64,000 bases of DNA, taken from an uncultured Clostridia bacterium (GTDB lineage: Bacteria; Bacillota; Clostridia; TANB77; CAG-508). The stretch lies in assembly GCA_947625295.1 (NCBI GenBank), contig CANQNU010000001.1, positions 5,919 through 69,918 on the forward strand. The letters run 5' to 3'. A program made the position numbers and the translations under genes. Positions 1 to 64,000 of this stretch are shown here, piece by piece (within the stretch, counting starts at the first letter, position 1; the number at the start of each line of letters is the position of its first letter). The notes below the pieces were generated by a model. The model made no database searches and had not been told where the DNA came from. It was given only the letters and a program-made list of their open reading frames with translations.

Positions 1-11801: not shown

Positions 11802-12280
11802 TGGAAATTACATTGATAGATATATTGCAAGAGATAAAATCACTAAAAGTAGAAATGAATCAAAGATTTGATGAACAAGAAAAGAAAATGGACGAAAAAT
11901 TGCAAAAACTAGAAGAGCGAATGGACGCAAAATTGCAAAAACTAGAAGAGCGAATGGATGCAAAATTGCAAGAACTAGAAGAACAAATGGATGTAAAATT
12001 ACTAGCTCAAAAAGAGGAAACAAATGGAAAACTAATATCATTAGAAGAACGAATGAACAAAAAGATACAAGAAATGTTTGATAAACAAACAAAAGAAATT
12101 GCAGAAGAACTAAGAGGAATTATTAAATATTTTGAAGCAAAAGAAAGATTGCAAATAAAGAAAAACGAAGAATTTGAAAAAGAATTAAAAAATAATAAAA
12201 TTGCACATGATGCTTATGATGCAAGGCTATATAAGATAGAATTAAGTCAATCAAATTTAGAATCAAAAGTTTTACAGTAG
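11802..12280 (+). CDS. Coiled-coil protein with 12-residue tandem repeats (K/E/L/Q-rich)
   Basis: RBS AAGGAGGTG. KLQKLEERMDAKLQKLEERMDAKLQELEEQMDVKL, encoded by three 36-nt DNA repeats. Confidence 0.55.
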
Positions 12281-12288
12281 AATCACAA

Positions 12289-12401
12289 AAAATAAAACAT
12301 GCTATGTAATCAATAAAAAGTTTTAATTTTTAACAAGGTAAATATTATTTTAGTAAAAAAATTAAAATTGATTACATAGCATTTTATTTTAAACCTTGTA
12401 T
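12289..12401 (+). promoter_or_regulatory. Interleaved hairpins. A ~24-bp inverted repeat (12289-12314 / 12369-12392) overlaps a terminator-like stem acaaggt/accttgt followed by a T-run. Possible attenuator or terminator
   Basis: aaaataaaacatgctatgtaatcaat ... attgattacatagcattttatttt; acaaggt(12335) ... accttgt(12395) + ttttttt. Confidence 0.4.
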
Positions 12402-12506
12402 TTTTTTACAAAAAATGATATAGTAAAAAAGTAATTTTTATTCAAATTATAAAATAAGATAAATAAAAGATAATAGGACAAATGAAATAAAGAAGGAAGT
12501 GAAACC

Positions 12507-13424
12507 TTGAATTTAAAAGATTTAATTTTGAAATCTAAATTGTCAATTAATCAAGAAAATATAAAATTTAATCAATCTATGAAAGAATACACAACATTTA
12601 AAATAGGTGGCCCAGCAGAATGCTTAATAAAAATAAAAAACAAACAAGATTTATTAGAAATATTAAAAATTGTAAAAAACAATAATATTAATTTTACTAT
12701 CATAGGAAATGGTAGCAATTTATTAGTGCTAGATAAAGGAATCAAAGGTATTGTTGCATTAAATCGAATAGAAAAAATACAAATTATAGAAAACAAAGAA
12801 AATACAGAACTTATAATAGGTGCAGGAACCAAAATGAGTCAAATAGCAACGAAGTTATTGCAGGAAGAAATAACAGGATTTGAAGAATTATCAGGAATAC
12901 CAGGAACAATTGGTGGAGCTGTCATTATGAACGCAGGTGCACACGGAAAAGAAATAAAAGATATTATTAAATCTGTTACTTGTATTGATTTAGATGGAAT
13001 TGAGCATGAATTTAGTAAAGAAGAATTGGTATTTGAATATAGAAATAGTAGTTTAAAACATAGTAACTATATTATAACAGAAGTTAAATTAATTCTAAAT
13101 AAAGGAAAAAGAGAGCAAATTCAAGAAAAAATGGAACAATATAAACAATATAGAAAAGAAAAACAGCCAATAGAATATCCAAGTGCAGGGAGTACTTTTA
13201 AAAGAGGAGAAAACTATATTACTGCAAAATTAATCGATGAAGCAGGACTTAAAGGATTTAAAATTGGCGGAGCAGAAGTATCAACAAAGCATAGTGGATT
13301 TGTTATAAATAAAGAAAATGCAACAGCTAAAGATGTAATAGAATTAATATCACATATAAAACAAGTGATAAAAAAGAAATTTAATAAAGATATAGAATTA
13401 GAAATAGAAATAATAGGTGAATAA
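12507..13424 (+). CDS. murB: UDP-N-acetylenolpyruvoylglucosamine reductase MurB (TTG start)
   Basis: FKIGGPAECL, GNGSNLLV, GAEVSTKHSGFVIN. Confidence 0.9.
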   Translation: MNLKDLILKSKLSINQENIKFNQSMKEYTTFKIGGPAECLIKIKNKQDLLEILKIVKNNNINFTIIGNGSNLLVLDKGIKGIVALNRIEKIQIIENKENTELIIGAGTKMSQIATKLLQEEITGFEELSGIPGTIGGAVIMNAGAHGKEIKDIIKSVTCIDLDGIEHEFSKEELVFEYRNSSLKHSNYIITEVKLILNKGKREQIQEKMEQYKQYRKEKQPIEYPSAGSTFKRGENYITAKLIDEAGLKGFKIGGAEVSTKHSGFVINKENATAKDVIELISHIKQVIKKKFNKDIELEIEIIGE

Positions 13425-13466
13425 TAAAAAATTGCGTGGTATGGGATAAGAAAGGAAGAATAAAAA

Positions 13467-15230
13467 ATGAAAGGTTTGTCACAATGGTTTAAAGCAAGCA
13501 ATAAAATGAAAAGATGGATTTTCCTAATATTAATAGGAATTATACTAGCTTGTTATGGATTAGCAGAAATATTAGTAATGGAAGAAATTTCATTTCAAGA
13601 AGTTGGAAAAGTAGTAGTTATATTTGTAATAGGATTTATCTCAATTGTATTAGGCTTAGTATTCTTAAATAAAAGAACATTAGAGATACTAATAGAATCA
13701 ACAGATGACAGAATGGAAAATAAAAATAATGTAAATATAAATTCACTTATTTTTAATAAAACTGTATATGATAAAGGACCAAATATTGTTGTAATTGGTG
13801 GAGGCACAGGTTTAAATACTGTTCTAGAAGGCCTAAAAAATTACACAAATAATGTAACTGCAATTGTAACAGTTTCAGATTACGGAGAAGTAGCAACAAA
13901 TTCTAGAAAAGAATTAGAATTATTACCTTTAAATGATATTAAAGACAGCATAGTTTCGTTAGCTACAAAGCATGAAGAAATAGAAAAATTAATGAATTAT
14001 GAATTTAAAAAAGGAAAATTGCAAGGAATTCATTTTTCAGATATTTATTTTTCAGCAATGAATGAAATACATGGAAATTTGGAAGATTCTATTATTAAAA
14101 GTAATGAAATATTCAATATTATTGGAAAGGTAATGCCTGTTACATTAGATGAAATGAAAATTGTAGCAGAGCTTGCAAATGGATATATTGTTGAAGAAAA
14201 ATCAAAGATTCCAGAAATAGTATCTGAAAAAATAACAAAAATAAATAGAATTTTATTGAGCCCTTCTAATTGTAAGCCAGCACCAGGAGTAATAGATATT
14301 ATAAAAAATGCAGATTGTATAATTATAGGTCCAGGTAGTTTATATACAAATGTTATTCCAAATTTACTTGTAAATGGAGTAGCAAAAGCTATAAAGGAAA
14401 GTATAGCAATTAAAGTTTATATTAGCAATATTATGACAGAACCTGGACAAACAGATAACTTCAGTGTATCAGATCATTTAAATGCTATTATCGAACATTG
14501 TGGACAAGGTATTGTAGATTATTGTATTTATGATACAGGTGAGATTATACCAGAATTTATTAAAAAATATAACTTAGAAGGACAAGATATAGTAGAACAA
14601 GATATTGAAAAAGTAAAAGGAATTAAGTTCATACAAAGAAATTTATCAATGATAGCAGACAATCATATAAGACATGATCCAAATTTGGTAGCATCTTCAA
14701 TTATTGAACTAATATGTGATGATTTGAAATATCAAGACAAACAGAATGATCCTCAATATTTAATGTTAAGTACAAAATTGAGAGAAGAAAAAAGAATTAA
14801 TAAAATAAAAAAAGGCATGGCTAAAAAAGAAAAGAAGGCTAAAAAAGGAAAAAATGTTAAAATATCAAATAAGAAAAATACAAGTAAATTTAGTAATAAA
14901 TATAGCCAAAGAATAGCATCTATTAAAGAAGCAGATGAAAAAGCAAGATTAAAAATGGAAAAAGAAGCTGCCAAAAAAGTAAAAAAAGATATCAAAACTG
15001 AAAAAGAAGCTGCTAAAAAAGTGAAAAAAGATATTAAAACTGAAAAGGAAGTAGCTAAAAAAGTAAAAAAGGAAATAAAAGAAAAAGATAAAACAACAAA
15101 AACACAAACTACTAAAAAAGCAGAAAAAACAACAAAACCTAAAAGTGCAAGAGGAAGGAAAAAGACTCCACAGCAGATAAGAGAAGAAATGATAAAAGAA
15201 TTAGAAAATAGTAATTTAAAAAATAATTAA
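13467..15230 (+). CDS. YvcK/CofD-family (UPF0052, gluconeogenesis-factor-like) protein with 2 N-terminal TM helices and a Lys-rich repetitive C-terminal tail
   Basis: NIVVIGGGTGLNTVLEGLK...VTAIVTVSDYGE core. N-terminal hydrophobic segments. C-terminal EAAKKVKKDIKTEK x3 repeats. Confidence 0.75.
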   Translation: MKGLSQWFKASNKMKRWIFLILIGIILACYGLAEILVMEEISFQEVGKVVVIFVIGFISIVLGLVFLNKRTLEILIESTDDRMENKNNVNINSLIFNKTVYDKGPNIVVIGGGTGLNTVLEGLKNYTNNVTAIVTVSDYGEVATNSRKELELLPLNDIKDSIVSLATKHEEIEKLMNYEFKKGKLQGIHFSDIYFSAMNEIHGNLEDSIIKSNEIFNIIGKVMPVTLDEMKIVAELANGYIVEEKSKIPEIVSEKITKINRILLSPSNCKPAPGVIDIIKNADCIIIGPGSLYTNVIPNLLVNGVAKAIKESIAIKVYISNIMTEPGQTDNFSVSDHLNAIIEHCGQGIVDYCIYDTGEIIPEFIKKYNLEGQDIVEQDIEKVKGIKFIQRNLSMIADNHIRHDPNLVASSIIELICDDLKYQDKQNDPQYLMLSTKLREEKRINKIKKGMAKKEKKAKKGKNVKISNKKNTSKFSNKYSQRIASIKEADEKARLKMEKEAAKKVKKDIKTEKEAAKKVKKDIKTEKEVAKKVKKEIKEKDKTTKTQTTKKAEKTTKPKSARGRKKTPQQIREEMIKELENSNLKNN

Positions 15231-15242
15231 TTGGGGGAAATT

Positions 15243-17279
15243 ATGAAATTTACGAAGGAAAAATTAAATTTAGAAGAAGGACTAAAGAAAGAATGGTTAA
15301 TTACGAATGGTATAGGGGGATTTAGTTCTTCTACAATTATAGGAGCAAATACTAGAAAATATCATGGATTATTAATTGCACCATTGACACCACCAGCAAG
15401 AAGATTTTTAATACTTTCAAAAATAGATGAAAGTATAGAAATAAGAAATAAAAAATATGATTTATATACAAATGTATGTCAAAATTATATTTCTCATGGA
15501 TATAAATATCAAGAAGAATTTAGAAAAGAATACTTACCTGTTTTTAAATATAAAGCAGGAGGAGCAGAAATTACGAAAATAGTTTGTATGGAATATGGAA
15601 AAAACACAGTAGGAGTTTATTATAAAATAAAGACAGGCAGTAGTAAAGCAAAATTAACATTAGCACCTATAATTAATTTTAGAGATTTTCATACAATGAG
15701 TACAAATCGTTACTTTAATTTAACACAACAAAATATTAAAAATAAAGTTAAACTAATTATAGATGGTAATTCACATACACCAATTTATATGAATTTATCA
15801 GAAGGCAGTTATATTCCTCATGAAAAAGATACATTTTCAAATATGTTTTATATAGAAGAAGAGAAAAGAGGATTTTATCCAGAAGAAAATCATTGCGTGC
15901 CAGGAGTTTATGAAATTGAAATACCAGCAAAACAAGAGAAAGATATTTCATTTGTATGTTCTTTAGAAGAAAATATAGAAGAAATTGATGTAAAAAAACT
16001 TATTAACAAAGAGATTGTAAGACTTGGAGAAATGATAAATGATTCAGGTTTAATTGATTATAAAAAAGAAAAAAAGACTAAGAAAGAATTAGAAGATGAT
16101 GAATTAACTAAGCAATTATTAATTTCTTCTGATAATTTTATAGCATATAGACCAAGCTTTAGATTACATACATTAATGGCAGGGTATCCATGGTTTTTGG
16201 ATTGGGGAAGAGACAGTTTAATTAGTTTTGAAGGGTTACTATTGATTCCTAAAAAATTTGAGATAGCAAAAGAAGTATTATTAACAATGACAAGAGATAT
16301 TAAATTTGGACTTGTTCCAAATGGATATTCAGGGTATGACAATAGACCTCTATATAACAGTGCAGATGCATCATTACTATTATTTGAAGCGGTTCAAAAA
16401 TATATTGAATATACAGGAGATTATAAATTTATTGAGAAAAATTTATATCAAAAATTAAAAGGAATAATAGACAACTATTGCACAGGAATAGATGTTGATG
16501 ATAATAATATTTATTTAGATTCAGATGCGTTAATTGTATCAGGAACAGATAGTACACAAAATACATGGATGGATGCTAAATGTGATGGAAAAGCAATTAC
16601 ACCAAGAAATGGAAAAGTAGTTGAAATAAATGCAATGTGGTATAATGCTAACAAAATTATGGAAGAATTAGTAAAAAAACTAGAAAATAAAACAGAGTCT
16701 AAGAAATATAAAGAATTGGCGGAAAATTGTAAAATTTATTTCAATGAAAAATTTTATAACAAACAGAAAAAATGTCTATATGATGTTTTAGGAGACTCTA
16801 AAATTAGGCCAAATCAATTATTTGCATTAAGTTTAAGTTATCCAATAGTTGATTTAGATTCTAAACAAGCAGAAAATATAATAAAAGTAGTGGAGAAAAA
16901 ATTATTAAATTCATATGGATTAAAGACGTTAGCAAAAGAAGAAGAAAACTATGTAGAAATATATGAAGGCGATAGTTTAAAAAGAGATAGTAGTTACCAT
17001 CAAGGGATTACATGGCCATGGCTTTTAGGATTATATTACAATTCATTAAAAAATAAAATAAAAAATGAAAAAGATAAAGAAAGTAAAAAAGAAACACAGG
17101 AAAAATTAGATAAATTTGTTGAAAAAACAAGAAAAACATTTAAAAAAGAATTAGAATCAAATGGATGTATTGGTAGTATAGCTGAAATTTATGATTCTGC
17201 AAAACCACAATTGCCAAAAGGTGCAATAGCACAAGGATGGAGCGTAGCAGAAATACTTAGAATTGTATTAAATAAATAA
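15243..17279 (+). CDS. Glycogen debranching enzyme family protein (amylo-alpha-1,6-glucosidase, GDE_N/GDE_C)
   Basis: RKYHGLLIAPLTPPARR N-terminal domain. GYPWFLDWGRDSLIS catalytic region. RBS GGGGGA. Confidence 0.75.
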   Translation: MKFTKEKLNLEEGLKKEWLITNGIGGFSSSTIIGANTRKYHGLLIAPLTPPARRFLILSKIDESIEIRNKKYDLYTNVCQNYISHGYKYQEEFRKEYLPVFKYKAGGAEITKIVCMEYGKNTVGVYYKIKTGSSKAKLTLAPIINFRDFHTMSTNRYFNLTQQNIKNKVKLIIDGNSHTPIYMNLSEGSYIPHEKDTFSNMFYIEEEKRGFYPEENHCVPGVYEIEIPAKQEKDISFVCSLEENIEEIDVKKLINKEIVRLGEMINDSGLIDYKKEKKTKKELEDDELTKQLLISSDNFIAYRPSFRLHTLMAGYPWFLDWGRDSLISFEGLLLIPKKFEIAKEVLLTMTRDIKFGLVPNGYSGYDNRPLYNSADASLLLFEAVQKYIEYTGDYKFIEKNLYQKLKGIIDNYCTGIDVDDNNIYLDSDALIVSGTDSTQNTWMDAKCDGKAITPRNGKVVEINAMWYNANKIMEELVKKLENKTESKKYKELAENCKIYFNEKFYNKQKKCLYDVLGDSKIRPNQLFALSLSYPIVDLDSKQAENIIKVVEKKLLNSYGLKTLAKEEENYVEIYEGDSLKRDSSYHQGITWPWLLGLYYNSLKNKIKNEKDKESKKETQEKLDKFVEKTRKTFKKELESNGCIGSIAEIYDSAKPQLPKGAIAQGWSVAEILRIVLNK

Positions 17280-17320
17280 TAAATTTCAAATAGAATTATA
17301 AAACAATAGGTAGGATAAAA

Positions 17321-18433
17321 ATGTTATCAATTGAAAATTTAGAAAAAGAATTAAAAAATGGTAATTTACAAAGTTTATATCTTTTATACGGAGAAGAATT
17401 ATTCTTACTTGAAATGGCATTAAAGAAGATAAAAGATTTATTTGGAGAGTGCATTAAGGGAATCAATTTTATATCGATTGATGACACAAATATAAATCAA
17501 ATTCTTTCTGAAATAGAAACACCAGCCTTTGGATATGAAAAAAAATTAGTAATTGCAAGAAATACAGGACTATTAAAAAAAGAAGGAAAAAGAAAAAATA
17601 CGGAATTATCAACTTTAAAAGAGAAAATAGATCAATATTTAAATAAAAATATGGAAACAATAAAGCAAAGTAATATACTTGTGTTTGTAGAGGAAGAAGT
17701 AGATGTAAAACAAGAATTATACAAAACGATTGAAAAGCAAGGTACTATATGTGAATTTTCATTTCAAAAGCCAATTCAAATTATAAAAAGATTAAAAAGA
17801 ATTTGCACTGCATATAAAGTACAAGTAGAAGAAAATACTCTCCAATATCTAATAGAATGTTGTGGAACTAATATGCAAGAATTGATGAATGAAATTAGAA
17901 AATTAATAGAGTATGTTGGTGAAAATGGGACAATACAGAAAAAAGATATTGATAAATTAGCAACAAAAAAGATAGAAAGTATTATTTTTGATTTAACAGA
18001 CAATTTGGGAAAAAAAGAGGTTGAAAAAGCATTAGAAGTATTAAATAATTTAATATATAGCAAAGAACCTATACAAAAGATATTGATTACATTATATAAT
18101 CATTTTAAAAAAGTATACTTTACTAAACTGGCAATTGAACAAAAAGTAGACATAGCAACTAGTATTAATTTAAAAGCAAATCAGACATTTTTAATAAATA
18201 AATATAAAATGCAAGCAAGTTATTTTACAAAAGATGAACTGAAAAAAGTATTACAAGAACTAAGAGACCTAGATTATGAATACAAAAATGGAGTAATAGA
18301 CTTACAAGTAGGACTAGAGAGCATTTTATGTGCATATTGTTCAAAACGGAATATAGGAACATTATTTAAAATTTTTAAAAAAGAAAATTTCTTTAAAATT
18401 CTTTTTGCAAAAAATAAAATAAAAAATGTATAA
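17321..18433 (+). CDS. holA: DNA polymerase III delta subunit
   Basis: LYLLYGEELFL N-terminus. Size and synteny. Confidence 0.75.
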   Translation: MLSIENLEKELKNGNLQSLYLLYGEELFLLEMALKKIKDLFGECIKGINFISIDDTNINQILSEIETPAFGYEKKLVIARNTGLLKKEGKRKNTELSTLKEKIDQYLNKNMETIKQSNILVFVEEEVDVKQELYKTIEKQGTICEFSFQKPIQIIKRLKRICTAYKVQVEENTLQYLIECCGTNMQELMNEIRKLIEYVGENGTIQKKDIDKLATKKIESIIFDLTDNLGKKEVEKALEVLNNLIYSKEPIQKILITLYNHFKKVYFTKLAIEQKVDIATSINLKANQTFLINKYKMQASYFTKDELKKVLQELRDLDYEYKNGVIDLQVGLESILCAYCSKRNIGTLFKIFKKENFFKILFAKNKIKNV

Positions 18434-18491
18434 TAGAACCATTTATTGATAAAAATACAAATAAGAAAATTATATCAATAGGTGGTTTTTT

Positions 18492-19175
18492 ATGATAAAA
18501 AATAGAAATAAAATAATAATATCAATAGGTGCAATTATAGCAATTACAATTGTTATATTTTTTGTACTTTTTAGAGATAACTCTGTTGAAGCTTTATCTA
18601 AATATGGATCAAGGGGTAATGAAGTAACACAAATACAAACAAAATTAAAAAGATGGGGATATTATAATGGAAGTATTGATGGGATTTATGGAACAAAAAC
18701 AGTAGAAGCTGTAAAATATTTTCAAAGAAAAAACGGTTTAACAGCTGACGGTATTGCAGGTCCAAATACTTTAAAAGCAATGGGGATTTCTTCAGGTTCT
18801 TCTTCGAGTTCAAGTGCTAGTAACTCAAACAATGTTAACTTATTATCGAGATTAATTTATGGTGAGTCAAGAGGAGAAACCTATACTGGACAAGTAGCAG
18901 TTGGGGCAGTTGTTTTAAATAGAGTCAAAAGCAGTAATTTCCCTAATACAATAGCAGGAGTTATTTATCAATCAGGAGCTTTTGATGCAGTTTCAGATGG
19001 ACAAATTAACATGACTCCAGATAGCACAGCAAAAAAAGCTGCACAAGATGCATTAAATGGATGGGACCCAAGTTATGGTGCAATTTATTATTTTAATCCA
19101 GCAACAGCAACTAATAAATGGATTTGGTCAAGACCTATGACAGTAACTATTGGAAAACACAGATTTTGTAAATAA
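18492..19175 (+). CDS. sleB: Cell-wall hydrolase, SleB/CwlJ family, with N-terminal TM anchor and a PG_binding_1 domain
   Basis: TQIQTKLKRWGYYNGSIDGIYG (peptidoglycan-binding domain). LIYGESRGETYTGQVAVGAVVLNRV, SNFPNTIAGVIYQSGAF (Hydrolase_2). Confidence 0.8.
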   Translation: MIKNRNKIIISIGAIIAITIVIFFVLFRDNSVEALSKYGSRGNEVTQIQTKLKRWGYYNGSIDGIYGTKTVEAVKYFQRKNGLTADGIAGPNTLKAMGISSGSSSSSSASNSNNVNLLSRLIYGESRGETYTGQVAVGAVVLNRVKSSNFPNTIAGVIYQSGAFDAVSDGQINMTPDSTAKKAAQDALNGWDPSYGAIYYFNPATATNKWIWSRPMTVTIGKHRFCK

Positions 19176-19234
19176 ATTGTTTAATAGTCACTATTTAGAC
19201 AGATTTATAAATTTAAGTGATTGCTTTGAATTGC

Positions 19235-19263
19235 TTGACAAAAAACATAGGAATTGATAATAT
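19235..19263 (+). promoter_or_regulatory. sigma-A-type promoter TTGACA-17-TAATAT
   Basis: ttgaca aaaaacataggaattga taatat. Confidence 0.5.
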
Positions 19264-19292
19264 GTATTTGAATTTTACAATAGGAGGAAAAG

Positions 19293-19790
19293 ATGAAATT
19301 ATATCCGAATGCCTATTTTAGCAAAGTAGAACAAATAACGATTGAATTCTTACAAAAAAACAAAATAAAAGCATTAATTTTAGATATTGACAATACATTA
19401 ATTGATTATCAACAAAATCTATCTGAAGACATTATAAAATGGGTAAAAGATTTAAGAGGACAGGGGATTAAATTTTATCTATTGTCAAATACAAACCATA
19501 AAGATAAAGTAGAAAAAGTATCTAATAAATTAGAAATACCATATTTTAGCTTTGCTAAAAAGCCTTTTAAAGTAGGATTTCTAAAAACGCAAAAAAAACT
19601 TAATGAAAAAACAGAAAATATTGGTGTAATAGGAGACCAAATTTTTACTGATATTATTGGTGGAAACCGCTGTGATATGTTTACTATATTAGTAGACCCA
19701 ATTAATAAAAAAGATTATTGGTATACAGCATGGAAAAGACCAATAGAAAACAAAATAAAAAGAAATATAAAATATAATAATAAATTGTAA
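19293..19790 (+). CDS. yqeG: YqeG-family HAD phosphatase (HAD-IIIA)
   Basis: ALILDIDNTL and IGDQIFTDIIGGNRCDMFTILV. Confidence 0.8.
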   Translation: MKLYPNAYFSKVEQITIEFLQKNKIKALILDIDNTLIDYQQNLSEDIIKWVKDLRGQGIKFYLLSNTNHKDKVEKVSNKLEIPYFSFAKKPFKVGFLKTQKKLNEKTENIGVIGDQIFTDIIGGNRCDMFTILVDPINKKDYWYTAWKRPIENKIKRNIKYNNKL

Positions 19791-19807
19791 TAACAAAGGA
19801 GAAAAAA

Positions 19808-20560
19808 ATGTATTTCAATAACGTACATATAATCTATTATGTAGTTGCAGCTATTGTAGGACTAGGAGTAGGTCAACTAGTAGATTGGATGAATAAAAGA
19901 TTACCAGAATATAAAAAAGTCATATCAAAAGAGATTATTGCAGAATATAGAATTAATTTCAAACCAAATTATATATTAATGATATTAACTTCAATAATAT
20001 ATATATCATTAGTTTATGTATATGGAATAAAAACGACATTAATTGCTAACTTAGATTTAGTCAAATTTATGATATTAACACCAATGTTATTATCAGCATT
20101 TATTATTGACTATAAATTACAAATTATACCTAATAGACTAAACTTGACTATTTTTGAAATAGGAATAATATTTGCATTTCTTTATGGATTATCTAATGTA
20201 GCAATAACAATTAATATGTTACTTGGAATGATAACAGGAGCCGGAATCTTTTTGCTTATTACATTAGTAGGAGGAGCAATGTATGGAAAAGAAGCAATGG
20301 GATTTGGTGATGTGAAACTTATGGGAGCATTAGGAATATATTTTGGATTTTCAAATATTATTATTATCACATTAGTTTCATTTTTAATTGGAGCAATTCT
20401 TAGTATTGTTTTATTAATTAGTAAGATAAAAAAATCAAATGAATATATACCATTTGGACCATTTATTGTAATTGCAACATTTATCAGTATATATGTACCA
20501 TTTGAGCAAATAAAAACATTATTAATGCAAATATTTACTTTAGGGCTATATAAAGGATAA
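19808..20560 (+). CDS. Prepilin peptidase (A24 family)
   Basis: GGAMYGKEAMGFGDVKLMGALGIYFG, polytopic membrane protein. Confidence 0.8.
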   Translation: MYFNNVHIIYYVVAAIVGLGVGQLVDWMNKRLPEYKKVISKEIIAEYRINFKPNYILMILTSIIYISLVYVYGIKTTLIANLDLVKFMILTPMLLSAFIIDYKLQIIPNRLNLTIFEIGIIFAFLYGLSNVAITINMLLGMITGAGIFLLITLVGGAMYGKEAMGFGDVKLMGALGIYFGFSNIIIITLVSFLIGAILSIVLLISKIKKSNEYIPFGPFIVIATFISIYVPFEQIKTLLMQIFTLGLYKG

Positions 20561-20579
20561 AAATAGGAGATGGTTAAGC

Positions 20580-21638
20580 ATGAATGAAAAATTACAATGG
20601 TTAAGAAATAAAATGTCAAGCCTAGATTTACAAGGATTAATTATATCAAATCCAATCAATATAAAATATTTAACTAATATTGATGCAGAAGGAACATTAT
20701 TACTAACAAGAAAAGAAAATATTTATATTACAGATGGAAGATATATTGAACATGTACACAGTATATTAACACTGTTTGACGAAATCATTGTATATGATAT
20801 ACATGACGTTTCAATAGATGATGAAGAAAACTTTTTTATGTTTTGCGAAAATGTAGGGTTTGAAGAAAACTATGTTACATATGCTGGATATAAAGAATTA
20901 ATAAGAAAATACAAAATAAATCATTTAGTTGAAACAGAAAATATTATTGAAAAACAAAGAATGATAAAAGATCAAGAAGAGATTAGTAATGTACAAAAAG
21001 CGTGTGAGATAACAGACAATTGTTTTTCTTATCTATTATCATATATTAAACCAGGAATGACGGAAAAACAAATTGCTAAAGAAATTGAAGAATATTATAA
21101 TCAAAGAACAGATGGATTATCATTCGAACCAATTGTTGCTTCGGGAGAGAATTCATCAATGCCTCATGCCGTACCAACAGATAGAAAAATAAAAGAACAA
21201 GATATCATTACAATAGATATGGGATGCAAAATAAATGGATATTGTTCAGATATGACAAGAACATTTTTTGTTGGTAATATTACCGAAGAAATGAAAAAAG
21301 TATACAATTTAGTATTAAAAAATCAGTTGCAAACACAAGAAGAAATGAAAGATGGCATGAGTACAAGATTACTTACTAAAATGGTAGAAAATGATTTTAA
21401 ATTACATGGATATGATTTAATTCATGCACTAGGTCATGGAGTTGGTATGGAAATACATGAACCTCCATATATTAGTAGTAAATCAGATACGCAATTAAAA
21501 GAAAATATGATTGTAACAAATGAGCCAGGAATTTACATTCCAGGAAAATTTGGAATTAGAATTGAAGATACAGTTCAAATTACAAAATTTGGTTGTATAA
21601 GTTTAACAAAATCTGAGAAAAATTATATTATAATATAG
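20580..21638 (+). CDS. M24-family Xaa-Pro aminopeptidase/dipeptidase (YqhT-like)
   Basis: HGVGMEIHEPPYI, DMGCKINGYCSDMTRTF. Sits upstream of efp, as in the Bacillus yqhT-efp arrangement. Confidence 0.8.
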   Translation: MNEKLQWLRNKMSSLDLQGLIISNPINIKYLTNIDAEGTLLLTRKENIYITDGRYIEHVHSILTLFDEIIVYDIHDVSIDDEENFFMFCENVGFEENYVTYAGYKELIRKYKINHLVETENIIEKQRMIKDQEEISNVQKACEITDNCFSYLLSYIKPGMTEKQIAKEIEEYYNQRTDGLSFEPIVASGENSSMPHAVPTDRKIKEQDIITIDMGCKINGYCSDMTRTFFVGNITEEMKKVYNLVLKNQLQTQEEMKDGMSTRLLTKMVENDFKLHGYDLIHALGHGVGMEIHEPPYISSKSDTQLKENMIVTNEPGIYIPGKFGIRIEDTVQITKFGCISLTKSEKNYIII

Positions 21639-21886
21639 TGTTTTTAGTTGTATTTATGTTTGATAAAATTTAACTATAAAAATATTGACTATATAAATAA
21701 TTGTAACAATAATTAAATAAATGAAAAACTATAATACTAAAATAGTTGATTTTTCTTAATGTTTGTAGTAAAATAGATAATATTAAAATATAAAAATAAA
21801 AAAGTAATACAAATTGATTAATAATTTGTAACTAAAATTGTATTAACTAAATATAGCAGTTTTAGTAATTGAAAGGAGAATTAATT

Positions 21887-22453
21887 ATGGCATCAGTATA
21901 TTCAGCAGGAGATTTTAGAAATGGAACAACATTCGAAATGGAAGGAAATGTATATAGAATAGTTGAGTTCCAACATGTAAAACCAGGAAAAGGATCAGCA
22001 TTTGTAAGAACAAAATTAAAAAATGTAATTACAGGAGCAACATTAGAAAAAACATTTAACCCATCAGATAAATATCCAGCAGCAGAGATTGATAAAAAAG
22101 TAATGCAATATTTATACAATGATGGAGGATTATATTATTTCATGGATAATGAAACATATGATCAAATACCACTAAACGAAGAACAATTAGGAGATTGTTT
22201 AAAATATCTAAAAGAAAATATGGAAGTTACAATACTTTCATTTAAAGGAAACATATTTGCAGTTGAACCACCTACATTTGTAGAATTAGAAGTTACATAT
22301 ACTGAACCAGGATTTAGTGGAAATACAACAACAACATCAGGAAAGCCAGCAAAACTAGAAACAGGTTTAGAAATACAAGTTCCATTATTCGTTAATATTG
22401 GAGACATCTTAAAAATAGACACAAGAACATGCGAATATATGGAAAGAATATAA
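21887..22453 (+). CDS. efp: Elongation factor P
   Basis: [48 protein letters not shown]. Confidence 0.95.
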
Positions 22454-22470
22454 GAAAGGTGATTAACAAA

Positions 22471-22953
22471 ATGGGTTTATTAAAAAACGAATATAAAAGT
22501 TTTTTAGATGACATAGAAAAAAATATTAAGAACAAAGAAGATTTAGAATATATCAAAGAAAGATTTTCATCTTTTGTTGATGTAGTTTTAAATCAAATGG
22601 ACTATATTATGGATTATAAAGAAGATAAAATTTCAGAATTAGAAAATACACAAAAAGAATTAGATGAAAAAATGTCAAAAATGCAACAAATAATTGACAA
22701 TATAGAAAAGGATATTTATGCAGAAGATGGATTTGATTTTGAAATAGTATGTCCATATTGCAATTATGAATTTATTATTGATCTTGATGAAAATAAGACA
22801 GAAATAGAATGTCCAGAATGTAAGAATACTATTGAATTAGACTGGACAGGAGATATTGAAAATGAGCATGATGAAGAAACATGTCAAGGTAATTGCCATG
22901 GTTGTCATGGTTGTAGCAATGAAGAACAAGATGAAGAAGATGATGATATGTAA
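22471..22953 (+). CDS. Zinc-ribbon protein with acidic C-terminal tail (conserved hypothetical downstream of efp)
   Basis: CPYCNYEF...CPECKN, then CQGNCHGCHGC, then EEQDEEDDDM. Confidence 0.5.
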   Translation: MGLLKNEYKSFLDDIEKNIKNKEDLEYIKERFSSFVDVVLNQMDYIMDYKEDKISELENTQKELDEKMSKMQQIIDNIEKDIYAEDGFDFEIVCPYCNYEFIIDLDENKTEIECPECKNTIELDWTGDIENEHDEETCQGNCHGCHGCSNEEQDEEDDDM

Positions 22954-22956
22954 AAT

Positions 22957-22986
22957 AACTAGGGGAGTAGCCCTTAGTTATTTTTA
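22957..22986. terminator. Rho-independent terminator, possibly bidirectional, between convergent genes
   Basis: aactagggg-agtag-cccttagtt followed by attttt. Confidence 0.5.
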
Positions 22987-23055
22987 TGTATGGATAATTT
23001 TATATAATGGAATTTGTGAAATAGTCAAAGAAGCATATATTTAGATAACATTTTA

Positions 23056-23649
23056 TTAAAAATAATTTAAAGGATTAGTGTAATTTCCATCAATTCTAAT
23101 TCCTAGATGTAAATGTGGACCAGTAGTAGCACCGTTTGTAGGTTTTCCTTCAGAGTCAAAATATTGATTACCTTTTACACCATACACATTTTTAGGACCT
23201 ACACATCCAATAACTTGTCCTTGTTTTACTTTATTACCTACTGAAACAATAAAATTAGGATCACAATGGCAATAACTTATCTTAAAATTATCAAAAGAAA
23301 GAGTAATAGTGTAGCCACCTGCACCAAGAAATTGACAAAAAGTAATCTCTCCATCAGCAACGGCAATAAACTTTGTACCCTGAGGAGCAGGAATATCAAT
23401 ACCACTGTGAGAAGAAGAAGCACCACTTGTTGGAGAAGTACGTTTGCCGAATGGAGAACTAATTCTAGTATACCCTGGGATAGGCCACACAAATCCATTA
23501 GGATTAAAATCAATAATTTCAGAATCAAGTATATTGGAGTTAGAATAAGAATTTGAATTTAAGATAGGAATAAAAAATATACAAATAAATAATGAAATAA
23601 GAATAGTAAAGGTAAAAAACTTATTTAATATTTGTGAAATAAAAATCAT
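23056..23649 (-). CDS. Secreted M23-family peptidase
   Basis: Signal peptide. HSGIDIPAPQGT, GPHLHLGIRIDG. Confidence 0.8.
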   Translation of the reverse strand: MIFISQILNKFFTFTILISLFICIFFIPILNSNSYSNSNILDSEIIDFNPNGFVWPIPGYTRISSPFGKRTSPTSGASSSHSGIDIPAPQGTKFIAVADGEITFCQFLGAGGYTITLSFDNFKISYCHCDPNFIVSVGNKVKQGQVIGCVGPKNVYGVKGNQYFDSEGKPTNGATTGPHLHLGIRIDGNYTNPLNYF

Positions 23650-23751
23650 CTCCTTAAATAAATCAATATTGAATAAAATTTTAAATTAATATTATATATA
23701 ATAATAAATATAAAAAGAAGGAAATTATAAAAATCCTTCTTTTCATTATTA

Positions 23752-23826
23752 TGGCAGGGGTAGAAGGATTCGAACCCTCACAGGCGGTTTTGGAGACCGA
23801 TGTGCTACCATTAACACTATACCCCT
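23752..23826 (-). tRNA. trnW: tRNA-Trp (anticodon CCA). The CCA end is encoded
   Basis: The reverse complement folds as a cloverleaf: acceptor AGGGGTA/TACCCCT, D-stem GTGT/GCAC, anticodon loop CTCCAAA, T-stem GAGGG/CCTTC, T-loop TTCGAAT. Confidence 0.85.
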
Positions 23827-23893
23827 ATATTTAAAATACATATAATATATTAGCATAAAAAAAATAAATTATCAATATTTTTTTAAAAAAATA

Positions 23894-23922
23894 TTGACTT
23901 TTTTAGAAGTTGATAATACAAT
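23894..23922 (+). promoter_or_regulatory. Putative promoter TTGACT-17-TACAAT for the glyQS leader
   Basis: ttgact tttttagaagttgataa tacaat. Confidence 0.4.
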
Positions 23923-23928
23923 ATATGA

Positions 23929-24150
23929 AATTAAATAATAAAGATTACTAGGAAAAAGAAAAAATACTATAAAATTTATTTATAGAGAATTGGTGATGGT
24001 GGAATACCAATAATAAATTAGTATGGGGAACTTTGGAGTAATATAAAAATTAAGGTGCTTAAAACAGAAATGTTTTAGGAATTAGGGTGGAAACGCGGAA
24101 ACTTAACTTTCGTCCCTAGCTATTATGCTAGGCTCGAAAGTTTTTTTTCT
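23929..24150 (+). promoter_or_regulatory. T-box riboswitch leader of glyQS, with an intrinsic terminator at 24106-24148
   Basis: Conserved T-box sequence aattagggtggaaacgcgg (24080-24098). Terminator aactttcg/cgaaagtt + ccctagc/gctagg followed by tttttttt. Confidence 0.8.
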
Positions 24151-24187
24151 CTATCCAAAAAATTATCATTAAAAAGGAGAAATTTTT

Positions 24188-25570
24188 ATGCTAAAATCAA
24201 TGGATACTTTAGTTGCTTTATGTAAAAATAGAGGAATTATTTATGCAGGATCAGAAATTTATGGAGGACTTGCAAATACATGGGATTATGGTCCTTTAGG
24301 AAATGAAATTAAAAATAATGTAAAAAATGCATGGAGAAAGAAATTTATTCAAGAACAGAAGAATATTGTAGGTTTAGATGCTGCAATATTAATGAATCCA
24401 GAAACTTGGGTTGCTTCAGGTCATATTGGAGGTTTTTCTGATCCATTAATTGATTGTAAAGAATGTAAGACAAGACATAGAGCAGATAAATTAATAGAAG
24501 AATGGGCACATGATCAGGGTAAAGATATGATTGCAGATGGAATGTCTGATAAAGAAATGATTGACTTTATAGCTGATAATAAAATACCATGTCCTAATTG
24601 CCAAAAAACAAATTTTACAGATATTAGAAAATTCAACTTAATGTTTAAAACATTTCAGGGAGTAACAGAAGATACAACAGCTGAAATTTATTTAAGACCA
24701 GAAACAGCACAAGGAATTTTTGTTGATTTCAAAAATGTATTGCGTACATCAAGAAAGAAAATGCCAATGGGAATTGCACAAATCGGAAAAGCTTTTAGAA
24801 ATGAAATAACACCAGGAAACTTTACTTTTAGAACTCGTGAATTTGAACAAATGGAATTAGAATTTTTCTGTAAGCCAGGAACTGACTTAGAATGGCATAA
24901 ATATTGGAAAGATTACTGTAAAAACTGGTTATTAAATTTAGGAATTAAAGAAGAAAATATTAGATTAAGAGATCACTCTAAAGAAGAATTAGTATTTTAT
25001 AGTAAAGCGACAACAGACATAGAGTTTGCCTTCCCATTTGGTTGGGGAGAATTATGGGGAATTGCAGATAGAACAGATTACGACTTAACACAACATATGA
25101 ACCATTCAAAACAAGACTTATCATATCAAGATCCAGAAACAAATGAAAAATATGTACCATATGTTATTGAGCCATCATTAGGAGCAGATAGAGTAGTACT
25201 AGCATTTTTGTGCAATGCATATGACGAAGAAGAAATTGCGAAAGGAGATACAAGAACAGTATTACACTTACATCCAGCTATAGCACCATATAAAGTAGCA
25301 ATATTGCCATTGTCTAAAAAATTATCAGAAAAAGCAGACGAAGTATATCAAAAACTTTCAAAGAAATTTATGTGTGATTATGATGAAGCAGGTTCTATTG
25401 GAAAACGATATAGAAGAGAAGATGAAATAGGAACACCATATTGTGTAACAATAGATTTTGATACATTAGAAGACGAAACAGTTACAGTACGTGATAGGGA
25501 TACTATGGAACAAATAAGAGTGAAAATTGATGAACTTGAAAATTGGATTCAAGAAAAAATAGAATTTTAA
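24188..25570 (+). CDS. glyQS: Glycine--tRNA ligase (single-chain GlyQS type)
   Basis: [11 protein letters not shown], class II aaRS motifs, 460 aa. Confidence 0.95.
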
Positions 25571-25656
25571 TTACAACTTCAGCAAAGTAATAATAAATGT
25601 TATATATAAATTTGGTTACTCTACTTTTTATAATGAACTAATAAGAAAATAAATAG

Positions 25657-25700
25657 AAAAATAGCAGATAAAACTATATGTATTTAACTGCTATTTTTTT
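25657..25700 (+). terminator. Rho-independent terminator
   Basis: aaaaatagcag - 20-nt loop - ctgctattttttt. Confidence 0.6.
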
Positions 25701-26062
25701 GTTAAAACTAATTAAATTTTTATAATTGTAACTATTTCATTGCATAGAAAGTCATTTGACAAAATTCTGTAGTTTTTAGAATTCAAAAGCTGATTTCTGT
25801 AACATTTTTTAGAAATTTTAAAAATAAATGTAATATTACAAGATATAATATAAAATACAAATAGCGCGAAGATAATAATATTTTTATATTTGAGAGTGAA
25901 ATTGTGGGGACCGTTCAAAAATTCCCAAAAGTTTGTAAAAACTTTTGTTAGAATTTTTAGAATGGGGATAACGAAAAAATATAAAAATATTATTATCTGG
26001 GAGCAAGTGATTTATATTTATAAATTCACAGCAATAATTTTAAACGATTGCCTTAGAATAAT

Positions 26063-26090
26063 TGACAAAACGGCTAATAAAGGATAGAAT
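26063..26090 (+). promoter_or_regulatory. Putative promoter TTGACA-16-TAGAAT in front of the glycopolymer locus
   Basis: ttgaca aaacggctaataaagga tagaat. Confidence 0.4.
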
Positions 26091-26137
26091 ATACAATGTA
26101 TAAAAATGTATGAAAATTTATGAGAGGAAAGCAAAAT

Positions 26138-26929
26138 ATGGAATTTATAAAAACAATATTTACAAATAGAAAATTAGCATTTTCATTAGGAAAAAACGAC
26201 TTTAAAAATAGATTCGCAAATACAAGTTTAGGAAGTATATGGGGATTTTTGCAACCATTTATATTTATGATTACTTATGTAATTGTATTTCAATATATTT
26301 TAAAAACAGGAAGTGCAGGAAATGATCCATATGTCGTATGGTTTTTACCAGGAATGGCAATGTGGCAATGCATAAATGACACAATACTAAATGCAAGTAG
26401 TTCAATTAGAAATTATAGTTATTTAGTAAAAAAAGTAGTATTTCCAGTAGATATCATACCAATTATTTCCATAATAGCCAGTAGTTTTGTAGCATTGTTT
26501 TTATTTGTTGTAGCAATTGTAGTTGGATGTATTTTTCATTATGTGCCAAACTTTTTACAAGTAATTTACATTATTATAGCAGCATATGCATTTATGATAG
26601 CATTTACAAGATTCACATCAGCAGTTACAACTTTAGTACCAGATTTTTCACAATTGCTAGGAATTCTAATGCAATTATTTTTCTGGTTCACGCCAGTTGT
26701 ATGGAATTTGTCAATGCTTGAAAATCATCCAATAATTTTAGCAATAATGAAATGCATTCCATTTAATTATTTAGTATCAGGATTTAGAGATTCATTTATA
26801 TCAAGCAATATTGTAACAGAAAACAATTGGATTTATACAATTGTATTTTGGATAATTACTATTGTAATGTTTATATGGGGAAATTACATTTTTAAAAAGA
26901 GTAAAAAAGATTTTGCGGATGTATTATAA
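26138..26929 (+). CDS. ABC-2 type polysaccharide/teichoic-acid export permease (TagG/Wzm-like)
   Basis: 6 TM segments. N-terminal FKNRFANTSLGSIWGFLQP, typical of ABC-2 exporters. Confidence 0.8.
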   Translation: MEFIKTIFTNRKLAFSLGKNDFKNRFANTSLGSIWGFLQPFIFMITYVIVFQYILKTGSAGNDPYVVWFLPGMAMWQCINDTILNASSSIRNYSYLVKKVVFPVDIIPIISIIASSFVALFLFVVAIVVGCIFHYVPNFLQVIYIIIAAYAFMIAFTRFTSAVTTLVPDFSQLLGILMQLFFWFTPVVWNLSMLENHPIILAIMKCIPFNYLVSGFRDSFISSNIVTENNWIYTIVFWIITIVMFIWGNYIFKKSKKDFADVL

Positions 26930-26983
26930 AATATACAATTTTATATTCGTTCAAACTAAAAAATATAGATAGGATAGGTAAAA

Positions 26984-27976
26984 ATGAGTGAAAAGATAGA
27001 TGTATTACTTGCAACCTATAATGGAGAAAAATATTTAAAAGAACAAATTGATAGTATATTAAATCAAACATATCAAAATATTAATTTAATCATTTCAGAT
27101 GATTATTCAACAGATGGAACAAGAGAAATCTTAAAAGGATATGAGCAAAAAGATGAAAGAATAAAAGTATATTACCAAGAAAAAAATCAAGGATATATTA
27201 AAAATTTTGAATTTCTCTTAAAACAAGTAACATCTGATATATATATGTTATCAGACCAAGATGATGTATGGCTACCAGAAAAAATAGAAAAATCATATGA
27301 AACATTAAAAAATGAAAATGCAGATTTAGTATTTGGAGACTTAGAAGTAGTAGATGAAAATTTAAATACTATTTATCCATCATTCAATAAATTTATGCTA
27401 TTAGATAGAAAAATTAAGAAATACATCAATACATACAAATTAAATTATTTATATAATTGTATAACTGGTTGTACTATAATGTCAAAGAAAAAGTTTATAG
27501 AAAAAGTCCTACCATTTCCATCAACAACAAAATACATGCTACATGATTATTGGTTAGGAATTATTGTATCAATAGAAGGCAAATTAGCTTACATACCTGA
27601 AAAATATATAAAGTATAGACAACATGGAAATAATCAAATTGGAACAGACAAAATATCACATAAATTTAATAAATTTGAACAAGTAAGAAATTTATTTATT
27701 GATGTTAAATTAGGAGTTTTTGGAGCTTATTTAGATAATAATAAAAAATTTCCTAAAGAATTACAAAAATTAAACAATGATGCATATGAATATTTTAAAA
27801 CATTATCACAAAAAAAATATTTTAATTTTAGAGGTTGGAAAACATTCCATAAACTATATAAAACAGAAACACTTATATATTATATAGAAAACTTTTTGAT
27901 TATGAATATACCATTAATTGGAAAAATATTATTCAAAATAAAATATGTAATATTAAAAATAATGGGGAAAAGATAA
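26984..27976 (+). CDS. Glycosyltransferase family 2
   Basis: IDVLLATYNGEKYLKEQIDSILNQTY...IISDDYSTDGT. Confidence 0.8.
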   Translation: MSEKIDVLLATYNGEKYLKEQIDSILNQTYQNINLIISDDYSTDGTREILKGYEQKDERIKVYYQEKNQGYIKNFEFLLKQVTSDIYMLSDQDDVWLPEKIEKSYETLKNENADLVFGDLEVVDENLNTIYPSFNKFMLLDRKIKKYINTYKLNYLYNCITGCTIMSKKKFIEKVLPFPSTTKYMLHDYWLGIIVSIEGKLAYIPEKYIKYRQHGNNQIGTDKISHKFNKFEQVRNLFIDVKLGVFGAYLDNNKKFPKELQKLNNDAYEYFKTLSQKKYFNFRGWKTFHKLYKTETLIYYIENFLIMNIPLIGKILFKIKYVILKIMGKR

Positions 27977-27978
27977 AG

Positions 27979-28881
27979 ATGGAAGCTAAAAATAAAATAT
28001 TAATAAAGAAAATAGTATTTATACTAATATGTTTAGTTATTATAAGTATAATAATAAATTTAAATTGCAATGTTGTAAATGCAGAATTAATACAATTAAA
28101 AGATAATTCACCAAGGCAAATGATGGGATATATATTAAAAACAAAAGGAAACGAAGTAATTGTAATTGATGGAGGATTAAAGGAAGATGAACCTAATCTT
28201 TTAGAACATATTAAAAAATTAGGAGGAAAAGTTGATGCATGGTTTTTAACGCATCCACATATGGACCATGTTCAAGCTTTTATGGAAATAGTATATAATA
28301 CTGATATTAAAATAGAAAACATATATGTTACATTAAATGATTTAAATTGGTATCAAAAATACGCAGGAGAAAGGCTATTAGAAGTAGAAGAATTTTTTAA
28401 GATATTGCAAAATGAAAAAATAAAAGAAAAGATTAAATATGTAGAACAAAATGAAAATATTAATATTGATAATATAAAATGTGAAATATTAGGAGTTTGT
28501 AATCCAGAAATAACAGTTAACGCAGTAAATAATTCCAGTATGGTTATAAAAATGAATATAAATAAAACAAGTATTGTGTTTTTAGGGGATACAGGAGCAG
28601 AAAGTGGAAAAAAATTATTAGAAACACAAAAAGATAAATTAAAAGCAGATATTGTACAAGTTGCACATCATGGACAAAATGGTGTGGAAAAAGAAGTTTA
28701 TGAAGCAATACAAGCTAAAATCTGTTTATGGCCAACACCACAATGGCTATGGGATAATGATTCGGGAAATGGTTATAACACAGGGATTTGGAAGACAATA
28801 GAAACAAGAAAATGGATGGATGAGTTAGGAGTAAAAGAACATTATATTGAAAAAAATGGAGACACTACTTTAACATTATAA
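27979..28881 (+). CDS. Membrane-anchored MBL-fold metallo-hydrolase
   Basis: N-terminal TM anchor. WFLTHPHMDHVQAF (HxHxDH), VAHHGQNG. Confidence 0.7.
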   Translation: MEAKNKILIKKIVFILICLVIISIIINLNCNVVNAELIQLKDNSPRQMMGYILKTKGNEVIVIDGGLKEDEPNLLEHIKKLGGKVDAWFLTHPHMDHVQAFMEIVYNTDIKIENIYVTLNDLNWYQKYAGERLLEVEEFFKILQNEKIKEKIKYVEQNENINIDNIKCEILGVCNPEITVNAVNNSSMVIKMNINKTSIVFLGDTGAESGKKLLETQKDKLKADIVQVAHHGQNGVEKEVYEAIQAKICLWPTPQWLWDNDSGNGYNTGIWKTIETRKWMDELGVKEHYIEKNGDTTLTL

Positions 28882-28953
28882 AAATAAATTAATAAAAAGT
28901 ATTAAATAAAATTTGAAATTCTATAAAAAATCAAACTGCAAGGAGGAAAAAAC

Positions 28954-30267
28954 GTGAAAGATAATGAAGAACAAGAAGAATACGTAATTGAGATAGACAA
29001 TTTAGGTAAAGACTATAAAATGTTTGACAAAAAAATGGATAGATTAGTAGAAACAATAATTCCAATTGCAAAGAGACATCATACTTTTAAAGCAATGGAA
29101 GACTTTAATTTAAAAGTAAAAAAAGGTGAAGTTTTAGGAATTCTCGGAAAAAATGGAGCAGGTAAATCAACATTACTAAAAATGATAACAGGCGTTGTAA
29201 CACCAACAAATGGAAGTATAAAAGTAAACGGAAAAATCAGCTCATTATTAGAATTAGGAACAGCATTTAATATGGAATTAACAGGAATAGAGAATATTTA
29301 TCAACATGGACAAGTAATGGGACTTACCAATGAGCAAATAGAAGAAGTAAAACAAGATATAATAGATTTTGCAGATATAGGAGAACATCTATATCAACCA
29401 GTAAAAACGTATTCTTCTGGAATGTTTGCAAGACTTGCATTTGCATGTGCTATAAATGTAAACCCAGATATTTTAATAGTAGATGAAGTACTATCTGTAG
29501 GAGATATTGCCTTCCAATTAAAATGCTTTAAGAAGTTTGAGCAATTCAAAGAAAAAGGAAAAACTATTCTTTTTGTTACACATAATGTTACAGATATAAT
29601 AAGAAATTGTACAAGAGCAATAATTATAGATGAAGGAAAGAAAATATTTGACGGACAAGTTAAAGAGGCAGTAGAAAGATATAAGAAAATAATAGTAAAA
29701 TTAGATAAAAAAGAAGAAAAGAATTTAGAAGAAATTATCCAAAAAGAAGATGAAGTAGAAAAAATAAAAGAAGTAAAAGAAAATACTAATTGGAAAGATT
29801 ATCTAGAAGTAAATCCAAATTTAATACAATATGGAAACGAAAGTGCAGAAATAATAGATTTTGGAATTTTTGACGAAGAAGGAAATATAATAACTTCAAT
29901 TGAAAACGATAAAGAAGTAATATTAAAATCAAAAGTGAAGTTCAACAAAGACGTAAATGATCCTATTTTTACAATGACAGTAAAAGATTTCAAAGGATTA
30001 GATATAACTGGAACAAATACTGTTCAACAAAAAATAGCAACAGGAAAATTTAAAAAAGGTGATACAGCAATAGCAGAGTTTAAACAAAAATTAAGTTTAG
30101 CTCCAAATAAATACACACTATCTTTCAGTTGTACAAAATTTAATGCAAATGGAGAGTTAGAAGTTTTAGATAGAAAATATGATGCTTTATTAGTAGAAAT
30201 AACTTCAACCAAAGACTGCGTAGGACTATTTAGATTAGATTCTGATATAACTATATCTAAAATATAA
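28954..30267 (+). CDS. ABC transporter ATP-binding protein, TagH/Wzt-like, with C-terminal carbohydrate-binding (Wzt_C-like) domain. GTG start
   Basis: GILGKNGAGKSTLLKMI (Walker A), YSSGMFARLAFA signature, DEVLSVGD. About 190-aa C-terminal beta-rich extension. Confidence 0.85.
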   Translation: MKDNEEQEEYVIEIDNLGKDYKMFDKKMDRLVETIIPIAKRHHTFKAMEDFNLKVKKGEVLGILGKNGAGKSTLLKMITGVVTPTNGSIKVNGKISSLLELGTAFNMELTGIENIYQHGQVMGLTNEQIEEVKQDIIDFADIGEHLYQPVKTYSSGMFARLAFACAINVNPDILIVDEVLSVGDIAFQLKCFKKFEQFKEKGKTILFVTHNVTDIIRNCTRAIIIDEGKKIFDGQVKEAVERYKKIIVKLDKKEEKNLEEIIQKEDEVEKIKEVKENTNWKDYLEVNPNLIQYGNESAEIIDFGIFDEEGNIITSIENDKEVILKSKVKFNKDVNDPIFTMTVKDFKGLDITGTNTVQQKIATGKFKKGDTAIAEFKQKLSLAPNKYTLSFSCTKFNANGELEVLDRKYDALLVEITSTKDCVGLFRLDSDITISKI

Positions 30268-30286
30268 AGTATGGAGGAGTATATAA

Positions 30287-31747
30287 ATGATATTAAATAT
30301 GTTTGAAGCAAATATAATAAAGTGGTATCCATTTAAAGAGGATAAAGCAATACTTCAAATAGGAATCAATGAATCAATCACGAAAGAATTAAAGAAAATA
30401 TGCAAAAAAATTGATGTTATTTCAAAACCTGAAGAAATAGGAAATAATACAAAATATTATTATGTACTTATATATGGTTGTGAAAATTATGAAAATATAA
30501 TTGAAAAAGCTAAAAAAGTTTTAGATGAAGAAGGAAGCTTATTATTAGTAGGAAACAATGATTTAGGAATAAATAATTGGAGCAAATATAGCGGTATTGA
30601 TGAATTAGAAAATCATACTAAGAAAATCAATACAATATTCAAGATAAAAGAAGAACTAGAAAACAATTTTTTAGAAGAAACAAATACTTTTTATGTATTT
30701 CCTAATTATAAATTGCCAGAAATAATAATAAATAAAAATTTAAAAATAGAAAAAAGTTATTTAGAAAAATATTGTCCAACAATAGAAGAAAACGACATAA
30801 AAATATTTGATGAATCAAAGGTATTAAAAAACATAGTATCAAATAATCCTGAAATGATGGAATTTTTTGCAAATTCATACTTTATAGAAGCATCAAAAAA
30901 ACAAATAGAAACAAATATAAAATTAGTGTCTTATAATAATTGTAGAAATTCAGAATATAGGTTAATAACAATTATATCAGATGATATTGTAAAAAAAATC
31001 CCAGCTGAGCCAGAAGCACAAAAACAAATAGATAATATGAAAAATATTATAAACGATATAAAACAATATTCAATAGATATATTAGATTATGAAAAAGATG
31101 GCTTAATATATAGTAAACTTATAAAAAATGCTAAAACTCTAGATCAAATATTAGGAGAAAATTATAATAATTTAGATTATGTAGTAAAAATATTAAATGA
31201 TATAAAGGAAAAATTATTAAATTGTGAAGTATATGAAGAAAACAATTTACATATTATGAAAAAAGCATTTTGGGATATGGTTCCAAAAAACTGTTTCTAT
31301 ATAGATAACAAATATATATTTTTTGACCAAGAATGGGAAACAGAAAATTTACCTGTTGAATTTATAATATATCGTTCAATAACAAATTCTTATGATTTAG
31401 TAAGAAAGATAAATGTTGATGAATTATTAGAAAAGTTAGGAATTTTACAATATAAAAAAGATTTTGAAAAAATAGATGCTGAATTAAGAAAACCAATAAT
31501 AAATGAAGATTTATATCAAGAAATATATTGTAAAGAAATAAAAGCAATAGATAATTTAATAAATGATAAAAGAATAGCAGAAGAAGTAATAAAACAGGTA
31601 CAAGAAGATAATAATAAAAAACAAGAATATATAATAGCACTTGAAACAGACAATTTGAAAAAACAAGAATATATAAAAGCTCTTGAAGAAAAAAACGAGC
31701 AATATGAAAAAAAACTAGAAAGAAAAAGATTTTTTGGGAAGGAATAA
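30287..31747 (+). CDS. Hypothetical protein. Degenerate methyltransferase-like N-terminal region plus C-terminal coiled coil. Candidate chain terminator or length regulator
   Basis: 486-aa ORF. C-terminal heptad repeats KKQEYIIALETDNLKKQEYIKALEEKNEQYEKKLE. No confident family match. Confidence 0.4.
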   Translation: MILNMFEANIIKWYPFKEDKAILQIGINESITKELKKICKKIDVISKPEEIGNNTKYYYVLIYGCENYENIIEKAKKVLDEEGSLLLVGNNDLGINNWSKYSGIDELENHTKKINTIFKIKEELENNFLEETNTFYVFPNYKLPEIIINKNLKIEKSYLEKYCPTIEENDIKIFDESKVLKNIVSNNPEMMEFFANSYFIEASKKQIETNIKLVSYNNCRNSEYRLITIISDDIVKKIPAEPEAQKQIDNMKNIINDIKQYSIDILDYEKDGLIYSKLIKNAKTLDQILGENYNNLDYVVKILNDIKEKLLNCEVYEENNLHIMKKAFWDMVPKNCFYIDNKYIFFDQEWETENLPVEFIIYRSITNSYDLVRKINVDELLEKLGILQYKKDFEKIDAELRKPIINEDLYQEIYCKEIKAIDNLINDKRIAEEVIKQVQEDNNKKQEYIIALETDNLKKQEYIKALEEKNEQYEKKLERKRFFGKE

Positions 31748-31749
31748 AA

Positions 31750-33429
31750 ATGTTTATAGATAAAATTTTTATACGAGGATCAAAAGCAAGAGAAATATTA
31801 AAAAAAATATATATAAAATATAGTAAAGAAGAAAGAACATATAAAAAGTGGATAATACAAAATGAACCAAATAAAAAAGGACAAAAAGAACAAAAAAAGA
31901 CAAAATTTAAAATACAACCTAAAATTAGTATAGTTGTACCATTATATAATACACCTAAAAAATTTTTGAATGAATTAATAGAAAGCTTAAAAAAACAAAC
32001 ATATTCAAACTGGGAATTATGTTTAGCTGATGGAAGCCCAGAGCCTATAAAATTTATTAATAAATATTTAGGGGATAAAAGAATTGTATATAAAATAATT
32101 GGTGAAAATAAAGGAATTTCTGGAAATACAAATGAAGCAATTAAACTAGCAACAGGCGATTATATTGGATTACTTGATCATGACGATTTATTACCACCAT
32201 TCTCATTATATGAAATAGTAAAAACAATAAATGAAAATCCAAAAGTAGAATTTTTATACTCAGATGAAGATAAATTAGAAATTGCCAATGGTCCAAGATA
32301 TGGAGTATTTTTTAAACCAGACTTTTCTCCATACACATTAAATAGTGCAAATTATATATGTCATTTTAGTATATTTAAAAAAGAATTGATGGACAAACTA
32401 GGTGGTTTAAAAAGTGAGTATGATGGAAGTCAAGATTGGGATATTGTAGCAAGAGCAGTAGAAAATACCGATAAGATTGAACATATAGCCAAAGTATTAT
32501 ATCATTGGAGAGTACATCAAAATTCAACTGCTGGAAATTCTGATTCTAAACCATATGCTTTTGAAATAGGGAAGAAAGTAATAAAAGATCATGTAAAAAG
32601 AACTCTAAATACAGATGTTGAAGTTACTGATGGATTAACTCCTGGAAGTTATAAAATAAAGTATAAAGTAAAAGATAATCCAATGGTTAGTATAATAATT
32701 GACGCTGAAGATTTAGAAGATGAAAAAATACAAGAACTAATACAAAAAGTAAAAATTACCACATATACAAATTATGAAATACTTGTAATTACAAATAAAG
32801 ATATAGAAAATGTTGATAAAATAATAAAGCCACAAAGTAATATATTTGAAGCCTATAATCAAGCAGTAAATGAAATAGAAGGCAAATATTTTATAATTGT
32901 AGATAAAAATCTAATTAAAATAGATAGCAAATCATATATAGAAGATTTACTAGGTATCTGCCAAGATGAAAATGTTGGAATAGTAGGAACAAAATTATAT
33001 AACAAAAAAGATGAAGTAGAACATAATGGAATAATTATAGGAATGAATGGAATAGGAGATTTCTTATATAAAGGTGTTCAAAAAGATGTTGGAACATATA
33101 TGCAAAGACTTTCAATTATACACAATGTATCATGTGTATATGTAAAATATGCAATGATAGATAAAGAAATATTCATGCAAATTAATAAATTCACAGATGA
33201 ATTTACAGGTTTAGGTGTAAGCATAGATACATGTATGAAAATTTTAGAACTTGGAAAACAAGTTGTAATAAATCCTATTATTTCAATATGTGTAGAAAAG
33301 CTATCACAAATAGATAAAGTAGATGAAGATAAGATACAAGATAAATGGAAAAAACAATATGAAAAAGGAGACATTTATTTTAGTCCAAATTTAGATAAAA
33401 CTAATACAGGGATATCAATAAAGTCTTAG
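31750..33429 (+). CDS. Two-module GT-A glycosyltransferase (GT2 N-terminal domain plus a second degenerate GT2-like domain)
   Basis: ISIVVPLYNTPKKFLNELIESLKKQTY...GLLDHDD in the first module. A second GT2-like block starts MVSIIIDAED. Confidence 0.7.
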   Translation: MFIDKIFIRGSKAREILKKIYIKYSKEERTYKKWIIQNEPNKKGQKEQKKTKFKIQPKISIVVPLYNTPKKFLNELIESLKKQTYSNWELCLADGSPEPIKFINKYLGDKRIVYKIIGENKGISGNTNEAIKLATGDYIGLLDHDDLLPPFSLYEIVKTINENPKVEFLYSDEDKLEIANGPRYGVFFKPDFSPYTLNSANYICHFSIFKKELMDKLGGLKSEYDGSQDWDIVARAVENTDKIEHIAKVLYHWRVHQNSTAGNSDSKPYAFEIGKKVIKDHVKRTLNTDVEVTDGLTPGSYKIKYKVKDNPMVSIIIDAEDLEDEKIQELIQKVKITTYTNYEILVITNKDIENVDKIIKPQSNIFEAYNQAVNEIEGKYFIIVDKNLIKIDSKSYIEDLLGICQDENVGIVGTKLYNKKDEVEHNGIIIGMNGIGDFLYKGVQKDVGTYMQRLSIIHNVSCVYVKYAMIDKEIFMQINKFTDEFTGLGVSIDTCMKILELGKQVVINPIISICVEKLSQIDKVDEDKIQDKWKKQYEKGDIYFSPNLDKTNTGISIKS

Positions 33430-33480
33430 AATATAAATTTTATTTAGATTACAAAAAATAGGATTGAAATGAGGAAAAAT

Positions 33481-35709
33481 ATGAAAGAAGTAGATATTAT
33501 AGTACCAATATATAATGCATATGAATATACAGAAGAATGCATAAAAAGTATTATAAAAAATACTGATTTAAATATAAACACATTAGTATTAATAAATGAT
33601 AAAAGCCCAGATGAAAAAATATTACCAATGCTAAAAAAATATCAAAAAGATAATGAAGGAGCAAATATAGTAGTATTAGACAATGAACAAAATATGGGTT
33701 TTGTTAAAACTGTAAATAAAGGTATGCAATATTCTGAAAATGATGTAATTTTACTAAATAGTGATACAGAAGTCACAAAAAAATGGATAGAAAAAATTCA
33801 AGTATGTGCATATTCAAATGAATATATAGCAACAGTAACACCTCTTACTAATAATGGAACAATATGTTCTGTTCCTAATTTCGGAATAGATAATGAACTT
33901 CCACAAAATATGACATTAGAAGAATATGCAGAAATGATAGAAAAAACTTCAAAAAATAGATATCCTGAGCTTACAACTGGTAATGGATTTTGTATGTATA
34001 TAAAAAGAAAAGTAATAAATGAATTAGGACTATTTGATGAAGAAACTTTTGGTAAAGGATATGGAGAAGAAAATGATTTCTGTTATAGAGCCTTAGATAA
34101 TGGATATATAAATGTTTTATGCGATAATACATTTATATATCATAAGGGAACGCAAAGCTTTAAAAAAGAAAATATGACTGCATCAAGAGCAGCACTAATA
34201 GATGAACATATGAATCTATTAAGAAAAAAGCATCCAATATATGTACAAAAAACAGATAATTTTATTGCAAATAATCCTTTACGCGATATTCAAGAAAACG
34301 TAAATTTAAATATATTATTATATAACAAGAAAAAGATATTATATTTGGTAAATGAATGGGAAGAAAATATGGAAATGACAGGAGGAACATCATTACATAT
34401 AAAAGATATTATCCAATCAAATAATAAAAACAACATAGCAAGTTTTGTATTAGCACCATATAAAGAAGATTTATCAAAATTTAAACTATATTTATACACA
34501 GACAAATATGCAAAAGAAATAGCAAACTATAAAACAGATATTAATTGTTATGGACAAATAATATATACAAATAATTCATACAAAGAAATGTTAGAAAATT
34601 TATTTGATAGCTTTAATTTTGATATATTACATGTACATCACTTTTTATTCCAAACATTTGATGCAATAGATATAGCAAAACAAAAAAATGTATATTCAAT
34701 AATAACTCTACATGACTTATATATGAAATGTCCATCAATAAATATGGTATATAGAGATAAATACTGTGAGTATGATGAAAATAAAGATTGTTCAAAGTGC
34801 TTAAATTCAAGATATGGTGTCAATAGCGATATATTATCAAATTGGCAAGAAACTTGTAAAAATGTTCTAAAAAAATTTGATAAAATAATTGTTCCATCTG
34901 AAAATACAAAAAAGATATTTGAAAATATTTATAAAGATATAGAAATTGAAGTTGTAGAACATGGTGTAGAAATTATAACAACTAATAAAAAACAGAAAAA
35001 GACTGATAAAGAAACTTTTGATGTTGCTTTTGTTGGTGCTATGGCTATTCATAAAGGAAGTAATATCTTAAAAGAATTAATAAAAGAAAACAAGAATTCA
35101 AATATAAAAATACATTTATTTGGAAAAGCTAATGACAAAGAATTAAGTAAAAATAAGACAAATTATATAAACCATGGATCATATAAACGAGGAGAATTAC
35201 CACAGTTACTTATAAATAATGATATAGATTTAATATGTATATTTGCAACTTGGCCAGAAACATATTCATATACATTAACAGAATGTTACATGGCACAAAT
35301 TCCAATACTTACATTCAATATAGGAGCTGTAGGAGATAGAGTTAAAGAAGATAAACTAGGATGGATATTAGATTTTCCAAGTGATTCAAACAAAATATTA
35401 GAAAAAATCAGTGAAATCAAAGAAAACAAAGAAGAATACAAAAATATTGTAGAAAAATTTAAAGAATATAACTTTAAAAATTTAAAGGAAATGCAAGATT
35501 ATTATTTAAAATTATACAACAACATTCATAATGAATATAAAATTTCTGATATATACAATTTTATGAATTATAGAAATAAAGCAAAAGAATTGGAATTTAA
35601 TATATATCAATCACAATATGGACATGTTGTTCATAAATATGAAAAAATGAGAAGTAGTAAGCTATGGAAAATAGCAAAAAAAGTGAAATCTAAATTAAAA
35701 GGAAATTAA
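33481..35709 (+). CDS. Bifunctional glycosyltransferase (N-terminal GT2, C-terminal GT4/GT-B), polymerase-like
   Basis: VDIIVPIYNAYEYTEECIKSI...LINDKSPD (GT2). C-terminal FVGAMAIHKGSNILKEL...ETYSYTLTECYMAQIPIL (GT-B). Confidence 0.7.
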   Translation: MKEVDIIVPIYNAYEYTEECIKSIIKNTDLNINTLVLINDKSPDEKILPMLKKYQKDNEGANIVVLDNEQNMGFVKTVNKGMQYSENDVILLNSDTEVTKKWIEKIQVCAYSNEYIATVTPLTNNGTICSVPNFGIDNELPQNMTLEEYAEMIEKTSKNRYPELTTGNGFCMYIKRKVINELGLFDEETFGKGYGEENDFCYRALDNGYINVLCDNTFIYHKGTQSFKKENMTASRAALIDEHMNLLRKKHPIYVQKTDNFIANNPLRDIQENVNLNILLYNKKKILYLVNEWEENMEMTGGTSLHIKDIIQSNNKNNIASFVLAPYKEDLSKFKLYLYTDKYAKEIANYKTDINCYGQIIYTNNSYKEMLENLFDSFNFDILHVHHFLFQTFDAIDIAKQKNVYSIITLHDLYMKCPSINMVYRDKYCEYDENKDCSKCLNSRYGVNSDILSNWQETCKNVLKKFDKIIVPSENTKKIFENIYKDIEIEVVEHGVEIITTNKKQKKTDKETFDVAFVGAMAIHKGSNILKELIKENKNSNIKIHLFGKANDKELSKNKTNYINHGSYKRGELPQLLINNDIDLICIFATWPETYSYTLTECYMAQIPILTFNIGAVGDRVKEDKLGWILDFPSDSNKILEKISEIKENKEEYKNIVEKFKEYNFKNLKEMQDYYLKLYNNIHNEYKISDIYNFMNYRNKAKELEFNIYQSQYGHVVHKYEKMRSSKLWKIAKKVKSKLKGN

Positions 35710-35712
35710 AAT

Positions 35713-37257
35713 ATGACTGAATTATTAAAGAAAATAGAAAAAAAATTAAGTAAAGTAAGATATTTAACAGAAGCTATTTTTGTAATTATATGTCTATTCT
35801 TTTTAGTACAGTTAATATGTACTAAAAAATATAATGGATATTTTCATAAATTATATTTATTAGGTACAATGATTTATTTAAGTATATCTGTAATAAACAT
35901 AATTTATAATTTTATAAAAGATAAGCATCATATCGAAAGATTATTTATAAATATTGCAATACCAATAGGATTATGCTTTGCTATATTTATGATACCAGGA
36001 CATGTACCAGATGAAAATACACATTTTTATAAAGCGTATGATATATCATGTGGAAACTTAATAACAAAAATAGATGCTAATGGAGAATCGTTTATTACAG
36101 TACCAAAAGATTTGGTAAATTATAATAAAGCATTGAATAATTACTATAGTTTAAGAGAGTTAGCTTCAACACAAACAAATTACAAAGATACCCAAAAAGT
36201 TATATCAACAGCACAAGGAAATAGCTTTATCACATATATATTTTCTGCGATAGCATTTTTTATAGTAAGAATTTTAAATATACCTATTTTTTATGGAATT
36301 ATATTAGGAAGATTATTTAATTTAAGTTTTTATATTTTTATGCTTTATTTAGCAATTAAAAAAATACCTTTTGGAAAAAAAGTATTAGCAATATATGCTT
36401 TAATGCCAATGTGTATACAACAAGCTAGTTCTTTTTCACCAGATGCTGTTATAAATGCTATTTTATTATACTATATAGCTCATTCAATATACTTAATTTT
36501 TAAAAAGGAAAAAATATCAATTAGAGAATTGCTTATTTATATCATTCTTACACCTATTATAGGTATTATTAAAATGGTATATATACTAATTGCAGGAGTT
36601 GGATTCTTAATTATAAAAAGAAAGGATATTGCTAAAAAAACTAAAGTAGCAATAATAGCAATTACTATTTTATTAGGTTCAACAGCATTATTTGGAATGC
36701 TTATATTATCGCCAAAATATGAAATGGTACCAGAATCTACTAAAGAATACATGAAAAATATGAATGTAGATTCTTCTAAACAGATACAAACTATGATAAG
36801 TAGTCCAAAACATGTTATAAAGGCATTTATATATGATTATTACAATATGGGAAATTATTATATAAACTCAGCAATTGGAAGTGAATTAGGTTGGTTAGAA
36901 ATAAATCCAGCACAAATTGTAATAACAGCTTATTTAATTTTATTATTAGCTTCAATATTATTTGAAGAACATAAATATCAATTTAATTTAAAAAACGCAT
37001 TATGGATTATATTAATAGTTTTAGGAGTTATGACTTTAACACAAATCGCTTTATATGTAGGATTTACACCTATTGGAGCAGAATTTATTGGAGGAATACA
37101 AGGTAGATATTATATACCAACTTATATATTATTGTTATTATGTTTATGTAGAAAAAAATATAATTTATGTACAACAAATTCAGAAATTAAACTAATATGT
37201 ATCTCTAGTATTTTAAATATATTAATTATTTTTGAAATGATGAAATATTTTATATAG
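35713..37257 (+). CDS. Polytopic membrane protein, DUF2142/GtrC-like (putative extracytoplasmic glycosyltransferase)
   Basis: About 12 TM segments. PGHVPDENTHFYKAYDIS motif near the N-terminus. Immediately upstream of a GtrB-like GT2 and DUF2304. Confidence 0.5.
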   Translation: MTELLKKIEKKLSKVRYLTEAIFVIICLFFLVQLICTKKYNGYFHKLYLLGTMIYLSISVINIIYNFIKDKHHIERLFINIAIPIGLCFAIFMIPGHVPDENTHFYKAYDISCGNLITKIDANGESFITVPKDLVNYNKALNNYYSLRELASTQTNYKDTQKVISTAQGNSFITYIFSAIAFFIVRILNIPIFYGIILGRLFNLSFYIFMLYLAIKKIPFGKKVLAIYALMPMCIQQASSFSPDAVINAILLYYIAHSIYLIFKKEKISIRELLIYIILTPIIGIIKMVYILIAGVGFLIIKRKDIAKKTKVAIIAITILLGSTALFGMLILSPKYEMVPESTKEYMKNMNVDSSKQIQTMISSPKHVIKAFIYDYYNMGNYYINSAIGSELGWLEINPAQIVITAYLILLLASILFEEHKYQFNLKNALWIILIVLGVMTLTQIALYVGFTPIGAEFIGGIQGRYYIPTYILLLLCLCRKKYNLCTTNSEIKLICISSILNILIIFEMMKYFI

Positions 37258-37269
37258 GAAAGGAAAAAA

Positions 37270-37962
37270 ATGAAAACTTTAATAATAATACCAGCATATA
37301 ACGAAGAATTAAATATAGAAAAAACAATAAAAGACTTAAAAGATAATACAAATTATGACTATTTAATTATTAATGATTGTTCAAAAGATAAAACAAAGGA
37401 AGTATGTAAGAAAAACAAATTTAATATTTTATCATTACCAATTAACTATGGTTTAACAAGTGGAATACAAGTTGGTATGAAATATGCATACAAAAACAAT
37501 TATGACATTGTTATCCAATTTGATGGCGATGGACAACATCAAGCAACTTATTTAAAAGACTTAGTAAAAGAAATAGAAAATGGAAATTGTAATATTGCAA
37601 TTGGATCAAGATTTGTAAATAAAAAGAAACCAAAAAATATGAGAATGTTTGGAAGCATATTATTAACATTAGCAATTAAGATTACAACAGGTCAAAAAAT
37701 AAAAGATCCAACATCAGGAATGCGAGCATATGACAAAAAAGCAATTGAATATTTTATAAAAAATCCAAGTTTAACACCAGAACCAGACACATTAGTTTAT
37801 ATGTTAAAGAAAAAAATGAAGATAAAAGAAGTACAAGTAGAAATGAGAGAAAGAGAATATGGAGAAAGCTACTTAAAACCATTAAAATCTGCAGAATACA
37901 TGATAAACATGTTTTTCTCAATTATATTTATACGAGCTATGACAAGGAAAGATAAAAAATAA
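37270..37962 (+). CDS. GT2 polyprenyl-phosphate glycosyltransferase (GtrB/DPM1-like, short form)
   Basis: LIIIPAYNEELNIEKTI...IINDCSKDKT, DGDGQH, C-terminal TM segment. Confidence 0.75.
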   Translation: MKTLIIIPAYNEELNIEKTIKDLKDNTNYDYLIINDCSKDKTKEVCKKNKFNILSLPINYGLTSGIQVGMKYAYKNNYDIVIQFDGDGQHQATYLKDLVKEIENGNCNIAIGSRFVNKKKPKNMRMFGSILLTLAIKITTGQKIKDPTSGMRAYDKKAIEYFIKNPSLTPEPDTLVYMLKKKMKIKEVQVEMREREYGESYLKPLKSAEYMINMFFSIIFIRAMTRKDKK

Positions 37963-37981
37963 AAAAAGGAGGAATATATAA

Positions 37982-38317
37982 ATGACAATTACACTAAGAG
38001 TTATATTAATAATATGTTCTTTAATTTCATTTATATTATGTATTACAAGAATAAAACAATCAAAATTAAAAATAGAAAATTCAGTCATATGGATGATAGG
38101 AAGTATTTTATTAATAATCATGAGTATCTTTGCAAATGCAGTAGAATGGATAGCAAATAAACTAGGATTCATGGCTCCAGTAAATTTTGTATTTTTAGTA
38201 ATAATAGGATTTTTACTAATACAAGCATTTATAGACAACATGAGAATATCAACACTAAATGAAAAAATAAAAGATTTAAACCATTACATTGCTTTAAAAG
38301 AAAAAGAGAGGGAATAG
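37982..38317 (+). CDS. DUF2304-family small membrane protein
   Basis: 111 aa, 3 TM segments, C-terminal coiled segment. Typical partner of GtrB-like GT2 genes. Confidence 0.5.
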   Translation: MTITLRVILIICSLISFILCITRIKQSKLKIENSVIWMIGSILLIIMSIFANAVEWIANKLGFMAPVNFVFLVIIGFLLIQAFIDNMRISTLNEKIKDLNHYIALKEKERE

Positions 38318-38378
38318 GGGACGTTCCTTAAAATCCCTTCTAGAAGGGAAAAAGGGACAGTCCTTTAATTGGAGGAAA
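38318..38378 (+). repeat. GC-rich intergenic element containing the palindrome cccttctagaaggg and two GGGACNNTCC motifs
   Basis: gggacgttccttaaaatcccttctagaagggaaaaagggacagtcc. Related sequence at 49186-49260. Confidence 0.5.
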
Positions 38379-38381
38379 AAA

Positions 38382-39419
38382 ATGAGCCAATATAAATTAT
38401 CAATTATAGCAGCAGTTTATAATTTAGAGGACTATTTACCAAGATGTTTAGATGCGTTAGTAAATCAAACATTACAAGAAATAGAAATTTTATGTGTAGA
38501 CGATGGATCAACAGATTCAGCTCCCCAAATTATTGATGAATATGCAAAAAAGTATCCAAATAAAGTAAAAGCCTTTCATAAACAAAATGGAGGAGAATTT
38601 ACTACACGAAATTATGGGTTAGAAAGAGCAACTGGAGAATATGTAACATTTGTCGACACAGATGACTATGTAGAATTAGATTGGGCAGAAAAATTATATA
38701 ATGCAGCAAAAGAAAATGATGCAGACTTAGCTGTGTGTGGATTTGAAAGAATTGATTTAGATACAGGAAAAGTGGTATCAACTAATATGACTAATTTTGG
38801 AAATACTGTTAAAACTATTAATTCTAAAGATGATTTTATGCTATTTATTAATCCAGCCCCTTGGAATAAAATTTATAAATTAGAAAAAGTAAAAGATTTG
38901 AGATTCCTTAACTTTAGAGGATTTAATGATATGATATTTTTAACCAGTAGCTATACAAAAATTGAAAAAGTAGCATTTGTTCCAAATGTACTATATCATT
39001 ATTTCTTAAGATACGATTCTCAAATTCATAGTGTTAATAAACAAGACGTTGAAAACTTCAAAAAATACTTATTAGATTTAAAAAGCTTATACATAAAAGA
39101 AAAAAAATATGAAGAAATGAAATATATTTTAGATTTAATGGCGTTTATCCATTTAGGAACATCTGTTATGTATAGAGTTTCTTATGATAAAAATATTAAT
39201 ATGAAAAAAATGCTTAAAGATACAATAAAATATTTAGATGAAAATTTTTCAACATGGAGGAAATCACCTTATTTAAAATTAGGATACTCCTTAAAAAAAG
39301 GATTTACACATACTGGATTATGGGGAGTTTCTAAATTATATAAATGGAACATACCCATTGTATATATAAAATTATATCGTTTTATGATAGATAAATTAAA
39401 AATAGATATAAAATTTTAA
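38382..39419 (+). CDS. Glycosyltransferase family 2
   Basis: LSIIAAVYNLEDYLPRCLDALVNQT...LCVDDGSTD. Confidence 0.8.
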   Translation: MSQYKLSIIAAVYNLEDYLPRCLDALVNQTLQEIEILCVDDGSTDSAPQIIDEYAKKYPNKVKAFHKQNGGEFTTRNYGLERATGEYVTFVDTDDYVELDWAEKLYNAAKENDADLAVCGFERIDLDTGKVVSTNMTNFGNTVKTINSKDDFMLFINPAPWNKIYKLEKVKDLRFLNFRGFNDMIFLTSSYTKIEKVAFVPNVLYHYFLRYDSQIHSVNKQDVENFKKYLLDLKSLYIKEKKYEEMKYILDLMAFIHLGTSVMYRVSYDKNINMKKMLKDTIKYLDENFSTWRKSPYLKLGYSLKKGFTHTGLWGVSKLYKWNIPIVYIKLYRFMIDKLKIDIKF

Positions 39420-39430
39420 TAGGAGATAAT

Positions 39431-40681
39431 ATGGTAAAAAACGAACAATTTAAAAAGAACTTTATTTGGAATTTAATTGGCACAACTTTTAATGCATTTA
39501 ACTCATTATTTTTTATGGTTATAATAACAAGAATTAATGGATTAGAAGATGCAGGAATATTTACAATAGCATTTTCCACAGCATGCATATTATATATGAT
39601 TGGAATTTACGCAGGACGTATATATCAAGTTACTGAAAATGACAAAAGCATAGCAGACAAAGATTATATAGTAAACAGAATAATATCATGTTTAGCAATA
39701 ATTATAATAAGTATAGTATTTGTAATAATAAGAAAGTATGACATATATAAATCAAGTATATTTATTATTTTAGCTACATATAAAGCCTTGGAAGCATTTA
39801 GTGATGTATTTTACGGAATAATGCAAAAACAAGAACTACTAGAAAAAGCTGGAAAATCAACATTTATGAAGGCATTTATAAGTGTAATTATATTTACAAT
39901 AATAGATTGCCTAACACATAATTTAGTTTTAGCATCATTTTCAATAGTTATTACATTCTTAAGTATAATTATATTTTATGATATAAAAATAACAAGAAAA
40001 ATCATGAATAAAGACACTAAAGTAGTAGCTAATAATGTAATAACAATATTTAAGAGTGGATTTTTTACTTTTGCAATAGCATTTTTAGGTTTATATATAA
40101 CAAATGCTCCAAAATATGCTATTGATAATTTTCTAACAGAAGATATACAAGCAATATTTGGAATAATAGTTATGCCAGCAACGGTTATGGGATTACTTGC
40201 ACAATTTATAATACATCCATATTTAAATGAAATATTTGAATTATATAAAACAAATCAATATGGAAAATTAAAAAAATTATTATATAGAATTATTTTAGTT
40301 ATTTTTGGATGTGGAGTTATATGTTCCCTTGCAGGATATCTATTAGGAACACAAGTTTTAGGATTTATATACGGATTAAATCTTACATTATACAAAAATG
40401 CTTTACTTGCAATATTAGTTGCAGCAACATTTTACACTATGGCAGGAATTATTTCACCAATACTTGTAACAATGAGATATACTAAAATTCAATTTATTAT
40501 ATATATGGCAATTTCTATTATGGAATTTTTATTATGTAATATATTAGTAAGCAGACTAGAAATTAATGGAGCAATTATAGCTTATTTTGCTACAATGATT
40601 ATATATTTTATTACATTCTTTATAGTATCAATGTTTATTATAAATAAAAAACAAGCAATATCAAGTAAGGAGAATCAGTAA
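39431..40681 (+). CDS. Polysaccharide biosynthesis flippase (Wzx/MOP superfamily)
   Basis: 416 aa, about 12 TM helices. N-terminal KNFIWNLIGTTFNAFNSLFFMVIITRING, typical of Wzx. Confidence 0.65.
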   Translation: MVKNEQFKKNFIWNLIGTTFNAFNSLFFMVIITRINGLEDAGIFTIAFSTACILYMIGIYAGRIYQVTENDKSIADKDYIVNRIISCLAIIIISIVFVIIRKYDIYKSSIFIILATYKALEAFSDVFYGIMQKQELLEKAGKSTFMKAFISVIIFTIIDCLTHNLVLASFSIVITFLSIIIFYDIKITRKIMNKDTKVVANNVITIFKSGFFTFAIAFLGLYITNAPKYAIDNFLTEDIQAIFGIIVMPATVMGLLAQFIIHPYLNEIFELYKTNQYGKLKKLLYRIILVIFGCGVICSLAGYLLGTQVLGFIYGLNLTLYKNALLAILVAATFYTMAGIISPILVTMRYTKIQFIIYMAISIMEFLLCNILVSRLEINGAIIAYFATMIIYFITFFIVSMFIINKKQAISSKENQ

Positions 40682-40683
40682 TT

Positions 40684-41607
40684 ATGAACATACTATACAC
40701 ATTAAATGATAAATTTGTACCACAAGTAGCAGCAGGAATTTGCTCAGTTTGTGAAAACAATAAAGAAATGGATAATATTACATTTTATTTAATATCTAAA
40801 GAGATATCAGAAACAAATAAGAAAAAGCTAATTGATTTTGGAAAAAGCTATAATAGGGATGTAATAATAAAAGAATTAGGTGACATTAATCAATATTTTG
40901 ATTTTGAATTTGACACTACTGGATGGAATTCAATAGTACTTGCAAGACTAATTTTAGACAAATTTTTGCCAAATGAGGTAGAAAAAGTGTTATATTTAGA
41001 TGGAGATACAATTGTTAGAGGTAGTTTAGAAGAATTATGGAATACAGATTTAAAAGATTATGTCTTAGCAGCAAGCATAGAACCAACAGTTGATAAAAAA
41101 AGAAAAAATGATTTAGGATTAGAAAAATATCCATATTATAATGCAGGAGTTTTATTAGTAAACTTAAAAAAGTGGAGAGAAGAAAAAGTAGGAAAAGCAA
41201 TATTAGATTTTTACAAAAAAAATGATGGTAAATTATTTGCAAATGATCAAGATGCAATAAATGGATCATTAGTAGGAAAAATATATACTTTGTTACCAAA
41301 ATATAATTTTTACAATATATTTTATCAATATTCTTATAAATTCTTAAAAAAATTAATGAATCCAGTAAAATATTTTGAATATGAAGAATTTATAAATTGT
41401 GTAAAAGAACCTATAATAATTCACTATTTAGGAGAAGAAAGACCATGGAGAAAAGGAAATCACCACAAATATAAAAATGATTATATAAAATATTTAGATA
41501 AAACTCCATGGAAAGGACAAAATTACGAAGAAGGCTGGAATTTATATTTTATTTGTTGGGATATATTTAATTTTGTAACAAAACCATTTCCACGGATTAA
41601 GATATAA
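40684..41607 (+). CDS. Glycosyltransferase family 8. The C-terminus may extend to about 41669 if CGG at 41593 is a +1 site
   Basis: YLDGDTIVRGSLEELW, YYNAGVLLVNLKKWRE. Confidence 0.75.
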   Translation: MNILYTLNDKFVPQVAAGICSVCENNKEMDNITFYLISKEISETNKKKLIDFGKSYNRDVIIKELGDINQYFDFEFDTTGWNSIVLARLILDKFLPNEVEKVLYLDGDTIVRGSLEELWNTDLKDYVLAASIEPTVDKKRKNDLGLEKYPYYNAGVLLVNLKKWREEKVGKAILDFYKKNDGKLFANDQDAINGSLVGKIYTLLPKYNFYNIFYQYSYKFLKKLMNPVKYFEYEEFINCVKEPIIIHYLGEERPWRKGNHHKYKNDYIKYLDKTPWKGQNYEEGWNLYFICWDIFNFVTKPFPRIKI

Positions 41608-41684
41608 AATAATCAATTCATTAATACCAACATTTATGAAAATAAGAGCTAAAAATATAAAAAAGTAATAAAAAGGAGAGAAAA

Positions 41685-42668
41685 ATGGAACCAAAAATTT
41701 CAATTATAATTCCTGTATATAATGCAGAAAAATATTTACATAGGTGCTTTGAAAGTATTTTAAATAACAAATATAGTAATTTAGAGATTATACCTGTAAA
41801 TGATGGTTCAAAAGATAACTCACAAAAAATACTTGACGAATATAAAGAAAAATATCCAGATATATTTTTTCCAATATTACAAGAAAACCAAGGAATTGGA
41901 ATGGCAAGAAACAATGCTTTGGAAAAAGTTACAGGTGAATATGTGATGTTTATTGACAATGATGATTTTATAGATAATGACTATATATATTCGCATGTAA
42001 AAGAATTAGAAAATGATGATTATGATATGATATTATCAGGATATAAGAGAGTAACTGATACATCAACACAATTTAGTGTTCATTTTGATAAAGAATATCC
42101 ATGGTCAAGATATATTTCTATAGCACCTTGGGGAAGATTATATAAAACAAAATTTTTAAAAGATAATGATATCAAATTTTTGAAAACTCCTATTGGAGAA
42201 GACATATATTTTAATTTACAAACAAATACCTTGGCTAAGAAAATAAAAATTATAGGATATGAAGGTTACAATTGGTATCAAAATAGTATAAGTGTAACAA
42301 ATACAATAACAAATAAAATTAAAAAAATTGATATAATCGAATTATTAAATACTCACCTTGGGATTTTAAAAGAAAAAAATAGCATAACTGATGAAAACTA
42401 CGATATTATCCAATTATATTTTTTACTTTTAATTATACAATTTTTACAATGGACAAGTAATAAATCAACATATAAAGAAGTTAGCCAAATATATGATAAA
42501 TTATTCAATTGGATGGAAGAAAATTTTCCAAATTATAAAAAAATGAAATATTGGAAATTATCAAAAGGAGATAGACTAAAAATAAGATTAATTATTGCAA
42601 CTGTTATGAAATTTCATAAGATACATCTAGGAAAATTATTAGTATATTTATATGGAAGAACACAATAA
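41685..42668 (+). CDS. Glycosyltransferase family 2
   Basis: ISIIIPVYNAEKYLHRCFESIL...PVNDGSKDNS, FIDNDD. Confidence 0.8.
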   Translation: MEPKISIIIPVYNAEKYLHRCFESILNNKYSNLEIIPVNDGSKDNSQKILDEYKEKYPDIFFPILQENQGIGMARNNALEKVTGEYVMFIDNDDFIDNDYIYSHVKELENDDYDMILSGYKRVTDTSTQFSVHFDKEYPWSRYISIAPWGRLYKTKFLKDNDIKFLKTPIGEDIYFNLQTNTLAKKIKIIGYEGYNWYQNSISVTNTITNKIKKIDIIELLNTHLGILKEKNSITDENYDIIQLYFLLLIIQFLQWTSNKSTYKEVSQIYDKLFNWMEENFPNYKKMKYWKLSKGDRLKIRLIIATVMKFHKIHLGKLLVYLYGRTQ

Positions 42669-42745
42669 TTAAAATTATATAAAATATTAGAAGAAAAGAA
42701 GATATAGGTTATACTATTAATAGAAACAAACTGAAGGGACTGAAA

Positions 42746-43165
42746 ATGGAAAAAATAAAAGAAATATACAAAAAATATAAAGAAATTATTAATTATCTGA
42801 TTTTTGGCTTTTTAACAACAGTTATCAATTTTGTATCTTATTATATTTGTGCAAGAATATTTTTGATAGATGAGGTTATAAGCAGTATATTAGCTTGGTT
42901 TATATCAGTGCTATTTGCATACATAACAAATAAATTACTAGTATTTGATCAACATACAGATAATATAAAATTTTTAATAAAAGAGATGGTGTCATTTTTT
43001 TTAGCAAGAATAGCATCTGGAATCTTATTTGATGTAGGAACTTTTGCAGTAATGGTCAAAGTTCTTCATATAAATGATATTATATCTAAATTTATTACAC
43101 AAGTTATGACTATTATTACAAATTATTTATTAAGTAAATTAGTTATATTTAAAACAAAAAAATAA
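42746..43165 (+). CDS. gtrA: GtrA-family membrane protein
   Basis: 139 aa, 4 TM. YLIFGFLTTVINFVSYYI. Confidence 0.7.
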   Translation: MEKIKEIYKKYKEIINYLIFGFLTTVINFVSYYICARIFLIDEVISSILAWFISVLFAYITNKLLVFDQHTDNIKFLIKEMVSFFLARIASGILFDVGTFAVMVKVLHINDIISKFITQVMTIITNYLLSKLVIFKTKK

Positions 43166-43181
43166 AATGTAGGAGTTTAAT

Positions 43182-44120
43182 ATGAAAAAAGTATCACTAG
43201 TTATACCAATGTATTGCGAAGAAAAAGTAGTAGAGGAATGCTATAAAAGAGTAGTAAATATTCTAAAACAATTAGAAAATTATGAATATGAAATTATATT
43301 TATTAATGATGGAAGTACAGATAAAACATTAGAAATATTACAACAAATTGCAGAAAATGATAAACAAGTAAAAGTTATATCATTTTCTAGAAACTTTGGG
43401 CATCAAGCAGCTGTTACAGCAGGATTAAAAGAAGTAACAGGAGATGCTATAATAATTATAGATGCAGACCTTCAAGATCCACCCGAATTAATACCAGATA
43501 TGTTAAAAAAATGGGAAGAGGGAAATGAAGTTATTTATGGAAAAAGGAAAACCAGAAAAGGAGAATCAGCATTTAAACTATTAACAGCAAAAATGTTCTA
43601 TAATATGTTAAATGCATTATCAGATGTAGAAATTCCAAAAGATACAGGAGATTTCCGTTTAGTAGACAGAAAAGTAGTAGATACAATTAATGATTTACCA
43701 GAGCATAATAAATTTTTAAGAGGTTTGTTTAGTTGGGTTGGATATAAACAATATGCATATGAATATGAAAGACAAGAAAGATTTGCAGGAGAAACAAAAT
43801 ATCCATTAAAAAAGATGTTAAAATTAGCATCTGATGGGATTATCAGCTTTTCTGGAAAACCGATTAAATTAGTAGGAGCTTTAGGTATATTTTCAATAAT
43901 TATTTCTATTATTATATTGATTTATGCCTTGATTTCTTATGCTTTTAAGTTAAATAATTTGTCTGCTGGATGGACTTCTATTATGGTGGCGATTACATTT
44001 TTTGCAGGTGTGCAATTATTATCATTATGGGTTATTTCTGAATATATAGGAAGAATTTATGATGAAGCCAAAGGAAGACCGCAGTATGTTATTGACAAAA
44101 AAATAAATATTGAAAAATAA
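43182..44120 (+). CDS. gtrB: GT2 polyprenyl-phosphate (bactoprenol) glycosyltransferase, GtrB-like
   Basis: VSLVIPMYCEE...FINDGSTDKT, IIDADLQDPPE, two C-terminal TM helices. Confidence 0.8.
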   Translation: MKKVSLVIPMYCEEKVVEECYKRVVNILKQLENYEYEIIFINDGSTDKTLEILQQIAENDKQVKVISFSRNFGHQAAVTAGLKEVTGDAIIIIDADLQDPPELIPDMLKKWEEGNEVIYGKRKTRKGESAFKLLTAKMFYNMLNALSDVEIPKDTGDFRLVDRKVVDTINDLPEHNKFLRGLFSWVGYKQYAYEYERQERFAGETKYPLKKMLKLASDGIISFSGKPIKLVGALGIFSIIISIIILIYALISYAFKLNNLSAGWTSIMVAITFFAGVQLLSLWVISEYIGRIYDEAKGRPQYVIDKKINIEK

Positions 44121-44292
44121 TGTAGATTTATAACATACTTGAATATATATATACTAAAATAGCTGTAATTCCAATAATTGGCTGTATAAAATTTATTGAC
44201 AAAATATGTAGAAAAATATAAAATAAAAAAGGAACAAATTGAAAATAAATTTAAATAATAATTGTATTTTTTGAAAGGGTTGATTATTAATA

Positions 44293-46575
44293 ATGAAAAG
44301 ATTTAAATTCGTATCAAGTTTAATATTGGGTATCTTAATCTTCAATATAGTATCTGTATTAGTTTTTGCTAGTAACGCAGAAACTACACAAGTAAAAGAA
44401 GGTGTAGAAAATACGCTGCAAAATGAAAAAAAGCAAAATACAGAAAGTGCTAATACAAATTCAAATATAATGAATAGTACACAAAACAATAACACAAATG
44501 TAGCTAATAGTACTAATACAAATAACACTAATATTTCATCAAATAATACAAATACAACAACCAATAACACACAAAATAATATTAATACAAATACAGTAAA
44601 TAGTATGCAAAATTCAATTAATCAAAATACTACAGATGTGTCAGATAAAGATGAACAAATAGAATCAATAAATTCAGGAATAATGTTAACAAGTACACAA
44701 GAAACAATAGGAGTTCAATATAGAGCTCATATTCAAGACAGTGGATGGTCAGATTATGCTCAAGATGGAGCAACAATAGGAAAAATTAACAGTGGAAAGA
44801 GAATGGAAGCTATTAATATTAAACTATTAAATGGACCAGCAAATGCAAAGATTGAGTATCAAAGTCATGTTCAAGACATAGGATGGCAAAGCTGGGCATC
44901 AAATGGAGCATTGTCTGGAACAGAAGGTAGATCAAAAAGAATTGAAGCTATAAAAATCCGTCTTGTGAATGTATCTGACTATAGTGTAGAATATAGGACA
45001 TATGTACAAGGTCAAGGATGGCAAAAATGGAAAAAAGATGGGGAACAATCAGGAACAGTTGGAGAAAATGCAAGAATAGAATCTATTCAAATAAAAATAA
45101 CAAAAAAATCTGAAATAACTCAAGAACCAGAAGTACAATATCAAGCACATGTACAAAATGTAGGATGGCAAGAAAAAGTAGTTGAATGCATAGCAGGAAC
45201 AACAGGTAAAGCTCAAAATATGGAAGGTATAAAGATTACATTAAATGAAATGCCAGCAGGAGGTAAAATTACATATCAAGCTCATGTTCAAGATATAGGA
45301 TGGCAAAATTGGGTATCAAATGGAGCCTTAGCTGGAACACAAGGAAAATCAAAAGCAATAGAAGCAATAAAAATTAAACTAGAAAATATGTCAGGATATA
45401 GTGTAGAATATAGAGTTCATGTATCAGGATATGGATGGCAAAAATGGAAAAAGAATGGAGAAATTGCAGGTACAACAGGATGTTCAAGAAGTGTTGAAGC
45501 AATCCAGATTAGAATTGTAAACTCAAATTTAGAAAAGGTAGAACCAGAAGTTACATATCAAACACACATTCAAGATGTTGGATGGCAACAAATGATGACA
45601 GAAGGATTTCTTTCAGGAACAGAAGGTAAAGCAAAAAGACTAGAAGCAATAAGAATACAATTACAAGATGTGCCAAGTGGAGCAAAAATTGAATATAAGA
45701 CACATATTCAAGATATTGGATGGCAAGAATGGAAATCAGATGGAGAGCTATCAGGAACAGAAGGTAAAGCTAAAAGATTAGAAGCAATTCAAATAAGACT
45801 ACAAGGGTTAGATCAATATACAGTAGAATATCAAGTACATATTCAAGATTATGGTTGGAGTCAATGGTATATTGATGGGGAAACAGCAGGAACAGTTGGA
45901 CAAGGTAAAAGACTAGAAGCAATAAAAATTAGAATTGTTTCAAAATATAAAAGACAATATAAAGGAATTGATGTAAGTCAATGGAATGGAAGCAATATCA
46001 ATTGGAAACAAGTAAAAGCTTCTGGAATTGATTTCGTCATGATAAGATGCGGATATAGAGGAGCTACATCAGGTGGATTATATGTAGACAATTGCTTTAA
46101 GAAAAATATTGAAGGAGCACAAGCAGCAGGAATTAATGTTGGAGTATACTTCTTCCCAGCATCAATAAATGTAACAGAAGCAGTTGAAGAGGCAAACTAT
46201 GTAGCAGATTTACTAAAAGACTATAAAATTAAATATCCAGTAGCAATTGATTCAGAAACAGCACTAAATGACGCAACAGGAAGAGCTGATAAACTAGATA
46301 AACAAACAAGAACAGATACAATTGTTGCATTCTGCAATGCAATACAAGCAAAAGGATATACACCAATGGTATATGCTAGTAGAGATTGGTATTACAATAA
46401 CTTAGATTATTCAAGACTTTCTCAATATGATATATGGTTAGCACATTATACAGGAAGTGCATCAAAATTATCAGACTTTAAGTATAAATATCATATGTGG
46501 CAATATACAAGTTCAGGAAGTATATCTGGAATTTCAGGGAATGTAGATGTAAATATAGGATATAAAAAATATTAG
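44293..46575 (+). CDS. Secreted cell-wall hydrolase: signal peptide, Asn/Thr-rich linker, 9 ChW repeats, C-terminal GH25 muramidase
   Basis: Repeats YQAHVQDIGWQ.W...G..GT.G..R.EAI.I. GH25 motif GIDVSQWNGSINWKQVKASGIDFVMIRCGYRG. Confidence 0.8.
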   Translation: MKRFKFVSSLILGILIFNIVSVLVFASNAETTQVKEGVENTLQNEKKQNTESANTNSNIMNSTQNNNTNVANSTNTNNTNISSNNTNTTTNNTQNNINTNTVNSMQNSINQNTTDVSDKDEQIESINSGIMLTSTQETIGVQYRAHIQDSGWSDYAQDGATIGKINSGKRMEAINIKLLNGPANAKIEYQSHVQDIGWQSWASNGALSGTEGRSKRIEAIKIRLVNVSDYSVEYRTYVQGQGWQKWKKDGEQSGTVGENARIESIQIKITKKSEITQEPEVQYQAHVQNVGWQEKVVECIAGTTGKAQNMEGIKITLNEMPAGGKITYQAHVQDIGWQNWVSNGALAGTQGKSKAIEAIKIKLENMSGYSVEYRVHVSGYGWQKWKKNGEIAGTTGCSRSVEAIQIRIVNSNLEKVEPEVTYQTHIQDVGWQQMMTEGFLSGTEGKAKRLEAIRIQLQDVPSGAKIEYKTHIQDIGWQEWKSDGELSGTEGKAKRLEAIQIRLQGLDQYTVEYQVHIQDYGWSQWYIDGETAGTVGQGKRLEAIKIRIVSKYKRQYKGIDVSQWNGSNINWKQVKASGIDFVMIRCGYRGATSGGLYVDNCFKKNIEGAQAAGINVGVYFFPASINVTEAVEEANYVADLLKDYKIKYPVAIDSETALNDATGRADKLDKQTRTDTIVAFCNAIQAKGYTPMVYASRDWYYNNLDYSRLSQYDIWLAHYTGSASKLSDFKYKYHMWQYTSSGSISGISGNVDVNIGYKKY

Positions 46576-46585
46576 AATTAATAAG

Positions 46586-46620
46586 AAAAAGTACAAGAAA
46601 AAGCTTGTACTTTTTTATTT
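46586..46620 (+). terminator. Rho-independent terminator
   Basis: aaaaagtacaag-aaaaagc-ttgtactttttt. Confidence 0.65.
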
Positions 46621-46664
46621 TAAATGATATTATATACACGTGAAATTAGAAAGGAAGTGTAAGT

Positions 46665-47531
46665 ATGAAAATACTAATTACAGGAGCAAACGGAATGCTT
46701 GCAAAATCTGTAAGAAAAAGATTAGAAAAAAATGAATTAATTTGTACTGATGTAGAAGATTTAGATATAACAGATGAAAATGCTGTATTAAAATTTGTAG
46801 AAGAAAAACAACCAGAATATATAATTAACTGTGCTGCATATACAGCAGTTGATAAAGCAGAAGAAGCAGGAGAAATTGTAGAAAAAATCAATGCAATTGG
46901 ACCAGAAAATTTGGCAAAAGCTGCAAAAAGTATAGATATTCCACTAATACATATTAGTACAGATTATGTATTTGGAGGAAATTTAGATATTGAAAAAGTA
47001 TACAAAGAAGAAGATGCAAAAGCACCTGTAACAGCATATGGAATTACAAAATTACACGGAGAAGAAAAAATAAAAGAAAATACTGATAAATATTATATAT
47101 TTAGAACAGCATGGTTATATGGAGACGGAAATAACTTTGTAAGAACAATGCTTAAACTAGGAGAGCAAAAAGACGAAATTAGTGTAGTATGTGATCAACA
47201 TGGATCTCCTACATATGCAGAGGATTTAGCAAATATAATAGGAGAAGCGATTGAAAAGAAAATACCATATGGTATATATCATGCAACAAATCAAGGATAT
47301 ACAACATGGTATGATTTTACAAAGGCAATATTTGAATATGCAGGTATAATATGCAAAGTAAATCCAGTTACAACAGAAGAATACATTGAAATGATGAAAG
47401 TTACTCAAGCCAAAAGACCAAAAAATTCTCAATTATCAAAAGAAAAATTATTAGCACAAGGTATTACAGTACCTGATTGGGAAGATGCTTTAAAAAGATA
47501 TTTGCAAGAAGAAGGCAAAATTGAAAAATAA
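46665..47531 (+). CDS. rfbD: dTDP-4-dehydrorhamnose reductase
   Basis: MKILITGANGMLA. 288 aa. Confidence 0.85.
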   Translation: MKILITGANGMLAKSVRKRLEKNELICTDVEDLDITDENAVLKFVEEKQPEYIINCAAYTAVDKAEEAGEIVEKINAIGPENLAKAAKSIDIPLIHISTDYVFGGNLDIEKVYKEEDAKAPVTAYGITKLHGEEKIKENTDKYYIFRTAWLYGDGNNFVRTMLKLGEQKDEISVVCDQHGSPTYAEDLANIIGEAIEKKIPYGIYHATNQGYTTWYDFTKAIFEYAGIICKVNPVTTEEYIEMMKVTQAKRPKNSQLSKEKLLAQGITVPDWEDALKRYLQEEGKIEK

Positions 47532-47560
47532 TTTTTAAAACTAAAACGCAGTAAGAAAGG

Positions 47561-48475
47561 ATGAGAAAAATGAAAAACAGAAAGGGAATTATATTAGCTG
47601 GAGGAAGTGGAACAAGACTATATCCATTAACAATTGCAATATCAAAACAAATAATGCCAGTATATGACAAACCAATGATTTATTATCCATTATCAGTTCT
47701 AATGGAAGCAAACATTAGAGAAGTATTAATAATTTCAACTCCAAGAGATATTACAATTTTTAAAGAGTTATTAGGAGATGGAGCCCAATGGGGAATGCAC
47801 TTTGAATACAAAGTGCAAGAAAAACCTAATGGATTAGCAGAAGCATTTATTATAGGAGAAGAATTCATAGGAGAAGATAATGTTGCTATGATATTAGGAG
47901 ATAATATGTTTTATGGATCACACTTACCAGAAATTCTAAAAAGAGCAAATGCAAGAGAAAACGAATCAACAATTTTTGGATACTATGTAAAAGATCCAAG
48001 AGCATATGGAGTTGTAGAAATAGATAAAGACGGAAAAGCAATATCAATTGAAGAAAAACCAGAAAAACCAAAATCAAATTATGCAGTACCAGGACTATAT
48101 TTCTATACTAATGACGTTATAGAAATTGCAAAAAATGTAAAACCATCAGCAAGAGGCGAACTAGAAATAACATCAGTAAATGACGAATACATGAAAAAAG
48201 GAAAACTAAAAGTAGAAAAAATAGGAAGAGGAATGACATGGTTTGACACAGGAACACATGATGCATTATTAGAAACAGCAAGCTTTGTACAAACAATAGA
48301 AAAAAGACAAGGAATGCAAGTAAGTTGTCCAGAAGAAATAGCATATAAAAATGGATGGATAACAGTAGAAAAATTATCAGAACTAGCAGACAAATACATG
48401 AAAACAGAATACGGACAATATTTAAAAGATTTAGCTACAATGTCAATAGAGACGGATTTTTTTGACAACGAATAA
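47561..48475 (+). CDS. rfbA: Glucose-1-phosphate thymidylyltransferase
   Basis: [16 protein letters not shown]. Confidence 0.9.
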
Positions 48476-48512
48476 TGTCAATAGGGACGGGCCTTTTTGA
48501 CAACGAATAAAA
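48441..48512 (+). repeat. Tandem ~36-nt duplication. The last 11 codons of rfbA are repeated, in diverged form, after the stop
   Basis: atgtcaatagagacggatttttttgacaacgaataa / tgtcaatagggacgggcctttttgacaacgaataa. Confidence 0.8.
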
Positions 48513-48590
48513 ATTATTAAATGATAGATAATAAATTTGTTCAAGAATTCGTCTAAATTATAAACAAATTCTAAAATTAACAAAGAAGGA

Positions 48591-49178
48591 GTGAAAAAAT
48601 TGGGAAAGTTTAAAAAAATAGAGACTTCAATTGACGGAGTATATGTAATTGAACCATCTGTATTTGGAGATAATAGAGGATATTTTATGGAGACATATAG
48701 TAAAGCTGAATTTGAAGAGATTGGTTTAAATTATAATTTTGTACAAGATAATCAATCTAAATCTAGCAGAGGAGTTTTAAGAGGATTACATTTTCAAAAA
48801 GAAAACACACAAGCAAAATTAGTTAGATGTATAAAAGGAGAAGTATTTGATGTTGCAGTAGACTTAAGACCAGGAAGTAAGACATATGGAAAATGGGAAG
48901 GTGTAATTTTATCTGAAGAAAATAAAAAAATGTTTATGATACCTAGAGGATTTGCACATGGATTTTTAGTATTATCAGATGAAGCAGAATTCACTTATAA
49001 ATGTGATGATATATATAATCATGAAGCAGAAGGAGGACTTGCATGGAATGATCCAGATGTAGGTATAGATTGGCCTTTAGGAGATATTAAAGTAGCAGAC
49101 TTACTAACATCTGAAAAAGATGCAAAATGGCCATCACTAAAAGAATTAAAAGAAACAGATTTATTTAAGGGATTATAG
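48591..49178 (+). CDS. rfbC: dTDP-4-dehydrorhamnose 3,5-epimerase (GTG start 48591 or TTG 48600)
   Basis: GVYVIEPSVFGDNRGYFMETY, RGLHFQ. Confidence 0.85.
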   Translation: MKKLGKFKKIETSIDGVYVIEPSVFGDNRGYFMETYSKAEFEEIGLNYNFVQDNQSKSSRGVLRGLHFQKENTQAKLVRCIKGEVFDVAVDLRPGSKTYGKWEGVILSEENKKMFMIPRGFAHGFLVLSDEAEFTYKCDDIYNHEAEGGLAWNDPDVGIDWPLGDIKVADLLTSEKDAKWPSLKELKETDLFKGL

Positions 49179-49288
49179 AAGACATTTCTTAAAATCTATC
49201 TTAAAAAGGAAAAAGGGATTTCATTCTTAATGAAAAAAGACAAAGGTTTGTCCCTAAATTCCTAAAGGAAAAGAAAGGAAAAAGAAGA

Positions 49289-50257
49289 ATGAGTAAAAAT
49301 GTATTAGTAACAGGAGCAGCAGGTTTCATAGGAGCAAATTTTGCAGAGTATTTTGTAAATAAGCACCCAGATTATAAGGTAATAGTAGTAGATAAATTAA
49401 CATATGCAGGAAATTTGGACAATCTAAAAAAAGTACAAGATAAGATAACTTTTGTGCAAGCAGATATATGTGATTTTGAAAAAATGAAAGAAATTTTTGA
49501 TAAATATGATATTAATGGAGTAATTCATTTTGCAGCAGAATCACATGTTGATAATAGTATTAAAAATCCATTTGTATTTACACAAACAAATGTAATTGGA
49601 ACACATACATTACTTGAAACTGCAAAACAAAAATGGGGAGAAGGTAGTCCTAATAAATTTGTACATATTTCTACTGATGAAGTGTATGGTTCATTAGGGG
49701 AAGACGGATATTTTACAGAAACATCACCTATAAAACCAAGTAGTCCATATTCATCATCAAAAGCAAGTTCAGATTTAATTGCACTTGCATATAAAGAAAC
49801 ATATAAAATGAATATTAATGTAACAAATTGTTCAAACAATTATGGTCCATATCAACATAATGAAAAATTAATTCCACATATGATTAAATTAGCTCTAAAT
49901 AACGAAAAATTGCCTGTATATGGAACAGGAAAAAATATTAGAGATTGGTTATATGTAGAAGATCATTGTGAAGCAATAGATTTAGTATTTCATAAGGGAG
50001 TATCTGGAGAAAGATACAATATAGGTGGACACAATGAAAAAAGAAATATAGAAATTGTAAAATTAATTTTACAAAGATTAGGAAAATCAGAAGATTTAAT
50101 AGAATATGTAGAAGATAGAAAAGGACATGACTATAGATATGCAATTGATCCAACAAAAATTAAAAATGAACTTGGTTGGTATCCAAAAACAAAATTCGAG
50201 GATGGAATTGTAAAAACAATCGATTGGTATTTAGAAAACCCTGATTGGTTAAAGTAA
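49289..50257 (+). CDS. rfbB: dTDP-glucose 4,6-dehydratase
   Basis: VLVTGAAGFIGANF, YSSSKASSD. Confidence 0.9.
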   Translation: MSKNVLVTGAAGFIGANFAEYFVNKHPDYKVIVVDKLTYAGNLDNLKKVQDKITFVQADICDFEKMKEIFDKYDINGVIHFAAESHVDNSIKNPFVFTQTNVIGTHTLLETAKQKWGEGSPNKFVHISTDEVYGSLGEDGYFTETSPIKPSSPYSSSKASSDLIALAYKETYKMNINVTNCSNNYGPYQHNEKLIPHMIKLALNNEKLPVYGTGKNIRDWLYVEDHCEAIDLVFHKGVSGERYNIGGHNEKRNIEIVKLILQRLGKSEDLIEYVEDRKGHDYRYAIDPTKIKNELGWYPKTKFEDGIVKTIDWYLENPDWLK

Positions 50258-50301
50258 TTGAGCTAAATACAAAAAAATAAAGTATTGGATGTTGAATATA
50301 T

Positions 50302-50934
50302 ATGGATTTATTAAAAAGTGAGACATACAAAAGATTTTTTTATCATGGAATAGAAAATAAAGAAGAAATGAAAGAAGGAATATTATATTTTTCTTCTAGA
50401 GAAATTTATGAAAAACACCAAAATGAAAATTGGTATAAAATATCTAATGAAATGATAATAAAAGAAATAATAGATTTGGCTACAAGTAGATATAGACAAT
50501 TTTATCGTTTTTCTATTTTAAATGATGAGTATAATAGGTGTAATTTTAATGTTGACTATAATAAAATAAATCAGGAACTACAAGAAAAAGTTAAAGAATT
50601 ACTAGAATCAGGAAAGATGATTAATACAAAAGCTGGAATATTTTTTATAAGAGAAGAGTCACAAAGATTAAATAGTATGCCTTATTATGTATATGGGAGA
50701 GGCCTTTTGGGAGAACAGGGATGGACGAAACAAATTTATAATATACTAATTAATTTAGAAAAGTTAGAAAATGAAAATATTTTAGAATATTATGAATGTT
50801 GGATGAATACAAAATTGCAAAGGGTTGTAGGTAGAGCCAATACAGAAGAAATTCGATATACTCAAAGAGCATATCAATTATTTCAAGAGAGAAAAGATAA
50901 AATGATATCAAATGAAAAAGAACTAGGAGAGTAA
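50302..50934 (+). CDS. Hypothetical cytoplasmic protein (210 aa) at the distal end of the glycan locus
   Basis: ORF only. No recognisable motif. Confidence 0.4.
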   Translation: MDLLKSETYKRFFYHGIENKEEMKEGILYFSSREIYEKHQNENWYKISNEMIIKEIIDLATSRYRQFYRFSILNDEYNRCNFNVDYNKINQELQEKVKELLESGKMINTKAGIFFIREESQRLNSMPYYVYGRGLLGEQGWTKQIYNILINLEKLENENILEYYECWMNTKLQRVVGRANTEEIRYTQRAYQLFQERKDKMISNEKELGE

Positions 50935-51209
50935 GATTCTGGTTCTTTTATGATATTTTTTTATAAATGAAATGAAAAACTATAATTTGTGTTGGTAAGT
51001 TGTCGCTGAGATTAAAATGATATATTATTTGTGATTTTAATACTTATATTTTATAAAAATATTAAAAATTTGAAACTTTTTAAAAAGTTACTTGTCTGTT
51101 ATAGTGAAAGCAGGTAAAAAATTTATAAAACATAACACAAAACAAAAAAAGTATGTTATTATTGTAATATAAAATTAAATTGTAAAATTATTATAATAGG
51201 AGAATAATT

Positions 51210-52151
51210 ATGAAAAATATTAAAATATTTGCTTGTCCAACAGCAGAAAAATTCACAAAAGAAATATGCGATTGTTTAGGAATAGAAATGGGAAAAATAA
51301 ACCATCAAAAATTTTCAAATGACAATAATTTTGTACAGATTTTGGAGACAGTAAGACAGAAAGATGTATATATTGTACAAACAACAGAACCTCCAATAAA
51401 TGAAAGGATTATGGAAATGTTAATAACAATAGATGCTATAAAAAGAGCATCTGCTAAAAATATAAATGTAGTATTGCCATATTTTCCTTATTCAAGGTCA
51501 GATAAAAAAGATCAACCAAGGGTACCTATTACGGCTAAATTAATAGCACAATTGGTAGAAGCTGCTGGAGCAACAAGGGTAATTAGTTGTGATCTTCATA
51601 ATCCAGCAATAGAAGCATATTTTAATATTAATTGTGATAAACTGACAGCAGAATATTTATTAGAAAAATATTATAAAGAAAAAAATCTTAAAGATATGGT
51701 AATTGTTGCAACTGATGCAGGAAGTTCAAAAAAAGCATATAAATATTCAGAATTTTTTAAATGTCCAATTGCTTTGGTAGATAAAAGAAGAGAAGGAAAT
51801 GATGATAGAGCTATTGCTAGTACTATTATTGGAGATGTAAAAGATAAAAATGCAATTATATTTGATGATGAAATAGATACAGCAGGTTCTATGATGGAAA
51901 CAGTAAAAGTATTGCAAAAATTTGGTGCTAAAAATATTTATGCAGGTGCTACACATGGTGTTTTGTCAGGTTCTGCAATTGAAAGAATCAAAAATTCTGG
52001 AATTAAAGAAATAGTATTAACAAATACTGTTCCTATACCAGAAAAGAAAAGACTAGATAACATAACTGTATTATCTATAGCACCATTATTCGCACAAGCT
52101 ATCAAACGAATTAATGAAGAAAGACCATTAGGAGAACTATTTGTGTTATAG
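51210..52151 (+). CDS. prs: Ribose-phosphate pyrophosphokinase
   Basis: IKIFACPTAEKFTKEICDCLG, DLHNPAIEAYF, PRPP-binding DDEIDTAGS. Confidence 0.9.
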   Translation: MKNIKIFACPTAEKFTKEICDCLGIEMGKINHQKFSNDNNFVQILETVRQKDVYIVQTTEPPINERIMEMLITIDAIKRASAKNINVVLPYFPYSRSDKKDQPRVPITAKLIAQLVEAAGATRVISCDLHNPAIEAYFNINCDKLTAEYLLEKYYKEKNLKDMVIVATDAGSSKKAYKYSEFFKCPIALVDKRREGNDDRAIASTIIGDVKDKNAIIFDDEIDTAGSMMETVKVLQKFGAKNIYAGATHGVLSGSAIERIKNSGIKEIVLTNTVPIPEKKRLDNITVLSIAPLFAQAIKRINEERPLGELFVL

Positions 52152-52241
52152 TAAAACTATACACAAAATAAAAAATATGATAAAATATAAAAAATATAAA
52201 ATTTAAAAATTAAAAAGAGTATAGAGAAAGGAATGAATAAT

Positions 52242-53255
52242 ATGCAGAAAAAGAGAATATTAACAGGAGATAGACCAACAGGAAGATTACATATAGGACA
52301 TTATTTCGGATCATTAAAAAAAAGAGTTGAATTACAAGAAAGCGGAAAATATGATCCATATATATTAATTGCAGATGTTCAGGCATTAACAGATAATTTT
52401 AATAATCCTGAAAAAGTAAGAAAAAATGTAAGAGAAGTTGCAATAGATTATTTATCTGTTGGAATAGATCCTAAAAAAACAACAATATATATTCAATCTA
52501 TGATACCAGAAGTAGCAGAACTAACAGTATTTTATTCAAACCTAGTAACAATAGCAAGATTACAAAGAAATCCAACTGTAAAAACAGAAATTGCACAAAA
52601 AAAGGAACTATTTGGAGAAAGTGTAACATATGGATTTTTAGGATATCCAGTAAGTCAAGCAGCAGACATAACAGCATTTGAGGGAGAAGTTGTACCAGTA
52701 GGAGAAGATCAATTACCATTAATAGAACAATGTAGAGAAATTGTAAGAAAATTCAATTCTATTTATGGGGACATTTTAGTAGAACCAAAAGCAGAATTAT
52801 CTGAAGGAAAAAGAATAAAAGGGCTAGATGGAAATGAAAAAATGGGAAAATCTCTAGGCAATGCAATTTATCTATCAGACAGTGAAGAAGAAATAACAAA
52901 AAAGGTCATGAGTGCGGTAACAGACCCAAACCGTATAAAAAAAGACGACTTAGGAAATCCTAATATATGCATGGTTGCTTATTATCATAATTTATTTACA
53001 AAACCAGAGGAAGTAAAAGCAGTATGTGAAGAATGTAAAGCAGGAAAAAGAGGATGTGTAGCATGTAAAAAACAATTAGCACAAAACATAATAGAAGAAT
53101 TAAGACCAATAAGAGAAAAAAGAAAATACTATGAAGAACATATAGAAGAAGTAGATAAAATATTAATAGAAGGAACTACAAAAGCAAGAGAAGTTGCAAA
53201 AGAAACAATGAAAAAAGTAAAACAAGCAATGAAACTAGATTATTTTGAAAAATAA
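52242..53255 (+). CDS. trpS: Tryptophan--tRNA ligase
   Basis: TGDRPTGRLHIGHY (HIGH), KMGKSLGNAI (KMSKS). Confidence 0.9.
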   Translation: MQKKRILTGDRPTGRLHIGHYFGSLKKRVELQESGKYDPYILIADVQALTDNFNNPEKVRKNVREVAIDYLSVGIDPKKTTIYIQSMIPEVAELTVFYSNLVTIARLQRNPTVKTEIAQKKELFGESVTYGFLGYPVSQAADITAFEGEVVPVGEDQLPLIEQCREIVRKFNSIYGDILVEPKAELSEGKRIKGLDGNEKMGKSLGNAIYLSDSEEEITKKVMSAVTDPNRIKKDDLGNPNICMVAYYHNLFTKPEEVKAVCEECKAGKRGCVACKKQLAQNIIEELRPIREKRKYYEEHIEEVDKILIEGTTKAREVAKETMKKVKQAMKLDYFEK

Positions 53256-53289
53256 TTTTGACGGATGATTTTGGGGACGGAGGAAAAGT

Positions 53290-54566
<1,277 letters not shown>

Positions 54567-54615
54567 TATAAAGAAAAAAATGTAATTTTATACTTGGATT
54601 TATATCTAGAAAGGG

Positions 54616-64000: not shown

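Follow-up and report, generated by a model that had tools for sequence, protein, structure and literature searches.

We consider it fairly probable that the gene found directly downstream of murB in the window (the whole stretch of DNA analysed here, 64,000 nucleotides in length) is the positional ortholog of the clostridial membrane-anchored YvcK/GlmR proteins and that it has been reshaped into a scaffold or regulator that binds a ligand. The encoded protein combines an N-terminal membrane hairpin, a YvcK-fold core in which the ligand contacts are kept and the DDGGSSG motif is replaced, and a long basic tail (Table 1). Its identity across 80 species amounts to 67–91%, which is comparable to that of the adjacent glycogen debranching enzyme homolog (GDE) and of holA, and higher than that of murB. 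This level of conservation indicates that the whole protein has been strongly constrained by purifying selection across at least 80 species. The GlmR/YvcK proteins have been the subject of a debate in which they are viewed either as enzymes (accessory uridyltransferases) or as regulators (GlmS activators and UDP-GlcNAc sensors). Because the motif with the catalytic Asp residues is replaced, the ligand residues are kept and purifying selection acts in at least 80 species, the clade constitutes a natural test case for this debate.

Table 1. Features of the remodelled yvcK-family locus (positions refer to the window; topology and helices are predicted)
Feature	Positions	Strand	Remarks
murB (UDP-N-acetylmuramate dehydrogenase)	12507..13424	+	ends 42 nt upstream of the yvcK-family ORF
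Shine-Dalgarno-like AAGGAAG (AAAGGAAG)	13452..13458	+	read from the sequence; ends 8 nt before ATG 13467
Remodelled membrane-anchored YvcK/GlmR-family gene	13467..15230	+	complete ORF, 587 aa + stop, ATG start
N-terminal cytoplasmic segment, residues 1-16 (MKGLSQWFKASNKMKR)	13467..13514	+	+5, zero acidic residues
Transmembrane helix 1, residues ~17-38	13515..13580	+	hydropathy; AF2 helix 14-37, pLDDT >90
Acidic extracytoplasmic loop, residues 39-47 (EEISFQEVG)	13581..13607	+	short; conservation 0.92
Transmembrane helix 2, residues ~48-68	13608..13670	+	hydropathy 3.2; AF2 helix 43-79
Cytoplasmic linker, residues 69-103 (KRTLEILIESTDDRMEN...SLIFNKTVYD)	13671..13775	+	conservation 0.91; model confidence low
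YvcK/CofD-fold core, residues 104-416	13776..14714	+	retains GGGTG, GPGSLYT, N299, N321, Y368, R402-H403
Remodelled motif D138-Y-G-E-V-A-T-N-S-R147	13878..13907	+	ungapped vs 2HZB; canonical D-D-G-G-S-S-G-R-L-R
Tail element A, residues 417-450 (CDDLKYQDKQNDPQYLMLSTKLREEKRINKIKKG)	14715..14816	+	conservation 0.93; AF2 helix 429-461
Basic linker, residues 451-472	14817..14882	+	poorly conserved; AF2 pLDDT <50 at 464-471
Tail element B, residues 473-493 (SKFSNKYSQRIASIKEADEKA)	14883..14945	+	clade-defining S-K-F-x-x-K-Y-x-x-R-I-x-S-I; conservation 0.89
42-bp tandem repeat, 3.5 copies	14945..15088	+	83% matches; encodes EKEAAKKVKKDIKT x2 + EKEVAKKVKKEIKE
Hypervariable charged spacer, residues 494-556	14946-15134	+	conservation 0.15, 49% gaps; contains the repeats
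Basic patch KPKSARGRKK, residues 557-566	15135..15164	+	RGR-type, AT-hook-like, without the GRP proline
C-terminal amphipathic acidic helix (TPQQIREEMIKELENSNLKNN)	15165..15227	+	AF2 helix 568-585
Archaeal-type glycogen debranching enzyme homolog (GDE_N + GDE_C)	15243..17279	+	ATG 12 nt after the yvcK-family stop

A preliminary description of this DNA had placed the protein in the YvcK/CofD family, and two profile searches agree with that assignment. Pfam CofD (PF01933) aligned with residues 107–393 (E 5e-82, 275.8 bits, cutoff 30) and NCBIfam TIGR01826 (YvcK) with residues 107–415 (281.9 bits, cutoff 196). The core was modelled by AlphaFold2 (AF2) with pLDDT above 90, and a Foldseek comparison with 2HZB/2O2Z gave E 4e-35, a TM score (target) of 0.92 and an rmsd of 2.2 Å; 2HZB, the B. 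halodurans YvcK, was the reference for the superposition and for the ungapped alignment. Four residues in contact with the nucleotide sugar, T114, N321, Y368 and R402 (T13, N217, Y264 and R300 in B. halodurans; T14, N218, Y265 and R301 in B. subtilis), are retained in the window protein, and the clade alignments show each of them conserved. In B. subtilis the Y265A and R301A substitutions lead to the loss of UDP-GlcNAc binding (PMC5482804), and the same paper also describes binding of UDP-glucose. The retention of the four contacts suggests that the remodelled core probably still binds a UDP-sugar. Two other assignments were rejected: the 2-phospho-L-lactate transferase CofD/FbiA of F420 synthesis (TIGR01819, 19 bits against a cutoff of 257; TM score of only about 0.6 to the 3C3D/6UVX fold) and the CofD-like protein of the GAK system (TIGR04357, 94.9 bits, cutoff 340).

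The soluble GlmR of B. subtilis and L. monocytogenes (approximately 320 aa) has in common with the window protein the family (TIGR01826, PF01933), the fold, the GGGTG loop, the GPGSLYT motif and the four contact residues. The window protein differs from it by the addition of the 103-aa N-terminal two-helix (2-TM) module and the 172-aa basic tail, by the change of DDGGSSG to DYGEVAT, and by the substitutions R58K, R78E, G91S, N92D, S191N and E224Q, which correspond to window residues K159, E179, S191, D192, N295 and Q328, respectively. Together with G40E and G43T (B. halodurans numbering throughout), these make up eight replaced positions, each of them 100% invariant among 99 canonical representatives and each carrying a new residue that is fixed in the clade. 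DYG[EDS] occurs in 81 of the 81 clade members, and the motif of the clade reads D-Y-G-E-x-x-T-x-S-R. The second Asp of the motif varies (D/N/E/S) even in canonical YvcK members. The preliminary description made no mention of the replaced DDGGSSG or of the other invariant residues. The position of the PrkC phosphosite of B. subtilis GlmR (T304) is occupied by Pro405 in the window protein.

The Asp pair of DDGGSSG (D38/D39 in B. subtilis, D40/D41 in Listeria) is needed for the reported uridyltransferase activity. In B. subtilis, GlmR with the D38A/D39A substitutions lacks catalytic activity and fails to complement (PMC13046274), and the activity of the Listeria D40A/D41A/N198A variant is approximately 100-fold lower (PMC10128056). 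From the loss of DDGGSSG and of seven further invariant residues, along with the disappearance of rapZ and whiA from the locus, we infer that the window protein is no longer a canonical GlcNAc-1-P uridyltransferase. Altered rather than lost chemistry would be equally compatible with the data, as the new motif, D-Y-G-E-x-x-T-x-S-R, is strictly kept throughout the clade. Moreover, the catalytic role of GlmR is contested, since native GlmR of S. aureus is unable to replace other uridyltransferases (bioRxiv 10.64898/2026.06.23.733835), and therefore the term "loss of catalysis" may overstate the change.

The two N-terminal transmembrane helices expected from the preliminary description are supported by hydropathy (Kyte-Doolittle peaks of 2.6 and 3.2 at residues 18–36 and 49–67, respectively), by the helical hairpin in the AF2 model (residues 14–37 and 43–79, pLDDT 93–97) and by their conservation in 80 species. 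The distribution of charges (+5/0 in the N-terminus and 0/−3 in the loop between the helices) follows the positive-inside rule, and hence the predicted topology is N-in/C-in, with the YvcK core and the tail both on the cytoplasmic side. The anchor itself, originally seen as an unusual feature, proved to be common. Of the 121 full-length representatives of 50%-identity clusters closest to the query, at least 61 are YvcKs that combine the canonical motif with two N-terminal TM segments; one canonical 2-TM representative comes from a Chloroflexota MAG (MBI1884843.1). The window protein shares the traits of this subfamily, i.e., an extension of about 90–125 aa preceding the GGGTG loop, two TM helices, a conserved W..KRW signature (W7 and K15-R16-W17) and a short post-core helix of the "DYYYL..hK" type. 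Taken together, these observations indicate that the 2-TM anchor of YvcK is real, inherited and widespread.

The canonical 2-TM YvcKs (approximately 410–470 aa) have the hairpin, W..KRW, the core, tail element A and the position downstream of murB in common with the window protein. The counterparts of the element A segment DPQYLMLSTKLREEK of the window protein are LDYYYLSEKVK, LFDYYYIRQAMR and LVDHYLLADRVR. Unlike the window clade, the canonical proteins retain DDGGSSGRLR and the other invariant residues and end 0–45 residues past the core, whereas the SKF motif, the spacer, the RGR patch and the terminal helix are acquisitions of the clade. The annotations of the canonical 2-TM proteins go no further than "YvcK family protein" or "uncharacterized cofD-like protein". 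When only the first 104 residues served as the query, all sequences retrieved were fragments from within the clade, at least 52% identical; this confirmed the conservation but added no new domain context. The Pfam scan of the isolated N-terminal module and tail (E ≤ 10) gave nothing meaningful; the best matches of the N-terminal module, CRPA, DUF373 and DUF308, lay below the cutoffs and reflected generic TM similarity. Widespread as it is, the membrane-anchored YvcK is uncharacterised as far as the literature searched shows, with no published description found there. To our knowledge, all mechanistic work on YvcK has so far been done on soluble proteins from Bacilli and actinobacteria.

The location of the gene between murB and a GDE-type gene, pointed out in the preliminary description, is highly conserved. 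The yvcK-family gene is adjacent to murB in all 89 loci examined, and it lies directly after murB in the window clade and in the tailed relatives. The order murB-yvcK-GDE-holA is kept in 79 of the 80 related species, and GDE is also the neighbour in the loci of two more distant tailed relatives (L086 and L089). Unlike its B. subtilis and Listeria counterparts, the window gene has no rapZ (yvcJ) or whiA (yvcL) neighbour, and RapZ or WhiA domains turned up neither in the Pfam scan, which covered 28 larger ORFs of the window, nor in the genes called around the identical protein. In the one canonical 2-TM locus checked (P0272) the order is murB-PHP-rapZ-yvcK-whiA; in the window clade GDE occupies the place of whiA, and rapZ and whiA are both missing from the locus. 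The adjacency to murB, first taken to suggest a link to cell-wall precursor metabolism, looks like synteny inherited from the murB-(PHP)-rapZ-yvcK-whiA arrangement and not like a new link. Scanning of the 11.5–19.3 kb region revealed promoter-like sites no more frequently than in shuffled sequence, and zero terminators; at 25% GC such a scan is uninformative, and its result is compatible with co-transcription of murB-yvcK-GDE-holA. The Rfam scan of the window detected only a tRNA, and no riboswitch or leader near the yvcK-family gene.

The tail (residues 416–587) contains 52 Lys among its 172 residues (30%) and has a net charge of +33, and it includes three 14-aa repeats, EKEAAKKVKKDIKT at residues 498 and 512 and EKEVAKKVKKEIKE at residue 526. 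In this respect the preliminary description, which reported a Lys-rich C-terminus with three repeats, was accurate. Lys-rich low complexity is a frequent by-product of very AT-rich genomes. The repeats do not form the conserved functional part of the tail: they fall into the spacer, with its conservation of only 0.15 and 49% gaps, and they are absent even from relatives that are 91% identical. They expanded recently and in this species only, within a hypervariable stretch outside the conserved part of the tail. The conserved part comprises elements A (an ancestral helix) and B, the RGR-type basic patch and the terminal helix. The SKFxxKYxxRIxSI motif of element B is present in 80 of 80 related species and in 10 of 15 more distant tailed representatives. 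The terminal helix occurs in 61 of the 81 clade members as well as in distant tailed relatives.

AT-hook and "RGR" motifs, which bind DNA in the minor groove, are known from the eukaryotic HMGA proteins, Myxococcus CarD and the H-NS/Lsr2-type proteins with Q/RGR. The window tail resembles them in having an Arg-Gly-Arg core within Lys/Arg-rich disordered sequence, and the DNA of its host is approximately 75% A+T. In contrast to AT-hooks proper, with their R-G-R-P core, the window protein has S-A-R-G-R-K-K-T-P, with no Pro following G-R, and the RGR patch is confined to about 60% of the clade species (a K[ST]A[RK]G-type motif in 50 of the 81 members). Distant tailed relatives have true AT-hooks at the corresponding place (PKRRGRPKK, PKRRGRPPK and KKRGRGRPAT), and the RRGRP form is present at the same relative position in the tailed relatives P0259 and P0269.

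In the reading we favour, that of a remodelled ligand-binding scaffold or regulator, the N-in/C-in hairpin, an inherited and common architecture, would keep the YvcK-fold domain on the cytoplasmic side, next to the membrane, where the protein would more likely act as a ligand sensor or scaffold than as a canonical uridyltransferase, unless its chemistry or specificity has changed instead. The tail is modular: the ancestral helix is followed by the basic linker, the SKFxxKYxxRIxSI helix, the charged spacer, the RGR patch and the terminal amphipathic helix. We infer that the conserved modules of the tail may dock a partner and that its polycationic parts may bind a cytoplasmic polyanion, with AT-rich DNA as the most plausible candidate and RNA or anionic lipid as the others, while the repeat region would serve merely as a spacer of variable length. 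Teichoic-acid binding, suggested earlier on account of the basic repeats, is unlikely for a tail predicted to lie in the cytoplasm.

A far more specific scheme, in which a whole lineage of gut Clostridia has turned GlmR/YvcK into a non-catalytic UDP-sugar sensor in the membrane that is tethered by its polycationic, AT-hook-like tail to the AT-rich nucleoid, another polyanion or a partner, replaces the RapZ/WhiA function and couples the status of cell-wall precursors or glycogen to chromosome or division-site organisation, can be given only a small chance of being correct. If it were true, the clade would represent a natural separation-of-function allele, revealing an essential role of the YvcK fold that is independent of uridyltransferase catalysis. 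Two known systems invite comparison. The nucleoid occlusion protein Noc of B. subtilis belongs to the ParB-like CTPases and has an amphipathic membrane helix; its analogy with the window protein is speculative and purely functional, as the two would have contact with both membrane and chromosome in common if the window tail binds DNA, but they show no relationship in sequence or fold. The mycobacterial CuvA (Rv1422), a YvcK homolog, is involved in cell-envelope biogenesis and nutrient use and localises to specific sites of the envelope. Both CuvA and the window protein belong to the YvcK family, but CuvA, which carries the canonical motif and is encoded in a rapZ-cuvA-whiA operon, is a soluble or peripheral protein with neither the TM hairpin nor the basic tail.

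The gene could also encode an ordinary clostridial YvcK/GlmR with an unchanged role, stimulating or supplementing UDP-GlcNAc synthesis, in which case the motif changes would be tolerated drift and the tail a low-complexity appendage devoid of function in an AT-rich genome. The family HMM scores well above the cutoffs, the unchanged fold, the four retained ligand contacts and the retained murB adjacency agree with such a view, and so do the hypervariable, slippage-prone character of the repeat-bearing spacer and the differences in repeat number that a nearby coiled-coil gene (11732-12280) likewise shows among contigs. We nevertheless regard it as unlikely, as it leaves unexplained the replacement of eight otherwise invariant positions by residues fixed in all 81 sequences and the absence of the partner genes rapZ and whiA from the locus. 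Furthermore, tail elements A and B are better conserved than the core, which does not fit a functionless appendage.

Somewhat less probable still is a neofunctionalised paralog, with a canonical rapZ-yvcK-whiA cluster elsewhere in the genome and a new, e.g., GDE-linked, task for the window copy. Remodelling of a catalytic motif together with the acquisition of new modules is typical of paralogs, the adjacency to GDE extends to two more distant tailed relatives, and the UDP-glucose binding of B. subtilis YvcK noted above can be cited for this reading as well. However, the gene holds the murB-adjacent position of the canonical 2-TM form, and a second CofD-family gene was detected neither by Pfam among the 28 larger ORFs of the window nor among the genes around four relatives.

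An annotation artefact, that is, an internal start near GPNIVVIGGG (the objection raised in the preliminary description) and/or a tail created by a frameshift, with a soluble YvcK of about 320 aa as the true product, might be suspected from the A-rich tail DNA and from the frameshifted essential genes in the window (polC in three frames and an N-terminally truncated obg), but it is refuted by the conservation data and deserves practically no credence: residues 1–103 are conserved at the protein level (0.79–0.92, against 0.88 for the core, in 81 sequences, i.e., 80 related species and the window protein), as are tail elements A and B, a Shine-Dalgarno-like sequence precedes ATG 13467 and, on inspection of the sequence, none precedes the internal Met codons of the ORF, gene calling on six independent metagenome contigs gives the identical 587-aa protein, and the W..KRW N-terminal module has homologs in more than 60 other YvcK clusters.

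As the organisms of the clade are uncultured, tests of the function of the protein must be heterologous. The host lineage consists of uncultured gut Clostridia with low GC (approximately 25%), and the MAGs of the clade originate from the guts of rabbit, human (Hadza), mouse, goat, chicken and other hosts.

The open reading frame at 13467..15230 on the plus strand is present exactly as the preliminary description had it and encodes a protein of 587 aa. Its ATG is preceded by a Shine-Dalgarno sequence, AAAGGAAG, whose 3' end lies 8 nt from the start, and no such sequence is found before the internal Met codons M14 and M83. By sequence and fold the product is a member of the YvcK (GlmR) family, matching Pfam CofD PF01933 over residues 107-393 (E 5e-82) and the NCBIfam YvcK model TIGR01826 over residues 107-415 (282 bits versus a cutoff of 196). 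Identities as a CofD/FbiA or a GAK-system protein were rejected on family-model scores. The window GC content of about 25% and its genes of sporulation type, one ylbJ-like with a Gate domain and one sleB-like, indicate that the host is a low-GC, spore-forming Firmicute.

Hydropathy scanning revealed two strongly hydrophobic 19-residue windows with maxima at residues 18-36 and 49-67. The pair of transmembrane (TM) segments is real: a wrong start, with the true one near GPNIVVIGGG, had been named as what could make it an artefact, and this is ruled out because residues 1-103 are conserved, AlphaFold2 (86-sequence alignment) predicts helices 14-37 and 43-79 as a hairpin (pLDDT 93-97), and exactly this 587-aa product recurs on six independent metagenome contigs. 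At the 90% identity level, more than 120 clusters match it over the full length at 73-99% identity, and when each GTDB species was represented by one genome, 270 species contained a relative. The best 80 of these, which together with the window protein form the clade of 81 sequences considered here, are without exception gut MAGs (rabbit, human, mouse, goat, chicken, and other hosts) of uncultured Clostridia or 'Clostridium sp.'. The charge distribution, +5/0 before TM1 and 0/-3 in the loop between the TMs, predicts an N-in/C-in topology with core and tail in the cytoplasm, which agrees with where a nucleotide-sugar-binding domain must be. Few parts of the protein are as conserved as the nine-residue loop EEISFQEVG; this exceeds what a passive anchor would need and hints at a possible external contact.

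HMMER, run exhaustively against 1.84 billion 50%-identity representatives, returned 5839 relatives, and the core was mapped and hydropathy scanned in the best 150, of which 121 were full-length. The canonical DDGG motif was accompanied by a ~90-125-aa N-terminal extension with two TM segments in 61 of the 121, by one TM segment at the threshold used in 11, and by a soluble architecture of ~320 aa in 24, while a non-canonical motif occurred with two TM segments in 15 and with other N-terminal architectures in 10; these proportions are biased, as the ranking favours proteins also matching the query N-terminus. The absolute count of distinct clusters shows a large 2-TM YvcK subfamily. Its members have the signature W..(PG)...KRW in common with the window protein, are called, where named, only 'YvcK family protein' or 'uncharacterized cofD-like protein', and include one from a Chloroflexota MAG; literature searches for membrane-anchored YvcK found no paper. 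The anchor is thus a feature of a known, experimentally unstudied kind and not the unusual part of the protein. The preliminary description, headed by the anchor and the repeat tail, had picked real features but the least distinctive ones. Other architectures also occur among the 5839 relatives: P0343, P0345, P0377, P0379, P0383, and P0392 (510-580 aa) have a non-membrane extension of 180-240 aa at the N-terminus and variants of the motif (DTGKSSG, DWGRTTG, DNGRNSG, DAGRSSG). The soluble YvcK-like P0389 (498 aa, motif DSGRSTG) carries a C-terminal fusion to a sugar-nucleotidyltransferase-signature sequence (ILAAGEGTRMRP...), which would fit a nucleotide-sugar role of the family.

In an ungapped alignment to the B. 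halodurans YvcK structures (2HZB/2O2Z), the canonical TAIVTVADDGGSSGRLRKEL pairs with TAIVTVSDYGEVATNSRKEL in the window protein. Comparison of 99 canonical representatives with the clade showed that residues 100% invariant in the former were changed in the latter, where the replacements were fixed (in B. halodurans numbering, G40 to E141 of the window protein, G43 to T144, R58 to K159, R78 to E179, G91 to S191, N92 to D192, S191 to N295, and E224 to Q328); near-invariant S41, S42, L45, P54, G144, E145, and Q221 were likewise altered. Tyr139 replaces the second Asp of the DD pair, and D-Y-G-[EDS] is read in 81/81 clade sequences; distant tailed relatives retain still less of the motif (SNYGENLDKD, SESEESSNF, SENVKDKE, EDNIQNIS). 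The pair matters, since B. subtilis GlmR D38A/D39A lacks catalytic activity and does not complement (PMC13046274), and the uridyltransferase activity of Listeria D40A/D41A/N198A is ~100-fold lower (PMC10128056). All four dinucleotide-contact residues of 2O2Z are retained, as T114, N321, Y368, and R402. Their B. subtilis equivalents, T14, N218, Y265, and R301, affect UDP-GlcNAc binding, which Y265A and R301A abolish (PMC5482804). The B. subtilis PrkC phosphosite T304 aligns with Pro405.

The fold is preserved (TM score 0.92, rmsd 2.2 A to 2HZB; core pLDDT above 90 with AlphaFold2), with pLDDT falling to 69-81 across the remodelled loop. Identity of the protein across the 80 species is 67-91%, about the level of holA and the glycogen debranching-type gene (GDE) and above that of murB (~60%); this marks a new, constrained state and not decay. 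Studied GlmRs have the DDGGSSG motif and a rapZ/whiA context, whereas the window protein is without both and is therefore classed as a new variant inside the 2-TM YvcK subfamily and not as functionally equivalent to GlmR.

The adjacency to murB reported earlier is real but looks inherited, since the one canonical locus on which this is based, that of the 2-TM YvcK P0272 (444 aa), reads murB-PHP-rapZ-yvcK-whiA. The order murB-yvcK-GDE(-holA-sleB-HAD) is kept in every clade locus where the contig extends, GDE adjoining the remodelled gene in 79/80 loci, and the rapZ and whiA neighbours are gone from the locus; among the 28 larger ORFs scanned in the 64-kb window, Pfam gave no RapZ or WhiA domain. 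The distant tailed relatives P0254, P0259, and P0264 also lie directly after murB, with neither rapZ nor whiA at the locus, and GDE is next in two of these three loci. The P0259 context (L087/L088) has a NUDIX hydrolase gene and ftsH downstream instead of GDE, and a Mac-1 (IgG-protease-like) domain protein upstream.

The lysine-rich tail was confirmed (residues 416-587, 30% lysine, net charge +33), as were its repeats, EKEAAKKVKKDIKT occurring twice and EKEVAKKVKKEIKE once. The tail is modular. Tail A is ancestral, because canonical 2-TM forms carry counterparts (LDYYYLSEKVK, LFDYYYIRQAMR and similar). The tail C motif S-K-F-x-x-K-Y-x-x-R-I is the tail's clade-defining novelty: it occurs in 80/80 related species and in 10/15 of the distant tailed representatives, and none of the canonical forms inspected showed it. 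The repeats of tail D are absent even from 91%-identical relatives, and tails across species span 104-168 aa (20-31% Lys, net +19 to +34); in the AlphaFold2 model the first part of tail D continues one long helix (474-529), and the remainder is disordered. A K[ST]A[RK]G-type motif marks tail E in 50/81 clade members, 12 reading RGRGRR, and tail F is recognisable in distant relatives. At the place of tail E, P0259 (687 aa, two perfect AT-hooks) and P0269 have textbook AT-hooks (PKRRGRPKK, PKRRGRPPK, KKRGRGRPAT) with a similar terminal helix after them, the best, if indirect, hint that the distal tail may contact AT-rich DNA; the window tail E motif is without the diagnostic Pro of an AT-hook and is not universal in the clade.

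Features of the window protein and of the window (conservation: mean frequency of the commonest residue in 80 species and the window protein)
Feature	Window position (nt)	Residues	Conservation	Remarks
N-terminal cytoplasmic segment		1-16	0.87	
TM1		17-38	0.87	
Extracytoplasmic loop	13581-13607	39-47	0.92	EEISFQEVG
TM2		48-68	0.79	
Linker		69-103	0.91	
Core		104-416	0.88	
Tail A		417-450	0.93	CDDLKYQDKQNDPQYLMLSTKLREEKRINKIKK; helical
Tail B		451-472	0.48	basic, partly disordered
Tail C		473-493	0.89	SKFSNKYSQRIASIKEADEKA
Tail D		494-556	0.15	hypervariable, 49% gaps; contains repeats
Tail E		557-566		KPKSARGRKK
Tail F		567-587		terminal amphipathic acidic helix; 61/81 clade members
42-bp tandem repeat	14945-15088			3.5 copies; encodes tail repeats
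murB				upstream, gap 42 nt
GDE_N+GDE_C				archaeal-type glycogen debranching, TIGR01561; begins 12 nt downstream
holA, then sleB-like hydrolase gene				downstream of GDE
polC	129-3613			three ORFs, three different frames
polC part 1	129-1478			PHP + exonuclease
polC part 2	1510-2826			pol III alpha
polC part 3	2876-3613			HHH
Coiled-coil-like protein	11732-12280			182 aa; just upstream of murB
Glycosyltransferase block	38400-50300			GT8, GT2 x2, dTDP-rhamnose genes (RmlD-, RmlA-, RmlB-like)
obg	~53290-54566			listed ORF from TTG 53634

What goes beyond the anatomy of the window protein is inferred; the organisms are uncultured. A predicted cytoplasmic YvcK-fold domain, held by a conserved 2-TM hairpin, has lost the DD/Gly-loop motif and other invariant residues and kept the ligand-contact residues, and its tail has conserved docking-like motifs with a variable spacer between them. 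Such a protein probably still binds a UDP-sugar without the canonical uridyltransferase role, and would serve as a membrane-located sensor or scaffold, or have altered chemistry. The polycationic tail could bind a cytoplasmic polyanion, DNA being likelier than RNA or lipid, and/or offer its terminal helix to a partner, with the repeat region as a putative spacer arising by slippage. The in vivo relevance of GlmR catalysis itself is disputed (bioRxiv 10.64898/2026.06.23.733835), which bears on the whole mechanism. For the question of whether GlmR is an enzyme or a regulator, the clade provides a natural separation-of-function variant, and it draws attention to the unstudied membrane-anchored YvcK subfamily.

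Elsewhere in the window, a single extra base at ~1464 interrupts the polC reading after '...IVAL'; the split reflects either an assembly/indel error or a pseudogenised essential gene, and calls for caution on single-base accuracy in the rest of the window. The obg gene shows an apparent N-terminal truncation, its listed ORF matching GTP1_OBG only from profile position 113; upstream, the same frame stays open with Obg-like sequence to at least 53400, which suggests another probable frameshift near the true start. The coiled-coil-like protein contains MDAKLQKLEERMDAKLQ repeats and measures 159 versus 203 aa in L001 and L002, otherwise near-identical contigs, so that tandem-repeat expansion is common in this genome. 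The large glycosyltransferase block suggests a cell-wall polysaccharide or capsule locus.

Follow-up and report, generated by a model that had tools for sequence, protein, structure and literature searches.

A putative kinase-type chain terminator encoded beside a carbohydrate-binding Wzt ATPase in an uncultured Clostridia bacterium

How the length of ABC-exported wall polysaccharides is set in Gram-positive bacteria is poorly understood; in the case of the rhamnans of lactococci and streptococci, the only proposal is capping by a glycosyltransferase, RgpE, as yet untested (PMC9574508). This question is raised by a locus in a 64,000-nt stretch of DNA (the window) from an uncultured gut Clostridia bacterium, where a gene for an exporter ATPase (28954-30267) is followed by a gene for a 486-aa protein (30287-31747). 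Both ORFs lie on the + strand exactly where the original prediction, made from the sequence of the window, had placed them. That prediction suggested that the pair consists of a Wzt ATPase with a carbohydrate-binding domain (CBD) and a coiled-coil terminator of the WbdD kind. According to our analysis the 486-aa protein most likely ends elongation by placing a phosphate on the final sugar of the chain. We assign a probability of about 0.72 to the reading that it terminates the chains of a rhamnose-containing cell-wall polysaccharide made by an ABC-transporter-dependent pathway, and that it acts by the mechanism proposed below.

The exporter and its neighbourhood

The Wzt ATPase has 437 aa and a GTG start. 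Its nucleotide-binding domain (aa 1-270; 28954..29763, + strand) is recognized by Pfam ABC_tran (aa 49-179, E=8e-23) and by the TagH/Wzt models of NCBIfam, and the best PDB match of the protein is A. aeolicus Wzt (8dku/7k2t, E=1.9e-71). The C-terminal CBD (aa 292-428; 29827..30237, +) matches Pfam Wzt_C (PF14524) with E=3.9e-34 and 118 bits versus a cut-off of 30.4. When the extension past the nucleotide-binding domain was searched alone, the closest solved relative was 2R5O, the C-domain of E. coli O9a Wzt (E=1.2e-10), and a match to the CBD of A. aeolicus Wzt (7K2T/8DKU/6O14, E=5.8e-5) was observed as well. These matches identify the extension as a genuine Wzt_C carbohydrate-binding domain, as had been predicted; the length is a different matter, since a charged linker and a domain of ~137 aa make an extension of ~177 aa and not the ~190 aa first given. 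The domain resembles the E. coli O9a and A. aeolicus CBDs in sequence, with low identity, so that ligand specificity is not transferable from them. The permease partner Wzm is encoded at 26120..26929 (+; Pfam ABC2_membrane, E=1.3e-14) and has a homologue in 67 of 84 related loci. With a Wzt carrying the Wzt_C domain and a Wzm permease, the locus has the features of CBD-dependent Wzm/Wzt export.

Downstream, a dual GT2 glycosyltransferase gene (31750..33429, +; Pfam GT2, E=1e-28) begins 2 nt past the stop codon of the 486-aa ORF. Its product, the probable polymerase partner, is 39% identical (E=2e-28) to the GT2 module 766-1140 of K. pneumoniae O7 ORF6, a rhamnosyltransferase module, and homologues are present in 81 of the 84 loci. 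A conserved neighbour with GT2 and GT4 domains by Pfam (33469..35709, +) has homologues in 50 of 84. The genes rmlD, rmlA, rmlC and rmlB for dTDP-L-rhamnose synthesis (46665..50257, +) were identified by the Pfam models RmlD_sub_bind (E=2.6e-95), NTP_transferase (E=1.7e-74), dTDP_sugar_isom (E=4e-76) and GDP_Man_Dehyd/Epimerase. Neither an initiating transferase nor an LCP ligase was found among the larger window ORFs scanned.

Upstream of Wzt, an accessory gene of the cassette (27979..28881, +; homologues in 47 of 84 loci) encodes an MBL-fold hydrolase with the HxHxDH motif 'HPHMDH' and a hydrophobic segment at the N-terminus, read as a signal or anchor, and the protein is predicted to be secreted or membrane-anchored. 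It matches Pfam Lactamase_B (E=1.4e-10) and the ComEC/Rec2 MBL region of NCBIfam (E=2.9e-11); no PDB sequence relative was found at E<=0.01.

Domain structure of the 486-aa protein

The 486-aa protein has no Pfam or NCBIfam match at E<0.01, a phmmer search against the PDB gave one chance match (isoprenyl transferase, E=0.28), and its homologues are either unnamed or labelled 'hypothetical protein'. In the AF2 model (pLDDT 90.8, pTM 0.82) three parts can be confidently distinguished: a methyltransferase-like domain, a protein-kinase-like domain and a heptad helix of ~63 residues. The first and the third had been anticipated in the original prediction; the kinase-like domain had been missed. Structure prediction followed by a Foldseek search, which had been proposed as the check on this product, returned both methyltransferase and kinase folds.

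The N-terminal part (aa 1-165; 30287..30781, +) appears to be a vestigial class-I methyltransferase-like domain. It is well folded in the model (pLDDT >90), all its top Foldseek matches are SAM methyltransferases (E about 1e-5), and a profile search matched 3cc8 (E=5.9e-5). When aligned with relatives that have an intact domain and with K. pneumoniae O7 ORF6, it shows the degenerate character that had been predicted: motif I reads 'GINES' instead of 'GAGCG', and the GxGxG of this motif, the acidic end of beta2 and ~26 aa over alphaB-beta3 are missing. There is no Pfam methyltransferase match at E<0.01 in this domain, while relatives at 25-35% identity match Methyltransf_23/11/12/25 and have an intact domain. 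A relaxed Pfam scan of 43 family members produced only weak or isolated methyltransferase matches; a PrmA match in one of them (P0099) was set aside, since its contig is 2 kb long and an adjacent gene seems to have been joined to the ORF. The scanned locus ORFs of at least 200 aa (plus a 111-aa DUF2304 ORF) contained no further methyltransferase. Judging from these alignments, the methyltransferase domain of the window clade has lost its SAM-binding elements. Residues N9, W13, Y14, D58, G83 and N91 are kept; the invariance of N9 and N91 suggests that the domain retains some function.

The middle part (aa ~166-420; 30782..31546, +) is modelled as a protein-kinase-like domain. Since the Foldseek results for the full-length model were dominated by the methyltransferase domain, with the kinase fold visible as a single Bud32 match, the kinase domain (aa 165-425) was modelled apart (pLDDT 85.9). 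Foldseek then gave the choline kinase LicA (4r7b, E=9e-5) as the top match, along with Rio2, capreomycin phosphotransferase (Cph), PRPK/Bud32 and APH(3'), at probability 1.0 with modest TM-scores (0.35-0.48) and large rmsd. The presumed catalytic K237 (30995-30997, +), the presumed catalytic loop D330-N335 (31274-31291, +; D330 and N335) and the presumed metal-binding D347-W350 'DQEW' (31325-31336, +; D347, Q348, E349 and W350) show no variation in alignments A1 and A3, even at 24% identity, and the motif 'FFDQEW' resembles the 'IDxE' of ChoK/APH.

In the AF2 model the C-terminal part (aa 421-483, followed by the tail and stop codon; 31547..31747, +) forms one long helix, whose heptad register runs without a break and has 61% hydrophobic a/d positions versus 35% overall, in line with the heptad coiled coil that had been predicted. 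It carries conserved 'DNxKKQEYIxxLE' repeats and ends in a basic-aromatic tail, 'RKRFFGKE'. Repeat number and tail differ between homologues; Y462, I463, L466 and E467 are invariant or nearly so. At ~63 aa the coil is short, ~9 nm when fully extended. Its use as a length ruler, suggested by the architecture, is a tentative proposal on which we would not bet, as a short coil with a conserved motif fits a docking element equally well.

The conserved motif and tail of the coil, together with the decay of one catalytic domain already, could also be accommodated by a non-catalytic scaffold or pseudokinase that only tethers the polymerase to the membrane or transporter. The strict conservation of K237, D330, N335 and D347 would be unexpected for a pseudokinase, and we regard this explanation as very improbable.

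Distribution, synteny and gene fusions

One search yielded 218 homologues of the 486-aa protein, and an exhaustive HMMER scan for the family gave 2,080 cluster representatives (clusters at 50% identity), which marks the ORF as a real gene. The family occurs in 98 species-representative genomes, and the 80 that were listed are uncultured Clostridia-class MAGs (Clostridia, Clostridium, Clostridiaceae, Eubacteriales and Lachnospiraceae). A second, word-indexed homologue search with the broad profile brought in no named or cultured relatives.

The gene order of the locus is kept among relatives at 40-51% identity. Across the 84 loci (from at least 80 species-level genomes) a homologue of the Wzt CBD is located within 6 kb of the family member in 78; the six others are mostly on contigs that break off. 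In L059 and in several representatives of 1,150-1,230 aa the family is fused in frame to GT2-GT2, and the fused relatives have the order terminator module, coil, and then GT2-GT2, WbsX or RgpF modules. An N-terminal extension of ~370 aa in some relatives (P0004, P0292) had no Pfam match even at E<=1.

The LicA match at the top of the Foldseek list and the ChoK/APH-like 'FFDQEW' motif raise the alternative of a kinase that terminates nothing, phosphorylating either internal residues of the polymer as a decoration or, like LicA, a small molecule (choline or a different headgroup precursor) for subsequent attachment to the wall polymer. Against it, the locus ORFs scanned include no cytidylyltransferase or LicD-like transferase, the profile homology is to a proven terminator (the N-terminal region of O7 ORF6), the family is fused via a coiled coil to polymerase glycosyltransferases, and it is nearly always accompanied by a CBD-bearing Wzt, a type of ATPase that depends on a terminal signal. 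We consider this role highly unlikely.

Proposed mechanism

The terminator reading is derived from the folds, the invariant presumed catalytic residues, the homology to O7 ORF6-N, the synteny with CBD-bearing Wzt, the polymerase fusions and the presence of rmlABCD in the locus. The folds, homology, synteny and fusions likewise support the earlier proposal of a WbdD-kind coiled-coil terminator beside a CBD-bearing Wzt. [quoted passage not shown] The terminator would oligomerise through its C-terminal coiled coil and probably dock at the membrane or at the polymerase via the KQEYIxxLE motif and the basic-aromatic tail. Its kinase-like domain would transfer phosphate from ATP to a hydroxyl of the sugar at the non-reducing end and thereby block extension. 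The C-terminal CBD of Wzt would recognise the capped end, and only then would Wzm/Wzt export the polymer. Coupling of the terminator to export is, in our estimate, likely.

As for the nature of the cap, the window clade would most likely use a bare phosphate, in place of the methyl-phosphate of WbdD and K. pneumoniae O7 ORF6; the loss of the SAM-binding elements makes a bare phosphate the likelier of the two. Given a terminator, we lean slightly towards a phosphate-only cap. Changed cap chemistry would be expected to leave a trace in the class of the Wzt CBD. The observed CBD class does not track the intact versus reduced state of the methyltransferase domain (p=0.78), and this independence gives no support to the phosphate-only idea.

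The same sharing of CBD classes between loci with reduced and intact methyltransferases is what one would see if the protein were bifunctional like WbdD and O7 ORF6, its reduced N-domain still binding SAM and methylating the phosphate to give a methyl-phosphate cap. The good folding of this domain and the six conserved residues that it keeps are compatible with such activity, and 2R5O, the solved structure nearest to the CBD, belongs to the exporter of methyl-phosphate-capped chains in E. coli O9a (PMC3482155). The absence of a Pfam match where intact relatives have one, and the deletion of the acidic beta2-end residue along with ~26 aa across alphaB-beta3, argue against it. So does motif I, which reads 'GINES' in place of 'GAGCG'; the O7 methyltransferase mutant was built by exchanging glycines of this motif, G91A/G93A (PMC11231755). 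Retained methylation is in our view unlikely.

It is the MBL gene, and not the methyltransferase state, whose presence tracks the class of the Wzt CBD (35/2 versus 15/25, Fisher p=6.6e-8, with phylogeny not corrected for). This hints at an elaboration of the phosphate-only cap: the clade might be a natural 'kinase-only' terminator in which bare phosphate serves as the export ticket and the secreted MBL protein acts as a phosphoesterase that processes or removes the cap outside the cell. We hold this elaboration to be speculative and of low probability; if true, the cap-and-uncap cycle would be undescribed for any ABC-dependent glycan pathway.

With a terminator of this type, a large family of 'hypothetical proteins' would tie ABC-exported wall polysaccharides of Gram-positive bacteria to the terminator-plus-CBD quality control of E. 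coli and Klebsiella. The family offers testable residues (K237, D330 and D347) and also a natural experiment, as its sister clades have intact or decayed methyltransferases and split or fused terminator-polymerase genes; comparing them could reveal how much of the methyl-phosphate cap and of the coiled coil is really required. Annotation of surface-glycan loci in the gut microbiome would improve as well.

Comparison with known terminators

Among characterised proteins, the methyltransferase-kinase terminator at the N-terminus of K. pneumoniae O7 ORF6 is the nearest relative; its function was established by experiment (Kelly et al., JBC 2024; PMC11231755). The terminator-family profile matches it with E=7e-13, the O7 sequence used being rebuilt from a machine-read supplement and limited to aa 1-450. 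Both proteins have the domain order methyltransferase(-like), APH-type kinase and coiled coil, and they have in common the motifs PDYKLP, ANSF/Y and the D-x-V-P-x-N catalytic loop. The window sequence 'AFWDMVPKN' matches 'GFIDAVPQN' around D441, the kinase catalytic residue of O7 ORF6 (PMC11231755), at a comparable spacing from the ANSF motif; taken alone, this loop match is not significant. Both belong to rhamnose-containing, ABC-transporter-dependent glycan pathways with a CBD-bearing Wzt. The differences are several. O7 ORF6 is a fused terminator-polymerase, while in the window the terminator and GT2-GT2 are encoded by separate adjacent genes. Its methyltransferase is active and has the motif I glycines G91/G93, a feature that is missing in the window clade and present in relatives at 25-35% identity. 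The window protein has no additional Ig-like CBM separating kinase and coil, and its coil is short. Finally, orthologues of O7 ORF6 have been reported only from alpha- and gamma-proteobacteria and cyanobacteria (PMC11231755), whereas the window host is a Gram-positive-type Clostridia MAG. From the sequence comparison, the window protein and GT2-GT2 together look like the O7-type terminator-polymerase in a Gram-positive form divided over two genes.

WbdD of E. coli O9a and K. pneumoniae O3 (PDB 4AZS series) also has the order methyltransferase, kinase, C-terminal coiled coil. Its C-terminus is membrane-proximal, and it caps the non-reducing end with phosphate and then methyl, a prerequisite for export by the CBD-bearing Wzt; in O9a phosphorylation alone terminates chains (PMC3482155). 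The WbdD kinase is Src/ePK-like, whereas that of the window resembles APH, ChoK, Rio and Bud32, and in WbdD the coil and C-terminal region occupy aa 460-708, compared with ~63 aa for the window coil. WbdD did not appear among PDB chains searched with profiles A1 and A3 at E<=10, nor among the top 50 Foldseek matches of the full-length and kinase-domain models. With no sequence or fold match found, membership in the WbdD family was rejected; the 486-aa protein is a functional and architectural analogue of WbdD and not a detectable homologue.

WbbB (K. pneumoniae O12 and Raoultella terrigena) combines the terminator, a coiled-coil ruler and polymerase glycosyltransferases in one polypeptide, as the fused relatives do; its terminator is a Kdo transferase and not a kinase, so its cap chemistry differs from that of the window protein. 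The Gram-positive precedent is WsaE of Geobacillus stearothermophilus NRS 2004/3a, where termination of the S-layer poly-L-rhamnan is coupled to Wzt export (PMC2943079). Its terminator domain is joined to two rhamnosyltransferase modules and caps the terminal Rha, and its gene has Wzm/Wzt directly upstream and rmlABCD downstream. Compared by description, WsaE has an active methyltransferase that adds a 2-O-methyl cap, with no kinase described, whereas the window protein combines a kinase-like domain with a vestigial methyltransferase. The original claim of an unrecognised Gram-positive analogue is thus to be narrowed: coupling of termination to export in Gram-positive bacteria was already known from WsaE, and what would be new at this locus is the probable kinase type of terminator.

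Domain organization of the 486-aa protein

The 486-aa ORF (30287–31747, + strand) is a genuine gene whose product has no match in Pfam or NCBIfam. A word-indexed search returned 218 homologues, none with a name other than 'hypothetical protein', and an exhaustive HMMER scan gave 2,080 cluster representatives at E<=1e-3 (402 at E<=1e-30). The AlphaFold2 model, with 43 homologues in the input, is confident (pLDDT 90.8, pTM 0.82). For aa 1–165 the top Foldseek matches in PDB are class-I SAM methyltransferases only; the methyltransferase-like N-terminus of the original prediction is thus borne out, but a kinase domain at aa 166–420 had been overlooked. K237, D330-x4-N335 and F346-D347-Q-E-W350 are invariant in the family alignment; judged from sequence, K237, D330-x4-N335 and D347 would be the beta3 Lys, the catalytic loop and the metal-binding Asp of a protein-kinase-like domain. 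Given this signature, aa 165–425 were modelled separately (pLDDT 85.9), and Foldseek matched the model to kinase-fold proteins only, all with probability 1.0: LicA choline kinase (E=9e-5), Rio2, capreomycin and macrolide phosphotransferases, PRPK/Bud32 and APH(3'). Structure prediction and Foldseek together yield both a methyltransferase and a kinase fold.

The heptad-repeat coiled coil expected at the C-terminus was also found: aa 421–483 form a single long helix in the AlphaFold2 model, with an unbroken heptad register and hydrophobic residues at 61% of a/d positions (35% overall). 'DNxKKQEYIxxLE' repeats within this helix differ in number between homologues, and near-invariance of the KQEYIxxLE motif suggests a docking site. 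The C-terminal tail is basic-aromatic, 'RKRFFGKE' in the window protein and 'KKIFFWKR', 'KKKRFF' and similar in homologues. In distant relatives (25–35% identity) from the broad family alignment A3 the coil ends in a conserved 'NSxSWKITKPLR' followed by basic residues (for example in P0130, P0136, P0140, P0150, P0163 and P0178); the close relatives of the window protein have a 'KKRFFWKR'-type tail in its place. Both tails look like membrane- or partner-docking elements. At a helix rise of 1.5 Å per residue the coil is short (~63 aa, roughly 9 nm), and among homologues the stretch following the FFDQEW motif ranges in length from 108 to 159 aa; a role of the coil as a putative length ruler is conceivable rather than probable. 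The N-terminus of one homologue, P0099 (569 aa), matches PrmA methyltransferase strongly (E=7.8e-52); with a contig of only 2,175 bp, a genuine fusion is less likely than a mis-assembly or the merging of a neighbouring gene.

Wzt and conservation of the gene neighbourhood

Wzt (28954–30267) carries ABC_tran and, at aa 292–428, Wzt_C (Pfam, E=3.9e-34), and two stretches of the complete protein align to full-length A. aeolicus Wzt (E=1.9e-71). The C-terminal 167 aa alone match the Aquifex carbohydrate-binding domain (CBD) and 2R5O (E=1.2e-10), the CBD of E. coli O9a Wzt. The extension thus has a carbohydrate-binding fold, in agreement with the glycan-end-binding domain proposed originally. In loci L003 and L004 (5835–7123) the wzt gene call is split in three, with ABC_tran on two pieces and Wzt_C on a third, which suggests frameshifts or a pseudogene in this lineage.

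With each species represented by a single genome, the scan found the family in 98 genomes; the 80 listed loci all come from uncultured MAGs of Clostridia, Clostridium, Clostridiaceae, Eubacteriales or Lachnospiraceae. Together with four loci fetched earlier, two of them near-duplicates, they make a set of 84. Searched by tblastn with the window proteins, the flanks contain homologues of the Wzt CBD in 78 of the 84 loci, the Wzt nucleotide-binding domain in 76, Wzm in 67 and GT2-GT2 in 81, the loci missing a homologue being mostly truncated contigs. Gene order is kept where the terminator is only 40–51% identical. In one locus (L059) a single 1,139-aa ORF joins the family module (32% identical), a coil and GT2-GT2 (65% identical); other representatives, 1,150–1,490 aa long, have an N-terminal family module followed by GT2-GT2, WbsX+RgpF or RgpF modules.

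The gene at 27979–28881 encodes a metallo-beta-lactamase (MBL)-fold hydrolase with an N-terminal signal/anchor, predicted to be secreted or anchored, with an intact HxHxDH motif and no sequence relative in PDB at E<=0.01. The gene has the GT2 gene and wzt as neighbours in the window; in many relatives it stands between wzt and the terminator gene. Its presence goes along with the Wzt CBD class: the CBD is at least 58% identical to that of the window in 35 loci with the gene and less in 2, versus 15 and 25 loci without it (Fisher p=6.6e-8, for raw counts not corrected for phylogeny, the gene possibly lying outside some flanks). In several close relatives without the MBL gene the terminator has an extra ~370-aa N-terminal region (825–900 aa in total; P0004, P0291, P0292, P0300, P0301, L010 2347–4983 and L012 4882–7530). 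This extension, for which Pfam gives no match at E<=1, sits where the MBL gene stands in other loci.

Other genes of the polysaccharide locus

The window has ~25% G+C, and nearly all its larger ORFs are on the + strand, including every gene of the polysaccharide locus (26120 to ~50257). Genes for the Wzm permease (26120–26929) and a GT2 (26984–27976) precede the MBL gene; the 486-aa ORF is followed by genes for the dual GT2 (31750–33429) and a GT2+GT4 protein (33469–35709). Grouped at 35713–38317 are genes for a DUF2142 membrane protein (E=2.7e-46), a PpgS-like polyprenyl-phosphate sugar synthase GT2 and DUF2304; this group looks like a three-component system for side-chain sugar addition outside the cytoplasm, and some relatives (L001) have two DUF2142 genes. 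Additional GT2 and GT8 genes are also part of the locus. The product of 39431–40681, a multi-pass membrane protein of 416 aa, has a sub-threshold match to Polysacc_synt (Wzx-like flippase; E=0.0013, 18.7 bits, cut-off 28.2), a hint that the locus may include a second branch that depends on Wzx. The gene at 44293–46575, flanked by the glycosyltransferase genes and rmlDACB, encodes a 760-aa lysozyme with a GH25 domain and nine ChW repeats, which may be an autolysin targeted to the wall polysaccharide. A scan of the larger ORFs elsewhere in the window found neither an initiating transferase nor an LCP ligase.

Homology to O7 ORF6 and the predicted chemistry of the cap

Klebsiella pneumoniae O7 ORF6 is composed of a methyltransferase, an AmiN/APH-like kinase unannotated before that study, a coiled coil and two GT2 domains (Kelly et al. 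2024, PMC11231755). It caps the terminal rhamnose with methyl-phosphate, and D441A abolishes kinase activity (PMC11231755). ORF6 aa 1–450 and three orthologues were transcribed from the machine-read supplementary alignment of PMC11231755 and searched with the A3 profile of the Clostridial family (24–59% identity; search space 1.8e9 sequences). These machine-read sequences scored 64.6 bits (E=7e-13) for ORF6, 65.9 bits for the E. coli orthologue and 74.8 bits (E=5.6e-16) for that of Cyanobacterium stanieri. The alignments cover the methyltransferase domain into the kinase N-lobe, with common motifs PDYKLP, ANSF/Y and RKxxY, and the ORF6 catalytic loop 'GFIDAVPQN' (D441) corresponds to 'AFWDMVPKN' (D330) with matching spacing. 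The window GT2-GT2 is 39% identical (E=2e-28) to the ORF6 GT2 module 766–1140, a rhamnosyltransferase. In view of both homologies the window gene pair is a split version of O7 ORF6, with terminator and GT2-GT2 encoded by two adjacent genes rather than in one protein. The 486-aa protein is best classified as a divergent, stand-alone terminator of the type of the ORF6 N-terminal part, with a vestigial methyltransferase domain.

Relatives at 25–35% identity have significant Pfam matches to Methyltransf_23/11/12/25 and keep the 'LEIGxxxGxIT' motif, the acidic residue ending beta2 and the beta3 segment, the same elements as in O7 ORF6 ('LEIGAGCGAIT', 'ALEGS'). About 26 residues across the beta2-end/beta3 region are missing from the window protein and from the three closest relatives that the examined alignment contains. 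Motif I of the window protein reads 'LQIGINESIT', and its N28 aligns to ORF6 G93, one of two glycines mutated in the methyltransferase mutant construct (PMC11231755). Since the domain has decayed and the scanned locus ORFs contain no other methyltransferase, a phosphate-only cap has slightly better than even odds. Against it count the Wzt CBD class, which shows no difference according to whether the locus has a reduced or an intact methyltransferase domain (p=0.78), and N9 and N91, still invariant; the N-domain therefore keeps a function of some kind, which could be acceptor binding or a domain interface.

Comparison with known terminators

In WbdD of E. coli O9a the kinase step alone terminates chains (PMC3482155), and the domain order is that of the 486-aa protein. 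Membership in the WbdD family was rejected: neither family profile found WbdD in PDB at E<=10, and it is missing from the top Foldseek hits. By analogy, the 486-aa protein would work like WbdD from outside its family. The kinase fold, the ORF6 homology, the synteny with Wzt and the fusions support the original reading of a WbdD-like terminator beside a CBD-bearing Wzt.

In Geobacillus stearothermophilus, WsaE caps the S-layer poly-rhamnan with a 2-O-methyl group; wsaE directly follows wzm/wzt, with rmlABCD downstream (PMC2943079). In lactic acid bacteria, the one proposal for rhamnose wall polysaccharides is a putative capping glycosyltransferase (PMC9574508). Given WsaE, Gram-positives already offer a case of termination coupled to Wzt export. 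No terminator of the kinase type was found described for Firmicutes in the literature searched, which excluded the survey of Mann et al. 2019, reportedly a bioinformatic one of terminators. The claim of an unrecognised Gram-positive analogue thus fails for Wzt-coupled termination as such, but stands for a WbdD analogue of the kinase type within that literature. WbbB and O7 ORF6 have their terminator, coil and polymerase in one polypeptide, in the order that recurs in the Rosetta-stone fusions of the family.
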